Shown one piece after another: positions 1 through 64,000 of a stretch of 64,000 nucleotides of DNA. Where the stretch lies: positions 62,001 to 126,000 of the forward strand of contig JAPETS010000044.1 of NCBI GenBank assembly GCA_026023565.1. Reading direction: 5' to 3'. The position numbers were made by a program, and so were the translations under genes. The notes beneath the pieces were generated by a model. It had not been told where the DNA came from and did no database searches. It saw only the letters and a program-made list of their open reading frames with translations. The stretch comes from Cirrosporium novae-zelandiae (Eukaryota). The first letter of the stretch is position 1; every line of letters starts with the position of its first letter.

Positions 1-2235
1 TCTTTAATGCGAATAATTCTTCCAAAGAAGAAGCTAGCCAGTCCATTTTTTTTCACCAATATTAGATATAACGTAAAGAATAAATTATAATATTAGAAGA
101 CCGAGGTTATTGTAAAAACCTTTCCCAAGTTTTTAGTCAGCGTACTTTTGATTTTTTTTGCTCAAAGGACTTTCTTTCTTTTCGTTCCTCGTCCTCGTTA
201 TCCTTCCCCCCGCCAACCCCCGTGAGATATCGATGGTTTTTTTCTTTCTTTGCTAACCAATTCACAAAAAGATCACAGAGAATTGTCTCAAAGCGCCCCC
301 TTTTGGCTCCATTCTTGATATTCAAGCCCGTGCCACTAGGTAGGTCCTGATATTGTACTATTCTAAAAAGAACGTTTATTATTCTCACTAAGTTCATGAG
401 TTATTAATACCACGTGCATGGTAGCTCCTCCTCTCAGGCATGCCGTGTGAAGATTAGAATTTGTGAGCATCTCTTCCTCTGCTTTGATTGTAGGCCATAT
501 ATCTTTCAAGTGATCCACAAAGGAGTAGATGTTATGAAGGTTGATGGTAGAGTTACCCATAGTTTCGAATTCCACTATACCCTCCTTCGCTGTCGAAGGG
601 ACCCAATGTATCCTTGGAGCCCGAGACGCCAAGGACGGACATCGCGGAAGAAGATGGCGATGTCAGAAGGTGACGGGTTCGTTGTTTGGAGAGAGAGTCT
701 CTCGAAGCAGAGGGTTGACCCCATTTCTTTTTTTGGGTCTCAGCCTGAGTTCTTCGAGTTGTGGGTGTCGCGCTTGATCTGGAAGTAGTTGAGATTTGTA
801 GTTGAAGTTTAGAATTTGTACACTTCTTGCTTAACAAGCCTGTGCAAAGCTATAAAAAATTCAAGCGAGCCAGAATCTTTCCCTTTAAAAGTTTGACTGT
901 GTAGGTAGAGGATTCAATACCTTGGATCGGGGGGGGTGGGCGTTTTTTTGTTCCTATAATTGTGGTTGAAGTTGTAAAAGCATGGTATAGTGCCTAAATA
1001 AACCTAGACATCAATACACTGTGGTTGTACATTTTAATCCTAAAGGAGAGGGTCAAATGATAGATAGTTCCTGAGAATAGTCTCCATCTAAAAGGCACAC
1101 CTTGCCAGCAGTTAAAGGTCTCGTAATTTCAGCCTTGGTTCTGGAACCCATGAAACAATAATTCTTGGTTTCGCGCACTTTAATTCTAGGGGGAAAATGT
1201 GGTCTGAAAGGAGGGAAGGCAAAGACTGAATCAAATGTATGGTAGCCTCTAAAACATATTATCCATATAATAAATTAACGGTGGTGGTAGTGAGGGATTA
1301 GCCAAATGAGAGTAGGGATGGTTCAGGGTAATTAGGGTGAAGGTATATATAGGCTCGAAAGCAATATTCATCAACTCATTCATGGTAAACCCCCTGCTGA
1401 CGCAGAACCTTTGTAGCATCCTACGTTATCCTTTGTCCTTGGATTATTGAGGGCCGCGAGAGCTCAAAAAGGTTTTGCCGTCCGATTTCATTTTTTTCAG
1501 TGCATGGTCTAGAGCTATATACCACAATTCGAATAAAATATCCCCGCGCGCGTGTGTGTAATGCTTTGCAATCAAAACAGACCCCTATATTTCCGGATTG
1601 TGGTAGGCAACACTAAAAAATTCGATTTAAGGTTAACTTCCTTAGTAGAGTGAATTTTTTGGCAAACTAGGCCTCACAGGTTTGATCTCTAAAGGCCGTT
1701 GCTGCGTAGGTGTGGTTTCTTCTTCTTTTTGATTGTAAAAGAGAATGAAATTGATCAACCGAAGCTTGCGGTGAAAGTATATTCTTTTTTATAAATGCTC
1801 TAGCCCCTGTAAACTCTTGTGGAGGATCAGGAGTTTGACTGTTGAGAATCGCTAATAACTGGTTGTTTACCCTTCAATTTTTTCCTATAATTTTATTGGG
1901 GGGTCCTAGAAGGTATAATTTGCTAACCACCACAAAGGTTTGGAATCACAATTCTTGGGCGAGACTTGAATCTATAAAGAGCTCGCCTGTCTTGCTTGAA
2001 AAAAAAAGGTTGGGTATAGGATGGGATTGGATTATTCTATTGAAGGAGGTTGTTCAGGATGTGGTTTGTTGAGTTATCAAAGGGTGATTGGGTTATTGAG
2101 TAACCTATAGTAGTATTGCATGTTATGTTGAGCATGGTGCAGTAACTCAACATGGTTGGATACGATCTCGAGTCGTTGGAGGGTTCGGGATGGTGGGTAA
2201 ATGGGGCATGGTTGTTGTAGGATAAGATAATATGT

Positions 2236-5200
2236 TTAGGATAGGTAGTGGGAGGGTTTTGTGGTTCGTACTTGGAAACTCCGGAGAGGATGCAAATGAG
2301 TAAATGAATAAATATAGGTGGAGGGCTTAGAGGGGGCTGTTTCTGCCTTTTTGATGTGTTTTTGGAGTAATATTTGAGTGGATGTCTGTTTCAACTCCAG
2401 AATTTTCGTTATTGTCGTTGCTCTGAACTCAGTCAGATCTTCTGCTGGGTGATTGTTCTGTAACGCTTTGGAAAGCTTCTCGTAACTCATCTGTGTTTCT
2501 TCTGGCAGCCCCATAATGAACCTCCATGGATAAATTTTCTGGTCCGCATAATTAAGAACCAGGAGAGCCACCTGATGTTTCACATCTCGCAGTCCGCGGC
2601 AGTCGTTTTGTGGTCCAGTTTCAATTTTGTTTATATAATATCGTAGAAATGACAGACATCTCTTCGATATCGTTCGCGTCCATCTTGAAACAATAAGTTG
2701 AAGTTTGTCAATAAAAACCAAGGTAAGGTTTTGAGGTAGGTATCAAACAACTCCTGGAAGCTTGGTCTACTGTTAATAATTGATATGATTGTCCAATAGC
2801 CGAAAAAAGGTTGTTGCCAGTATTCTTTATCTGCTGTTGATTTCTTTCTTTCTTCCGTTTTAGAGTTATTTGTACGTGTGTGTCCTTTGCATTAAGGGTA
2901 GAGTTCCGTCGACGGTTAATGAAAAGGACAAAAGGAGCTAGGAAATAAAAAAAGGTACAGAGGTGAAACATGAAAAGGGGTGGAAAACAAGACATCCTTG
3001 GTGTAAAACTCGTGTATAACTTTAAATATATATAATGATAGTAGTTTGTAAAATCTTCGTAGTCGGTGCAATGATAAATCCTTTCCATGAGGTACATTAA
3101 TTCAGGCCGGTCAAAAGCATTATTATGTGATAACTTGTTGGTTGGGCTACTAGACGTCGTTGCAGACTTCAAACTATTTGCTAGTTAACCATTACGGGAC
3201 TGTCCAACGGCTGTATTTTTTCGAGCTACTGTATTGTCTGAGTCGGTATATTAAAATTTGAAGAGATCCATCTGTTCCACAAACACAACTGTAAGCTATT
3301 TCAGTCCCTTATGATAAGTTCCTGAAGAAACTATGTTTCAAAGACAGGTCTCTACATGTCGAATCTTGGTATTGTGTTCATGTGGTTGGATAACAATCTT
3401 GGGAACAGAGATTAACTTCATATAAAGACTTACCATTGGTAGAGGTTGAAAAGTGACCCCAGAAAGGAGAGTGGCCTTGATATGCTGCCCATGATCCAAA
3501 AGTAAAAAAGGGTTCACGACACCGAGTGAGCATGACGTTTGCTCGATTCTTTAACCCCATGAACTTTGGTTTGTCAGTATTCACAAGAGAGATAATGGTG
3601 ATGATATTTTCATCACCTTGAGAGCTATCCACAGTTTTAGCTAGGACATGATCATTGTCGTTATCTTCGTCGTCGCAAGACTTTCCTTTTATAGCTTTTT
3701 TCGTCTCAATCGATTTGCGAAACAAGGTGCACCGCTACCGTATCGGTTTTGACTGATTCCATATTTCCGAATACAGATGAAGATAGTATTCGTCCTCTGT
3801 TTTCAAGATATGTTGTATAAAAGGAAGAAGACACATGGACTAGGTGTACTAGATAGATCTAGGATTTCCAAATACTATAGAACAGACGATGTTAATATTG
3901 TCAAAAGTCTCCTTTTGGAACAGAAAGCATATTATCAAATTATGAGATTGGTGTTTTTGAAGTGAAATTATTGACTTCTTTCCTTGGATAATATAGCTGT
4001 TATCTTTGTGTCCTGGCTTTGTTACAACATAGTAATTGTTCATGCAGAAAATTGTTTCAGACTTTTAAAGGGATACTATGTGAATGAGACCTGGCGTAAG
4101 AGGTTGGTCGGCTAGCATAGGGTGACATTTTGATATATAGGCTTCTTGAAGTCTTTGGCGGTGCGCTGAAAATTGATCTCAACATCACAACTTCAAGCTC
4201 ATATTCATTCCTAGACCTTAGGGGGATTATCTATGGAGTTGTGCATATATAGTATAATGGATAGTTTGAATATGACTTATTTTCTATTCTTGAAGTTGTT
4301 AAAGTGGTCGACAACTCGTCTTTTTTACTTGGTTGCTGTCTTGATGTTATTGCTCAGCTAGAAGGACTTGGCGCTTCTCTGAGTGCAAAATTCCTGAAGA
4401 GGCTAGAAATTGAAGTTATAGTTATGATCAAGATTGGATATTAAAGACGCTTAGCCTAATGTGTTGTCATCAAGTATTTGGATAGCTCGCGTTCTTAGAA
4501 AGGTTCATAGAATTCAGGGGTATAAACGAACTCTTTAACAATTAAAAAGAGTAGGCCAACCAAATAGGACTAGCTGCTGAATCTGTATCCTATGCTCTTA
4601 GCCCATTCGGAATAGAGAATTGCAATATATTAAGGATCGTCTTCTGGTTCGTAGAACAAATAAATGATTTAGAGGCATTCTTAACTGAAGTAAAATTCTT
4701 TATTGTTCTCGGCTGGCTAAACAAGTGTGACTGGTACTATAAAACTAAAGAAATTTTGAGCATCAGAAATTTTTTGAATGGTGATAAGTGGGCTTGGGAC
4801 TGGCTTTGCCACGGACATGAAGGGACTAGAGGGAATGGAAACAGCTGCTCCAGTCAGGAGTTCGTTCTCTTTGGACTGTCGGGGAGTAATAAATGGTGCA
4901 GATAATTTAGTTTCTGTGCCAGCAAAGTTTCCTAAGAATGCCAGCCCAGAGGTAGCACTTCTGTCAGTCTTGCGGCAAAAAGATATGATAGCATCATTGA
5001 GTCGATAGCCTACCTACCTAGGTAGTCAAAAATGCTGTGTTAACCAATGTAGAAAAATTGAAAAGGGGAAGCTTTAGGCTTATAATTAGGATTAATGGTA
5101 AGGAACTTGTTGGCTTCCTCTGTTGGATAGTTTAGTATATTTTTTGGCATATGGGCCGAATATTCAGTTGGATCATTTGTACTACCTGAAGACGCTTTCA

Positions 5201-7756
5201 CTGACTAACAGCATCTCTACCTCAGTATCCAAGAACCGGACCTCAAAACTGATCTGATGGTGGTTCTCTTCTCCAGTCAATCCTTGGTAATAGTGAGGCC
5301 ATTAAATAGTCGATTAGTTCGTATTATCCACCATCCTTTTTTCTCCACATGCGGGTTCGAACATAATTTTTTACACTTATAGTACTCGCTTCCATAGATA
5401 AGATGCCGACTTTCTGGGATTAGAGTTTAGCGTGGGCTTGTAAAGGATAGATGTTGGCATATGCTCCGCCTTCTTAGCTTCACGACGGTAGAGATATCAC
5501 TCTCGGAGGGAATGCTCGTGGCTGAACCGAAGCATATGGATAAAGCATTTTCTTCCAAAATTAAAAGTATAAAGTGATGTTCTTGATAACAATATTGGTA
5601 ATGCATCAATTCCGGAAACTGGTAACTTTGTAAACATTGCAATACTTGACACTGGAGACGTGTCAAATCAAACATCAAGGTCCTCGGCCAAGTTCATGGG
5701 GCTTACTGTTATTCTATCATCTGATTTGTTCTATATCTCTGTCCATCCGCTTATGGATGGTGCAAAGTACGCCTGAAAAGTTTAATGTTCCTTAACTATT
5801 TGAAGATACCCTGTCAGAAGTTTATAATAGGCTTAGGATCTTTATCATTTATAGTCTCTCTAGGTAAACCTCAATCTGCTTCTCGCAACAATGTTGGTGA
5901 AACGATATTTAGCCTGGATGTATGCTGTCGTATAAATGTATAGCAAATATTACAAAGAAGAAAATACATGAACTGAGGCGGGTTGATGGGGGATTATATG
6001 CGTGCAAGTATAGACAAGATTAGTGAATACAAAAAAGAAAAAAGGTAGTTTTTGAAAATAGAGGACGGCATAACATGGTGCATAATAGAGATTCACCCAA
6101 GGCCATGCAAAGGCATGGCTACAAAGTAAAATAATGAATGGAGTTGAGGGGAAACTGCTCTAGGCTCCACGTAATTCACTAGAGTGGATGTACAATGGTA
6201 GATGTTCGAAAGAAATTTTCATAGCAGTTGCTATCATTGAAAGGTCTAGGAATAATATAGTTTCTCGGAACTTAGATATGATAGATATAATAACAAAGAA
6301 TTACAAGGATGTAAAATACCAGAAACATTCAACGACGACGAGAAGTGAAGAAGTTGTTTAGTGGATTGCATGAAAAAATCAATTTCTAATGTAGAGTGCA
6401 CTAATCTATGTTAGGACTAGTGTCTTGGTAACTGATAAATGGCTTTTGTCCTTGGAAAAATCTGCAACGTACTGGAGCAACCTGCGTTGACGCAAAATGG
6501 ATATTGACAACATAACGGTTCTTTCCTTCCTCGACCTTTGTAGATGATTGATGCTTTAATTTGCATTGGAGTTACCCTTAATCTCCAGCCACATCATCGT
6601 TAGTCTTTGCATCACAGCCATGTTCATGAGCTTGGTTTTCTCATCCATATCCTTCAATTTTCATTCCCGCTGTGTTCGTTGAATATAGTTCTTCCTCCAC
6701 TCTCTTATCCCAGACATTTATAGCATGATGCAAGATTCTCTCTTTTTTGCTTTCTTCCATTTCTACCCCATAAGCTTTCGCCCAACGTGCTAGCTGCACA
6801 ATGTTGTGTGTGTGATAGAGTTGTAGCTTGGCGTAAGATGACCCGAAAGGTAGATTGAAGTCTTTTGTGAATGTCTCCTGGCTGATCTCGAACATTGCTG
6901 TTCGGAAAATTGGTAGCGAGTTGGAGAAAGAAAGATAATCTTTCGATAGATTGGGGTATATGAGCGAGTAGAGGCCTTCTTCAATCGAGCCGTCGTGATG
7001 AGGGGTTTCTGGGTCATTTCTATGTTGAAGACATTCCACGATGGACTGCTAACATTAGCCTTCCAACTCTCGATGGAAGAGCCAATAGGTTATGAGCGTC
7101 TGAAGATAGCAAGCTCAACTGCCAAGATATGACGAGGAATTCTAGTTAGAGGGTCCTCTGAGCTGGCGTAACGGTCTGTGTTACCCTAATAAGTATTAAG
7201 AGACGGGCTATCATGCTCTAGAGAATCAGGGCAGATTCTAGTATAGATAGTACTTGCATGTTTCACAACGTTTTCTTCAACTTTCAGTCCAAACTCCACT
7301 GCCTTCTCAACAATTTGCATGAAATTTTTATGCGTAACCTCCTCAATTTAGAGTTTTTCGGTGCTCTTGTATAGCATATGCGATAAAGCTGTCCCTGCTA
7401 GGAACTAAGTGAACCCTTGGATACGGTATTCATAGCTAGCTGGAGTAAGCCTGCTACGCTGCGTCGATTTTCTCATATCATTTTCGGCGTCGGCGTGACC
7501 CCGAGTGACCCAACTTGGAGCATTGGATTTTGATCCCTTTGTTGACGAGGAAGCCTCTTCACTGGGGTTACTTGGAGAAGTATCAATACCACCAAGCCTA
7601 ATGGTTTTGCGACGCTTCTTTTGATCGGCCTTGCACTTACGTTAACGCTGCTTTTTCTCTTCAGCCTTGTCAATCTTACTTGCTGAGTTGTCCAAGTCTG
7701 AAATGGCTGCAATAGGAACGCTATTGTTCGTTTCGGTCACTCGTCTGAGTGCTCAT
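2236..7756 (-). pseudogene. Decayed Upf1/DNA2/NAM7-like superfamily-1 helicase gene (multiple stops and frameshifts); outer boundaries approximate
   Basis: ORF fragment 3378-3725 reads TVDSSQGDENIITIISLV...KNRANVMLTRCR, matching the C-terminal SF1 motifs TVDxxQGxE and NRxNVxxTRA. Upstream in the right order, manual translation shows a degenerate Walker A-like LGNFAGTETK (~4905-4935) and FLHEQ...QLYYP (~3980-4050). Other coding-like fragments lie at 2236-3172 and 6641-7039, interrupted by TAG/TGA stops. That all fragments belong to one gene is an inference. Confidence 0.55.
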
Positions 7757-8352
7757 GATTTCGATGGCCGAATCTGATATTTCGGGATTTGGGAGAAATA
7801 GTTAAGATTAGGAATAGTAGAACCAAAATTTCAAGAGAAAATGGAAAGACGAAAATAAGATAAAAGTAAAGAGCAGGCTAGGGTGACTGAAAGCTGGAGA
7901 CGATGTTCAAGTGAGATGAGCTTTGAGGTTTTAGTTCTTGGTAGGCCTATGAGGAACTGCTGAGGAACTATTGAGGATTGTAAGAGGAAGGTTCTAGAGG
8001 TGGATTAAATAGCCACTGGTATATTTCCGGAAGTATAGATAGCTATTCCCATACTGTATTTCCAAACTAGATATAAACCTTGAATTGTTGATATTGGGGT
8101 GTATCTTTCTCGCCAAAATTTTGATGGTATTGGAAATTTTGGTTAAAGGTATGTTGATGGCCATTTTATTCGACTTTCCATATAAATCGAGAATTGAATT
8201 GGGCATAATTCAAAACATTGGTAGGGACCCAGGTGCCGTCGATTTGCCGAATGGGTTGATTATGTACTACTTTGACAAGCCATTCCCCAACCAACCAACG
8301 GACAGCAAAACCGTGAGTTCACCCAGTGAACTAAACCGTGCACACAAGACCC

Positions 8353-8445
8353 GCAGCAATAGCTCAGCTGGGAGAGCGCCAGACTGAAGTCCTACTTCGG
8401 TTTGCAAAAATCTGGAGGCCCTGTGTTCAATCCACAGTTGCTGCA
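8353..8445 (+). tRNA. tRNA-Phe(GAA) with a 20-nt intron (8390-8409)
   Basis: Acceptor stem GCAGCAA/TTGCTGC, D-arm GCTC..GAGC, anticodon stem CCAGA/TCTGG with CT-GAA-G, intron after position 37, T-arm CTGTG-TTCAATC-CACAG. A T-run terminator follows at ~8488-8512. Confidence 0.97.
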
Positions 8446-10203
8446 ATCGCAATGATTGAATTCCGATAACGGAGTTTCAATAGCAATTCTTTTTTTTTCT
8501 CTTTCCTTTTTTTGATGTGGAGAATTTGTTGTGTGGGTAAGGTGGGGTAAATTAAAGCGGGGACGCAAATGAACACTTTGTGGTGCCTGAGGCAGAATAT
8601 TATTTATTTTGTGTTCCCAGGTTGTACAAAGTAAAACAATCGTAGATCTAGAAAGTCATGCTCCAAATAATGGTAACCCTCTAATGCAGATTGAAGCTGT
8701 AACTTAGTGTGTAACCTATGCAACTCAAGATGAAGACTTTTCTAATTGTAGATGGGCGCTAATTGGTTTCATGAGATTTGAGCGGGGGATATTTGATTGG
8801 CCGAGAAGTTGCCGGTTGGATAGCGTCATGTGACTCATCTCTGGGAATTGATTCTTAGCCACTTGTGCCATTGAACGAACAAAGTTGATGTTGTGTTTCG
8901 TCCCAATGTGTCACAGAGGAAATGTATGGATCTGCAGGCACAGCAACTTTCCCGTGGTTTCCGGCCACATCGTCACGGCTGAGCTTGGACTATTGAATAT
9001 TAAATGTATAGATATTCCAAGTACAGCACAACAAATATTGTTGTCATCTTTTATTGTATTCAGCTGACAGTCTTCAAAGTTGAACTGAGTACCTGGGTAC
9101 CTAGGTAGTTAACTAAATACCTTCTATAATAATCAGATAGGCGATGAAGGAATAATTATCACAAACGCCAGAATTTAGATTGAATTTGGTACATGCCTGT
9201 ACTGTACAGTACAGTACATGTACATATTAAAGTCCATGCATAGCATCTGCCGAAGATTCTGCAGGAAAGTAGGGTGTGGAGACAGATGACGGGGTATCAA
9301 GCTTGTTTTCACGGCGTAAAAAACCTGCAAGGAACCGACACCATCTTTCGAGAATAAAGCAGGGTGCATCTCCCACAGAAGATTTGGAAGAGATGGATCA
9401 CCTTCATCTGCTCTTCTGTGTCCCCTTGTGGCAGCCTGCAGCCTGTGTATATGAATTCTTGTGTCTGGTCGGATTGTTGGCTTCTGATGTTCAGAGGCTA
9501 AGAACCGTTCCCTGGGCCATTTGGTTCTATCTTGGGTTCGAGCATCGTCGCATGTCAAGTCGTTTATTGAGAGCAGATTCTTCAGACAAACTTCTAGAAC
9601 CGTTGGCTGCTAGCTGATGGGGAAGTGGCATCTGTAGACCAATCCTTATCCTTTCTTTCTTTCATCTTCTTCCAAGTCAAGCCTAAACAAAGAAACGACT
9701 GGATCTGAAGCACTCCCAGGTGGATGGGCTTGATACCAGCGTCTATTTTCGGAACACCAAAGACAAAGAAACATCCGCCATATCTCATAGCCATAATTGC
9801 GACATGGAATTCTGAAACATTTCTTAAATGAAAACCCTTGTTTGGGATCCAGCTGTTATTATTGTGGCTGTTCATTTGGACTGGCCGTATCTTTGTAAGT
9901 ATCTTATTGTCTCCATTGTCCACCTCCCTCTCCATTGACCATTCGCCCAACACTTCAACTATTCACTACTCACATGAACATTTTTCTTTTTTTCATTGTT
10001 ATCATCGTGAACTTCTTTTAACTATTCTTTGCCATTCACCTCGTTGTTCTACTAGAATACAATAGAAGGCAACTTCAACATTCGTTAATATTCTAATAAT
10101 TTCTCTTGACCTCCCCCCAATACTTTGAAACTTCGATCATTTACACATAGACGGCTCGACGCTTCAACTTCTATTGTATATTTCAAAATTTATCTTTACT
10201 AAA

Positions 10204-12489
10204 ATGTCACCGCTGGACGGTATTAGACGTCTCCTCTTCTCCACCACCGAAATGTCGGCCACTAGAGATCCTCCTCATCCCCCGACTTTTCCCGCTATCC
10301 CTCCTTCCTTATCTGCCGGCGACCAAGGGGCCCGAGATTACTATGCAGAGAATGCTGCGCCGCGAACTACGCCCAATACTGCACCAAGTATAACTCCATA
10401 CCTTGGCCTTCGATCACGCCTGTCACAAGTTTGGATTAACCGATGGACCATACTCCTTCTTTTGGTCCTTGCCAGAACTCTCCTCGCTATTTCTGGACTG
10501 AACAATGATCTCGCCTCCGCAAAGAGGGAAGCTCTTTCTGCCTGTACCTCTGTCGAGGATGTTGGTAGCACCATGGCATCGATGCCCCATTACATGGCAG
10601 ATGGTGTCAACGCGCTTACGGCGAAAGGCATCGAAAAGGGTGCCAACGGTCTGATGTCAATGCTCCTTTTGACTGTTACCGGTGTCGAAGAGATTGCTAT
10701 ATTCGTTATCAACATGATGACCCAAACCTACGTTTGCTTGATTACTCTCGCTATCACTGGGAGCTTGCACGTTGCGTTGAAGGTGGTAGAAGATGCCACT
10801 AGCTTTCTCAACAAGACACTGGGTGACATTGGAACTGATATTCATGATTCAGTCAATACTTTCCAGACGGACTTGAATAAATTCGTGGATGCCCTGAACA
10901 GCGTTCCTGAGGTCTTTGGAAGCTCAGCCTCCATACCAGAGCTTAATATCAACTCCTCTCTCAACGCGCTCGACACCCTTTCACTTCCGTCGAGTTTGAA
11001 TGAAGGTCTCGGCGATCTAAATAGCTCCATCCCAACCTTTGACCAGGTCAACAACTTCACCCAGGATGCACTTCGATTCCCATTCGAGGCTGTCAAGACC
11101 CTTATCAACGAGTCCATGGTCAAATACACGTTTGATGACTCGGTCCTCCCAGTGCCTCAGAAAGAACAGCTAACCTTCTGCTCCGACAACAATGCCATAA
11201 GTAACTTCTTTGATGAACTTGCCAACCTGATTTACCTTTTCCATAAAATATTCATCATTGTACTGGTTATTCTCGCGGTACTCGTTTGTATCCCAATGGC
11301 GTATCGCGAAATCCGACGTTGGCGCATGATCCAACAACGTGCCCGTCTTGTCGAGCAGAATCAGTTTGATTCTCTCGATGTTATCTACATTGCGTCTCGC
11401 CCTTATACTAGCCATGCTGGCATGAAGGTAGCAAGTAAAATGAGCACACCAAAGCGCAAGACTTTGGCGAGATGGGTTGTTGCATATGCTACATCTTTAC
11501 CGGCTCTATTCGTTCTCTCCCTCGGCATCGCTGGTCTTTTCGCCTGCCTGTGTCAATATATCCTTCTCAAGGGAATTGAGAAAGAAGTTCCGGCACTGAC
11601 TAGTGAAGTCGGCGATTTCGCTGACAAGGTTGTTAACGCTCTCAATAACGCTTCTGAACAATGGGCTGTGGGAACCAACAAAGTGATCGCATCGACAAAC
11701 AGTGATATCAATAACAATGTATTCGGCTGGGTCAATACCACCACGACTGCGATCAATGATACGCTTAATACATTTGTTGACGATATGACCGACGCACTCA
11801 ACATTACGTTTGGCGACACCATTCTTTACGACCCAATATTGGAAGTCCTGAACTGCCTCATTCTGCTCAAGATTAAAGGTATTGAGAAGGGATTAACTTG
11901 GGTTTCCGATAATGCTCAAGTAAACTTCCCAACCCTTCCCAACAATACATTCTCCATTGGCGCCCTATCGTCTCTCGATGGCGATGACTCTTCAGCTGAT
12001 GCTCTTCTTGCCGACCCGACAGGCGAAGCGACCGATAAAATCACTGCAACCGTTACACGGGTTGTAGACAATTTAACCAATGCTATTCGCACCGAGGCTA
12101 TCATCTCTAGCTGTCTAGTTTTGGCTTGGGTTATCATGGTAATCCTCGGCATCCTTCGCGCCTGTTGGCTGTCTACGAGAAGAGACAAGACGCGAGGAGA
12201 AGGTGGACCTAGCTATGTGATGAATGACATGCATCCTCAAGGTCATGGCGTTGCTGTAGAAAGAGCGTTTTCACCCAGCCCGCGATATAGTCAAGCCATC
12301 GCATCAGACAAACCAAGAGTTGGTGTTCACAGTGATTACTTCCCCGGTGCAGAAGTGATTGATGATGATGAGGACATATGGCAGGACCAAAAATTAGGGT
12401 TTGCTGGACAGAGAAATGACGCCACACAACGATCAGGCCATGAGCGCGTTAGTTCTCATGGTGAACTGGGCGGGTGGGAAAAGCATTGA
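10204..12489 (+). CDS. PRM1: Plasma membrane fusion protein Prm1 (pheromone-regulated multispanning membrane protein)
   Basis: Intronless ~760 aa ORF with the Prm1 hallmark TPYLGLRSRLSQVWINRWTILLLLVL, ACTSVE..GSTMASMPHY, several TM segments and N-glycosylation-rich loops. Start could be 10204 or 10252. Confidence 0.93.
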   Translation: MSPLDGIRRLLFSTTEMSATRDPPHPPTFPAIPPSLSAGDQGARDYYAENAAPRTTPNTAPSITPYLGLRSRLSQVWINRWTILLLLVLARTLLAISGLNNDLASAKREALSACTSVEDVGSTMASMPHYMADGVNALTAKGIEKGANGLMSMLLLTVTGVEEIAIFVINMMTQTYVCLITLAITGSLHVALKVVEDATSFLNKTLGDIGTDIHDSVNTFQTDLNKFVDALNSVPEVFGSSASIPELNINSSLNALDTLSLPSSLNEGLGDLNSSIPTFDQVNNFTQDALRFPFEAVKTLINESMVKYTFDDSVLPVPQKEQLTFCSDNNAISNFFDELANLIYLFHKIFIIVLVILAVLVCIPMAYREIRRWRMIQQRARLVEQNQFDSLDVIYIASRPYTSHAGMKVASKMSTPKRKTLARWVVAYATSLPALFVLSLGIAGLFACLCQYILLKGIEKEVPALTSEVGDFADKVVNALNNASEQWAVGTNKVIASTNSDINNNVFGWVNTTTTAINDTLNTFVDDMTDALNITFGDTILYDPILEVLNCLILLKIKGIEKGLTWVSDNAQVNFPTLPNNTFSIGALSSLDGDDSSADALLADPTGEATDKITATVTRVVDNLTNAIRTEAIISSCLVLAWVIMVILGILRACWLSTRRDKTRGEGGPSYVMNDMHPQGHGVAVERAFSPSPRYSQAIASDKPRVGVHSDYFPGAEVIDDDEDIWQDQKLGFAGQRNDATQRSGHERVSSHGELGGWEKH

Positions 12490-13304
12490 ATATGATTTCA
12501 GTTGATTGATTTTATGATGAATTGGTACAGGATAGCAGGGATTAATTGACATTATGATAAACTGGGACAGGTATCCCAAGGGGACTATGATGGTTAGGTC
12601 AATGTGCTGCGTTTTTGCGACCATATCTTTGCATCAAGGATGGAGTCTTGGGTTGAGATTATTCTATCATTGGAAAGGTCAAAGTGCAGCAGAACACGCA
12701 TCTCAGTTTGATGGAAGCTTGAGGATTGGATAACACTGACGGTCAAGTCACCCATTTTGTAGGAATCTAGGAATCCACTCCTTTCAACTGTCCAGGCTGC
12801 TAGGGAGCCAGGCTGGAGAACCATAGCTGATTTAGATACAATCAAATTGAGGTCTATGATTCTCCAAACTTTAATTCTGTTTTATTTGTTTTGATTGTTT
12901 CATATTGATAATAAAGCATAGAAAGTAATTTTATTCTGCATGAAGATGTTGGTGTTTTGTCGAAAGGAGCTTTAGATAGTCCAGGGGAAGGTTGATGACG
13001 CCACTCGCCGCTTGTTACTGTTAGAGATCTCCGCATCCATGTCAACAAATGTCGCTACTTCCGCCCAACAACAACATTGGTTCATCCCATCTCCTCGCGC
13101 ATCTGTACGTTGAGCTTTATTCGTCCTTATTTCACTCGTCCTGAAGGCTCCTTAAAATATCTAAATCTAAAGTTGCTACCTGATAGTAAGTTGGGTTCCA
13201 ATTCTCCACCGTCACCCCGTTAACAGAGGAATGTATGTAGATTCCAAGCAACGCCCCAACAACTCCTGCAAAAGCACAAAAGCCCTTGGGAAATATCCAA
13301 ACAG

Positions 13305-14325
13305 ATGGCCACTTTCATCAACACCATGTTCGTTACCTCGTTCTTTTCCCTGGCCCAAAAGTCCAAACCCCCACCAGCGCCCCTAGCGCCCATAACTACC
13401 CTTAGAAAATCCAGCTCTTGCGTGACAATCCATATCAATCATGACTCCCCATCCGCACCCATTCTCGCATCCACGTCGCCTATTCTTGATGTTCTAAAGG
13501 AGAATGTAAGCTCACATGAAGATGGAAATAGCAATGCGCGCGGACGAGGGCACTTTAAGCCACGAACAGCAGCCAAAGGAACAAGCAGTTATCAGCTCCG
13601 TCAGTTCGCCGAAGCAACACTTGGAAGTGGAAGTCTCAGGAAAGCTGTAAAGTTGCCTGAAGGAGAGGATTTGAACGAATGGCTGGCTGTAAATGGTATG
13701 CGATACTTTTAATGAGGGGATTACTATGCAGGCGCTAACGGACGGATGTAATGGTAGTCGTCGATTTCTACAACCAGATCAATCTCCTCTACGGAGCTAT
13801 TACCGAATTCTGCTCCCCACAAACATGCCCCGAAATGAAAGCAACGGACGAGTAGGATCATCAGCACCACCATTGAATCTCTGTTAACAGCGTCAGGTTC
13901 GAATATCTGTGGCAAGACTCGGAAAACTTTAAGCGCCCGACGAAGATGTCGGCCCCAGACTACATTGAGCATCTAATGTCCTGGGTTCAGGGCAGCATTG
14001 ATAATGAACAAGTCTTCCCGAGTAGAATTGGTAAACCCCAGTAGACCCTGTTATGTGGAACAATTGCTGATGTTTTCTGATAGGTGTTCCTTTTCCCAAA
14101 GGCTTTCAAAGCACTGTCCGTCAGATGTTAAAACGGATGTACCGCGTTTATGCCCATGTTTATTGCCATCATTACCCTGTTATCATTCACTTGGGTCTCG
14201 AGCCCCATCTCAACACGAGTTTCAAACATTATGTCCTCTTCATTGATGAACATAATTTGGCGGGCGGAAAGGATTACTGGGGACCTCTTGGAGAATTGGT
14301 GGATAATATGCTGCGGAATGACTAG
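13305..14325 (+). CDS. MOB1: MOB kinase activator Mob1 (SIN/MEN component), multi-exon
   Basis: Spliced exons give [18 protein letters not shown]...[48 protein letters not shown]...[20 protein letters not shown]...[14 protein letters not shown]...HLNTSFKH. Introns have canonical GT..AG ends. Confidence 0.95.
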
Positions 14326-14854
14326 TGTTCAGGGATTGGTAAAAATTTGCATGAGAAGCAAAGGCGCTAGGTATGACAAGGGCGAAACCAATGGTAAAAT
14401 GGGAGGTAACTAGGGCAGACAAAGGGTAGAAGGACGATAATGCTGCTGAGGCGTTGGAGCAACTTATGGTTGGTTGACTTTTCTTGATGGTATATTTCAA
14501 ATAGATTGAAGAATACTTTCTACTGTAGTATTCAGGAACTCTGATGGTTATGAGTAATCGGATAATAGCGGCAGTTAGTCTAGTGGAATCTTCACAGTAC
14601 GTACAGTACTGCAACGGCGCCATGATTAAGCTATTGAGTCCCATTTACGGATATCAAGCCCTAGAGAATCGCCGGAAAGGGTTCCGTTCTTCGGCTTCAC
14701 GGGCCTTTGTGTGCCGTTGTTGGTCTGTGCTCAAAAAATATCTGAGTCATGGCAAAAGATATCTACAAGGACAAACGAGAAGTAGAGTCACGGCACCTCG
14801 TCTTCAAAGAATTTATATCGGGAGAAGATTTCAATTTCTGAGTCAAGCTCGATC

Positions 14855-17157
14855 ATGGAGGGTTTAAAGAATACCTTTGCTCAATGCAAAAAGGAGGGGC
14901 GCTCAGCCCTCGTTACTTATGTGACTGCCGGCTACCCCACCGCGGAGGAGACTCCCGATATCATGCTGGGGATGGAAGCTGGGGGTGCTGGTTAGCTATC
15001 CAACCTTTCTTCAAAGACAAGAAACACACACTTACAATTGATTGTATAGACTTGATTGAACTAGGTGTTCCTTTCACAGATCCAATTGCTGATGGTCCAA
15101 CAATTCAAAAAGCCAATACACAAGCACTGAAGAATGGAGTTACAGTCACATCAACACTACAGATGGTACGAGATGCAAGAAAACGAGGTCTCAAGGCCCC
15201 AATATTATTAATGGGCTATTACAACCCAATTCTAAGTTACGGGGATGAAAAACTGTTACAAGATGCCAAGGAGGCAGGAGTCAATGGATTCATTCTTGTC
15301 GATCTACCACCAGAGGAAGCCGTGAAGTTTAGGAACTTTTGCACCAAATATGGGTAGGAAAGAGATGATTGTGGCAATAGAGTACAACTAACTTCTTTCT
15401 TCTTATCTAGCCTATCCTATGTCCCCCTTATTGCTCCCTCGACCTCCGACTCCCGTATGCGCCTCCTCTGCAAAATCGCTGACTCGTTTATATATGTTGT
15501 GTCTCGCATGGGAGTTACTGGCGCCACCGGAACCCTCAACACCCACCTCCCCGAGCTTCTCGAAAGAGTACATAATTATTCTGGCAATATTCCCGCAGCT
15601 GTGGGCTTTGGCGTCAGCACCCGAGAACACTTTTTGAGCGTACAAAAGATTGCCGAAGGTGTTGTCATTGGAAGCCAAGTCGTCACAGCGCTAGCTGAGG
15701 CGCCTGCTGGACAGGGAGCCAAGGCAGTGGAGAGTTATCTTGGACAAATCATGGGGAAGGTTAAGGGTGAATTCAACAACGTCAACGGAATTACGAGAGA
15801 AGTAGGGATAGTGGAAGCTATTCATGAAGCAAAAACGACCAGTAAAACCCCTCAAGTCCACGACGTCATTACCGACGGTGTCAACGGCGATAAGCCTGGT
15901 CTTGCAGACCAGATTGAAGCTTTGAATGCGGAAACTGGGAAAGCAAACCCACATCACCTGCCAATGCGCTTCGGCGAGTTTGGAGGTCAGTACGTTCCTG
16001 AATCACTAATGGACTGTCTGCAGGAGCTAGAACAGGGCTTCGAGGATGCAATCAAGGACCCGAAGTTTTGGGCAGAATATCGCTCATATTATGACTACAT
16101 GGGGCGACCGTCGCGGCTACATGCCGTTGATCGGTTGACTGAATACTGTGGTGGTGCATACATTTATCTGAAAAGGGAGGATCTGAACCATACTGGCAGT
16201 CACAAAATCAACAATGCCCTTGGTCAAGTCCTAGTGGCTCGACGACTTGGCAAGACCCGCATCATCGCCGAAACAGGTGCCGGCCAACATGGTGTTGCTA
16301 CGGCGACGATATGCGCAAAGTTCGGAATGGAGTGTGTAATTTATATGGGTGCGGAGGACGTCCGACGTCAAGCTCTTAATGTCTTTCGGATCAAACTTCT
16401 CGGCGCAAAGGTAATTGCCGTTGAAGCTGGAACTAGGACATTGAGAGATGCAGTCAACGAAGCCCTAAGGGCGTGGGTTGTACATCTGGATACGACACAT
16501 TATTGCATCGGTAGTGCAATCGGACCTCATCCCTTCCCCACTATCGTAAGGATATTCCAAAGTGTTATCGGAGATGAGACAAAAGAGCAAATGAAGAGAA
16601 TGATTGGGAAACTTCCCGATGCCGTCGTTGCGTGTGTCGGGGGTGGCTCGAACGCAACAGGCATGTTTGCACCGTTCGCAGAGGACAAGGAGGTTATGCT
16701 CCTGGGTGTTGAAGCCGCCGGCGACGGGTTAGAAACATCCCGCCACTCGGCAACCCTCACAGCAGGCACAAAGGGCGTCCTCCACGGTCTACGAACCTAT
16801 GTTCTCCAAGACTCGAATGGCCAGATCAACGATACACACTCCGTATCCGCTGGTCTCGATTACCCCGGCGTAGGTCCTCAACTCGCATCCTGGAAGGATA
16901 GCGGTCGGGCGACATTCACAGCCGCCACAGATGCCCAGGCATTCGATGGTTTCAGGAAGCTGAGTGAGCTCGAGGGAATCATCCCCGCGCTGGAGAGCAG
17001 TCACGCGGTGTGGGGGGGTATGGAGTTGGCGAAGAAGCTGGGAAAGGGGAAGAATATTGTTATTAATTTGAGCGGGAGGGGTGATAAAGATGTTGAGAGT
17101 GTTGCGGAGGGCCTACCAAAGCTTGGGCCGATGATCGGATGGGATCTTAGATTCTAG
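14855..17157 (+). CDS. TRP5: Tryptophan synthase, fused alpha+beta (fungal type), two introns (~14991-15049, ~15354-15410)
   Basis: Alpha motifs [17 protein letters not shown] and MGYYNP; beta motifs [16 protein letters not shown] (PLP lysine), [35 protein letters not shown]. Confidence 0.97.
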
Positions 17158-17617
17158 AGGGCTGGTCAGCCAGCTAGCTAATTAATTAGCTGACCGAGTT
17201 ACCCCGTGTCACTTACTCCATATACCAAACGGGACTAGATACGAGCGAGGTTTCTGGAGAAGAAGAAACGTTCGACTATGACTGCTGATAGGATCGATTC
17301 TTGGGATGATGAAAAAGAAAACCCGGACCCATGACGCTGAACTGGGGTATGTTGTGTGTGTGTGAACAAATGAAACTAAATAGATAGATGAGAAAGAGAA
17401 TTCAAAAAAAATAAAGATTAATTATTGGTATATTTAATATTATCATCTACAGGGTAGGTAAGGAATCGGCTAGATTGACCAGAACCAAAGGGTTCAGTCC
17501 AGTCGATTTACCGACAGAAAGGCTTGGTCTAGTCCGTCTATACTGTAGACCGTCAGCGTATATAATATCACATAATACAGTTCATACAATACATATAATA
17601 CAAGGCCGCGCGCGCGG

Positions 17618-17850
17618 GAACGCGGAAAAGATTTTACACCCCGATTCATACAAATAACACTTTATCTTATCTCCACGTGACTTTATCTAATTGTTATCTA
17701 ATCTTTAAACGAAATAAAATATATATATATATACACGTGATTAGACTATAATCAACCTTGGATAATATCAAGGTCTGATCGGTCTGGTCGGTCTGTTGAG
17801 GTCAGATGGGTCTATTTAGTCTGGCCTGCCTATATTCACCTTCGCTAGGG
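17618..17850 (+). repeat. Copy A of a local dispersed repeat family ((TA)n-CACGTGA-hairpin-GGTCT/GGTCG pentamers)
   Basis: Contains atatacacgtgattagactata..aaccttggataatatcaaggtctgatcggtctggtcggtct...ccttcgct. Aligns by eye with 19200-19430 (same strand) and with the reverse complement of 20128-20654 and 23755-23950. Confidence 0.8.
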
Positions 17851-19199
17851 CTAGGGCTAGGGCTCGTAATCGAGACTTCGGGACTAGCTGAGCTTCTTAA
17901 CGAAACCAGTCATCAAGCTCGGGATATTAGGCTGACTAGAGGAGTTTCTAGAAGAGCTTTTAAAAGACTTTTTTACAAGGCCTATGGTAGATACGGGGGG
18001 GGTGTAATGTTCGAACTAGGGCTTGCTTGTGTGTGCGAGGGAAGGGGGGGGGGGTAGTCGAAGCTCGGAACTCTGCAGCTAGTCTAATATTTTGTATATT
18101 ATATATATCGATAAAAGCTCGCTTTTATAATCTTTATAAATTGGTGCGTATTATATATATAATTGATTAATTGGATCGTATAATTGCTTATGACTTAATA
18201 TCTATTGTTGTACCTTTTAGCTCGCGAACTTCTTATTTCGAGATTTTACAAAGTAGGACTATCCATTGTCTTTGCTTATATGCAACTTGGTCTATTTTTT
18301 GAAAGTAACCCTAGATTGGGTGCTTGGTGCAAAAACTTGGAAGGGACGTTCTCAGTCTATCTAATAAAATCCTGGAGAAAAACTAAGGCTCAGTTAACGG
18401 AGGGAGAGAGGAAGATAAAGAAGCTTCGGGGGGGGGAGCTTAAAAAGGGGGGGGGTTGCGTTGGAAGGCTCTCTCTCAAGTTAGCTGGTGAAATACTAGG
18501 AAACCGAGAGGTTCTGAATACCAGAGGAAGAAGGTGAGGAAGAAAACTTGAGGGGGGGGGGGGCTTGAAAAGCAATTTTAAGGGGGCTTCTGGGGATTCT
18601 TTTAAAGGAGCTTTTGAGGAAGTTTGCCATATCAAAGGTTCTCAAATCGACTAATAAAATACCAAGGGAATCTAAGATTCAAAAACTTAAGGGTAAATAA
18701 ATAAATAAGAAAATAAATAAGAAATTGAAGAATTCTAAGGAGATATAAAAGCGAGGTGATGGTTGATGACCAGTCGCATTAGCTTGGTAAGAGAAATTAA
18801 GCTTCTTGTTGAAATGGGTCATTTGTCGGAGGTCCTTTCATTTATTGCTTAGCAAAATACTAACTAGAAAGACTGAGATCTAATTAACAGAGACGGTGAG
18901 GTTCGAGATAGATGCGCAATCAAGAAGTAAGTAGGAGAAGAGGATAGAAATACAGAATTTTCTAGAATCCTAGCATTCTAGGCAAGGTGAATCTCGAGCT
19001 AGGTGAAGGGTATTAAGCTCAACTGATAAAGTAGGCGGGAGGTGTAACCGGGCAAGGCGTTCTCTGCCAGCTGTCTAGGAGGTCTGACTTCTAGTAAGGA
19101 AATACCCAATAGAATTGAGGTCAGGATTGCAAGGATCAAAGGGGGGAAGGGAGAAGAGGCGAAGATTCTGATAAAGAAAATGTTTAAAAAAAAAAACTG

Positions 19200-19430
19200 A
19201 GGAATAAAAACTTAAGTTTGTTAGTAGAATATTAATGGGTTTGAGGATATATATATATACACACACATGATAGATCGATATATAGACTTTGGATAGTTTA
19301 AAATCTGATTGGTTCTAATTATCAAAAAGCTCGATCTGGTTGATCTGGGTCGGTCTGGGTCGGTCGGGGTCAGACCCGTTCTCTTTGGTTTGGTCTGGCC
19401 TCTAATTCCCTTCGCTGATTATCTACTGCG
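19200..19430 (+). repeat. Copy B of the same repeat family
   Basis: atatacacacacatgatagatcgatatatagactttggatagtt...ggtcggtctgggtcggtcggggtcagacccgttc...attcccttcgctgattatc aligns with the reverse complement of 20175-20300. Confidence 0.8.
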
Positions 19431-19676
19431 ATGAGTACTTGTATATGTTATTTGAATGGATTAAGTAAGTTAAGAGAACCTCAGTCCCAATGCGTGTTAG
19501 TCCAGTATATTGTATAGTCCTATAGACTACACCTCCTCTTTTTTTCTCGCTCATTTTCTGTGTGAATCAATCTTAGGGTTGCCGTACAGTGTTAGGTATT
19601 CACTAATAGTGTGTTGTCAACCTGTCACAAAGAGAAAGAGTATAGGAATGGGAAGAGCAGCATAAAAGAACAAGGG

Positions 19677-19765
19677 CTCGAGGATGAGTCGCATGTTTGA
19701 ATGCGCAACTCGCTTGATTATCCAATGCCGTGAATGCACATTCAAACATACGACTTACCCTCGGG
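19677..19765. repeat. 31-bp imperfect inverted repeat with 27-nt spacer
   Basis: Left arm ctcgaggatgagtcgcatgtttgaatgcgca (19677-19707) versus reverse complement of 19735-19765 cccgagggtaagtcgtatgtttgaatgtgca: 26/31 identical. A third copy lies at ~20128-20180. Confidence 0.85.
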
Positions 19766-20127
19766 CTAGCTAGCTAGCTAGCTAGACCGGTCCCGAATAA
19801 TAAAAGTCGGGGAGATCATTAATAACTAAGATGGCCGTAGTTGTAGTAGTGATTTTTGTCAGTTAGCACTAACTACTACTTTAAAAGTTGTCAGGGGTTA
19901 TGTGTCAAAGGATTTAAAGGCTCCGATAAATGTAGTGTAGTGTAGTGTGGCGGTAAGAAGTGCGTTGCTTGCGCGTATAAGTAATAATATAAGATTGAAA
20001 GCTAGCCTTCCCCCAGTTTCTTTCCTTTTTTTTTTCTATATGAGCTTCTTCATTCTATCTATCTATGTACGTGTTTCCCCCTTTAGCCTTATCAGCGCTA
20101 TATAACCTTATGGTTTCTGCAATCTGG

Positions 20128-20654
20128 CCGAAGGGTGAGAGTCGTATGTTTGAATGTGGTTATTCATGACATTGGAGATAGTGAAGGGAATGGGTTAGAC
20201 TAAATCGAACGGATGGTTTGACCCCGACCGACCAGACCAACCAGACCTTGACTATCCAAGGTCCTATATCGATCTATCACGTGTGTATGTATATATATAC
20301 CTAAATACTTTGAAAATATTACTCAATCAATCCTAGAAAGTTTGTTAGTACCCCCCCCACTTTAGGGCCCGTGTACTCTAGTTTTCTACGGTTAATTTCC
20401 GTCGTAGTTAATATTTCAAATTTTTAATAGACTTGGAGTGCCTGTAAACTATAATTAATTACCTACCTCTGTCAAAGTAAAGGCGAGCTAATAATTATTT
20501 TATTTTGGGTTTGATCAAATAACTTATTAATCAAATTATATTTTTGATTTTATTTGATCTAGATTGGATAATAGATAAGATTACACAAGTGTCACGCGTG
20601 AAGAGATAAGATATGGTGTTTATGAATCAGAGGTCTAACATTTGTTGCACGTTC
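20128..20654 (-). repeat. Copy C (inverted) of the repeat family, interrupted by a ~200-bp insertion (~20331-20528)
   Basis: The reverse complement of 20175-20300 matches copies A/B, and the reverse complement of 20547-20654 matches 17618-17720. The intervening segment is missing from copy D. Confidence 0.8.
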
Positions 20655-21418
20655 AAATAGATTAATTAGTCTATGTGGCTTACCCACCCTCGGCTGGGCC
20701 GTTTGGAGAGTTTTGAAGGTTGAAAAGTTTAAGAGTTTTGAAAGTTTGCAGGTACTTGGGTATGTATTTATGTGGTAATTACTTGTACCTGTGGGTGGCT
20801 TGCTTCACTTAGGGTGGTGTTTTACAAATGCAGGTACTTTACAATTTCTTCGACCCTTAACATAAATAACCCGACTTACCGATTTACTTTATCCTAACGT
20901 CCCACGCCTTTTTACAAAACCTTAAAGTGACATCCTTCTATGACCCCTTTTCTTCTCTTAATTTTTTATATCTTTTCCGTGACTTATTAAATATATATAT
21001 ATATATATGTTCATAAGCGGTTTGAAAATGCAAAGTATAAGTAGATAGGTAAATGGATAAATTACAAATCTCTCTTTGATTCCTTAACCTAACTAGCTTA
21101 ACTACCTAAATCCATTAAACGATAAGAGAGGGTATATATATAGATAAATATTAGATAGGATGAAATGAAAGAGTGCACTCACGAATAATCTCTGAAACTC
21201 CGGTCCGATCTATCTGTACAGTACAGGCTCGACTGGGTTCTTATATCCATCCAACAAACCCACCATACAGGCATAAGATCCGGAAGACATCAACGGAAAG
21301 ATGGAAATAAAACCATGCAATCGTCCCTTCCCTCTTTGCTAGGTCGAACCCAGTGTAGGTCAACCCCATTTGTACCTGTTGAAGGCTGATGGAGGCGTTC
21401 ATTCTTTATACTCATTCG

Positions 21419-22335
21419 TCACCTCTCTAATCGACGCTTCAAGTTTTTTTTCTTCCCAGGGTTGTCATCACTCTCTGGTGTATTGTCTGTCTCAGTGTCA
21501 ATGGAAATCCTTGGAACTTCGGAGGTAGCTGTCGGAGATGGTGATGATTCTTGCCCAAGTGGAGAGTCTAAGGTCGTCACGTTATGATGGTAAACGGGAT
21601 ATGGAATAAATTTCGGTGGCATGGGCTCCGCTGGGGTTGGTTGTGCAGGTAGACCTCTGCCGGTCTGTCTCTTGGCAGCCCTTGGAAGATGGAAACGGGG
21701 CTGGCTTTCGGGGTGGATTGTAGTTGGCGGGGCATAAGAATCTCTCATGATGCCTAATTGGTTCTGTGGGGCATTGTGGTGAATGTAGACATGAGTCGGG
21801 GAAAAAGGTAGAGATGGAGGTGGGGGTGGAGCGAATTCTTGGTTTTGTGGGACAAAATCGTTTCCATCTGTAGGAGCCCATCCCCGGCCTTGGGGGTAGG
21901 AAGGTGAAGGACCGGGAACCCTGTTTAGGTCGGGTCTGTTAATTCTCGTTGGAACCAGTTCTCGACCTTGGAGGTTAGGTCGAGGATCTGAGGTATAAGA
22001 CATCCCGTTTCTGCCACCCTTGACTGGTGCTCCAAGAAGAGGAAAGGACTTTGTTGGGCTTGACTTGGCATTCGCAGTCACCATTTGCACCTTGATATCC
22101 CCTACGCGATAATAAATGTTGGGGGCTTGACCTTTGTCTCCTGTAAATATCATCAAAGATCAGTTCGGTCGGTCTTAACGAAGGTGACACTTAGCATCGA
22201 TCAGAAATGGAGGATATTTGGGAATAGCTTACCAAAGGTCTCAGCGATATTCTCCCAATTAATACCTTCAAGGTCGTAAACATTCGCGAAATAGGCATGC
22301 ATGAGCTTTTGGTCATTTTCGGCAGTCCACTCCAT
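21419..22335 (-). CDS. Hypothetical protein (~274 aa): N-terminal Myb/SANT-like helix motif plus Pro/Ser-rich disordered tail and basic C-terminus; one predicted intron 22141-22232
   Basis: Exon 1 MEWTAENDQKLMHAYF..INWENIAETFG splices in frame (G|gtaag..ctgat..cag|GA) to ORF 21419-22156. It ends with KKKNLKRRLER (NLS-like). Confidence 0.55.
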
Positions 22336-23672
22336 TTCCGAGGCATAGAGATGAATTGCGCAAATTGCTTCGATTATGCGATTGTCAAGCATGTAGAAGG
22401 TTGTGTTTAATGTGTCCTTGTTGAAAGGAAATCCTTAAAGAAAGTGGGCTGGGAAAGATCTATATAATCCTTGGTGAAGCATAGGTCACCGTGACACCAT
22501 AGCGACAGTAGGTGGAATGCCGAGCCATGAAAACAAGTGACCGTCTCTGAACGCAATAGGAGATAACAGAGCCGAGATACATATGCTTTGTCGTATACAG
22601 AGTTAGGAATAGACCAGATCATCTGGTCATATAATATAACAGATATTTGCTTAGTCAATTAATATACCCAGTCAATCCTAGAATGTTTGTTAGCACCCCC
22701 CACTTTGACAGAGGTCTGAACTATCTGTATTTTAACCTGTAATTTCAATTTTTCTTGTCTTCCTTTCCTTCTCTATAGCTGTCATGCACTCCAGGTCAGT
22801 AAAACATTGAAATATTATGACGGAAATTAACTGTATAAAGCTAGAGTGCACGAGCTCTCACCATATTCCGATATATTGATCACTTAATCATTTTGTGTCG
22901 GTGGAATACCTAATATAATAGTGTTGTTGTGGAATGTATGGTGATCAATAGAAGTCCCAGTAGAAAGTTTAGTCAGGACCTTAAGCTGTAAACTGAGTCA
23001 AGGCCGAGGCTCAGTATGATTCAGCAAAGAAGTTGATACCTAAATCTGCCTGAAAATAGTGATCTGACCTATTATATAATCCTTACATGACATCCCTGCA
23101 AGCGTGCACCATTTTTGGACAGAGCAGGATATACGGTTAATTGCCGTCGCTGTAATATTGTATTTGAATAATATTTTATCGACTGAAGTGGCTGGCAGCC
23201 AAGGGCGTATTCGGGAACCGACATGCCCCCTATTTCTGAATATGGCGGCGTCGTACGGGGAAATAGGGGTGCGTAACAAGTAGTTGTATTTCTTTAGCTA
23301 GCCCTAGTTAGGGCGCTTGAAGTACAGATGCCTTATGTGTGCCGCCTCTCCACGTTTAGGCTTTTTATGATTTTTAATGTTATGAACGTTAAGGGCAAAT
23401 TACAGGTTAAAATATAGAGAACTGAGACCCCTGCCAAGGTGTGACGAGCTCTGTCCATGTCATGTAAGGATTATAATAGGTCAGATCATACTGAGCCTCA
23501 AGATCTTATCATTGGACCAATTAACCCCCCAGTGTGACCCTGAGAGATCTCCGCAGGGAACCGAAACAATCCCCCCCCTGCAAGCGTTGCAGGAGACACC
23601 ATTATAAATCTCCCTCAAAACCTTAACACCACAAAGTTTCTCCTTTCACTATATAATCCAATTCGTATTTAT

Positions 23673-23950
23673 ATAGACTAGATAGGCTTTGGACAATCAA
23701 GGTCTGGTTGGTTTATGAAAAACCTCGGTCTAGTCTAAAACAACAATTCTAGGATGAAGGGAATGGACCAGACCGACCAGACCAAGCTTTTTCATAGACC
23801 GCCAGACCTTGACTGTCCAAGGTCTATATCGGTCTATCACGTGTATATACATAAAGTACATAATTAGGCACTTAACTATATATGTAAGCACTTAGGATAT
23901 TACTGATAAAATTATATTTTTTATTTTATTTAGATTAGATAATAGATTAG
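23673..23950. repeat. Copies E (+) and D (-) of the repeat family, forming a ~63-bp-arm fold-back (23673-23735 / 23775-23837)
   Basis: atagactagataggctttggacaatcaaggtctggttggtttatgaaaaacctcggtctagtc versus reverse complement atagaccgatatagaccttggacagtcaaggtctggcggtctatgaaaaagcttggtctggtc. D continues through cacgtg to 23950 and matches C. Confidence 0.85.
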
Positions 23951-24103
23951 ACTAAAGATTAGATAAGATCGCTGATGAGTACATGAATGCGTGAATGACG
24001 TACGGTCCGAGGTCGGAGAACCGGAGAAACTGACCTCCATTCGCCGATATCGATAAGGCTCCGGATCGTCAGTCTCAAGAGGATTACATCCCAGCTTTAC
24101 AAG

Positions 24104-26645
24104 ATGAGCGAGCATAATAGTCAACCCAATTCGAGAGGAGTCTATGATATATCGTTGAGTCATCCGTGCCCATTTCATAGTCATTTCTCAAATCACCCTC
24201 ATTGACAACCTCATATAGATGTACAAGGTGTCGAAAACGCAAGGTTAGTTACAACATAGCTACTCTTCTAATCTATTGTTTGGCTATTCTAATTGACCGT
24301 TGCTTGTAGATAAGATGTAGTCGCATCCGCCCATGCAACCAGTGCCAGAAGTCCAAGACGGATTGTGTTTATATTGGCGAAAAAAAGAGGTTAGAACATT
24401 CCTATTGCTGAATAATTATGGGTGGTCGCTGAAAGTCACTCATTGGCTATAGGCCAGCATCTAAAGGATATGTCGAAGCACTGGAGAAACAAATTGCGGT
24501 GCTAGAAATCTTCATTGCAAAACTTGCCGCTGCAGACTCCCGAAAACGTGATGAAATGTTAAACAACTTTGGGGGTGTCTCTTCGTCGGGCCGCCTAAAG
24601 GATCAGCCAACAAAAGAAGCTGGACAATCTTCAGAAGATGGACATACAAATGAAAAAGCAGACTTGGCGAACCTCTCTAATCCATTTCCTCGAAGGGGTC
24701 ATCTGCTAAAGGTCCCCAAGAATAAATCTGCAAAGTTCTATGGAGCCACAAGTTTCTTCCAAGTAATTCCATCAACCGAGCAAGAACTGCCATCTGTTGC
24801 TGCTATTGCTGAATCCAATGCTACTCGGGCAATCTCTCCAACCGTTGGTGGTGCTGACTCAAATAATCATATCGTATTTGGACCACAGAGCGACCTCTGT
24901 CGGCATCTCTTGTCAACGTTTTTCCAGCATCTCTACCCATACCATATGTATTTCTATCGGGAATACTTTCTCCGTAGCTACAACGCAGGAGGGGGACCTT
25001 ATTACAGTGATTTACTTCTGTACTCGATTTGTGCATTTTCTGCTTTGATTGAAGATAGCACCATTAGAGATTTCTCAGACATGTTTGCTGCAAGGGCCGA
25101 GGGGCTGCTCTTTGGTTCTGCATTAGAATCCCCAGGATTGACAACTCTTCAAAGTCTACTACTACTTGGCCAGCGTGAGATTGGAATTGGCAAAAGTTCC
25201 AAGGGTTGGCTCTTTACAGGTATTATTCCTAATAATATGAAGGCCCAGGCCATTGGTATTTAGCCCTTGAACAATGAATCGGTCATGCATTTCCTGCAGG
25301 CCTCCGGGCATCTCTTATTCAAAATGAATATGATATCAAGTCGATTTTCGTTAGAAATATATTTTGTACCAATATTTCTTCAGCGTGAATTAACCAACAT
25401 TGCGGCATGAAACTTGTCGATGCTCTAAGTGGCTAGATGTGGGGGCTAAATACCAATGACCTAATACCATATCAATTCCTGCTTTCAGTTCATTGCTAAC
25501 GATTTATAATAGGAATGGCCTTCCGGTTAACTTATGAGATGGGGCTTTACATCGATCCTAATAACTGGACATCCTCCTCGTCATTCGATTTAGATCGAGA
25601 GATCCAGCGACGAGTTTATTGGGCGGCCTTTATAGCTGACAAGTCAAATCTCCCCGGTACTAATTTGACGGCTACCATAAAGATACTAATTGAAGTTATC
25701 CAGACAACTCAGTCTTTACTTTGGTCGACCTCCTGCCCTAGGATCAAGAGAGTCAGACGTACGAAATACCATCCGAATCCCTTATCCACCCGACTGGGAT
25801 GGTCTTCTCGATGCATATATTAAGAAGAACATATCAAAGTCGGAATTTGAAGATGGGCCGGCCTTGGTCGGTGCCTTTATATATCAGGCCGAGCTTTGTA
25901 AGATCGTACATCGAATGATTACCGAAATCTTTGAAAATAGGAGTGCAAAAACCGACGAGTCAATATTGAACGCCTCTGTCAATGAGCTCCATGTCTTGCT
26001 GACAAAGTGGTTGACTGACTTACCAACGAAGCTACATTGGAATGAGTGGATGGCTGGTCAAGTTGCACCTTATGTGATTCATCTTCAGTATGCTATGCTT
26101 TTGCCCAGCCTATCAACCAATCCTGACTCAGAATCAGTATGCTTTACCAATCAGTCGTGATTATCCTACATCGTCCTCGACTTCATCTTTTCCCCGGAAA
26201 TATTTCCACTGCCGATGACACAGAAATGTGCTACACTTCACTAAATCTCATCATCAAGCTTCTCCGGCTCTACTCTCGTTACTATGACTATAGACATCTA
26301 CCTATAACCTTTGTTCACATTGCTGCCACTGCTGCTAGTATTATCCTTCAAAAACGTTTAGCAGAACCTGGAGGTGATGAGAATGAAACCGATCGGCAGC
26401 TCAAACAAATTTTGGATGCTATTGATGGAGTATCAGAGTCATGGCCATGTGCAAAGACTATAAAGGAAGTGATAATGGCCGCCGCGACGAAGAAAATGGA
26501 ATCTCCCCTCCAAATTCCATCACCAGGAGACTCGGCAGAGTCTAACTTCGATCCGTTGACTGAAATGATGGACCCTGATCTCATGTTTCCCTCAATAGAT
26601 TTCTCGTGGGCAGATTTTGATTCTGAAACTTTCATATCAACCTGA
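24104..26645 (+). CDS. Zn(II)2Cys6 transcription factor with fungal-specific TF domain (NirA/NIT-4-like), multi-exon; first exon uncertain
   Basis: Spliced [29 protein letters not shown], coiled coil [13 protein letters not shown], and middle homology region [21 protein letters not shown]...[21 protein letters not shown]. Confidence 0.88.
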
Positions 26646-27168
26646 GTCAGTTGGTATCTGCTGTAATCCTAAGCCTACTACGACTTTGTGATATGCAGAC
26701 TGGGAGAATGGGTGGATCCTACGTTGTATTGGAATATTTGCATCAGTTTCAATGATATATTGTTGTTTTACTGGTTGAGGCTAATAATAAGACGAGAGGT
26801 AGATGGCTTTATGCTATCAAATTCTATATCTTGTTCTCATATGGATAATCTGGAGCTTAGGTACATGTACAGTACATGCACTAATGGTGGGTGGGATGAA
26901 GATAAGATAAAAGGATATATATTATTCTCAGGAGGACGTTTGTCGGATAGGTAGATATATGGTAGCAGCTCGAACAGCTTCAAGATATAACTATTAAGCA
27001 GAAAAGAAGATAAAGCCCAATAGAAAGCACCTAGTTTCCGTAACTTGTCATGGAAAAATCAGGCCCCGATTTTAAAAATACTATTGCTGCCTATATCCCA
27101 AGGCAGAAATTGAATCGGGCCGGAGTATCTGCATATGTTCCATCATCCACCATCCACCCTCCTCACAG

Positions 27169-28137
27169 CTATTCAAGAGCCATCTCTGTTCCACAAAATA
27201 AATCCGATTCTTTGAGGTCGAGAACCATCATATGCCCAGGTGCATGAGCCATGACATTTCCCTTAATTTTCGACTTTGCATCCATGACTACCTGCTGAGG
27301 AGTAACTCCACAGCCCTATGAGATGACGATGATAATGTCAACAACCAACCAAAAAAAAACGAAGCTTGACCAAGCCAATTCTAGATTTGTGTGTGCCAAA
27401 CTTACCCAAAAAACTGGTACCTCTCCCTCCTTGAACTTCACAGGCTGACCAAAATCCGGTGCCTGCACATCCTTGATTCCCAACTCCTCGCAAGCTTTCC
27501 ACCCCCAAGCTATGGGCTCCCCATGCATCCCCATGAACGACCTCGTGATATTCCGAACCTCTTCGATTTGCTCTGGCAGATAGGGACGCATGCTGACGAC
27601 GTAGGTCCCCTCGGTAAAGATACCCGCAGGGTTGAGCCGTCTCGTCGTATTGAACATGGTCACATTGCACGAATCTTCCCAATGTCGAGGCGTCAGCCCT
27701 GCTTTCGAAAGCGCATCCTCGAAACTGAAACTACATCCTATCAGAAACGCAACATGATCCTCCGTCCATTCGGACAGGATGTCTGTTTTGGTATCCACAA
27801 GCCGTCCGTCACGATAGACGTTGTATTTCGGAATATCGGTTCGGATGTCAAAATCTTGAGTGAATATCTTCTTCTTCCCCCCTAGACCTGCATTGTTGGA
27901 GGATGCTATCACGACTTTGGAATTCCCAATAGGGGTGTATGCAAGCAGAGGACAAGGGACGGGATTCCTAGCACACAGGTCTGAGAAATCTTTCGCTGCC
28001 TTTGACGGGAGAACGAGAAGGTTTGCCTGGATATATCCTGGGGCCCAACCAGCTGTGGGACTCTGTAGAGATCCAAAGCGGCATTGCTGCCGAACGTCGT
28101 ATGCTGTCTCGGTGGAGATTGGTGATAGACTGCCCAT
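27169..28137 (-). CDS. DUF1445 family putative hydro-lyase / D-glutamate cyclase-like protein (292 aa; intron 27316-27405)
   Basis: Motifs PGYIQANL, CARNPVPCPLL, DIRTDIPKY, FLIGCSFSFE, YVVSMRP, HGEP, PVFW|GCGVTPQ, HAPGHM are characteristic of DUF1445. Confidence 0.88.
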
Positions 28138-28320
28138 GTTGGTTGGCGACCGAAATAAACTCAAAGACTCAAAGACCGCTCATAGAAATAATCATTGAGT
28201 TTTTGCGACAAAGATATTTGAATTCCCCAAACGCTTTTTTACCTTCTATATTTTACAGATAACGAATAGTGATCCCATGCGAAGATGCAGACAAAGCTCC
28301 ATTAGAAGGATTTCGTTGAT

Positions 28321-28378
28321 ACCTCCCTGCCTGAGGCAGAGGTTTCCAGGATATCGATAAGTTCAATGATAAGATAAG
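28321..28378. promoter_or_regulatory. Promoter elements upstream of the DUF1445 gene: palindromic CTGCCTGAGGCAG and three GATAAG sites
   Basis: GATAAG at 28356, 28368 and 28373, ~220-240 bp upstream of the ATG. The palindrome acctccctgcctgaggcagaggt spans 28321-28343. Confidence 0.5.
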
Positions 28379-28773
28379 GAGGCTTTCTTTCTCAGAAAAC
28401 GGCCCGTCATCGGAGGTGCATCTCCGCCGCCGCCGCCCTCTACTCTATTGGAACGGCAACGGCTTCTTTCTTTCTTTTTTCCATAGACGGACTTTACTAT
28501 GCATGTACATGTGAAAAGCTCATAAACATTTCCCCGAACCCATGGGATGGGTAAGCCATTGCAATGAATGCCCTTGTCTCATGCATGCATTTTACACTAA
28601 GTAACCAACGACCCTTTTCCTTCCCTTTTCCCCTTGAAAGGCCATACACAATGACTACTGTAACACCAAAAACTATAGATCTTCAAACCTTACAAATAAC
28701 AAAATAGCAAAATAAAGTAAACCCCCCCCCCCCCAACTATCCAACCCATCCATTCCATTCATCCACCCATCTA

Positions 28774-31700
28774 TCAAGCTAAATACCTTAACAAAATCCC
28801 CACCCCTCCCTCCTCCCCAACATCATCAACCATTACCTCCACAACCGTGGCCCTAGCTCCAAAGTCTTTTTCCCACTTAGCCTCCTTCTCCCCCTCCCCC
28901 ATCCCCCTAAACTCAAGCCGACTTGTATCCATAGCCTTTCGATCTTCATGCCACAGGACTAGTTTGTAGGTGGTGCCGATGTCGCGTTTTACGTGAGAGA
29001 GGGGGTAGCCGGCGTGGAGGGTTTTGAGAGTTATGTGGCGGGTTATAAGATGGTTGGGGTGGCCGGGTTGAGGGACGGTTTTGGTTGTTTGCTGGTGATT
29101 TTGTTAGTGGGGGTGGGTGGGTAGGTAGGGATTAAGGGAAGGGGGGGAGCGTTTACCTGGCGAATCTGGATGTGGCGGAAGATGCCTTGGGCTTCTTTGT
29201 CGATGTGTAGGTTGAATAGGTGAGGGGCTTCGTTTCTTTCCACCGTGTATGGATGGATAATCTCGTTGGTGGGTGCGCTTTCTCTTGATACGCCATCATC
29301 AAGATACATGTCGTAGCACTTTTTTAGGTGTTATATGTCAGTTTCCATGTTGGATGGTTAATATTTTATTGATTATTGACTACACACATAGTACTGACAT
29401 TGTCTTTTCCTGGGTATACATGAATGGTAATAGGATTTGGCTCCTCGAATTTTCTTGAATGATCGGGTACGTAAGGACGGACTTGGATTTGAGGAATTAT
29501 TCCGCCTATGTTATAGTTAATGGGACGTCTGGTATAACTTAGAGGCGACACATGGACGATAATATGATTGATGGTCCCCCTCCTCCTCATCGATATGGTT
29601 AACTGGGAGATAAAAAGAATATAAGATTTGTTTACCTTCCCGTACATACATCGGTGTGATATATGGAATTCGACTTTCGTCTGTAGATATACGTGGATAA
29701 ACATCAATCGTAGATCCTCCGGGCACTCTCGATAAAGGAACACCAAGGGATCCATTAATTCGTAGGTTGAATTGGAACCAGCTATCTGGACGAGGGAGAT
29801 ATAACCTGCGTCGGGTGCCAGTTTTTGATTCTTTTTTCAGGACTGGAGCCACCAACAGATCATTGCGAACCATGTACTGGCCCTGAAGGAAGCGCGCCCT
29901 CTGTCAAATTTCAAATCTTTCAGTAATAGCCCTTTAAACAAGGGGAGGATTGTTAACCTCTGCAAATAAAGAGCTATCTAGTTCATCAGTTAGAACCTAT
30001 AGAATGTCAGCCACCAGAACCCTATACCAGTCGTCATTACAAACCAGTGCCCTAGCGATAGGTAATCCATTAATTATATTTTCAAACATGGCATCATATA
30101 AGAGCTGCATAAGACTATAACGTAGCTGTATATAGTAGCGGCAGACTGGATTAACTGCAGAATACATGAGTCGATCATGGTCACTCATATTACCTTTGTG
30201 GGACTCATAGAGGTCGGCGTATTCGTATGGCTCCTAGTTTGTCTTAGTAACTCTACTCCATTAAAGATCAAAGGTCTTTCCTGAAATTTCTTCATCCCAG
30301 GCTTTCCGTGATAATGATTGCTTTATCCCGTGAGCCGAAAGAAAACCAAGTCAAAGATGATGAGAATTACCGGAACCATGGTAGCAAGAAATAAGCGCAG
30401 TACCAGCGAATCAAGAGTTCTGGGTCGGCATATGATGTCTCGTGTGGAGCTGGCATGAACCCTCCAACATCGGCGCCAGCAATTGAAACCCCCGAAAGCC
30501 CAAGTGCAAGTACCTGGGCAACAGAAATATTCAAGAATTCCCATGTTGAACCGTTATCGCCCGTCCAAAGACCGCCGTAACGATGTAGACCTGCAAAGCT
30601 CCCTCGTCCTATAATAAAGTTACGCTTCCCTGCTCGAACAGGGAGCTCATTTAGTCCTTGGTAAGTTGCTTTATGCAGGTTATAACTATAAAGCGACCAG
30701 ATCTCTATGGCAGCTTTCTCGGATGGACCCTTGGGGTCTCCAGACCAGCCATCCGAAGAAAGAAGAAGACGAAATGGAAATCTACGTAAGCTAGGTCAAT
30801 TAAGAACTAGTGAGAGCTGTATGACTTACGATTTCATATCTCCGTAACAATCCGCCACGCATGGAGAGGTCATGTCCTGCCAGATGAATTCAAGACCAGT
30901 TTCCATTAGATACTCATACTGCCTGCCCCACCATGCCCGAACTTTCCTATCATTCAAGTTAGGGTATACTCCAGGCTTTCCAAGTTTACCACCATAACTA
31001 ACACCTCCATGAAAGGGCTTTCCAGTATTGAAATTTTCAGCAAAATTATATGGGTCACCATATTCTGGACGATCTGATATAGCATTGGGGTCTTTGAGAT
31101 AGGCACTACCTTCCCCATAACAAATATATCGTTGATAGCTCGGATTGTTGGTACCATTTGAAGGATTGTCAATCAATCTTTTATCTTTAACAAAGTAATC
31201 ATTTTTCAGGCCTTCATTCAACGTTCTATAACTGTCACTAGGTGAGCTATTGATGAATGGGGTAATGTTGGTACTGCATTTAACACCTTGATCACGTAGC
31301 CTCTTGAACATATCCTCTGGTTGCGGAAACCTTGTGGTGTCGATTGTGAAAGTGCGGTAATCATCCTGGAGATCAATGTCAATATGCATCCCATCGATAG
31401 GATAGCCTTCCTCTCGATATCTCTTGATGACATCCAGGACTTTGTCTTTGGAGTCATATCCATAACACCCTTGATGGTAACCTAGAACATATCGAGGTTT
31501 GAGCGCTGGCCTACCAACAATTGAAGTATATAGGTGGATAGTCTCATGAATATCATCCCCAGCCACTACTAGTAATTGAAAGATGTTGAATCTAGTCGCT
31601 ATGCGAGCTTCCGTGATATCCTTTACTCCAAAATCTACACAGATCTGAGAGTAGTTGTCAATGAAAGTTGCTACCTTTGATTGGTAGCCAGGATGTGCAT

Positions 31701-32648
31701 TAACTTCGAGCCAGAAGGGTTCTGAATGATACAATGGTTCGCGATCATCCATAGGACCTTTTCCATAGACATTACAATACTTCATATTATCGAAATCTAC
31801 AATTTTTAGCTCTATCTCAAGCACTGGGGTTGTATTGTCTCACTGAAATAGTTCATGTATACCTTATCCTTGAACAGGTGCTTCCCACCCTGTTCACCAA
31901 ACCCGAGATAGCGTGCTCTTCCAGGTTTTTCCACAGACAAAACTGTAGCGGAGCTATTATAAGCAAGGGGATATTCCTTGGTTTGCCATACAATCAAATT
32001 TTGTGTTCCCTGGACTGCTTTGGTATTAAGCTCCTCATTTTTTGTTGCATCGGCTTGAGGGAGTACTTCTAAAGCTGGCAGAACCTTCAAGGGCTGCACT
32101 GCAGTGATCTTGAATGGGTTACGCTGGATATATAATTGGGTAATAACCTGCCGTTCCGGACTTTCTGGATTTCGAACCGATTGAAGAATGAGAAATTCAT
32201 TATCTTGCACAAGGTCCACACGCCAAGATATGTGCTCCAGCTTATCCAAGACCCGAACAAGGTTTGATAGAGTATCTCGTACAATGGTTCGTCTGATTCT
32301 CCAAAGTTAGCGTTGAGGATATAGTGGTTTTGGTATCACAGACGTATTATAATCTGTAAAGTCGGCTCCTTTTTTATTCTCCTCATTAAACTGTAATCTC
32401 CAGACCTTTGGTCGGATAAATTGAATCAAAATTAGAGCTCCATCGTTCAGCCGGAAGACTCGTCCATGGCTACAAACAGGGCTTAACATTCCATTCTGAT
32501 CCAGCTGATCGGCATCAGAGTAAGATATGATGGAAGGCCGTTGGGTTCCAGATCCAGAATTGTCAAGGTCCTGAAAGAAATGTTCGGCCTTTTTGAACAG
32601 ATACTTATCTGCATACTTGTCATATTTCTGCTTATGACTGTTACTCAT
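28774..32648 (-). CDS. Glycoside hydrolase family 31 protein, alpha-1,4-glucan lyase-like; multi-exon
   Basis: Motifs IQFIRPKVWR, NYFNFDNMKY, REPLYHSEPF, PRYVLGYHQGCYGY, DGMHIDIDLQD, nucleophile motif GLEFIWQDMTSP, acid/base WTGDN, YMVRNDLLVAP, YLDDGVS. Stop TGA at 28774-28776. Confidence 0.9.
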
Positions 32649-35600
32649 TGTCAGTTTAGAGCACTAAAGGATATGGATAGAGGACAGCTATTTGGTTATG
32701 GAGAGTGAATCATCAAGAGGATTAACTGATAAGCTTTACCGTGAAAGGGTAAACCATGAGAGTTTACGCAACCCCACTTGTGCCGCCAGTAGCTAACTTC
32801 AGACATTGTTGGAGCTAATTGGAGGCTCAAGGTGGTTTTGTACTTGGTATGAGTTCTTTCAAATTCACCATGTCCCATGAAACGAAATCGATGTTTACTA
32901 CAGATACCGCAACAGATGATATATTGTGTCACCACGAACTCTTTGAAGAGAAAGTTCCATAAGTCATTTGGATCCTGCGGCTCTTGCAGCACAGAAAAGA
33001 GTTTTGTATATATGACGTGTCCCATATTCGATAGTCACTAGGAATATTTGCTCGCACAATGTTTGTTTGGTTCAAGAGGAGCGTGTGATCATCTATTATT
33101 CTGCTTGAAGTTGAATTTGGATGTGTTTGAAGAGGTACATGGGCATACTATGGTGTCAGGCGAAATACTTTCGAAAGTAATGCCAAAGGTGAGGTCAGAT
33201 TGAAATTCAGGCTAGCAATATTAGACTATACAGTTCACCATACCAAATATTGTCTAACCGTTACTTGAACGAGTTAAATGCCGTGTGGGGTAATAATTAC
33301 CCCGCTCTACTATCGCACGGGGATGGATTGTTTCGCCTAACAGAAATGATGCACCTTCCAGAGGGGGTGTCAAACTAAAAGATTAATTGGTCCATTATTC
33401 ACCAAGAAAGTTGATGCCTGCTTCGGCCTGGAAATAGCCTAATCTTTCCATGACATCCCTACTAGCGGCAGATGGTCGTAAAGGCGATAGAAAGATCGGA
33501 TCGAATATTCCAGAATGTTGTTAATTCTCCGCTGAAAGTCACAGCGGGGTTAGGCAGTGCGGAGATAATTAATCTAATATAGGTTAGCCTAGCTAAGGTG
33601 AAAGCAACGCCAGCTGGGATTACAATGTCGCCCTTATATTTTATAAATGATAAAGTTAAATCCGATTATATACGTTTCTACAAGGTGATTCAGAATCTAG
33701 ATCAATTACTTGCATAGTTGCTCAGTCACGTCTAGGTGAAACATTCTATAACCAGCTTTTTCCCTCTCTCACAAACACAAGATTTCTATTGCGGCTGCAA
33801 GAAAACATCTTCACAAGAGGACAATCGGAAAGCTAAATCAAAGATGAATCACGAGGAAGTAAAAAAATAAATTGAAGGAAGCTAGATTCAGAGATATATC
33901 TACCTAGTCATACAGGGATAAGGGTTTTAAGGACAGGAAGGTGACATGTCTGTTCAAAGCCTATCAGGAGGGACTGCAATAAAGTATGAGAATCAACTTA
34001 TGTGGTGTAATGGGATATCTAGATTGCTAACTTTCTATGAATCTTCATACCCCTGTTAAGATATATTATACTTGACTGGCATTCGTCTGTTATTTTTCAA
34101 CCACACCATTCAGTTCCTTGAGAAGCCTACGTAATCCTCAGATCATAAGTCACCTTGTGCTTGGCATATAACAAAAGTATTGTTGTTCCATCAAGTCGGT
34201 ATCGGCCTGCAACACACTCGCAAGTTCTAGTCCCACCGACAGAATCGGAACTCTGAATTGGGTCTGATCTGTTGTAGGGTGGTATTGTTGTTCCAATAAA
34301 TCGGCATTGGTTTGCAATAGGTTCGTAAGTCCTAGGTGCCTTGAGAGTCATTTGATGGAATTTATTCCCGAGATGCCTTTGAAATTATTTGATCAGCAGT
34401 CAAAGGGTAATCCATCGGGGATAGCAATTGCCCATTATCCTGGATAAAAGGTTCTAGCTGCATTTAAAACAAGTGTATATAGTCAAACTACTGATCATAT
34501 TACAGAATTTTTGAAAACTTTCGGAACGGCCTTGATCAATATACAAATTCCTATCCTGCTTTTGTTGACTTTCAAATTTTCGTGACGGTACTGAAACATA
34601 TCCCCCATAGGAGCTTGAGTTACGAAACAATAAATCCAGAAACTGTTCGACATCGATTGTAGATGTAACAACCTCACAAATTCAGGTAATTCTTCAAGAC
34701 GTATACCATTGAACCGCATTCCAGCTTGGGTCATCATGACTGGTATCAAGAATGCAAGCCAGCCGGAACTTTGAGAGGACCTATGCCCTAAAGTCCCGGA
34801 TGGTTTACGCTAACATACATTTCATGTAAGGACGATAAGGATCCTAATGAATCTGTGCGCCCAATAGGAGCTTTATGCGTTTTAGCGCTTTGGTTTGTGC
34901 TACTTGGGTAACCTGTTAAAGACATGGTTTTCTAAATACTCGTCATAATCTTACTTGGCTTTTTTATTTTACTTTAGCTATACACCTTCTATTAATTAAG
35001 TTCTGTATTGCTTTGACCTTATCTAGCTTATATACACAGACATAGGGCCAGCTATACGTATAGCATCAATTATTTCGGGGGCCGAGTACTCCTACATCGG
35101 TGTGTTAACAATGATAAAGCTAGGTCAAACATGAAGTCTATGTGATGCTGGCGCATGCACCCCGATGGCTCCTGTAGCAGAATGAAGCCACCCTTTAAAT
35201 TGGGAATGCCCCTCAGGTCGATTGCGAAAATTACTTCCTTCATTCCCCTTCCTGACATATATCAAGTCTTTGAAAGACAAGTCTACGATAAGCTATATTT
35301 TTTCTTTGGCTGGCTTCATTACACAATTCCTATGTCCTTCTCGCCCTCTTGCGCATTCTAATACCACTTTGTGTCCTCCGCCCTTGCCTCTGCCCCGACC
35401 GATTGCAGAGCGTGATAAAACCTCCGCGTACGAGAGTCCTTGTGACTAACCTGAGTGCCAGTCCCTACAGCAGGGCAAAAATATTATTTGCCTGTAAATC
35501 GCCCATTTGCGACGTATTCCTTAGGACAATGGCTAATGATTAGTAGATAAACGAAAAAATGGACGTCTACAGTTTATATAAGCATCCACTTAATATTTCG

Positions 35601-37946
35601 ATGCCATCTGCAGTATGGTCTAGTCCATCAAACTCGGTAGGTACAATGATCTATCTCATAGAGGTTCACTTTATTAACTAATATAGATCGACGACTCATT
35701 AATGATAACCCGGTATTTGGGAGAAGTCTTGGGGGATACCGTGAAAGTATCTGTAGTAATATATGAGAAGACTATCGATCAGTATGGTATTTGGCCGGTT
35801 AGCAGATCACGCCGCTCGACAGAAGAGATAGAATGGCGAGAATGCAGGAATATATTAAACGCAAAGGATGTGATAGGACTAGAGAAGTCACGAGAACTGG
35901 ACCTAAGAACTATTCCGGAGTTGTTCGACGGAATTATCGGTCGAAAGCGTGGCTCTGTCTGGTACAATTGCTTCTCTTGGTTCTCAGCAGCATGATCTTG
36001 CTTGTTGTATGTACAGTACATAATATATTTTGACTTGCGTTCAGCATCTTATTCTAGCACTTATTTGTTTAATACTGTTTTTTCCTGTAAAAAATGGTAC
36101 CTTTTAACCCTATGTACGGTAAGGACCGATGATTTCTGCTCGGGGGGTAAATAGAAATGGTGACGAATTGGGGTAGAAGAAAATCACTTTCCCTCCTATC
36201 ATAACCGTTTTCTGATGAAATAGCCCAACCTTATGAAAATATACAGGGATCAAGGAAAGAAATAACAGGCCAAGTAATATATTCATTGATTACGCTAGCT
36301 CGGTGAAAAGCATTTTTCTATGGATCCTAAGGGCCTACCTAAGTTTGTATTCGTTCTTTTTGCCTATAGGATGACATGATGCTACCCTTGTTGTGATTCA
36401 TGATACCGGGTAGAAAGAATGCAGGTTTGCCACATCTGGCTATGGGATTTCCGACATGACTGGTGACTTTGACAACCCAAAAGGGCATTGAACTCATGTT
36501 CTATGGTTAGTTACTCCAGTGACTACGAGACGCAATAGAAGGCTAATAATCTGATCTTAGGTCACAAGACGATTCAGACCGGTTCAAATTGGTCGACCAC
36601 GGAGTCCACCATGTTGGTACCGATTCTCTCGACACGCAATAGAGAGCTTTTTAAAGGCTTGGAACAACACATTCACTTCGTATGCTTTCTGACTTCGGAA
36701 CTACAATCATAAAACCGTCACTACTACATAGCGCTAAAGAGATATCTACTGATAGAACATAGAAAAGTGAGCATACACTCTAGATGCTTTAAAGTCTTTT
36801 GCTAACGGTGTAGGTCAATCAGCAATCCAATCCCAAACCTTCGTCAACAACTCTTCTCCGCATTCTTCACTGGTGGGATTGACTGTAATGTCTGTATCTC
36901 TACCAGCCCCTGACCCAGTCCAACTTTTCAAAAACAACATGCTCTCTACCTTCGTTCTCGACTACCTTAATTCCAACAAGCCGTGTGATAGAGGCCTCCT
37001 TTCAATATACGAATTCTGCTCGAACCTGTCGGCTGCTTTTTTGATATGCATTGTGGCTTAGTTACAGGAGTTCGCAGCATGTGAAAATTTATAGACCGAA
37101 CTCAAACGTCAGGTATTAGTTGCAGTTCGCTCATGCTATACTACACGCGCAAGCGCGCTATCGCTGATCCAAAAGATGGTTTTCCCTATCAACCATCTTG
37201 TATCATAGAATTCTGGAGCGCAAACAATCTCTGCTCCTATTTGGATAATAAGGTTATGGTATTACATCCTGGTTTTCGTGTGGAAAAAGTTTACAGTCAA
37301 GTATTGAATGTAACGTGGAAGGGTTGGATTATCGTGGAGAACTACGGTTTACAATACATGACCTAAAAGGCAAAGTTTACCCAGGTCGTGGCCGAAAATG
37401 GAGAATGTGCTAGCGCGATCATCGTACTTTGAAAATTCCTATATACAGAGAAGCATTATTACAATGTCTTAGGGCTATCTGTTTTCCCTATCCTCGTTTC
37501 ATTTCTAGCATGGTCAAATTATAGTATAATAAACAATAGGAGGAATGTCATTCAGTAAGAATATGTGATCCAGGCTTATCTTTCTTCGTTAAAAATTGTT
37601 GCCATTGTGCCATTCCATTTGCTGGCTTTTACGATTCTTGAAACACTTAGGGTTCCTCATGTGATACTGAGAGCGATTTTAATGACTCTTCACCTATAGC
37701 CTCACACACATATTAGACCTACCAGGGATCATCCCCATATATTATCGGCCCTTTCATTTGATCTTATCTCTGCTGAACGACCAGACGATAAGTTAATTCT
37801 GCCCAAATATTGCACATGATCTCTGGATGGTCTCTCTTAAGTGACCTTTTGAATGAAAATTTACCCTTTCAAAGCTTTACCATCCTTCAAAATCACTCGA
37901 CCTACTTGCGATACTGAATATTTTTACCTATTTGAAATCGCTATTC

Positions 37947-38810
37947 ATGCAGGATACTTCATCGAATCATTTTTTCCCCTTGAGTGGACGTGATATTCAT
38001 CATGTCCCCCGAGCTGAAATCCTCCAAGCTACAGAGACTGCGCCAACCATCTACCAACAGGAGGGAGTTACTATTGTACGAGTGCACCAATCTACCGTGT
38101 TGAAGTATGGTTGTGGGGTTCATCTGTCCGAGGCACGAAATATGCGTTTTGTACAGAATCAGGCAAACATAAGAATACCTACAGTCATCGACGCTTGGGA
38201 ACTTGAAATACCCGAACCAGGGGAAAATCGACGGATGGGATACATTCTTATGGAATATATTAATGGCGAAACATTATCCAATATATGGTCTACTTTGGAT
38301 GCTTCAAAAAGGACTATTGTCTACGCCCAAATCTATCAATTCTTGCAACAACTTCACTCAATCAAAATGACGTTCCCTGGTTCTCTTGATGGGGATATTT
38401 CTCGAGGCCCTCTTTTTACCGACTACGGCGCCGGGCCTTTCAAGTCTCCCCAAGATATGGAGTCTTGGTTCAATGAACGTCTCCTTGTTTGCCAAGAATT
38501 TGGTCGACTTCCCTCCACACAACCTTCTTTCTCTGGACTTTTCGACGAGTTGGTCATGTGCCATATGGATATACATCCGCGGAATTTGATACTTGATGTT
38601 GACGACCGACTATATCTTCTCGACTGGGCATATGCCGGCGGATATCCTGTATTTTTCGAGACAGCCAACCTAATGAGAACCGGTGATCCTGATTTTTCTC
38701 ACAAATTACTCGACATGATTGGCGATGAACATGTAGAGAAGGCCAAAAGGTTGGTAGCTGTTGGGTTTGCATTGACCACAGGGGCATTGACAAAACCGAC
38801 CAAGAGTTGA
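37947..38810 (+). CDS. Aminoglycoside phosphotransferase (APH)-like / protein kinase-like fold protein
   Basis: Intronless. VLKYG..LSEARNM, IRIPTV, YILMEYING, Brenner-type HMDIHPRNLIL and LLDWAYAGGYP. Confidence 0.85.
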   Translation: MQDTSSNHFFPLSGRDIHHVPRAEILQATETAPTIYQQEGVTIVRVHQSTVLKYGCGVHLSEARNMRFVQNQANIRIPTVIDAWELEIPEPGENRRMGYILMEYINGETLSNIWSTLDASKRTIVYAQIYQFLQQLHSIKMTFPGSLDGDISRGPLFTDYGAGPFKSPQDMESWFNERLLVCQEFGRLPSTQPSFSGLFDELVMCHMDIHPRNLILDVDDRLYLLDWAYAGGYPVFFETANLMRTGDPDFSHKLLDMIGDEHVEKAKRLVAVGFALTTGALTKPTKS

Positions 38811-40609
38811 AATGAACTGAGGGGAAAATTTTATATCTCTGGTTTTGAATCGAAACGAAATTACAAAACGTTTTTATTTACCACCTATCTCTACCAGGTT
38901 ACCTTGAGTACTCAGTAAAATGCGTTCATATACCCGCCTAATAAACGTTTCCAGGATCAATTCCCCTTTGGTTTATCGATAATTAGTACCAGCTGTCCTC
39001 CCCTCCCATCTTCACGCAGTCAATACCCCCTGGATCTAATTTTCATCAACAATAAACTGATCGTCTTGGAGCAACTTCACAACCGAGGATACCCAATACC
39101 GAATTTTTCAATTCCCAACATACAGAAATACAGTAATCCCACATTCCAACACCCTTCCCCCACCCCAACATAATCAAGCCTACTGTAACATACCTACAAT
39201 ACCAACGATAAAAGCGGTGCTTGTGTTGGATTTTGATGCCTTATTCCGGCTAGGTTACTGTAGAAGTTAGATAATTAAATCCGAAACGAAACCGATCGAT
39301 AACATTTCTATATAAAAAAAAAAAAAAAAATGGAAGAAGATAGAAAAAAGATAGAAAAGACTTGATGTGATTTATTTCATCTATGGATATGTTTCCTTGT
39401 TTCCTTGGATCTTGGTATGCCTAATGGATTATTAGGGGATATGTGAGACTGCTGCGAAGTAGCAATTTCGATTTCTATAATTATAACTCCTATCCTAATC
39501 ACTCCTATCCTAATCAATTCCAAAATATATATATAATCCAACTTCCATGCATAAAGCCTTTGTCGTATTCATTCACTCACCAACTCATTATACTCTACCT
39601 TGAATAAAATAACTTACTATATCACCTATCCACCGACCCTTTTTTTTTCAAAAAAAATAAAAATAAAAATAAAAATAACAAAAAAGGGATTTATTAATTA
39701 GAGAATTTCTGAATTGAATTTGGATTAATTAAGGGGTAATTATTAGATCTCATGTTATTTTATTAAAAAGAAGAAGAAGAAGAGTTTGAGGAATCGTGTC
39801 ACCCCCCCTTCCTTCCCCTTATCCCCTTTTCATATGCCTACCATTCTACCCCGTCACTGATGGTCATGGTCATAGTCATGGTCATAATAGTTATAATTTT
39901 TTTTTTTTTTTAGACATGATTAACTGTTGTTGTTAGTAATTAGTAATTATATCCCAAAGCAAAGAGTTTGTAGTTGTAGTTTTGTAAACACCAATCATTT
40001 ATTATACGATAAGAACTCATACTCCAATCACCCTTAAGTAAAAGCTGAACCAGTCTGCGTACTGTACTGTACTGTACTATAGAAGGTGAAGGTGGTCGAA
40101 AGTGTTATGTTAACCCGATATACTAACGAGTTTACGGCCACTTTTATGTGTTGATAATTAACTCACACGGATTTTAACAATACCTCGTCATGTGTAGTGT
40201 GTAGTGTGCAGTGCTTTTTAAAAAAAAATGATAACACTACACTACTCGATACTATATACTATAGCTATAGCTATCTTTGTTTTAGTATTTATTTTATTTA
40301 CTGATTGATTGAGGAATTTATAAGTGATGTGCTGATTGAAAAGTATTTTTGTATTGAAGGTTGTAATTTACTGTAAAGTCTTGATTTGAATTTGTTGATT
40401 GAGATTTTTGATTGAAAACAAGGCTTCGTATTGAGACTTCTATCTATTGAGGTTTATATATTCAACTTCTTCTTCTGAATGACTGAAGACTTCTTCTACT
40501 GGAGTTTTTTTGATTAAAAGTTTTGATTCAACTTGCAACTGAGCTCTATAACTAAGCTGTAAAAGACTATTTACCGCAATGACCTACAATAACACAGCAT
40601 CTATGATCA

Positions 40610-41387
40610 TCAGACCGTATACAAGTAACCCATAGGTGCTTCAATATTCCTTTTCAAGAATGCTTTGTGCAAATTAGCTTTGATGGTATTTTGCGGTCTG
40701 TGAAGGTCCAATGTCTCTGTAAGAGGCCGAACTGTAGCGGTCCAAGACGGTGCTTCCTCTTTTTCAAAGTCGGCGGCGGCGGCGCCATTGCTTTGTGGTT
40801 CATTGATTGATTTATCTCGCCCAAGACCAAGCTCCAGTCGCCAATTGAAAGCATCGACCAGGGCCTCGACCATCCTTGCCAGGAGAGTATATCTCACAGG
40901 ATCACTATCTTCGGAGTCCGGTATTGCTGATAGTCGCCAGCGGCGTCCTGCATGATAAAAAAAAGTAATCACATTCATAACCCATCAAGATGAAGTTATT
41001 TGCGCATCGATCGTCGTAAAGGTGATAGAGAGATCGCATCGGCGTATCACGTATACGGTAGAGCGGAATTTCAAAAAGTTGGAGAAGACCAGATTGATGG
41101 AAGTTTATAATCTTTTCTTCGTCTTCTGTACTTGAGAGCGTGTGTACGGGCAGTGGATCGGGCAGGTTAAAGCGCCAAGGGAACGGCCATAAAAGTTGAC
41201 GTTCAAGTTTTGTAGGTTCTGAACAGAAACGGAGGCGATTTAGAGAGGTTCGAATTTGTGATGTATCAGCAACATGGCCTTTGTCGAGGGTTGAGATGTG
41301 GTGTTCAGTAGGGACATATTGGTGTTTTGGATGCATAGATTTGCCATCCATCAAGGGGTTCAATTCGAATGAGGAGAAAAGAGACAT
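40610..41387 (-). pseudogene. Fungal hypothetical protein split by a +1 frameshift in an A8/T8 run (40957-40964)
   Basis: Overlapping ORFs 40905-41387 and 40610-40978 join as ...RDTPMRSLYHLY...MGYECDYFF|YHAGRRWRLSAIPDSEDSDPVRYTLLA...AFNWRLELGL if one T is removed. Confidence 0.6.
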
Positions 41388-41859
41388 GGTTCCATCAAAT
41401 TAAAATAAATTGCCTTTGAGAGCCCGTGCCTGGGCATACTGGGCTACCTTTTCCCCTTCCCCTCTCCATAATGCGGGGTCCCCAACCCCCCGTGCCCCCC
41501 CCCCAAGTTTCAAACCCCACTTCTCAATATGGTCCACCGTACATCTCCTTTCCTATCAATCCTTTCATGTATTAGCTTGCCTTACAACTAGGAAATAGTG
41601 AGGACCTGAATCTGTTACGAGTATAAGCGCATGAAATACTATTTCCATTCTCATCATAGGTATCGAGCCACCTGACCTTTTCACTTACTATTGTTTCATA
41701 ATGACATTCCTTCTATCTAGGAGTAAATCGAGACAGGCTTCTTCCCCACGAGCATACCACAATCACAGCAGGGCTCCTCAGTATCAGAAGTCAGCTTCTA
41801 CCAAATCATGGGTTGACACTCCTTTCATTCAAGAGCTGACACAGCCAATCCATTCTTGC

Positions 41860-42420
41860 ACATGCGGCTCACAGAGCTGTCAGGTGTTTTCAATCATCTG
41901 TGGGATAAAATGCCCTTTATCAGATCAACGGCCGAGGAACTCATCTGGTACTTCAAGGTAAGCGTGGTGGTAAGCTTGTCTCTTTCCTTTATCAATCGAC
42001 TGTCACTTGCTCTACTCCGGATAGCTAATCCTCGATTTATTCACTGCAGCGACGCTTTCTAACAGCTAAGAACTTCCTACCATCCCTCTCAAAAAGCAAA
42101 CTCGGAAAAATGATCAACATCTCCTCCGACACGGCCAGCATAGCAAGTACGTTCCATACATGCCAGGCGTTTTTCTTCAGCGCGAACTCCCCTCTGAAAA
42201 AATACCACATCCCCTAATATTATCTAAACAACAACGAAGGCGGAAGGCCCTCCTACCGAATCTCAAAATGTGCCGTCAACCAACTCACAAAAACGGCAGC
42301 TGTTGATCTGCAGAAACTTGCCCCTCAGCGTGCTAGCCCTCACCGCCCACCCAGGCTTTGTATTAACAAACATGCTGGGATTTTATGGCGTCGACGATAT
42401 GGAAATGGTGTAATTGTCGA
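41860..42420 (+). pseudogene. Short-chain dehydrogenase/reductase (C-factor-like) relic
   Basis: Fragments STAEELIWYFK, MINISSDTASI (42110), SYRISKCAVNQLTKTAAVDL (YxxxK at 42254) and HPGFVLTNM, with frame disruptions. No intact N-terminal TGxxxGxG was found. Confidence 0.65.
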
Positions 42421-43873
42421 AGGATGCAATTTCCGACTCAGGTCATCTAAGCAACAACATTTTCTACATTAATATAGCCTCTCTCAGAAATCCTCTTGGT
42501 AAGGCCGCTTGACGATAAATTCCCGCACCTGCAACTTGCAAATCTGGCTACCCTTCTTCACACTAACCCAAACCCCTTTTTTCTTCTATCCCTCCTATCC
42601 CTATCTTGTCAAAAGGAAAGCAACCCTACCCAACCCAACCAAACACTCTCATACTTTCTCTTACAACACCCAAGCCAAACCTAAAAAAAATGGGGGGGGG
42701 GGGGGCGTGGGGATATCCAATCTATCTAATTCGCTAATCTAACTTGCTTGCTTGAGCGAAATAAATAAATACTCCTACCCACCCATCATGTGTTTTGTTA
42801 GATGTTAGGATATATATATATATAACGTGGTTTGTAAAGTACATAGATATACCTGTATATGGATCACCGTAATATATGTTATGGAAACTATATTTGTGGG
42901 AGGATAGAAGGGTGAAAAGAGAAAAGGAGGATTTGGTTAAAATGGGTATATAGTCTAGTCCAATGATTATTCATTTGATGATCCGCATGTCGAGCCTTTA
43001 AGTTATGGCTGACATCGCTTTTGAGGTTGAACAGTACCGCCTGAGCTGCGGACCCCCAGCGCCCCCCTTGCGGGTGTATGTTTGTAACGCGGGATAGTGG
43101 GAGGGGGGTTGAAAGGGGATATGATGTAATGAAAAATTACTTGACCATGTACTGTACGTTTAATTATCTGAGATGCGTACAGTAGAATTAAAATAAATTC
43201 CTAACCAACTGACCATCACCCCCCGTTCCCGCTCCCGCTCCCCCTCCACACCTCGTAACCCGCATTTGCATCTATCTGTATCTGCATCTGGATCAACCCC
43301 AACCCCAACCCCCCCAAAAAAAAAACAATGATCGAATCCTCCTGCAGATCTCCCCTGCAAAACAAACAAACAAAACCGAAGGCCCACAAACCCAACCTGC
43401 ACCCGCACCCACACACCCGCATCCTCAAGCCTACCTAACCTCAACTCCAACTCACATCACTAAACTAACTTACAAAAAAGGGAACCAACCAACCAACCAA
43501 CTCTGGATATAAATATAAAAGATAAATATCATAATCTCCACCAAGGATCCATCTTTATTTAAAAATAAAACCAAGAAATCTGGAGTTCTCTAATAATCCG
43601 CTAAACCCTGAAACCGTTATGATTTTTTTTTTTTATTTGTTTAGCCATGTATCTACAGGATGGTATGTGTATTCTGTGTGTAACATAGAACATAGATATA
43701 GAGTTGGAAAATTGGAAATTCTTCAGGGGGTTTTTTGGAGAGGCGAGGGGGGGGGGGGGCTTAGTTTATCAGTGTGGGTTTGTTTAGGTTTAGGTTTAGG
43801 TTTAGGTTTTGGTGCGATGTGGTGTAATTAGTGAAGTGTTATTGGGTTTAGTAGTTGTACAGTAATATGTATC

Positions 43874-44488
43874 TTATAAACTACAGGACAGGGAGGGAGC
43901 CAGGGGAGGGAGAGCCAGGGGGGGACCACCGTCGTCGATAATTCTTCTTGTAGGTATCTTGCCAACAGTATAAAACATATGGGCAAGCTCATATTGTAGA
44001 GTTGAGAGCATGACCCAAATAGACAATTCTATGGCTGGATCTAGTGGGTTAACTACCCCAGAAGCGACTTTTCTAGAAATCTGATTCATGACTTCTGTGG
44101 CTTTACTGAGAATGTCATGGCTGTGACTATACCAGTCCAGCTTGTCATCAAATATCATTACCTTTTCTCTCTCTCTCCTTTCTTGCATCAAGTTATTGAA
44201 GCAATGCGTGGTGATAATAGAGGTTCCATCGTCATCATAGCATAGGAACAGGTTGGCATCTAGCGGACAGGAAAGCACTTCACTGATAGAACCGAAGAAG
44301 AGCCAACTTTGAAGAAACGCTGTAAAGGTCGTCGGCGTTTGTTCGAGATATTTACCGCTGAGAATGTCCTCGACAGCCCATCCTTTCCGTTCAGGGAATG
44401 TAAAGAATCCTTGATTGTCGTAAATTTCTCCTAGATAGGGCACTTTGACTGTATTATAAATCTTACTGCATGTTGGAAGATGATCCAT
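43874..44488 (-). pseudogene. Truncated N-terminal part of a HET-domain-associated fungal protein
   Basis: MDHLP..VPYL..YD..GF..FPERKGW..FLQSWLFFG resembles the N-terminus that usually precedes a HET domain in this family. The ORF ends at 204 aa in duplicated low-complexity sequence (PPLALPPLAP) and no HET domain follows. Confidence 0.55.
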
Positions 44489-44827
44489 TGCGAGAAATGG
44501 CTGTCTGAATTATTTGTTTGCGAAGTATTGAATTTAAGATGGTACTGTAATCAATTAATTCATGCCACTATTCCTTATCTTATCTTTGATCGGGTTACCA
44601 TCTAATTACCCCCGGTAACATCATCAATTTTGAAATGATCGTCAACATAGACCGGATCAATTGCCATACCCAAGTCATTCGCCCGAGACTGTAACGTGCT
44701 CATGAAGACAGAAACAGAATAAATATGCGAGAATACGTGTTCCTTCTACATCTGAATTTTAGAGGTACAGTACATGCAAGTCTTTCTATGAATCAACTTA
44801 ATCAATTTAAGAACAAGTAATTTGATC

Positions 44828-46168
44828 ATGGCAGCGACAACAACAACATCCTTACCCGTATATATTACTTCCTCCACTTCTACAGCTTCTCTGGGTTAGT
44901 ACTGACTGCATTTGAATAGCCTCAAGAGCATAACGACGTTGACTCAGCACTTGGGTCAGATACAGAATCACTCACTCAGACCATCACCGCTGAAAATTAT
45001 AGATATCGGTATCTAGACAACGGGCGGTCAATTCACCCATTTGAGAGCGCGGGCTATCTGCTTCCAAATGATGAACGAGAGAAACATCGCTTGAACTTCC
45101 AACATGGCATTTGGTTGACCACTTTGGATGGGAGATTATATCTAGCTCCTCTCAAGCAGGATATCCAGAATGTGCTCGATGTTGCCACGGGCACTGGTAC
45201 ATATATTCAATCCATGACTAGAAAGTAATTCTCACACAAAGCAATAGGCATTTGGGCTATGGAATTTGCGGACAAGTTTCCCTCTGCACAGGTTATCGGG
45301 ACGGATTTAAGCCCTATGCAACCAAATTTGTGAATATTAATTCATCTGTTGCGGCTCCCAGACCCTGACCAACCTTCCAGGAGTGTGCCACCTAACTGTT
45401 CATTCGTTGTTGAGGACAGTGATAATAGTGAATGGATTTTTGATATCAAGTGAGCGTTAGCCGATTAAAAGAGGGCACAAGAACAAAACCAAGATGAGAG
45501 GGGCTAAACGCATGGTGATAGGTTTGATTTCATTCATAATCGATCATTAACATCAGGGTGGAAAAACTGGCCTCGTTACTTTGATAATTGCTACAAGTAT
45601 GCATGGACTAGTGTCTGACTGACGGAAATGTCTAAATATGACTCTTAGGTTCCTCAAGCCAGGTGGCTGGCTCGAATGTCATGAATTTGAAATGACCATG
45701 GTAAATGCCGATGATGGTTCCAACACTCCACCAAATAACCTCTGTGTTGAATGGAGCGGCTTCATGCGCGATGGATGTATGGCTGGCGGTGTCAACCCTC
45801 AATGCGTTTCTCACTTCGGTGAATACCTTAGAAATGCCGGTTTCATTGATATTCACAAAACGCTGTACAGATGGCCGTGGTGTCCATGGAGCGATGATCC
45901 GAAAGAGAAGGAAATAGGGAGAATGAATGCCATAAACCAAGATGCGAGTAGTATGAGTCTGGGACTACTTACAAAGAATTTAGGATGGAGTCGGGAAAGG
46001 GTGGAGGTTTATTTAACTGGGGTGAAGAAGGCATTGCTGGATACAAATTTACATACATATGTTCCTGTGTGAGTAACCCCTGTTGCATTCTCAGCGTGAT
46101 GATTCTGATGTTGTATCAGGTTCATATGGTGGGCACGAAAGCCCGAAATCCTAGAGCCCAACAAATAA
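44828..46168 (+). CDS. SAM-dependent methyltransferase (LaeA-like/Methyltransf_23 fungal family), multi-exon
   Basis: [73 protein letters not shown], final exon WARKPE. Confidence 0.92.
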
Positions 46169-46515
46169 TGATTTTGGCCTCGATGATATCGGACCAATAC
46201 TATGGGAGCGTAAGTTGTTTTGGGAAATTCGAGAAATTCCTAGACCTTTTAGGTAACCAATTGGATGAGCTCACCTCATCCTTGATCATCTCCAAGTATC
46301 ATAGATATCTGAATATTTTCCTAATGTTGAAGAGTGGTCAGCGGTCACTGAATGGGAATTGTAGAGATTAGAAACATTGGCTTCTCGGCCGAATATGCCT
46401 AGAGATCGGCTAACTCCGTATTTATAGATAAGAATACCTTCATGACAGGCAGTAGGATTTCAATTGATCATCATGTCTACCAATTGTTCATTAAATATTG
46501 AACGAGTAACGGCTC

Positions 46516-49500
46516 ATGTCCGTAAGGACTATCGACATTATTCAAGACGATGGCGTCTTGCCTTCGCCAGCAAAAAAACAGAAACTGCTTGCTTGCCGAC
46601 GCTGTCGGCATCGGAAACAAAAGGTATCGTCAAATATCGAATATCGAATATCGAATATCAGGCTCAAAGCTAATTCATCCCAGTGTGATGAAGTTCGACC
46701 ATGTGAGAATTGTACAAGGTCTGAAGAAGGTATGTATCTTGAAAGCAAGCCCTTACAACACACAATTAAGCTGAAACCTATTAGAATGCGTGCCGACTGA
46801 GCCTGCTTCGGCCAAATCACAATATGAGACTGGGTAGGTGAAGCAATCACTACTTAATGCCAATTCAAAATACATGTTGCATGGCTAACTACCACTCTCA
46901 AATAGATTTATCCAAGTATTAGAGCAAAGGATCGCTGAGCTTGAATCACTGAACCCGCGCGAATCTCTCGATCATCTACCTCAACCATTTCCTACCGAAC
47001 ATGCCTCTGCAAGAGAGTCTCAGGGGGAGTTGCATAGGTTAAACAACACAAGGAAAAGGAAACGGGCGTATTCCAAGTCTATCAACCTTAATTTACATCT
47101 ACCCGAAATATCAATCGACAGCAGTCAAACTACATTTGCAACACACTCCACGGCTCAGCAGGCCCCTTCTGTCTCACCCAATCATGAAAATAGCTCCAAC
47201 TCTCCTCGAAACTTCTTAGGGAATCACTCTGCATCAGTGGTTGACTCTGCCGCGGAACTTGCGTCGATGAATAGACGACACTGGCGTAATGCCACAATCC
47301 AAACGGGATTTGAAACCTCCACAGTTGAAGGCATCACAGTCTTAGCAAGTATGGACCACGGAAGGAATGGAGAGATTGGATCTTCCCATTCAAATTCTAC
47401 GAGTGTAAACAACATCCCCCAAGCGATTGCAAGCGCCGATAACTCCGCCCCCCCTATTAATATTTCTCCCCAAATGGAAGATTTATTTGTGAAAGCATAT
47501 TTTGAGAGAGCGTATTGTCGATATCCTTTTCTTGGTCCTAGAACATTTTATACTTGGCTTAATTCTTGGAAATCACACTCTTCTCAGTTGAACCCCAGTG
47601 ATGAAAACGACCTTTGGAAAGGTTTCTTTGTTAACATGGTAAAACGCATTTATAAAACCTCAGGGTTCATCTTCAAAACAATTAGCTGACTAGTTTGTAG
47701 GTCTATGCTGTTGGTCTATTGTTGGCAACTCAGGATGCGACGGAGAGAAAACACAGCTCACAGGTAAGTCCAATTGTTATTCTAGATGTTAATCCAACGA
47801 TTGAGAAGAATCAGCTGCTCAGATTGGAATTTAGACAATTTACAACTATGCTGTTAGCGTCTACTTCCCGGCTGTACTAGCACATCACAATCGAGTTCTT
47901 CATGCACAAGCGTACTTATTAATGGCAATGCACGCTCTTCACTCACCTTCCAGTGAAAAGATCATTACACTGGCCTCCTGTGCAATGCGCTCTTGTACCA
48001 TGGGCCAACTTCACATCTCGGAGTCCGTACTTGGGTTAAGTAATAAAGCAACTTTTCAGGAATTACAAACCCGTCGACGAGTGTTCTGGTCTGCCTATGC
48101 ATTGGACAGGGCAGTGGGTACTGCTTTTGACCTTCCATTTACAATTTCTGATGACAATATTTCCGTCGAAGTCCGTACCACCACCCTGACCACTTAAGAC
48201 ACTAGACTAAGAATAGTAGATGTTTGCGAACGTCGATGATGATGAACGACTTCTCCAAGCCACCGATTCGCCTCGGACGAGAGAACTCCAGAATAGTGTT
48301 AGCCGCACAAGCATCTCATCAGCCTTACACATTGTTCATTGTAGACGAATACAATCCGAGATCCTTAGCACTACCCTCCACCATAGCTTTCTCAAACATC
48401 CAAATTCTATATCTGACTGGAGATCTCGCATTTTAGCTAAATTAGATCACTGGAAATCACAGTGCAAGCAGTTTTCCGACCCTGACTCGAAAGGATACAC
48501 AAGTGATGGGTGGCTAGGTATGATATATCATTATAGCCTGGTTATGCTCTATAGACCCACAAAAGCAAGTGTGAGTGGGCCAGCTGGTGATTGGTCTGTT
48601 CAAGCAAGCAGTAAGGCTTGTTTAATTTTTCGGGGATTTCAAAAGGAGCGAACAATCGCACAGCATTGGCTTGGAGTAGGTTTAATTCCTTTCTATTCAT
48701 TGCTTCATATATTTGCGAGCCCTAGGTGTACTCAGGCCAAGATGCTGGATTTGAAAGATGTAGCGAGAAGAAATTTGTGTCATTTAACCTGTGATTTAAA
48801 TGTTGATTCCGGAGAGGCCTTAATTTCTCTATGGATGCCATGTTAAGGAGGTCATTATGCGCTGCAGACTCGATAGTCCTTCTCTTATTCTAGCACTCGC
48901 GAAGCGCTAATATTTTGACCCTTTGAGATCACACTGCGAACATTGATTTTTCGGAGGCCTTGAAGACTTTCTATAATCCTTCAACTTTGAATTGCATTCA
49001 GTCAGACAAGAATATCACTGGGACTAATAGTTCTGTAGTTGCTTACTCAATTTCAAATTGGTGTTACACTACTATATTGCTTTTGGGCTACGCCGCCACG
49101 TTTTCGAACCGATTCATACTACTCTCCTGATGTTCCCGATGCTCTTCGGGCCTGTTCTAATGTCCTTGCTATTCTTGCCGAGCGCTGGAAGGAAGCAGAC
49201 TGCTTACGCGACGTCTTTGAACTGTTGGCTCGAAATATACCGCTCGTTGACCGACCCCTACACCCGAGACGTGGTCACCCCGACTATGAAAAAGGTACTT
49301 ACTCAAGTCCCCAGCGAGTGAGCAGTGAGGTAGAAAATAAAATTCGGTCGAGGTGGGCAATGCTTGAAAGTCTCGTCGTTCACCGTGCAATTCTAAGAAT
49401 GATTGACGAAATGATAAGTGAGGATTTTCCTCGCCCGGAGGATGATGCGGCTGAAGAAGTAATCGAACAAGGGAGCCGACTTCAATTAATACGGCCGAGA

Positions 49501-49665
49501 TGGTCTTATATCGATCAGCAACAATTTACCGGAGATAATGATAATGGGCTAGCTCTGCAGTCATCATTCTTGGACAATAGTTTTAGCTTTCTAACCACCA
49601 ATTCATGGCCATTGGGAGAAATGGGGCAGAACTTTGATCAAATATCTAGTATTCAAATTACATAA
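46516..49665 (+). CDS. Zn(II)2Cys6 transcription factor with fungal-specific TF domain, multi-exon
   Basis: ACRRCRHRKQK|CDEVRPCENCTRSEE|ECVP, coiled coil IQVLEQRIAELE, RRRVFWSAYALDR, C-terminal ACSNVLAILAERW. Confidence 0.9.
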
Positions 49666-49787
49666 CTTCAGAGACACGATAACGGGTTCAAGTTATCACC
49701 ATGCTAGCTCAATCTATTCCCAAGTCTTGTTATGACATTTCTCTCGGTGGGAGTTATGTATTTTCAACTACTCACGAGGAAGGCTTA

Positions 49788-51271
49788 TTAACCAAACTCC
49801 TTCAGAACCTCAGCTAGTCTTCTCACACCTTCAGCTATTTCATTCTCTTCATGCCAAGCCCAGGTAAGCCGCGAACTTCTCTCTATAAGATTTCGATTTT
49901 CAATTTTCGTCTTATCACCCCAGGCTAAGAACATAGTCCCATATGGAATTTTCAATGCATAATTATCAAGAGCGCGGGCGGCAATTACATTTGCGGGAGG
50001 CAGTTCCGCCGGGAAAGTGATATAAATAAAGAACCCTCCTGAAAAACACTGGTACTCTTGTCCCTCGCTTTCTGTCCCTAGTGTAGGGAGACTCGATTCA
50101 TACGGTTTACCAGTATCAATCTTCACCCCTAGCGGAATGAGGTGCTTAGAAATGGCTGCCATTAAAACGTGATAACGTTTCTCATAAGTAGGTATCAGGA
50201 CTGAAGCGATGTGAGATTGCAGATCTCCAGTCGAAAGAAGGTCGTCAATGAAGACGGATGTAAATTGGCTAGGTGCCCCTCCTGATCGCGTACTTCCTCT
50301 AAGAATAATGTCAGTTTTGCAAATATTTCTGATTCAATTAGGTATTAAGGGACATACACAATGCTCAACCGTGAAGAAAATGCTTCAGTTCCTTCAGCCC
50401 AACCGACCCTAACTCCTGGGCCTACAAGTTTTGAAAATGATCCGTTACTCACACTATTACCCCAATCCCCCGAGCCCTCTAACTTTCTATCTAGATCCAC
50501 AATCCTGGGAGGAACAGGACCTGGCAATGCATAGCCATTTGTGATCTTCGAATCAGTGGGCCATCTAAGGAAATCGTATACATCATCTGTGATGATCAGC
50601 GCATCAAACTTCCGCGCTAGTTGCAGCAATTGAATCCGTCGTGCCAGAGACATTGTCTTCGCACTGGGATTAGAAAATGTAGGGACCGCATAGATGATAT
50701 GCTTATAAAGCTTGGGATATCTGGGTCCTGCTTTATATGACTGTTCTTCGGGTCTCGTTTGGTGGTCAACAGCTTCGATGGCTTTTTCTAAGAAGCTCAC
50801 GTCTAGGCCTTCATTATCCTCTGGAACGCCGGTTAATCGGCCTTGGAAACCGGAATCTTCAAAAATGCGGCACGCCAAAAAATATGTAGGCTCGATCATC
50901 CAGATTCTCCGGGTGTAGATTGGGTCCGTGAACACCTGCAAAATGCTGGCGAGGTTTTGCGAGGCACCTCCAGTTATACAAATTCGTCCTTCGCTGATCC
51001 GACCAGCTTCTGGCATATAGAAGTCAGAGAGCCAGGCGGCAATACTTTTGCGCAGTGGACCATGCCCAATGTCTGGCCCATAGAGAAGAGCCGCTGTGGC
51101 AAGATCTGGGTTTGACAGAGCTGTGATTGATGCTTGCTGCAACTTAACTGTGGGAAGAAGCCGAGGTGATGGCCTATAATATTTAATTCCTCGTTCATGT
51201 CATTTGGCAAATGCTGTGAATGATTATACTAACCAGCCTAGTTGAAGATTGATTGGAGCTAACTCGTCCAT
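49788..51271 (-). CDS. Class I/II PLP-dependent aminotransferase (YER152C/2-aminoadipate transaminase-like), two introns
   Basis: INLQLGW|PSPRLLP, LLYGPDIG, ITGGASQNL, EPTYFLA, YAVPTFSNPS, ITDDVYD, SNGSFSKLVGPGVRVGW (PLP lysine), GGFFIY. Confidence 0.92.
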
Positions 51272-51499
51272 GCTTTAACATATAGTATTAGAGCAAAGGA
51301 GAGCGTTATATGGGCATTTATTGCAATGATTATATCTGTCATGGTAATTGACAAGCTATGAAGCCTTCCAGAGATTTTTCTTGGTTGCTTTGTTTGGTGA
51401 TTTCAATACGCAGTTTTGCCCTTATTCCCACGCGGATATACAATGGACTCTAAAGCCTAGTGTTGGAACAGAATGATAGGTATAGATGGGCACCGTTCA

Positions 51500-51690
51500 C
51501 GTCATCAAAGATAACGATAACGCTCCCCTGCAACCTTCAACTGGGACGCTGAGACTAGGTTAGAGCCGGCTTTTGGGATTAAAGCCTTAGGACTGAGGCT
51601 AGGTTTCCTCCTCACTTCGGGCACTTCGGGCCTCGGCATGTAAAGAAATCTGGCCGAAGGTTTCGGACTGTCAGTCCGATGAACTACTGC
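51500..51690. promoter_or_regulatory. Divergent-promoter elements: GATAA pair (51510, 51516), CACTTCGGG direct repeat, and the 17-bp palindrome TCGGACTG-T-CAGTCCGA (51663-51679)
   Basis: Seen directly between the divergent ATGs at 51271 and 51966. CGG triplets are the typical Zn2Cys6 half-sites. Confidence 0.55.
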
Positions 51691-51965
51691 ATGCACAAGA
51701 GGTATCCACCAACATCCTAGTCCCACGGGCACCATCTCCTATCAGATCTCTATTCATTTCCGATATGATTGTAGGAAGTATAATCTACACTGCTTGGATG
51801 TAGGCAAACTAGCCGAAATGATTGATCATGTCACCATATGCAATATTATACTTGACGTCGTGGGTATGACGGGATTGCCTTTGGATATAGGATGTGGTTA
51901 CTACATCCTCATCCACCACAAAATACTTCTTGAGCAAAAGGTTATTATTTAGTATACCCAGCAAC

Positions 51966-53987
51966 ATGCCACAACGCACTCAGAGTCTCGATGCCGAGCA
52001 GGCGCAATTTGATCAGGATGTAGCAGACATCAAAGCGTGGTGGAAGACTCCTAGACAAGCTCATCTCAAGCGGTACGCCTCACCTGATATTTTAATCAGT
52101 ATTACATGTCTAACAAATAGCACAGGCCATACGCAGCTGAAAGAATTGCTGCTATGAGAAACACTGTCAAACAGCACTATGCTTCCAGCGACCAAGCTCT
52201 CAAATTATGGGGACAATTGAATGAGCACTTGAAGAATGGGACGTACGAAATGACATTTGGAGCTACAGGTGAGAATGTCATATGAATTCAAATGTTTACA
52301 GTTGCTAATTCTCATTAAGATCCCATAATGGTCTCTCAAATGGTGAAGCATCAGCAGGTCAGTCACTGGGAAAATAATAAATAGTCAAAAACTACAAGTG
52401 ATTAATCACATGGCTTCTACAGACTGTCTATGTATCAGGCGCTATATGCGGTCTTTCTGAAGTTTCACACTTAGGGATGGACCACGCCGATTATCCCTGG
52501 GACACTGTCCCTAAAACCGTTGACAGAATATTCCGTTCACAGATGTGGCATGACCAACGCCAACATCATTTCAGGATGCTTCACAAGAAGGAACATCGAG
52601 ACAAACTTGAGAATTGGGATTACTTGGCTCCCATTGTCGCTGATGGGGATATGGTGAGTTGATTTGCATTTCTATATTTCCATAGACACTCCTAACCCTT
52701 GTTGTATAAAGGGCTTCGGCGGTTTGACTTCGACAATGAAGTTGGCCAAGGCGTTTGTTGAAGCCGGTGTAGCCATGTTCCATATTGATGATCTCGCGAT
52801 CGGTAAGATTTACAAGTTTTATTTCTATGTGCTCCAGAAGCTGATCCAAGGTGGTAGGCCTAAAGAAGTTCACTGCCGGTCAGGGGAGAACAATAGTTCC
52901 AACAAGCGAATACCTCTCACGTCTTACTGCAGCACGCATGCAATTTGATATCATGGGGGCTGAGACCGTAAGCTCTGCAAACTTCTGAATTTCATCCAAG
53001 AAACCGATTCTCTAACGACTGGTTAAGATGTTACTTTGCCGCTGTGACACGGACCATTCTGAGTTTATTACATCAGTAATAGACCCCCGTGATCACAAAT
53101 ATGTCATTGGAGCTACTGTAGACATCAAACCCCTGGCTCAAGTCCTTGAAAAAGCGGCTGAATCTGGAAAAGCCAACCTCAATACGGTGAGGTCTGACTG
53201 GATGAAATCCGCTGGTCTCGCAACCTTTGACGAAGCGGTGAAAATTGAAGCTACTGAAGATCAATACCAAAGCTACATGACCGAGATCTCAGACCGCACT
53301 GTATCCCTAGCAGAAAGGCGAGCCATTGCAAAGAAAGCGCTCAGCAAGGACGTCAAATTCGACTGGGAGCTCCCGCGGTCGAAAGAGGGCCAATACCTAT
53401 TCAAATCCTGCGTCACAGCAGTCATTGAGCGAGCACTTCTTGCTGCCCCTTTAGGAGACGTAACGTGGGCTCGAATGGACGCACCCGGTAAGCCATACCC
53501 CTATCTACTCTAACCCCAGCCATCTAACCAAAGAACCTCCAAAGTCTGGACCGACATCCTCGAATTCCACACCGAAGTACGAAAAGTCTACCCGAACCGC
53601 CTCTTCGCCTTTGGCTACACGGGAAACTACCCCTTTGCTTCCAAGGGCTTCTCCCCAGCCGAAATCTCCTCCTTCCCTTCCGACCTTGCCAAGCTCGGCA
53701 TCGTCTGGCAAACACAACCGATCTGGGCCGCTCAGGGGGTCAACCTCCTAACAAACGGGTTTGCAAAGATGTGGAGGGAGGAAGGGATTGAGGGGTATAT
53801 TAGGGAGGTCCAGGAGCCGGCGATGGCGACGGAGCCAATGACGGATGGGTTTGAGAAGTTGAGCTGGTGTGGGGCGTATCTTGCGGATGCGTTTTTGGAA
53901 ACGGTGGCGGCGAGGGATGGGGAGGAGGGGGGGGTGGATGTGAGGATTGCGGGGGATGGGGTGTTGGGGGTTAATAGGAAGCGTTGA
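51966..53987 (+). CDS. Isocitrate lyase-superfamily protein with a non-canonical active site, multi-exon
   Basis: Collinear with fungal ICL: IKAWWKTPRQAHLKRPY, TVYVSG, DHADYPWDTVPKTVDRIFRSQMWHD, YLAPIVADGDMGFGG, IDPRDH, LAKLGIVWQ, YIREVQEP. The catalytic KKCGH is replaced by KKFTA. Confidence 0.9.
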
Positions 53988-55054
53988 GCGGGAGTTTGAA
54001 ATCCAGACAGAAGAACAGTGATACCAGTGTAACCAGTCCCTAACGCTCTTGGAAATCGAACCTAGCCTGGTATTTATGGTATCCGACACCAACTTGTATG
54101 CCACCACAGGGACTAGTTATCATCGCTACTTGATAACGTATCACCTAGGCAAAAAAACACACTCAGGATTGTGATTATAAATAAAAACCTCTCAGAAATT
54201 AAACCAAATAAATAACACACAACCCTCCCACGCATCCGTATCCTTATTTCACCACGATGAACTTTTCCAGCACAGCACTTACTTCACATCTCTATCTTTA
54301 AAGACACGATGCATTTTTACTACTGTAGGCTTTTTGTTGTTGGTAAGGCATTCTCTACAAGCCCGGTTGGGTTCCCAACATGGCTAATGAATTAATTAAT
54401 TACAGCAGCTCCCTGCTGCCGATAAATCCACCCCCACATGTTCTTCTCCACACTCTAGCCGACACGGAATTTAAAATTTAAAACTAATTAGGCGATGGAC
54501 TATTTAATTTCCCCCCCCCCCCCGGATAATTACACCTAACTTAAACTTAACCTCACTGCTACCACCAACAAAGAAAGGTATATATATGTAATACATACTT
54601 ACATACATACAAGAGCTTCAACGAATTAAATTATTTTTCTTTTCGTTTTCTCAACTTTCGACAAGGGTTACAGATACATCTACAGTAGAAATGAAAAAAA
54701 AAGTGATCAAAACCCAAAGATGGAGAAACTGGGAAAATGTGATCTTCGGGAGGCCTTTGGAGTAAAGTCGACTTTTCAATACTGGGTTTACTTTGAAGGA
54801 CTACTACCTACTTAAAGAGATAAAGAAAATTTTGATTTTGGCTTGAAGGCCTCCTTAAGGTCCTTTTTTTTTGATACATAATAAGACTATGAATGAAGCT
54901 AATATATAAGTTCTAGTGTTGGCCCGAAATACCGTATATATTTTGTATGAATTGTCTCTATGCTCCCAAAGGCTACTTGCTCTAGGTTGTCATCGAGTTG
55001 GGGGTTTAGCTCCATGCGTAGCGTGCGTTTGCTTACCGTTTGCTTACAAAGAAA

Positions 55055-56866
55055 TCAATATGACATATCTGCCGTTACATCGTCATAATTACTAGGGTAT
55101 GTGACGCCGTTTGTTGCTTCGCTACCCCAACTGGAATCATTTTCGATTGATGAGACGGTTTGCTGAGGAACGCTCAAGGCCTCATTAGTGATCGCACCTT
55201 CATTAAGTGCGGTGGTTGGCATTGAGAATTGATCAGGGGCCTCGATGGGCTTTTGCTGGTGATTCATTTTTCGAAAAGGCTGTCTGGCGCTTGAAGTGGA
55301 CGACGTAGACGACCTGTCGCGTTTTTGAGCTGGGAGACTGTCAGAACTGATATTGGAGGCCATCCATGGATCCTTCAAACACTCAGCTGCCGTTGGTCGC
55401 CTCTCAGGTTTGTCTTGCATCATTCGATCAATAAGGCTGAGCGCTGGTTCTTTGGTGCCTAGAACCATCCTTCCACGAAGCGATGAGGGAATATCTAGAA
55501 TTAGCTCCTGAAAAACTTTACCCAATGCCCAAATATCAATAGCATTGGTGTACACGAGCCGCTGGTCTTGCGCGACTGTCTCTATTCCCTTGCGCTTTTG
55601 CTTCTGAAGCTCTTCCGTCCTCTTGTTGACCTCTATAACCTCAGGAGCGATGTAGCCGTCGGTTCCACAGAAGGTCTTATGCTCGGAATTTATGCCTGCA
55701 AGGCCAAAGTCTGCGAGCTTGATGGCGGGAATATCCGTTTCAGGATCCCATTTTGTCACTAATATGTTCTGAGGTTTCAAGTCCCGATGCATAAATCCCT
55801 CGCCGTGAAGGTATTTGAGGCCTGATAAGGCTTGCCGGCCGATAGATCGGACACATGGAAGAGACAAATATGAATTGCGTTTGCTGTTTTGCCTAGCTTT
55901 CCGTTGTGTATCAAGGTCACTGACGGCAAGCTCCATTACGATACATATCTGGCCGGTAGGGATTTTGAAGGCACGCTCGTATTTTATGATATTCTCCTTT
56001 TTGAATATTAGTATACAGCACAGGAGAAGCACGAATTAACTCACATGACAAAGGCTGCTCATTATATTGATCTCTTTCATTCCCATATTTCCATCCCCAC
56101 TAAGGATCTTGATGGCGAAAACTTTCCCGTCTTTGATATTCACGGCTTTGTGAACCTCCCCGAAAGCGCCCTTGCCAAGGATGGCCGAGCTTTTATGCTC
56201 AGCGCCAATCTGTGGATCGTCTTCTCGAGTAGTTGCCATGTATTGGGCATCAGGGAAGCCAAGCCTTTTAGCATACTGTTCATAGTTGAACTGATGCTCT
56301 TTGGCGCAGGTGCTGATATTTGGAAACTCGACTATGAATTGAAACTTCTCTCCACAATGAATGCTTGTGCCAGCCATGAGAAGTAAGGACTTCTGCGCTC
56401 TTAAAACGGCAGATCCAACTCTTATTCTGTCCAAGGCCGTGATCAAAAGCGCGCCACTATTGAAGTTGTAATGGATTCGAAAGTAGGCTTTTATCGTTTG
56501 TGTGCCATAGTAGGGTACTTTGACGTCGGAGCTAGGCGCAGATCCGAATTCGAATCCTCGAGCAGGTAGTTTTGCGGTAGATTCGAATCCAAGTCGAATA
56601 ACTCTTAGAGTACTGGGATACATGCCTGGCGTGCTTTCGCGAGATACTCTTCCGTGATTGTGTGAAGAATTGTCATAAGGAGAGAGGTGTGTCGTAGGGA
56701 GAAGTTCGGGGATTCCATCTAGGGGGGTATCAACAGGTTCGGGGGGTGGGGTGACTTTGAAATTATAAAGCTCGTTATTGGGGATATCTAATACCTCGAT
56801 ATCTTCTGGTGTCCCTGGTCTGAGATATAGAATAGTTTGGGATACAGAACTGCCTGAGTTTGCCAT
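55055..56866 (-). CDS. Ser/Thr protein kinase with degenerate N-terminal FHA-like region; one intron (~55998-56044)
   Basis: GKGAFGEV, FAIK, KEINIMSSLCH|ENIIKY, HRDLKPQNILV, LADFGLA, TFCGTDGYIAPE, DIWALG are all intact. N-terminal GFEFGS..SDV...FRIHYNFNSGAL is FHA-like. Confidence 0.88.
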
Positions 56867-57710
56867 TTTTAGGAAATGCAAAAAGAATCGCGAGAAGGGC
56901 AGGCAGGGTGTGGAGAAAGGAAAAGGCTGAGCAACTGGTTGTACAGAGTAGAGAGAGTACCATCGAGAGCTGGGGGATTCTGTCCATTTTATCATCCCTC
57001 CTACCATTCCTGGACGTGAGACGTGAGGCTTAGCAGGCCAATGGATGACCTTAACTAACCGCGAGGCTATCTATCCAACTACAGACTTGCTCAGCTTTCA
57101 ATAGCCCTAAAGAGATTATTGGCTAAAGACCCTAGTATATATATTTCGATTTAATTGGTACTGATGTTATATTGTGTAACGATTTAAAATTATGCTATGA
57201 AAAATATGCTAGCTATGATAGTGTATTCCACCACAATAGCCTTTGAGATGATTCCACGTGGACCACGCTAAGAAAAACTAAACTTATTCAGATAATTATG
57301 CAGTTTATGTTGATGAAATTACATCTTTCACAGCTAATCAATCCATCTAATCTAATCTTGAAGAGATCTCTGGTCATGTGATTCCTTCAATTATTTTTGA
57401 CCCGATCGCTTAGTTAATAATTAGTCTAAATCGTAGCCTAAGGCAAAACGGCGTTTCTGTTTCCCGCCTCCAACTCTAATGTCATCCTCATTTCGTCATG
57501 AATATATCCTTCGACTAGCCTTGGTTCACTACAAGTACAAGTACCCATGTCGCTTTACAGCAACTATCAACCAACCCTCCAAGTGTTATAAACAGTGGGA
57601 TTTTGCTCCTCTCTCTTCCTGTGACCAGCAACAGATGGCCATGTTTCCCAACCTTGAATAATACGATACACGAATCAATACTCTGGTCACGGCGGCTACA
57701 AGCAGAAGCC

Positions 57711-59777
57711 ATGGAGCTTGACTATGAACGAGATGATTCACCAAGTATTCCATCCTTTAAAATCTGTGAGAAGGCAAAGAAGTTTGGTGAAGAGATGACA
57801 ATGGAACAGGAAGAGGAAGATGCGTTGGCCATTGAATTCGACTACGATGGTTCACAGTTAACACCGGAGCAAAGACGGGCCATTTTCATGAAGTGGTTCG
57901 CCTATCATTTGAAAGATAATGGTCTTCGATCACCACAATACTTTGAAGACAAATCGCAATGTCTCTCTATTATGGAAACCGTCTGGCCAGGTGCAGTAGG
58001 CTATTTCAAAGCTAATAGGTTGAAGCGCGGCTATATAGACCCAGAGAAGCTGACGGCACGACTACGTGAGTTGAAGCCGTCCGACAATTTCGAACTCCGC
58101 AAGTTTCGCCATCCTCCTATGTCATGGAAAAGTCTTACACCACTGAGAGAAAAAGGCTTTGAGAGATTTCCACCTGACCCAGACTGGCTAATCATGCAAT
58201 TGACCGACGTGAACTGTATGCGAAGACGATTAGGGAATCGGTTGACTGATAAGTATCAGCGGGAAATAAGGGATCGGTGGAACGCAGTCGAATCCGGCGC
58301 GGAACTGGAACCTTCTCCTGATTTGCATTTATTGAGAGATATGGGGCATAGTCCGGGCGGAACACTCTTCCCTTGGTACCTGGTCAAGGGACTTATGGCA
58401 TTGCATGATCATGCCTACGACGAGGGGTGCGAACTATACGATGAAGAGTATGACAGTGCAACGGTCAAAAGAGAAGAGGCGATTATTCGCTGGAGGAAGA
58501 GAAACCCCGATTCGATACTGGCAGATGATCCGGTTTCTATTTATGGGACTTGGCCCGCGGATTTGATGGATGAGCTGGATGAGATAGACCGGGAGGCCAT
58601 CCGATGCGGAAGGAGAAAGTACGTAGCCCTCCTCAGAGAGACGGGAGAGAAGATGCAGGCACTGGTTGCCTTCTGGAGAGACTGTGGGCTTGTTACCGGA
58701 CACAGGACCCCACCCTCACCTTGGTGGCAAGATCCCAAGGCCAAAGCGGAGCGGCTCCCCAAGCCACAATATTTGAAGGAACGATTGGATGCCATCAATA
58801 CAGAGTTTGTTCATTGGACTGACAAGGCTGAAAAGCTAAGAATGATCGAAACATCACACTGGATAGAGACAGTTATCAACACTCATTCCGAGCCTGCTGC
58901 ATCTGATACTCCCTTCCCACAACCACTGCTTGATGAACTGGATATTGTGTGGCGGGACCGTGATTGGCTAGATCATGACGACACCGAAGATGAAATGATC
59001 GCCCGAATACGTGAATGGAGGAATTCGAAACACCGGCAACGTCTTAAAGAGGAACTTCGTACGTCACCGCAGCTTGGTTCAGATGCTGGCCCAGAAGAAC
59101 CGGTTCAAAAAGCAACAAATCGAGGATATTCCGGGCAAAGGAATCTGTTACGGGACAACGTATCAGGTCCAGCCATGGCGCCAGAAGAAACACGGCAGCT
59201 CCAGGAAAAATTATCCAAAGGAACACGCCGTCGGCTCCAGACGAAGATTACGATGGTAGAGGACCAGACGATCTGGCAGGGGAGGCTTCGATCTAGGACA
59301 AATCCTACGATGGAAGAAGGCCAGACGATCTGGCAAGATAGACTTCGGCTCAGGCGTAGCGGAGTCAGCGCTTCACGCGAGAGCCTCAACCCGGCACATA
59401 AACCGACAGGAAAGCCTAAGGGCATCGTAAAACAATATCGCAGGAATGCATCGAAGAAGCAGCAAGTAGTCACGAAAGGTCAAGCCGCCACCGCCAATAT
59501 ACAGAAGGCAGGCCCGCCTCACCTAACTAGTACTCAGCCGCAATCTCATTTCAACGAACGCTCTACCCAAGCAATACCTCATAGTGCCACAAAGTCTAGA
59601 AGAACGAAGGACTTGAGACGTCAGTCCCTTCGCCAAGCCAATGCGGTGCAAGCACAAGGTGCACAAAAGGCCTGTAGCACCAAAGAAAGGCAGTCTTGCA
59701 GGCTCACGAGCGCTGCGCTAACGACAAAGCGTAACCAAGAGCTTTCCCGCCTCCTTACGCCACCCCGATCAGAGTGA
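57711..59777 (+). CDS. Hypothetical intronless protein (~688 aa) with internal repeats and a basic disordered C-terminus
   Basis: Uninterrupted ORF (57603-59777, first good ATG 57711) with coding-like composition. No family was recognised. Confidence 0.7.
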   Translation: MELDYERDDSPSIPSFKICEKAKKFGEEMTMEQEEEDALAIEFDYDGSQLTPEQRRAIFMKWFAYHLKDNGLRSPQYFEDKSQCLSIMETVWPGAVGYFKANRLKRGYIDPEKLTARLRELKPSDNFELRKFRHPPMSWKSLTPLREKGFERFPPDPDWLIMQLTDVNCMRRRLGNRLTDKYQREIRDRWNAVESGAELEPSPDLHLLRDMGHSPGGTLFPWYLVKGLMALHDHAYDEGCELYDEEYDSATVKREEAIIRWRKRNPDSILADDPVSIYGTWPADLMDELDEIDREAIRCGRRKYVALLRETGEKMQALVAFWRDCGLVTGHRTPPSPWWQDPKAKAERLPKPQYLKERLDAINTEFVHWTDKAEKLRMIETSHWIETVINTHSEPAASDTPFPQPLLDELDIVWRDRDWLDHDDTEDEMIARIREWRNSKHRQRLKEELRTSPQLGSDAGPEEPVQKATNRGYSGQRNLLRDNVSGPAMAPEETRQLQEKLSKGTRRRLQTKITMVEDQTIWQGRLRSRTNPTMEEGQTIWQDRLRLRRSGVSASRESLNPAHKPTGKPKGIVKQYRRNASKKQQVVTKGQAATANIQKAGPPHLTSTQPQSHFNERSTQAIPHSATKSRRTKDLRRQSLRQANAVQAQGAQKACSTKERQSCRLTSAALTTKRNQELSRLLTPPRSE

Positions 59778-62290
59778 GATCCAAGTAGTCAATTGAGCCT
59801 CGCGACTGCCAAATTCCGACGCAAAACACGAATTAATCGACACCTCGTAAATAGCCCACAAGGTCAGCTAAGAAATCTACGCTGCGATCGAAGCTCTGGC
59901 AGGTTTTCCCCGGTAGATACAACGCCAGGACCTCACTGACACGAGCAAACACCAAGAGTGTGCCGCCAGACGATATCACCTTTGATCGATGATATGAGAG
60001 GGATATAGCTAACACCTTTTAAGTGCGGACTACTACCTTAACACCTTTACTGCTTAACAGGGCTGCCACTACTCTAGCGCTTCTCTAGCAGTTCGTTGAG
60101 AACTACCTCCCTCCCAGCCCAAGATATCAAGGAAGAGACATCATGGTGACACGGTGGCAGACAAGCATAGATTTCTAGAACGAGGCCCGAATTCATCAAA
60201 ACGTCTCATCAAAACCACGAGTAAATTTAGATGCAGATTATTACTTGACGGCTTTCCTTCGGAGATCCATGGATAGGTATCGGACTCTGGAGATGTCATG
60301 CACGACTTCGAACTCTATGATCCTAGAAGTGCTGATATGATAACCTCGCAATTCAGCACACTTAAATCTCGCGCACACCTCACATCTAAAATTATTAGGA
60401 GTTATTCGATAGCCTTCCGTGGTACATGGTACCTATCAATTAGACATAACCTGAAGATTAAAAAATCGCCGGAACGGGTCCTCATAACAAGACTCAACAT
60501 AGCCACCCTCTACCAGGTGCCGTTTTCAATCCCCATAACGACCCAGCCTGTTAACTGGACGGCTGATAACCACATGCATTCTATTTTACGAGGACTATTT
60601 TGGGCCCTATGATTCTTTTTCATATCGAGTCAAATACGCAGCATTCGAACTGGACAACACGTAGCACCTACTACAGAAGCTTTCGGCAACCACGGCAGAT
60701 AACAGTAAACCACGATGCCATAGTGGAAGTCAGGCACTCTATAACCATCGACCTGGAATCAAGCGACGACGATACCCAGGAACCGAGCGTGAAGGAACAA
60801 AGTCTCATGGCGAAAATATTTATGCGCTGGACTATTTCAGTATTAATTATCCATTGCTCCCTCTATATGTGCTAAGTCCGCCTACGGCGTGAAGACAATT
60901 AGGAGCCGCGCTAGCTCTAGTGGGATGTCTTTTTAGCTATACAGGATCATATTTACCAAGACAGGGACCCAAATACTTGCCAGGGCCTTCGGTCTGAATT
61001 GATGAAAGTGCGACGAGATAACAAGCGACTACAACGAGAGATTAGCAGACTACGAAAACAGCGTATCCGGGATAAGGCAATTATCACCCATCTAGCAGCA
61101 TCCTACCGTTAAGGGGCCTAATGAGAGGTCCTAGTGACCACAAACATGATGGTATGAAGGAAAATGACATAAAAATCCTTTCGCAAAGGAAGAGAAGAAG
61201 AATTATAAATGAGAGTGGCAACGGCAACCAAAGCGACAATCGCGAAACGGATACAAGTCCGGACAAGGAGATAGAACTAGATCGAAGCAGAAATAAAGGA
61301 TAGAACCTGTGTTTTAAGAACACTGCTGAGATGCTTCAAACCGAAATTCCTCTAGCTACTGTTTGTGTTTCTATAGACTTTCATTTTACCATTCCTCTTC
61401 AATATAGATTTAATTGGCGTTGCAATATGGACAGATTTCTTTTTCTGGTTTCAAAAGGGCCTTTAGACCTTCATTATATATTCTTCAGATTTAATAATAG
61501 GCTAGGCAGAGGACAGACCAACCTATTGAGATATATTCTTGAAAACAAAATTTCAATCTATAAAACTATTCAGTTCTGGTAAAAGTAGCTGCAGCAGTAG
61601 TCGTCTATATACGTATAAGATGCATGATTTTTTAATAACCCACACGTAAAGCAAACTAAAGAAAAATCATCATATCACATACTCAATCCATCCATCCATT
61701 CCATCCTAATACCCCACCTCATCATAAAAATCACAAAAAAATCATACTTTAAGTGGGATTATGCAACGATAGGAACCAGTTCTGGATAGGACAGGTTAGG
61801 CATCGGACTCCATGTCCGACGACGAACGACCTCGGTCCCGGCCCCGGATCCCGATTCCGATCCCTATCCCTATCCCCGATTGCCGAGTTCACACCCTTGG
61901 CCCTAGTCCCCTCCCAGGCCCCCTCCACTATCTACCGTACCTACCTAGGTATCTATCTCCAGCTATCTATAGTGAGGGTACTAGAGTAAGTGCAAGGTTA
62001 TGTATGTGGTGTTGCCCACATCCCACATGCCAATCTAATCCAATCCAATCCAATCCACCGTGCTGGACGATAGCTATTAATATTAAAATCAATGCTAATA
62101 TCAGTATCAATATCTTTAATCCAGGCAACCTCTCGTGATCGATCTGTCGATTCAATTGATGCATGGGATGTAGAGATAGCTAGGTACGTAGGTAAGTAAA
62201 GGGAGATAGATAGATAGGTAGATAATGATATACACGCACATACATACTTAGTACACGCATGCATGTGGATTAGCTCAAAGATACATTCAT

Positions 62291-62350
62291 CCTCGTCCTC
62301 GTCCTCGTCCTCGTCTTCGTCTTCGTCTTCGTCCTACTCCGTCTTCGTCC
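62291..62350. repeat. Hexamer microsatellite (CCTCGT/CTTCGT)n
   Basis: Seen directly upstream of the MFS gene. Confidence 0.9.
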
Positions 62351-62523
62351 TATACTCTATCCTATAGAATTAGTTTTTCGATATTTTATCTCTCCTTCTC
62401 TCTCCTCGTTCTTTCTTTCTTTCTCTTTGTTTTGTTTATTTATTATATTATAGGATATAAATTTCCTACCTGTACCACACTATATACACATCCTACACAT
62501 ACCGACCCCCAAACCAACAAACC

Positions 62524-64000
62524 ATGTCCCCCACCACCACCACCATCACCACATCCGACAAAAAACCCCCTACCTCCCCCAAATTCAAATCTCCCTCTTC
62601 AATCTCTGCCACTTCCCTCCCCACCGACATCGACATCGATGTCGATATCGCCGCCGCCTACGCTTCCGATATCACAACCTACATACCGCAAGAAGCGAAA
62701 CGGTTACGATGGAAGCTGGATTTGAGATTGGTGCCGTTGTTGTGGTTTAATGTTACGTTGGGGGCTATGGATAAGGTCACGACTGCTACGGCGGCTTTGT
62801 GAGTTTTTTTTTTGGTTTTGGTTTTTTGGGGGGGAGGGGAGTAAAGGGGAGAATGTGTGGCTGATGGTGGTGGTGAATAATAGATATGGTATGAGAGCCG
62901 ATACGGGATTAGTGGGGGAGCAATATTCTTGGGTTGCGAGTGTTTTTTACGTATGTATGACCGACCCTAGGACCGTTATACCCCAATTTCGTTTTTGTAA
63001 ATTTTCGTTGAGATCCAAAATGAACACATGCACGTTTTTGGAATAACTTTGCTGACCCACTGTGCCCTTGCACTATCCATCCATACAGTTTGGCTATCTC
63101 ATCTGGTGTTTTCCCTCGGCAATGATTCTGCAGCGCCTTCCAATCGCCAAAACGATGGCAATAGCACAAGTAATCTGGGGTATTATCCTAATAGGGACGG
63201 GATTCGCGCAGAACTTTCCAACTATGATTGCGCTGAGGTTGTTGCTGGGAATTTTGGAGGCGCCGATTATTCCTGGGAATTTGTTGGTGCTTTCAATGTG
63301 GTATACTAGAAGGTGAGTTGGTTGTTCTGTTGTTGGCTTTCGATGGCTCTGTGCATGTGTGGTGGTGGTGGTGGAGATGTTAGTGCGGAGAATAAGAGGG
63401 TTGATGGTTTTTGGGTAGTGAACAATCGCTTCGTTATGGATTGATGTATACCGGGCTTTCGGTTTGTTTTACGGGCCCTATTGGTTATGCGTATGTGCTC
63501 CCTTATGTTGCATTCGCACTCCTTGCTTGTGTTAACATAATCAGTATTGGATTCATCCACGGCGATTCACCCGAGATATGGCGTATATTCTTCTGGATCA
63601 CCGGCGGTATGACGGTAGTGTGGTCTCTCGTTCTTGGCCTTTTCCTCCCCGATAACCCAGTCAAGGCGAAATTCCTCAGCGAGCGTGAAAAGGTTATTGC
63701 CATAGATCGAGTTCGAGTTAACCAGACAGGAATCGAGAATAAGAAATTTAAGAAGGCGCAATTTATCGAGGCTATGCTAGATCCAAAAACGTGGCTGATG
63801 TTTTTCTTTAATGTTTGGGTCAATGTTCCGAATGGAGGTCTTACGAATGTGAGAAGCCTGATAGTATACCTCTTTTCTTTTATCGAGAAGCTGATTGAAT
63901 CTGGATAGTTTTCTCCCTTGATCATTAAGGGGCTGGGCTATACTTCGCAGCGCTCTACTCTCCTGACAATGCCGTGCGGAATCATGCAGACAGTTTCCAG
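62524..64000 (+). CDS. MFS transporter, allantoate permease (Dal5/ACS) family; 3' end outside the window
   Basis: EAKRLRWKLDLRLVP..MDK..AALYGMRADTGLVGEQYSWVASVFY|FGYL..LQRLP..RLLLGILEA..MWYTR|SEQ..LPDNPVKAKFLSERE..NQTGIENKKFK..PNGGLTN|FSPLIIKGLGYT. Confidence 0.9.

What the first reader, a model, noticed from the sequence alone, without database searches (positions are those of the whole stretch)
46516..53987. Candidate undescribed catabolic cluster: Zn2Cys6 regulator + PLP aminotransferase + re-purposed isocitrate-lyase-fold enzyme
Seen: three adjacent, apparently intact genes. The aminotransferase and the ICL-like gene are head-to-head on a ~700-bp promoter with CGG repeats, a perfect palindrome and GATA sites, and the TF ends ~120 bp from the aminotransferase stop. 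Established: housekeeping ICL/MICL genes belong to the glyoxylate and methylcitrate cycles, and ICL/PEP-mutase superfamily enzymes use Mg2+ to stabilise alpha-oxyanion carboxylate intermediates. Inference: a two-step pathway in which an unusual (hydroxylated or branched, dicarboxylic) amino acid is transaminated to a 2-oxo acid, then cleaved or decarboxylated by the ICL-like enzyme (or the reverse, biosynthetic direction), under a dedicated TF and possibly nitrogen control. I know of no described pathway with this combination.
Basis: partly seen in the sequence, partly recalled or inferred. Interest (0 to 1): 0.85.

Follow-up and report, generated by a model that had tools for sequence, protein, structure and literature searches.

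The report
Fungal gene cluster with cysteine-less ICL relative
Three neighbouring fungal genes (a regulator, an aminotransferase and an isocitrate-lyase relative that has lost the lyase's catalytic cysteine) belong to a gene cluster that stays together in many distantly related fungi, so they probably form an undescribed nutrient-breakdown pathway whose substrate is still unknown.

Summary
The window (named as a Cirrosporium novae-zelandiae MAG) carries three intact genes: a Zn2Cys6 regulator (46516-49665, +), a class-I aminotransferase (49788-51271, -) and an ICL-family protein (51966-53987, +).

The ICL relative lacks the catalytic Cys of the KKCGH loop, as do 98 of 98 close homologues that cover the loop. 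It forms its own clade (support 100), outside the ICL and methylisocitrate-lyase rows, and includes the S. pombe protein named "2-methylisocitrate lyase".

Linkage to the aminotransferase is conserved:
- 9 named genomes;
- 9 of 13 metagenome loci (the other 4 are contigs of 5.1 kb or less);
- 0 of 66 loci of other ICLs.

Elsewhere the cluster also holds a distinct 5-oxoprolinase paralogue, a gamma-glutamyl-peptidase-like amidohydrolase, an anion-type MFS transporter and the same regulator. Here only the transporter is found, 8.7 kb downstream.

Best reading: a regulator-controlled catabolic pathway for an acidic amino compound. The chemistry is inferred, and GATA sites are at background density. 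Seven literature searches found no description. This scan reported the same cluster twice on other DNA (e1-7585907, e1-7586008).

The parts
46516..49665 (+). Zn2Cys6 transcription factor, 805 aa. Exons: 46516-46623, 46684-46729, 46785-46833, 46906-47638, 47701-47763, 47835-48170, 48220-48675, 49039-49665.
   Evidence: Splice model (six Cys with canonical spacing, no internal stop). Fungal_trans Pfam hit. Orthologous to the regulator beside the ICL-like gene in L003/L011 (51-54% identity, E 1e-50 to 1e-69). That L003 regulator carries Zn_clus plus Fungal_trans.
49788..51271 (-). Class-I/II PLP aminotransferase, 454 aa (P0121). Exons: 51271-51234, 51173-50358, 50298-49788.
   Evidence: Model equals P0121. 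PF00155 hit. Nearest solved relatives are archaeal multiple-substrate, alanine-glyoxylate, 2-aminoadipate and kynurenine/aminoadipate aminotransferases. In the aminotransferase tree it falls in the clade holding all cluster-linked copies.
51272..51965 (.). Divergent promoter shared by the aminotransferase and the ICL-like gene (694 bp).
   Evidence: Bounded by the two start codons. Repeats found.
51663..51679 (.). Perfect palindrome (8-nt arms, 1-nt spacer) of the inverted CGG-N9-CCG type; candidate binding site of the cluster's regulator.
   Evidence: pair I3. The same class of site is enriched in cluster promoters of the other loci.
51613..51630 (.). Two tandem copies of a 9-nt unit that contains CGG.
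   Evidence: family D3. No function was tested.
51966..53987 (+). ICL-family protein without the catalytic cysteine, 540 aa (P0001). Exons: 51966-52072, 52126-52268, 52320-52357, 52423-52653, 52712-52802, 52858-52967, 53028-53487, 53545-53987.
   Evidence: Model equals P0001. PF00463 E 1.7e-125. Aligned with A. nidulans ICL 1DQU. Clade placement. Residue census.
61803..61859 (.). Three inverted CGG-N9-CCG sites, starting at 61804, 61839 and 61845. The first resembles the 51663 palindrome (4 mismatches in 17). They lie about 0.8 kb upstream of the first conserved MFS exon.
62680..64000 (+). MFS transporter of the anion:cation symporter type, orthologous to the transporter beside the ICL-like gene in the other loci. 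The first conserved exon starts at 62680. The true start lies somewhat upstream, and the gene runs off the window end.
   Evidence: tblastn and tblastx at 58-88% identity to the cluster MFS of L001, L003, L010, L012 and L026. The L003 orthologue scores best to TIGR00893 (2A0114), below that model's cut-off.

Best explanation
The three genes are the part of a conserved, regulator-controlled fungal catabolic cluster that remains linked in this genome.

In its full form the cluster has six genes: regulator, anion-type MFS importer, gamma-glutamyl-peptidase-like amidohydrolase, a dedicated paralogue of ATP-dependent 5-oxoprolinase, the aminotransferase, and the Cys-less ICL relative.

Proposed flow:
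1. An anionic nitrogen compound is imported.
2. Its amide form is hydrolysed by the amidohydrolase, and its lactam form is opened by the oxoprolinase paralogue. Both yield one acidic alpha-amino acid, probably a glutamate or 2-aminoadipate analogue.
3. The aminotransferase converts that amino acid to a 2-oxo acid.
4. The ICL relative binds the 2-oxo (or 2-hydroxy) carboxylate on Mg2+ and breaks or rearranges a C-C bond (retro-aldol cleavage, hydrolysis or decarboxylation). This reaction is neither isocitrate nor methylisocitrate cleavage.

The Zn2Cys6 factor would switch the genes on through inverted CGG-N9/10-CCG sites.

Shown: gene content, conserved linkage, separate clades, loss of the ICL catalytic residues with retention of the metal ligands, and enrichment of the cis-element.

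Inferred: catabolic direction, order of steps, substrate class, and that this regulator binds the element.
For: 1. Linkage in named genomes. Adjacent locus tags occur in Cirrosporium (006901/006900) and Fusarium nematophilum (013240/013241); in Claussenomyces the tags are 003902/003905. Ten unnamed contig lengths recur in both lists, some as small as 1115-6838 bp.

2. Linkage in metagenome loci. 9 of 13 clade loci carry the aminotransferase and 9 of 13 carry the oxoprolinase. The 4 without are contigs of 3.3-5.1 kb. 0 of 66 loci of other ICLs (520 kb) carry either.

3. Gene order differs between lineages (four arrangements plus the window's) while content is kept. That pattern argues for selection on clustering.

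4. ICL relative.
- 0 of 98 homologues covering the loop have Cys at residue 208 (96 Phe, 2 Leu). 22 of the 120 listed are fragments without the loop.
- 120 of 120 have Arg where ICL has the Glu of its W-M-E segment.
- The Asp170, Asp172 and Arg245 equivalents are kept.
- The clade has SH-aLRT 100 and a stem of 0.55, apart from the methylisocitrate-lyase clade (100) and the ICL rows (names).

5. Oxoprolinase. All 21 cluster-linked copies fall in one clade of 32, and 0 of 59 in the other. The split has support 1.0.

6. Amidohydrolase. Its best solved relative is gamma-glutamyl peptidase 1 (E 3e-9). It is present in 10 of the 13 clade loci, among them 8 of the 9 that also hold the aminotransferase.

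7. The MFS matches the anion:cation symporter subfamily best.

8. Cis-element.
- Inverted CGG-N9/N10-CCG: 36 sites in 26.6 kb of cluster promoter gaps against 40 in 203 kb elsewhere (binomial p 1e-14).
- Single-triplet density is equal, 22.0 against 20.7 per kb.
- N9 gives 16 sites and N10 gives 20, against 1-10 at the other spacings from 0 to 20.
Against: - No expression or biochemical data exist for any member.
- The window itself has no cluster-type oxoprolinase and no amidohydrolase. The only Cirrosporium oxoprolinase listed (P0293, on another contig) is of the other type, which I take to be the housekeeping one. The full pathway may therefore not run in this organism.
- Two named genomes have the listed ICL-like and aminotransferase genes on different contigs: Mollisiaceae sp. 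and Coleophoma crateriformis.
- Same-contig calls rest on identical species name and contig length, not on coordinates.
- Several metagenome loci are close relatives (L002/L003 identical; L004, L006 and L011 similar; L008/L009 identical), so site and locus counts are not independent.
- The exact 17-mer is not conserved: no match within 4 mismatches in any locus.
- The half-site consensus beyond CGG is weak: T at -1 in 53% against 30% background.
- All NCBIfam matches of the cluster proteins are below their cut-offs.
- Nothing shows that the ICL relative acts after the aminotransferase.
Confidence: 0.55

Rival explanations
1. Same cluster, opposite order. The ICL relative acts first as a lyase on a 2-hydroxy acid and releases glyoxylate (or another 2-oxo acid). 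The aminotransferase then aminates that product, for example glyoxylate to glycine, to detoxify or assimilate it.
For: The part of the ICL pocket that holds the glyoxylate end is kept: the Ser-Gly of residues 101-102, Arg245 and the metal-binding Asp residues. An alanine-glyoxylate transaminase is among the aminotransferase's nearest solved relatives (2zc0, E 2e-19).
Against: A lyase of the ICL type needs a general acid for the leaving carbanion, and the Cys that does this is absent in 98 of 98. This order gives no role to the oxoprolinase paralogue or the amidohydrolase, both of which produce amino acids.
Confidence: 0.15
2. The cluster salvages gamma-glutamyl compounds (a specialised gamma-glutamyl cycle). 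The ICL relative is not a catalyst downstream of the aminotransferase. It is instead a binding, regulatory or otherwise non-lyase protein.
For: A gamma-glutamyl-peptidase-like gene and an oxoprolinase paralogue occur together. The ICL catalytic residues are lost.
Against: The ICL relative is strongly conserved: 73% mean column identity across classes, metal ligands kept, and new invariant residues such as Asp249, His250 and Arg389. That pattern fits an enzyme with a new pocket better than a dead one. It is also kept with the aminotransferase here, where the other two genes are missing.
Confidence: 0.1
3. The cluster is biosynthetic. It makes an unusual amino acid or a small secondary metabolite, and the transporter exports it.
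For: One locus (L001) has a phosphopantetheine-binding ORF next to the cluster, and L008 has a dioxygenase ORF.
Against: Those neighbours are not conserved. The conserved set has no core synthase. ATP-dependent lactam hydrolysis and amide hydrolysis are degradative steps. The MFS resembles anion importers (below cut-off).
Confidence: 0.08
4. Nothing special: an ordinary methylisocitrate lyase or isocitrate lyase (as many database names say) that happens to lie next to an aminotransferase.
For: Source names include 'mitochondrial 2-methylisocitrate lyase' and 'isocitrate lyase'. The protein scores above the TIGR01346 isocitrate-lyase cut-off (369 against 276 bits).
Against: The KKCGH loop residues are absent. 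The clade is separate from the ICL2-like rows. Linkage is conserved across classes and absent from 66 other ICL loci.
Confidence: 0.02

Closest known systems
Fungal isocitrate lyase (A. nidulans ICL, PDB 1DQU) and fungal 2-methylisocitrate lyase (S. cerevisiae ICL2 type)
   Same: Same Pfam family (PF00463, E 1.7e-125). Full-length alignment to 1DQU (E 4e-104). The metal-binding Asp residues and the Arg of the R-T-D segment are kept.
   Different: Loop residues 208-210 are Phe-Thr-Ala instead of Cys-Gly-His. Ala103 replaces Trp, Asp199 replaces Glu, and Arg389 replaces Glu. Residues 417, 419 and 421 (Gly, Thr, Asn) replace the Asn, Ser, Ser of the N-x-S-x-S segment. The clade is separate. The genomic context is an aminotransferase/oxoprolinase cluster, not the glyoxylate or methylcitrate cycle.
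Cys-less members of the PEP mutase/ICL superfamily, such as oxaloacetate decarboxylase PA4872 and PEP mutase. Named from recall, not tested in a call.
   Same: Mg2+-bound alpha-oxo-carboxylate chemistry without the lyase cysteine is an established way this fold works. That is the basis for proposing a 2-oxo-acid substrate.
   Different: Those proteins belong to the short PEP_mutase family. P0001 matches PF13714 only weakly (E 3e-5, below cut-off) and is a full-length eukaryote-type ICL homologue.
ATP-dependent lactamases followed by an aminotransferase: caprolactamase CapA/CapB, and the A. nidulans lam locus (the latter recalled only)
   Same: The cluster oxoprolinase P0242 matches the caprolactamase alpha and beta models best (E 6e-81 and 3e-43). 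The logic of opening a lactam and then transaminating the amino acid is the same.
   Different: Scores are far below the equivalog cut-offs (273 and 148 against 1000 bits). The fungal protein is a fused 1330-aa 5-oxoprolinase paralogue. Neither known system includes an ICL-family enzyme.
Gamma-glutamyl peptidase 1 (PDB 9K7I)
   Same: Best solved relative of the cluster's class-I amidotransferase-like protein (E 3e-9), which suggests hydrolysis of a gamma-glutamyl-type amide.
   Different: The similarity is weak and partial (residues 69-193). This gene is absent from the window.
Kynurenine/2-aminoadipate and archaeal multiple-substrate aminotransferases (PDB 1X0M, 3AOV, 1WST, 2EGY, 2QLR)
   Same: Nearest solved relatives of the aminotransferase (E 2e-27 to 5e-13); same class-I fold type.
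   Different: Distant relatives, so no substrate can be read from them. The fungal cluster-linked copies form their own clade.

Membership tests
Isocitrate lyase family (PF00463) as a fold/homology family | Significant full-length match to the family profile and to solved ICLs | tested here: met
   PF00463 E 1.7e-125 over residues 18-515. 1DQU E 3.7e-104 over residues 10-515.
Isocitrate lyase (enzyme, EC 4.1.3.1) | KKCGH catalytic loop with the catalytic Cys. The motif is stated for ICLs in PMC11982470 (passages read). | tested here: not met
   Residues 208-210 are Phe-Thr-Ala. 0 of 98 close homologues covering the loop have Cys.
Isocitrate lyase (enzyme, EC 4.1.3.1) | Mg2+-binding acidic residues and the Arg that holds the glyoxylate carboxylate | tested here: met
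   Among rows that cover each position: Asp170 in 93 of 95, Asp172 in 94 of 95, Arg245 in 117 of 118. Asp199 replaces the Glu in 97 of 97. The roles assigned to these residues are recalled from the ICL structure literature.
Isocitrate lyase (enzyme, EC 4.1.3.1) | Succinate-side residues (N-x-S-x-S segment, Glu of W-M-E) | tested here: not met
   Gly417, Thr419 and Asn421 sit in place of Asn, Ser and Ser. Arg389 replaces Glu in 120 of 120. The roles are recalled.
Fungal 2-methylisocitrate lyase (ICL2/MclA type) | Falls in the clade of ICL2-like proteins and carries the K-(K/R)-C-G-H loop | tested here: not met
   The methylisocitrate-lyase clade includes an ICL2-like row and a Saitoella 'mitochondrial 2-methylisocitrate lyase' (names). 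It is separate, with support 100, and the focal clade is also supported at 100. The loop lacks Cys.
Zn2Cys6 fungal transcription factor | Six Cys with C-X2-C-X6-C-X5-C-X2-C-X6-C spacing, plus the fungal-specific TF middle domain | tested here: met
   Cys at 27, 30, 37, 43, 46 and 53 in the spliced model. PF04082 E 6.5e-10. The intron-free orthologue in L003 has PF00172 plus PF04082.
Class-I/II PLP aminotransferase | PF00155 match above cut-off; intact full-length protein with the PLP lysine | tested here: met
   PF00155 at 47.3 bits against a 19.7 cut-off. The 454-aa intact model equals P0121. I read the lysine from the translation as the Ser-x-Ser-Lys segment; this is my reading, not a tool call.
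Fungal metabolic (catabolic) gene cluster | Co-localisation of the same gene families conserved across distant taxa | tested here: met
   control.
Fungal metabolic (catabolic) gene cluster | Shared regulation of the member genes | tested here: inconclusive
   A shared inverted CGG-N9/10-CCG element is enriched in the promoters. No expression or binding data exist.
Fungal metabolic (catabolic) gene cluster | Members act in one pathway on a known substrate | not testable with these tools
   Needs genetics and biochemistry.

The most novel reading that the evidence does not exclude
The Cys-less ICL clade is ancient in Ascomycota. It is present from S. pombe to Pezizomycotina, with Cys-less sister lineages in Basidiomycota. 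It would catalyse a reaction not yet known in the PEP mutase/ICL superfamily. The six-gene cluster would be a complete, undescribed route by which fungi import and degrade a glutamate-like natural product in its amide, lactam and free forms. Control would come from a dedicated Zn2Cys6 factor acting through inverted CGG-N9/10-CCG sites.
Probability: 0.4. Interest if true: 0.8.

Novelty: new variant of a known kind. Interest (0 to 1): 0.68.

Why it matters
- A widely conserved, strongly constrained enzyme clade is filed in databases as isocitrate or methylisocitrate lyase, yet it cannot work as either. That includes the S. pombe member, which its source names a 2-methylisocitrate lyase. Metabolic reconstructions that rely on those names would be wrong.
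- The conserved partners (lactam-opening enzyme, amidohydrolase, aminotransferase, anion importer, dedicated regulator with a recognisable binding element) make the unknown pathway directly testable. Candidate substrates can be screened on knock-outs, and the regulator can be used to switch the cluster on.
- If the ICL relative proves to catalyse a new C-C reaction, it adds a function to a well-studied superfamily that is also a drug-target family.

Tried and rejected
- Whole genome: none is held for this window, so I could not look for canonical ICL or MICL, or for cluster genes beyond base 64000.
- RNA evidence: no RNA holder was listed for window 49788-53987. This says nothing either way.
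- Oxoprolinase and amidohydrolase in the window: tblastn with the cluster copies found none.
- Exact conservation of the 17-nt palindrome: no match within 4 mismatches in any of the 13 clade loci. Only the relaxed CGG-N9/10-CCG class is shared.
- GATA/nitrogen control: 4 HGATAR sites in 694 bp against about 3 expected from the window density. Rejected as evidence.
- D-glutamate cyclase ORF at 27.3-28.2 kb as a cluster member: no such domain in five other loci. Rejected.
- Non-conserved neighbours (PP-binding ORF in L001, dioxygenase in L008, Ap4A phosphorylase in L012, GMC oxidoreductase in L026): not part of the cluster.
- Literature: seven full-text searches found no description of the clade or the cluster. 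I saw listings and abstracts only, plus passages of PMC11982470. Subscription-only papers and supplements were not searched.
- Earlier scan notes: by sequence, none; for this genome, none.
- Structure prediction and complex prediction: not run. They would not have told the rival readings apart.
I repeated the residue census using residue numbers only.

Full report
**Observation**

The window is fungal. The two proteins recovered from the database are named as coming from a Cirrosporium novae-zelandiae MAG, class Xylobotryomycetes.

- ICL-like gene: 8 exons, 51966-53987 on the + strand, with seven GT..AG introns of 51-65 nt.
- Aminotransferase: 3 exons, 51271-49788 on the - strand. Its true start lies in a small upstream exon.
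- The two spliced products are letter for letter the database proteins P0001 (540 aa) and P0121 (454 aa).
- Regulator: 8 exons, 46516-49665, 805 aa. The six cysteines of the Zn2Cys6 motif fall into the canonical spacing only after splicing.
- Divergent promoter: 694 bp. The regulator's and aminotransferase's stops are 122 bp apart.
- Promoter repeats: a perfect palindrome at 51663-51679 and a tandem CGG-containing repeat at 51613-51630.
- GATA sites are present but at the window's background density. I count 4 in 694 bp, and the window holds 282 in 64 kb.

**The ICL relative**

P0001 is a full-length member of the ICL family: PF00463 at E 1.7e-125 and A. nidulans ICL 1DQU at E 4e-104. The residue-by-residue alignment with 1DQU shows that the catalytic loop is rewritten. 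The ICL motif is KKCGH, as stated in PMC11982470 (passages read).

| P0001 residue | ICL counterpart |
|---|---|
| Phe208-Thr209-Ala210 | Cys-Gly-His |
| Ala103 | Trp |
| Asp199 | Glu |
| Leu201 | Gln |
| Arg389 | Glu of the W-M-E segment |
| Gly417, Thr419, Asn421 | Asn, Ser, Ser |

The census of the 120 best homologues gave:
- Cys at position 208: 0 of the 98 that cover the loop (96 Phe, 2 Leu). The other 22 are fragments without the loop.
- Arg at position 389: 120 of 120.
- The metal-binding Asp residues and Arg245 are kept.
- Asp249 and His250 are nearly invariant in the clade and have no counterpart in ICL.

The functional roles I attach to the ICL residues are recalled from the structural literature, not taken from a call.

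I built a tree of 63 rows: 58 family proteins of 400-700 aa, 14 close homologues and 44 of the representatives, plus 5 rows over 700 aa that the script's filter let through (P0428, P0444, P0450, P0461, P0469). Five fragmentary rows were left out. IQ-TREE quick, LG+G4.
- The focal group of 17 rows forms one clade with SH-aLRT 100 on a stem of 0.55. It includes the S. pombe protein P0105, which its source names 'mitochondrial 2-methylisocitrate lyase'.
- It is sister (support 95) to ten other Cys-less rows. Three of the four I looked up are basidiomycete 'isocitrate lyases' (P0373, P0382, P0385); the fourth, P0378, carries no name.
- It is separate from the methylisocitrate-lyase clade (support 100). 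That clade holds a yeast protein described as similar to S. cerevisiae ICL2 and a Saitoella methylisocitrate lyase.
- It is also separate from the ICL rows.

The protein is therefore a homologue of ICL but not an ICL or a methylisocitrate lyase.

**Linkage**

Locus tags are adjacent or near-adjacent where they are shown. Ten unnamed contig lengths also recur in both lists. Two named genomes (Mollisiaceae sp., Coleophoma crateriformis) have the listed genes on different contigs.

A scan of metagenome contigs with a clade alignment returned 79 loci.
- 13 belong to the clade (63-68% identity).
- 9 of those 13 carry an aminotransferase orthologue, and the 4 without are contigs of 3.3-5.1 kb.
- None of the other 66 ICL loci (520 kb; 20 of them at least 10 kb long) carries an aminotransferase or oxoprolinase homologue. 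This control is weak for fungal housekeeping ICLs, because many of those loci are probably not fungal.

**The full cluster**

Pfam scans of five long loci and tblastn maps of all 13 show six recurrent genes:
- the regulator, orthologous to the window's (51-54% identity to the L003/L011 copy);
- an MFS transporter;
- the ICL relative;
- a class-I amidotransferase-like protein;
- the aminotransferase;
- a fused hydantoinase/oxoprolinase of about 1330 aa.

Gene order and orientation differ between lineages (four arrangements), but the content is kept.

The oxoprolinase search added further named genomes in which this gene shares a contig or neighbouring tags with the other two. In a FastTree of 91 full-length proteins, all 21 such linked copies lie in one clade of 32. 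None lies among the other 59. The split has support 1.0. Sordariomycetes and Dothideomycetes occur on both sides, so the cluster copy is a paralogue of what I take to be the housekeeping enzyme.

The other members:
- The amidotransferase-like protein's best solved relative is gamma-glutamyl peptidase 1 (E 3e-9).
- The transporter scores best to the anion:cation symporter subfamily TIGR00893.
- The oxoprolinase scores best to the caprolactamase subunits.
- The aminotransferase's nearest solved relatives are multiple-substrate, alanine-glyoxylate, 2-aminoadipate and kynurenine/aminoadipate enzymes.
- All NCBIfam scores are below their cut-offs, so these are resemblances, not memberships.
- In the aminotransferase tree, the window's protein and all linked copies fall in one clade of 67 of 84 rows (support 0.83). 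Eurotiomycete and lichen-fungus copies fall outside it.

**This genome's version**

The window has the regulator, aminotransferase and ICL relative together. The orthologous transporter lies 8.7 kb downstream, from about 62680 to the window end, beyond a protein kinase gene and a 752-aa ORF.

No amidohydrolase or oxoprolinase is in the window. The only Cirrosporium oxoprolinase among the 120 listed (P0293, on a 1.46-Mb contig) sits in the other clade, the one I take to be housekeeping. A cluster-type copy would probably have been listed, since such copies from other classes scored 58-60% identity. That is an inference, and the MAG may be incomplete.

The retained trio suggests that the aminotransferase and the ICL relative form the core, and that the other two enzymes feed it.

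**Cis-element**

A look-alike (4 mismatches in 17) and two more N9 sites lie at 61803-61859, upstream of the transporter.

I took 12 non-identical sources (11 loci and the window) and counted inverted CGG/CCG pairs at every spacing from 0 to 20 in the promoter-containing gaps between cluster genes (26.6 kb).

| Spacing | Sites | Sources with a site |
|---|---|---|
| N9 | 16 | 11 of 12 |
| N10 | 20 | 9 of 12 |
| Every other spacing | 1-10 | not summarised |

N9 plus N10 sites number 36 in the gaps against 40 in the remaining 203 kb (binomial p 1e-14). The density of single triplets is the same, 22.0 against 20.7 per kb. The sites sit in the transporter/ICL, aminotransferase/oxoprolinase and amidohydrolase/transporter promoters.

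Caveats:
- Several loci are close relatives, so the counts are not independent.
- The consensus beyond the triplets is weak.
- The exact 17-mer is not conserved.
- Binding by this regulator is inferred from the known habit of Zn2Cys6 dimers of recognising spaced CGG triplets.

**How it most likely works**

Shown:
- conserved gene content and linkage;
- a specialised paralogue for each enzyme;
- loss of the ICL catalytic residues with retention of the metal site;
- a shared promoter element.

Inferred: an anionic nitrogen compound is imported. Its amide form is hydrolysed by the peptidase-like enzyme and its lactam form is opened, at the cost of ATP, by the oxoprolinase paralogue. Both give one acidic alpha-amino acid. 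The aminotransferase makes the 2-oxo acid. The ICL relative holds the oxo-carboxylate on Mg2+ and cleaves, hydrolyses or decarboxylates it.

A gamma-substituted glutamate or a 2-aminoadipate-like acid fits all three entry forms, but nothing here identifies the compound.

Rivals are listed with odds: reverse order with glyoxylate amination; a gamma-glutamyl salvage system with a non-catalytic ICL relative; a biosynthetic cluster; and ordinary ICL/MICL by coincidence, which contradict.

**Novelty**

Seven full-text searches found no paper on the clade or the cluster. Subscription journals and supplements were not covered.

After I had reached this reading, a word search of this scan's notes showed that two earlier reports on other genomes describe the same thing: e1-7585907 (six-gene form) and e1-7586008 (regulator/ICL relative/aminotransferase form). 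They agree with what I found independently here.

This report adds the following; whether those earlier reports already held any of it I could not see from the short notes shown:
- the promoter element;
- the paralogue status of the oxoprolinase;
- the gamma-glutamyl-peptidase resemblance;
- the displaced transporter in this genome;
- the Cys-less basidiomycete sister lineages.

**Verdict**

This is a real, conserved and apparently undescribed fungal metabolic cluster, centred on an ICL-family enzyme with a new, unknown reaction. The chemistry remains a hypothesis.

Noticed in passing
window 27319-28179 (-): ORF with a D-glutamate cyclase domain (PF07286, E 1.4e-44), about 20 kb from the cluster. 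It is tempting because its product is a 5-oxoproline enantiomer, but no such domain occurs in the five other cluster loci scanned.
   Followed up: partly
window 48676-49038: The regulator's last intron is 363 nt, against 49-72 nt for its other six introns. The splice point was placed by comparison with the L003 orthologue. Nothing else was examined in it.
   Followed up: partly
proteins P0373, P0378, P0382, P0385, P0417, P0436, P0438, P0440, P0456, P0509: A second set of ICL-family proteins without the catalytic Cys is sister to the focal clade. Three of the four looked up are basidiomycete proteins (Mycena, Pseudohyphozyma) named 'isocitrate lyase'; the fourth, P0378, carries no name. Their gene neighbourhoods were not examined.
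   Followed up: no
protein P0105 and other hits: Database names for this clade ('mitochondrial 2-methylisocitrate lyase', 'isocitrate lyase', 'acetate utilization-3') conflict with the missing catalytic residues. This includes the S. pombe protein.
   Followed up: partly
window 57519-59774 (+) and 10129-12486 (+): Two long ORFs (752 and 786 aa) with no Pfam family at E 0.001. The first lies between the ICL relative and the displaced transporter.
   Followed up: no
window 44920-46069 (+): ORF pieces just upstream of the regulator gave no Pfam hit. By eye they resemble a fungal methyltransferase. This was not tested, and the ORF has no match in the other cluster loci.
   Followed up: no
whole window: HGATAR sites are somewhat more frequent in the whole window than in shuffles: 282 against a mean of 238 (sd 16), and 0 of 100 shuffles reach 282. 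This is a window-wide property, not one of the cluster promoter.
   Followed up: no
L001 21118-21651 (-); L008 17648-18139 (-): A phosphopantetheine-binding ORF and a 2-oxoglutarate-dioxygenase-type ORF flank the cluster in single loci. They are not conserved.
   Followed up: partly

Follow-up and report, generated by a model that had tools for sequence, protein, structure and literature searches.

What does a protein of the isocitrate lyase (ICL) family do once the catalytic cysteine of that family has gone? The question is raised by a gene on a contig of Cirrosporium novae-zelandiae, of which we analyzed a stretch of 64,000 nucleotides, referred to here as the window. The ICL-like gene lies on the forward strand at 51966..53987 and has eight exons (51966-52072, 52126-52268, 52320-52357, 52423-52653, 52712-52802, 52858-52967, 53028-53487, and 53545-53987) and a TGA stop codon at 53985-53987. 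Its seven introns are 51-65 nt long, all run from GT to AG, and each contains a CTAAC/CTGAT-like branch site. The coding sequence of 1623 nt translates to 540 amino acids, identical at every letter to the deposited hypothetical protein M1834_006901 (P0001). An earlier, sequence-only reading of this DNA had described an intact frame across about seven introns between 52425 and 53730; the frame is indeed open through eight exons with canonical splice signals, while that span falls inside the gene and covers only exon 4 to the middle of exon 8. The junction at 52802/52858 rests on its GT..AG signals, on the deposited protein, and on an alignment to orthologs that crosses it without a gap. The gene is intact.

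The active site differs from that of canonical fungal ICLs, and the substitutions listed in the sequence-only reading all reappear in an alignment to the Aspergillus nidulans enzyme (1DQU). The canonical HIEDQ..KKCGHM stretch is replaced by FHIDDLAIGLKKFTAGQGRT, with the KKFTA codons exactly at 52863-52877 on the forward strand (as for all motifs given here), so that the KKCGH position of the catalytic loop has changed from Cys to Phe, Gly to Thr, and His to Ala. At the end of exon 5 (52790..52802, ...DDLAI(G)), HIEDQ has become HIDDL through Glu-to-Asp and Gln-to-Leu changes. YVSGWQ reads YVSGAI (residues 99-104, 52429..52446), keeping the oxo-acid-binding Ser-Gly and exchanging the Trp for Ala. 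ARTD reads CRCD (residues 244-247, 53037..53048), in which the active-site Arg245 is retained beside a new, invariant Cys246, and WME reads WAR within TWARMD (residues 386-391, 53463..53480), where an invariant Arg389 stands for the Glu of the ICL W-x-E motif and Asp391 is new. Further on, LAYNLSPSFNW, with the distal-site motif NLSPSFNW, has given way to FAFGYTGNYPF (residues 414-424, 53604..53636), and WQFITLAG to WQTQPIWA (WQTQPIW in place of WQFITLA at residues 448-454, 53706..53726).

Other parts of the site are preserved, including DHADYP, ADGD, His197, and Arg245, which had also been noted earlier as retained. The conserved Mg2+/oxo-acid set in P0001 comprises D119, D170, D172, D199 (derived from Glu), S101, G102, and R245. 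In PrpB/ICL, the available text of PMC11982470 names Y45, S47, G48, and R160, together with D60, D87, D89, and E117, as binding Mg2+ and pyruvate or glyoxylate, and the retained residues correspond to these by motif; residue roles are assigned here from alignment rather than from a liganded structure. Read this way, the protein retains its Mg2+ cage, and with it the Ser-Gly and Arg that hold a 2-oxo or 2-hydroxy acid. Exchanged are the general acid/base Cys of the loop, the loop His, the Glu behind it, where Arg now stands, and all of the distal (succinate) pocket. This agrees with the earlier suggestion that the catalytic Cys and the succinate-side residues are gone while the Mg2+/oxo-acid site remains.

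These features are shared by a large group of fungal proteins that we call the KKFT clade, a name coined here for a branch of the eukaryote-type isocitrate lyase family. Among the best 120 of 194 homologs, 97 span the loop; 94 of these have K[KR]FT, two KKLT, one KKFN, and none a Cys. Members occur in three classes of Pezizomycotina (Leotio-, Sordario-, and Dothideomycetes) and in Schizosaccharomyces pombe (P0105). Identity inside the clade is at least 51%, and the next full-length relative stands at 37%. Position by position, S101, G102, D199, D200, and L201 are found in 31/31 clade rows and Ala replaces the Trp of YVSGW in 30/31, while R245, C246, and D247 are invariant in 40/40; D170 and D172 are likewise retained in every row of the set in which they were scored (31 or 40 rows). 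The HxDD change is also common to a second Cys-less group, group B. The loop itself is looser: variants with KKLT, KKFN, KKFI, and KRFS exist, and because its Phe and Thr are not absolutely invariant, the KKFT loop may carry no catalytic residue at all.

In two unrooted trees, the second a quick mixture-model tree, the KKFT clade is split from the rest by a branch with SH-aLRT support of 100. It is joined with the second Cys-less group, which includes a Mycena protein, at 99-100, apart from the groups with ICL and MCL (2-methylisocitrate lyase) signatures. In one tree, the MCL-signature clade is the sister of the Cys-less groups (SH-aLRT 88), a relation that the mixture model does not resolve. 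Among 21 ortholog pairs, the six that are unsaturated give dN/dS values of 0.038-0.064. KKFT is conserved in a distinct clade with dN/dS below 1, a point that the sequence-only reading had put up for testing. We found no mention of the Cys-less fungal ICL clade or of the S. pombe gene name in the openly accessible full-text literature.

Only the missing KKCGH speaks for a pseudogene in decay or for a canonical ICL that has been mis-spliced. CGH codons are absent from every frame scanned in the window near the gene, so KKCGH cannot be restored by alternative splicing, which the sequence-only reading had named as one way in which it could be wrong. The other was that the substitutions might be private to this genome and under relaxed selection; the same Cys-less change recurs in 97/97 loop-spanning homologs (among the best 120 of 194), with dN/dS of 0.04-0.06. 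Having found neither a broken frame, nor lost splice signals, nor relaxed selection, we reject this explanation as having next to no chance of being correct. Since neither route to refutation held, the earlier claim of "not decay" is strongly supported; its other half, a new aldolase- or decarboxylase-like chemistry, is a suggestion that would fit the kept Mg2+/oxo-acid residues and the aminotransferase neighbor described below.

Strong purifying selection would likewise be shown by a binding protein, and the protein might be a catalytically dead pseudoenzyme retained as a metabolite-binding regulator or scaffold, its catalytic Cys and His being gone. There is a precedent in Rv1916, a fragment of Mycobacterium tuberculosis ICL2 that is without KKCGH and binds acetyl-CoA, according to the available text of PMC12088919. 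A pure scaffold, however, would not need the metal ligands and oxo-acid contacts, all of which are invariant across the clade. The residues of the remodeled pocket are invariant too, as in a new substrate site, and the gene is inherited together with those for a transporter and for enzymes, all of which makes a dead enzyme improbable in our estimation.

Membership in the ICL family is clear from both sequence and fold. Pfam PF00463 (ICL) is matched on every large exon, and A. nidulans ICL (1dqu) aligns to residues 10-515 of P0001 with 36% identity (E 3.7e-104). An AF2 model of P0001 (pLDDT 81.4, pTM 0.82) has fungal ICL/MCL structures as its top Foldseek matches (TM 0.74-0.80), and the ESM Atlas yields ICL clusters only. 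The activity is another matter. Where EC 4.1.3.1 calls for a KKCGH loop with a general acid/base Cys, P0001 has KKFTA; it has FGYTGNYPF, TQPIWA, and W-A-R in place of the NLSPSFNW and FITLAG motifs and the W-x-E Glu, which together we take to be the succinate-side pocket of ICL. The Mg2+ ligands and the glyoxylate-binding Ser-Gly/Arg of such an enzyme are present, with roles assigned by motif correspondence to those in the available text of PMC11982470. The same source describes two selectivity positions, occupied by F and T in ICL and by L and S in MCL; the KKFT clade has T or V and P (T450 of P0001, which is Val in 29/31 relatives, and P452). The K[KR]CGH loop and Leu/Ser pair of a 2-methylisocitrate lyase are therefore lacking (KKFTA, T450, and P452; positions per PMC11982470), and the MCL-signature rows group alone (SH-aLRT 99) with P0001 outside them. 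Most likely, the KKFT protein is neither of these two lyases. Identification as a PEP mutase or phosphonopyruvate hydrolase was also rejected: neither P0001 nor P0105 matches these equivalog models even at E up to 10, and only CPEP mutase is hit, with 13.3 and 17.6 bits where the cut-off is 420.

The protein might still be an ICL or MCL, or a lyase that acts on a near relative of their substrates (homoisocitrate or an alkylmalate, for instance), if its general acid had been relocated, for example to Cys246 of CRCD. Lyase chemistry could conceivably be rescued by this residue, which is invariant in 40/40 rows and adjoins the active-site Arg245. Also in favor are the intact residues for Mg2+ and the oxo acid, and the NCBIfam isocit_lyase equivalog TIGR01346, which scores 369 bits on P0001 against a cut-off of 275.9. 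We nonetheless regard a relocated acid as unlikely because other residues stand throughout the distal pocket, at NLSPSFNW, at FITLAG, and at the W-x-E Glu, and the clade is placed outside the ICL and MCL groups. Both ICL/MCL selectivity positions have changed (available text of PMC11982470), and the lost KKCGH motif is termed essential for ICL function (available text of PMC12088919). The conserved neighbors, moreover, are nitrogen-compound enzymes rather than genes of the glyoxylate or methylcitrate cycle.

This neighborhood is the strongest functional clue and was absent from the earlier reading. Divergent from the ICL-like gene, on the reverse strand at 49791..51271, is a class I/II aminotransferase of LysN/KAT/MppQ type (M1834_006900, P0380, 454 aa). 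Beyond it, a gene for a Zn2Cys6/fungal-specific transcription factor (PF04082) lies on the forward strand at 46567..49662, with approximate limits; it was found by tblastn with the factor of another locus (L003), which bears Zn_clus and Fungal_trans domains. On the other side, about 8 kb from the ICL-like gene and with a kinase gene between, an MFS transporter of the anion:cation symporter family (Dal5-like, TIGR00893) occupies 62461..64000 on the forward strand, its start approximate and its end past that of the window. Two further partners seen elsewhere, oxoprolinase-like and amidase-like genes, are not found inside the 64-kb window. We compared 23 KKFT-type loci from metagenomes with 57 canonical KKCGH loci, of which 13 exceed 9 kb. 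Of the KKFT-type loci, 19 have the MFS gene, 16 the amidase-like gene, 15 the aminotransferase, 11 the oxoprolinase-like gene, and eight the regulator, and not one of the canonical loci contains any of the five. Taking 11 non-redundant loci with the window, the MFS gene is present in 12/12, the aminotransferase in 10/12, the regulator and the amidase in 8/12 each, and the oxoprolinase in 7/12, and these 12 loci hold no further conserved gene family.

Named species tell a similar story for the central pair. The KKFT protein and the aminotransferase are on equal-sized contigs in 15 species, with adjacent locus tags in three and tags two apart in one; contigs of unequal size carry them in five (Verruconis, Mollisiaceae sp., Thozetella, Dactylonectria, and Glarea, whose records come from different strains). 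Their distance matrices are correlated (Mantel r 0.87, with 0/2000 permutations as high), in part through shared species phylogeny. The conserved gene cluster around the KKFT gene is new in the present analysis, and no cluster of such composition was found described in the openly accessible full-text literature.

Two palindromes may connect the cluster to its regulator. One, CGGACTGTCAGTCCG (CGG-N9-CCG, 51664..51678), is in the 694-bp divergent promoter between the aminotransferase and ICL-like genes and is a candidate Zn2Cys6 site. A second copy of the same type, CGGACTCCATGTCCG, lies at 61804..61818, upstream of the MFS gene. The CGG-N9-CCG palindrome pattern, which was picked after the sites had been seen, has two matches in 64 kb versus 0.02 expected. 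The exact palindrome CGGAC-N5-GTCCG was not found in the 80 loci searched, which have looser CGG-N8/9-CCG sites only, with the GAAGTCCG half in common.

A regulator, an MFS gene, and tailoring enzymes also resemble a fungal biosynthetic cluster. The KKFT enzyme might make an unusual 2-oxo acid, for instance through aldol addition or a rearrangement like that of PEP mutase, and the aminotransferase would turn this acid into a non-proteinogenic amino acid for MFS export; PEP mutase belongs to the superfamily, and transamination of its product gives phosphonoalanine (available text of PMC3266647). A core synthase is absent from the cluster, however, and the MFS gene encodes an uptake-type transporter (Dal5/ACS). 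As enzyme types, the oxoprolinase-like and amidase-like partners are degradative, the NCBIfam models for PEP mutase and phosphonopyruvate hydrolase are unmatched (CPEP mutase at 13-18 bits only), and the clade is spread very widely and vertically, S. pombe included. We give a biosynthetic role little credence.

Because the catalytic Cys is lost while a cluster with an aminotransferase and a transporter is conserved, the KKFT protein probably performs a different reaction. On balance, we favor a catabolic role, in which this uncharacterized, strongly conserved Cys-less clade would carry out an Mg2+-dependent, Cys-independent cleavage of a 2-oxo acid made by the aminotransferase. An acidic amino acid would be imported, or would first be set free from its lactam or its amide by the accessory enzymes of other fungi, namely the lactamase (5-oxoprolinase-like and ATP-dependent) and the amidase (gamma-glutamyl-peptidase-like). 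The LysN/KAT-type aminotransferase would then form the 2-oxo acid. The KKFT enzyme may chelate this acid on Mg2+ and cleave a bond at C3, by C-C aldol-type cleavage, decarboxylation, or C-P/C-S hydrolysis, via a metal-stabilized pyruvate-type enolate for which the loop cysteine would not be required. Candidate substrates considered were 4-substituted 2-oxoglutarates, oxaloacetate analogues, phosphono- or sulfopyruvate, 2-oxoadipate from aminoadipate lactam, and ureidoglycolate-type compounds, with the results favoring none of them.

A bolder proposal, which we advance only tentatively, is that a new activity was born within the ICL family, a Cys-independent C-C (or C-P/C-S) cleavage closing an unrecognized, widespread fungal pathway for using an acidic amino compound of the lactam, amide, or gamma-glutamyl type. 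The members of such a pathway would be the transporter, the 5-oxoprolinase-like lactamase, the amidase, the aminotransferase, the KKFT lyase, and a dedicated Zn2Cys6 regulator. If true, the proposal would also account for the KKFT-type "methylisocitrate lyase" of S. pombe, a yeast that is said to have no glyoxylate cycle and in which this gene is presumably the sole member of the ICL family.

The findings bear on annotation as well. Hundreds of Cys-less fungal proteins, from sources that include a model yeast and many plant-associated genera, carry the labels "isocitrate lyase" or "mitochondrial 2-methylisocitrate lyase", the latter being the name under which the orthologs of S. pombe, Colletotrichum, Tolypocladium, and others are deposited. 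The NCBI isocitrate-lyase equivalog model passes Cys-less proteins above its cut-off. Reconstructions that count them as enzymes of the glyoxylate or methylcitrate cycle are probably wrong, as the proteins are mislabeled and the catalytic Cys is absent. The conserved aminotransferase, transporter, and regulator make an orphan enzyme into a testable pathway, and the clade would offer a natural example of a lyase active site rebuilt for new chemistry with its metal site retained.

Among characterized proteins, fungal ICLs (A. nidulans AcuD, 1DQU; Fusarium graminearum, 5E9H; Saccharomyces cerevisiae Icl1, 7EBC) share with P0001 the PF00463 family, the fold (TM 0.75-0.80), the length, the eukaryote-specific inserted domain, the Mg2+ ligands, the Ser-Gly, His197, and Arg245. 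They differ in having KKCGH rather than KKFT, HxEDQ rather than HxDDL, W-M-E rather than W-A-R, and the NLSPSFNW and FITLAG pockets that P0001 has replaced; the KKFT clade is separate from them, and the aminotransferase/MFS cluster is missing at all 57 canonical loci. Fungal 2-methylisocitrate lyases (S. cerevisiae Icl2-type, P0130; Magnaporthe oryzae MoMcl1, 8Z1R) have K[KR]CGH and L/S at the selectivity positions, unlike P0001 (available text of PMC11982470). They also have an N-terminal extension (residue 34 of P0125, a protein of 579 aa, aligns to residue 8 of P0001), whereas P0001 begins at the conserved core. Cys-less group B, represented by the Mycena vulgaris "isocitrate lyase" P0133 (loop KKTGA), is closer, with the HxDD change, the loss of the Cys, and a sister position at SH-aLRT 99-100; unlike the KKFT clade, it has variable loops (KKTGA, KKFKA, KRFDH, KRHS, and others) and other pocket motifs. 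More distantly, PEP mutase, the oxaloacetate decarboxylase PA4872, and ketopantoate hydroxymethyltransferase stabilize an enolate at the Mg2+/oxo-acid site without a loop cysteine. These are short proteins of about 260-300 aa on distant branches, whereas the KKFT clade sits inside the long eukaryote-type ICL family. Phosphonopyruvate hydrolase is a further Cys-less enzyme of the PEP mutase/ICL superfamily, and its operon also encodes a transaminase, a regulator, and a transporter (available text of PMC3266647). By analogy, the KKFT protein may resemble the hydrolase PalA of Variovorax sp. Pal2, which is Cys-independent and acts on a 2-oxo acid from the adjoining transaminase, and the four-part layout of the PalA system (superfamily enzyme, phosphonoalanine transaminase, transporter, and regulator) is that of the core cluster in the window, in organization only (PMC3266647). 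PalA, unlike P0001, is a short bacterial protein of PEP-mutase type, and nothing ties the fungal cluster to phosphonates; what the two would share is a pathway logic and not membership.

Read across 51800-54400, where exon borders were located, the ICL-like gene is a single plus-strand gene of eight exons (51966-52072, 52126-52268, 52320-52357, 52423-52653, 52712-52802, 52858-52967, 53028-53487 and 53545-53987), with seven introns of 51-65 nt each, all bounded by GT..AG and carrying a CTAAC/CTGAT-like branch site. Its 1623-nt coding sequence translates to 540 aa that match P0001 letter for letter, a protein on deposit under the name 'MAG: hypothetical protein M1834_006901 [Cirrosporium novae-zelandiae]' (class Xylobotryomycetes), and every large exon matches Pfam PF00463 (ICL). 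The sequence-only reading had placed an isocitrate lyase (ICL) paralog at 52425-53730; the locus is right, but that span takes in no more than exon 4 through mid-exon 8. The splice junction at 52802/52858 and the frame kept across seven introns stand as that reading had them, and the KKFTA codons, replacing KKCGH, lie exactly at 52863-52877.

The closest PDB sequence to P0001 is A. nidulans ICL 1dqu (phmmer, E 3.7e-104, residues 10-515), and all the substitutions previously listed are visible in this alignment. Canonical YVSGWQ becomes YVSGAI, ARTD becomes CRCD, IWME becomes TWAR, LAYNLSPSFNW becomes FAFGYTGNYPF, WQFITLAG becomes WQTQPIWA, and the 20-letter catalytic-loop stretch becomes FHIDDLAIGLKKFTAGQGRT, while DHADYP, ADGD, His197 and Arg245 are retained, as also claimed. 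For the related lyase PrpB, PMC11982470 gives a Mg2+ pocket of D60, D87, D89 and E117, pyruvate contacts through the G48 and G49 amides together with Y45, S47 and R160, and a K[KR]CGH motif carried by a flexible loop. Matched motif by motif, the corresponding P0001 residues are Y99, S101, G102, D119, D170, D172, D199 and R245; all are retained, with Glu changed to Asp. The metal/2-oxy-acid half of the site, as placed by these motifs, is thus intact and the other half rebuilt: by alignment, the loop has lost its Cys and His, and the Glu that lies behind these and the distal pocket are gone as well. Codons for CGH occur in no frame near the gene, so alternative splicing cannot restore KKCGH. An AlphaFold2 model built with 40 relatives as input has a mean pLDDT of 81.4 and a pTM of 0.82, with low confidence only at 107-122, 204-212 (the loop) and the C-terminal tail; fungal ICLs and MoMcl1, the M. 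oryzae 2-methylisocitrate lyase (MCL), rank first in Foldseek (TM 0.74-0.80).

These substitutions are neither private nor a sign of decay. A word-indexed search with exon 7 returned 194 proteins, and among the best 120 of these the loop is covered in 97 (the other 23 being fragments without the region), reading K[KR]FT in 94, KKLT in two and KKFN in one, with Cys in none. Named sources of this cysteine-less KKFT clade are Leotiomycetes, Sordariomycetes, Dothideomycetes and Schizosaccharomyces pombe, whose ortholog P0105 has the loop KRFT and is deposited as 'Mitochondrial 2-methylisocitrate lyase'; to our knowledge, S. pombe is without a glyoxylate cycle. In a HMMER scan of 1.84 billion representatives, clade members share 51-66% identity with P0001, versus 37% for the next full-length protein, which has KKCGH. 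Across orthologous open frames from metagenome loci, dN/dS (Nei-Gojobori) is 0.038-0.064 in the six unsaturated pairs, synonymous sites being saturated in the other 15, and the new pocket is under strong constraint. Decay is refuted by this ratio, the intact frame and the lack of Cys in all 97 loops. We also consider it quite improbable that P0001 is a pseudoenzyme of the Rv1916 kind, as described in PMC12088919.

Invariant positions in a 40-sequence alignment are D199, D200, L201, A202, G204, K206, F208, T209, G211, G213, R214, T215, R245, C246, D247, W387, R389, D391, F414, F416 and G420. The invariance of C246 would suit a lyase whose acid has been relocated to this cysteine, but the distal pocket of ICL is lost in the 1dqu alignment, and we think this reading unlikely. 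Rare loop variants also occur in otherwise conserved orthologs: KKFIV at metagenome loci L012 and L027, KRFSM at L047 (where MFS, aminotransferase and regulator genes still adjoin the ICL-like gene), KKLT in proteins P0036 and P0079, and KKFN in P0085. Since they vary in this way, the Phe and Thr of KKFT may not be catalytic.

The KKFT clade forms one side of a branch with SH-aLRT 100, S. pombe branching first, in both an 82-row LG+G4 tree and a 46-row LG+C20 PMSF quick tree. It is joined at SH-aLRT 99-100 in both by a second Cys-less group of ten representatives (P0133, P0138, P0142, P0145, P0177, P0196, P0198, P0200, P0216 and P0269), with which it has the HxEDQ to HxDD change in common. Loops in this second group vary (KKTGA, KKFKA, KRFDH, KRHS...), KKTGA belonging to a Mycena (Basidiomycota) 'isocitrate lyase'. 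Rows with the ICL (F,T) and MCL (L,S) signatures, at selectivity positions taken from PMC11982470, form separate groups of their own. Depending on model and root, the sister of the Cys-less lineage is either MCL (SH-aLRT 88, LG+G4) or ICL plus MCL (LG+C20 PMSF).

Beyond the observation in the sequence-only reading, we found a conserved gene cluster. Scanning metagenomes with the alignment of the clade yielded 80 loci, 57 with KKCGH and 23 of KKFT type (loop visible in 22; L019 is a C-terminal fragment). By tblastn and Pfam, the KKFT gene lies beside an MFS transporter in 19 of these 23, many of which are short contigs or near-duplicates, a class-I glutamine-amidotransferase-like protein in 16, an aminotransferase in 15, a fused hydantoinase/5-oxoprolinase in 11 and a regulator in eight. 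None of the five families was found at the 57 canonical loci, 13 of them >9 kb. Counted over the window and 11 non-redundant loci, the families are present as follows: MFS 12/12, aminotransferase 10/12, regulator 8/12, amidase-like 8/12 and oxoprolinase-like 7/12, with no further recurrent family. Locus L021 has an Ap4A phosphorylase/ATP adenylyltransferase gene (13584-14369, minus strand) between its amidase-like and aminotransferase genes, not conserved in other loci.

Named genomes lend independent support to the aminotransferase linkage through contig sizes and locus tags. Comparing two protein searches, both proteins fall on same-sized contigs in 15 species and on differently sized ones in five (the Glarea records being different strains); the two genes have consecutive locus tags in Cirrosporium, Cosmosporella sp. 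VM-42 and Fusarium nematophilum, whereas in Stylonectria norvegica the tags are two apart. Across the 15 pairs the two distance matrices are correlated (Mantel r 0.87, 0/2000 permutations), partly through shared species history. An aminotransferase, an organic-anion transporter and a regulator are inherited together with the KKFT gene, often with lactam-opening and amide-cleaving enzymes. In some Sordariomycetes there are at least two KKFT-clade genes, from different subclades (KKFTV/I and KKFTN), alongside a pair of aminotransferase paralogs, as in Xylariomycetidae sp. FL2044 (P0021, P0050), Clonostachys rosea (P0104, P0110) and the Geosmithia morbida aminotransferases (P0349, P0400), which suggests duplication as a pair followed by diversification.

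In the window, the aminotransferase P0380 (M1834_006900; 49791-51271, minus strand) is divergent from the ICL-like gene with 694 bp between them, a Zn2Cys6-type regulator is found upstream (about 46567-49662), and roughly 8 kb downstream lies an MFS transporter (62461 to the end of the window). Because the ICL-like gene directly adjoins the transporter in other fungi, the intervening protein-kinase gene (55058-57070, minus strand) and 752-aa open frame without a Pfam match (57519-59774, plus strand) look like an insertion or rearrangement in the Cirrosporium lineage. No oxoprolinase-like or amidase-like gene was found in the window. One copy of the palindrome CGGAC-N5-GTCCG (CGG-N9-CCG) sits in the promoter shared by the divergent pair (51664-51678) and another precedes the MFS gene (61804-61818), making two copies in 64 kb versus 0.02 expected for a pattern picked after the sites were seen; it is absent from the 80 metagenome loci. 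These candidate sites hint that the cluster's Zn2Cys6 factor may co-regulate the genes they precede. An open frame at 37857-38807 (plus strand) with an aminoglycoside/choline-kinase-type phosphotransferase domain (PF01636) has, as far as seen, no relation to the cluster.

The nearest solved relatives of the aminotransferase are archaeal multiple-substrate/kynurenine aminotransferases, alanine-glyoxylate transaminase, LysN and MppQ. The amidase-like protein is closest to plant gamma-glutamyl peptidase 1 (E 3.3e-9), the oxoprolinase-like protein matches caprolactamase subunits below their cut-offs, and the transporter best matches the TIGR00893 anion:cation symporter subfamily. We propose that the aminotransferase would make a 2-oxo acid and that the KKFT protein would chelate it on Mg2+ and break a bond at C3 via a metal-stabilised enolate, making the loop cysteine unnecessary. 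Judging from the two accessory enzymes, a lactam and an amide or gamma-glutamyl conjugate of an acidic amino acid would be further forms in which the true nutrient is found. A. nidulans uses lactams via the oxoprolinase-like LamA, and Dal5-family carriers transport dipeptides, gamma-glutamyl dipeptides included. That the cluster is instead biosynthetic seems to us very doubtful.

Both P0001 (369 bits) and P0105 (365 bits) score about 90 bits above the curated cut-off of the NCBIfam equivalog TIGR01346 isocit_lyase (275.9), which explains systematic mislabelling; automatic pipelines will call such Cys-less proteins isocitrate lyase. No description of the clade or cluster was found in the full-text literature, subscription journals being outside its coverage, and we regard the KKFT clade as a novel functional subfamily within the ICL family, set in a conserved fungal cluster not described before. 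P0001 matches no PEP mutase or phosphonopyruvate hydrolase model and is ruled out as either. In PMC3266647, the bacterial locus for phosphonoalanine, built around phosphonopyruvate hydrolase, combines a regulator, a transporter, a transaminase and a Cys-less superfamily enzyme, the same layout as in the KKFT cluster; given the lack of model matches, this likeness is one of logic, not of membership.
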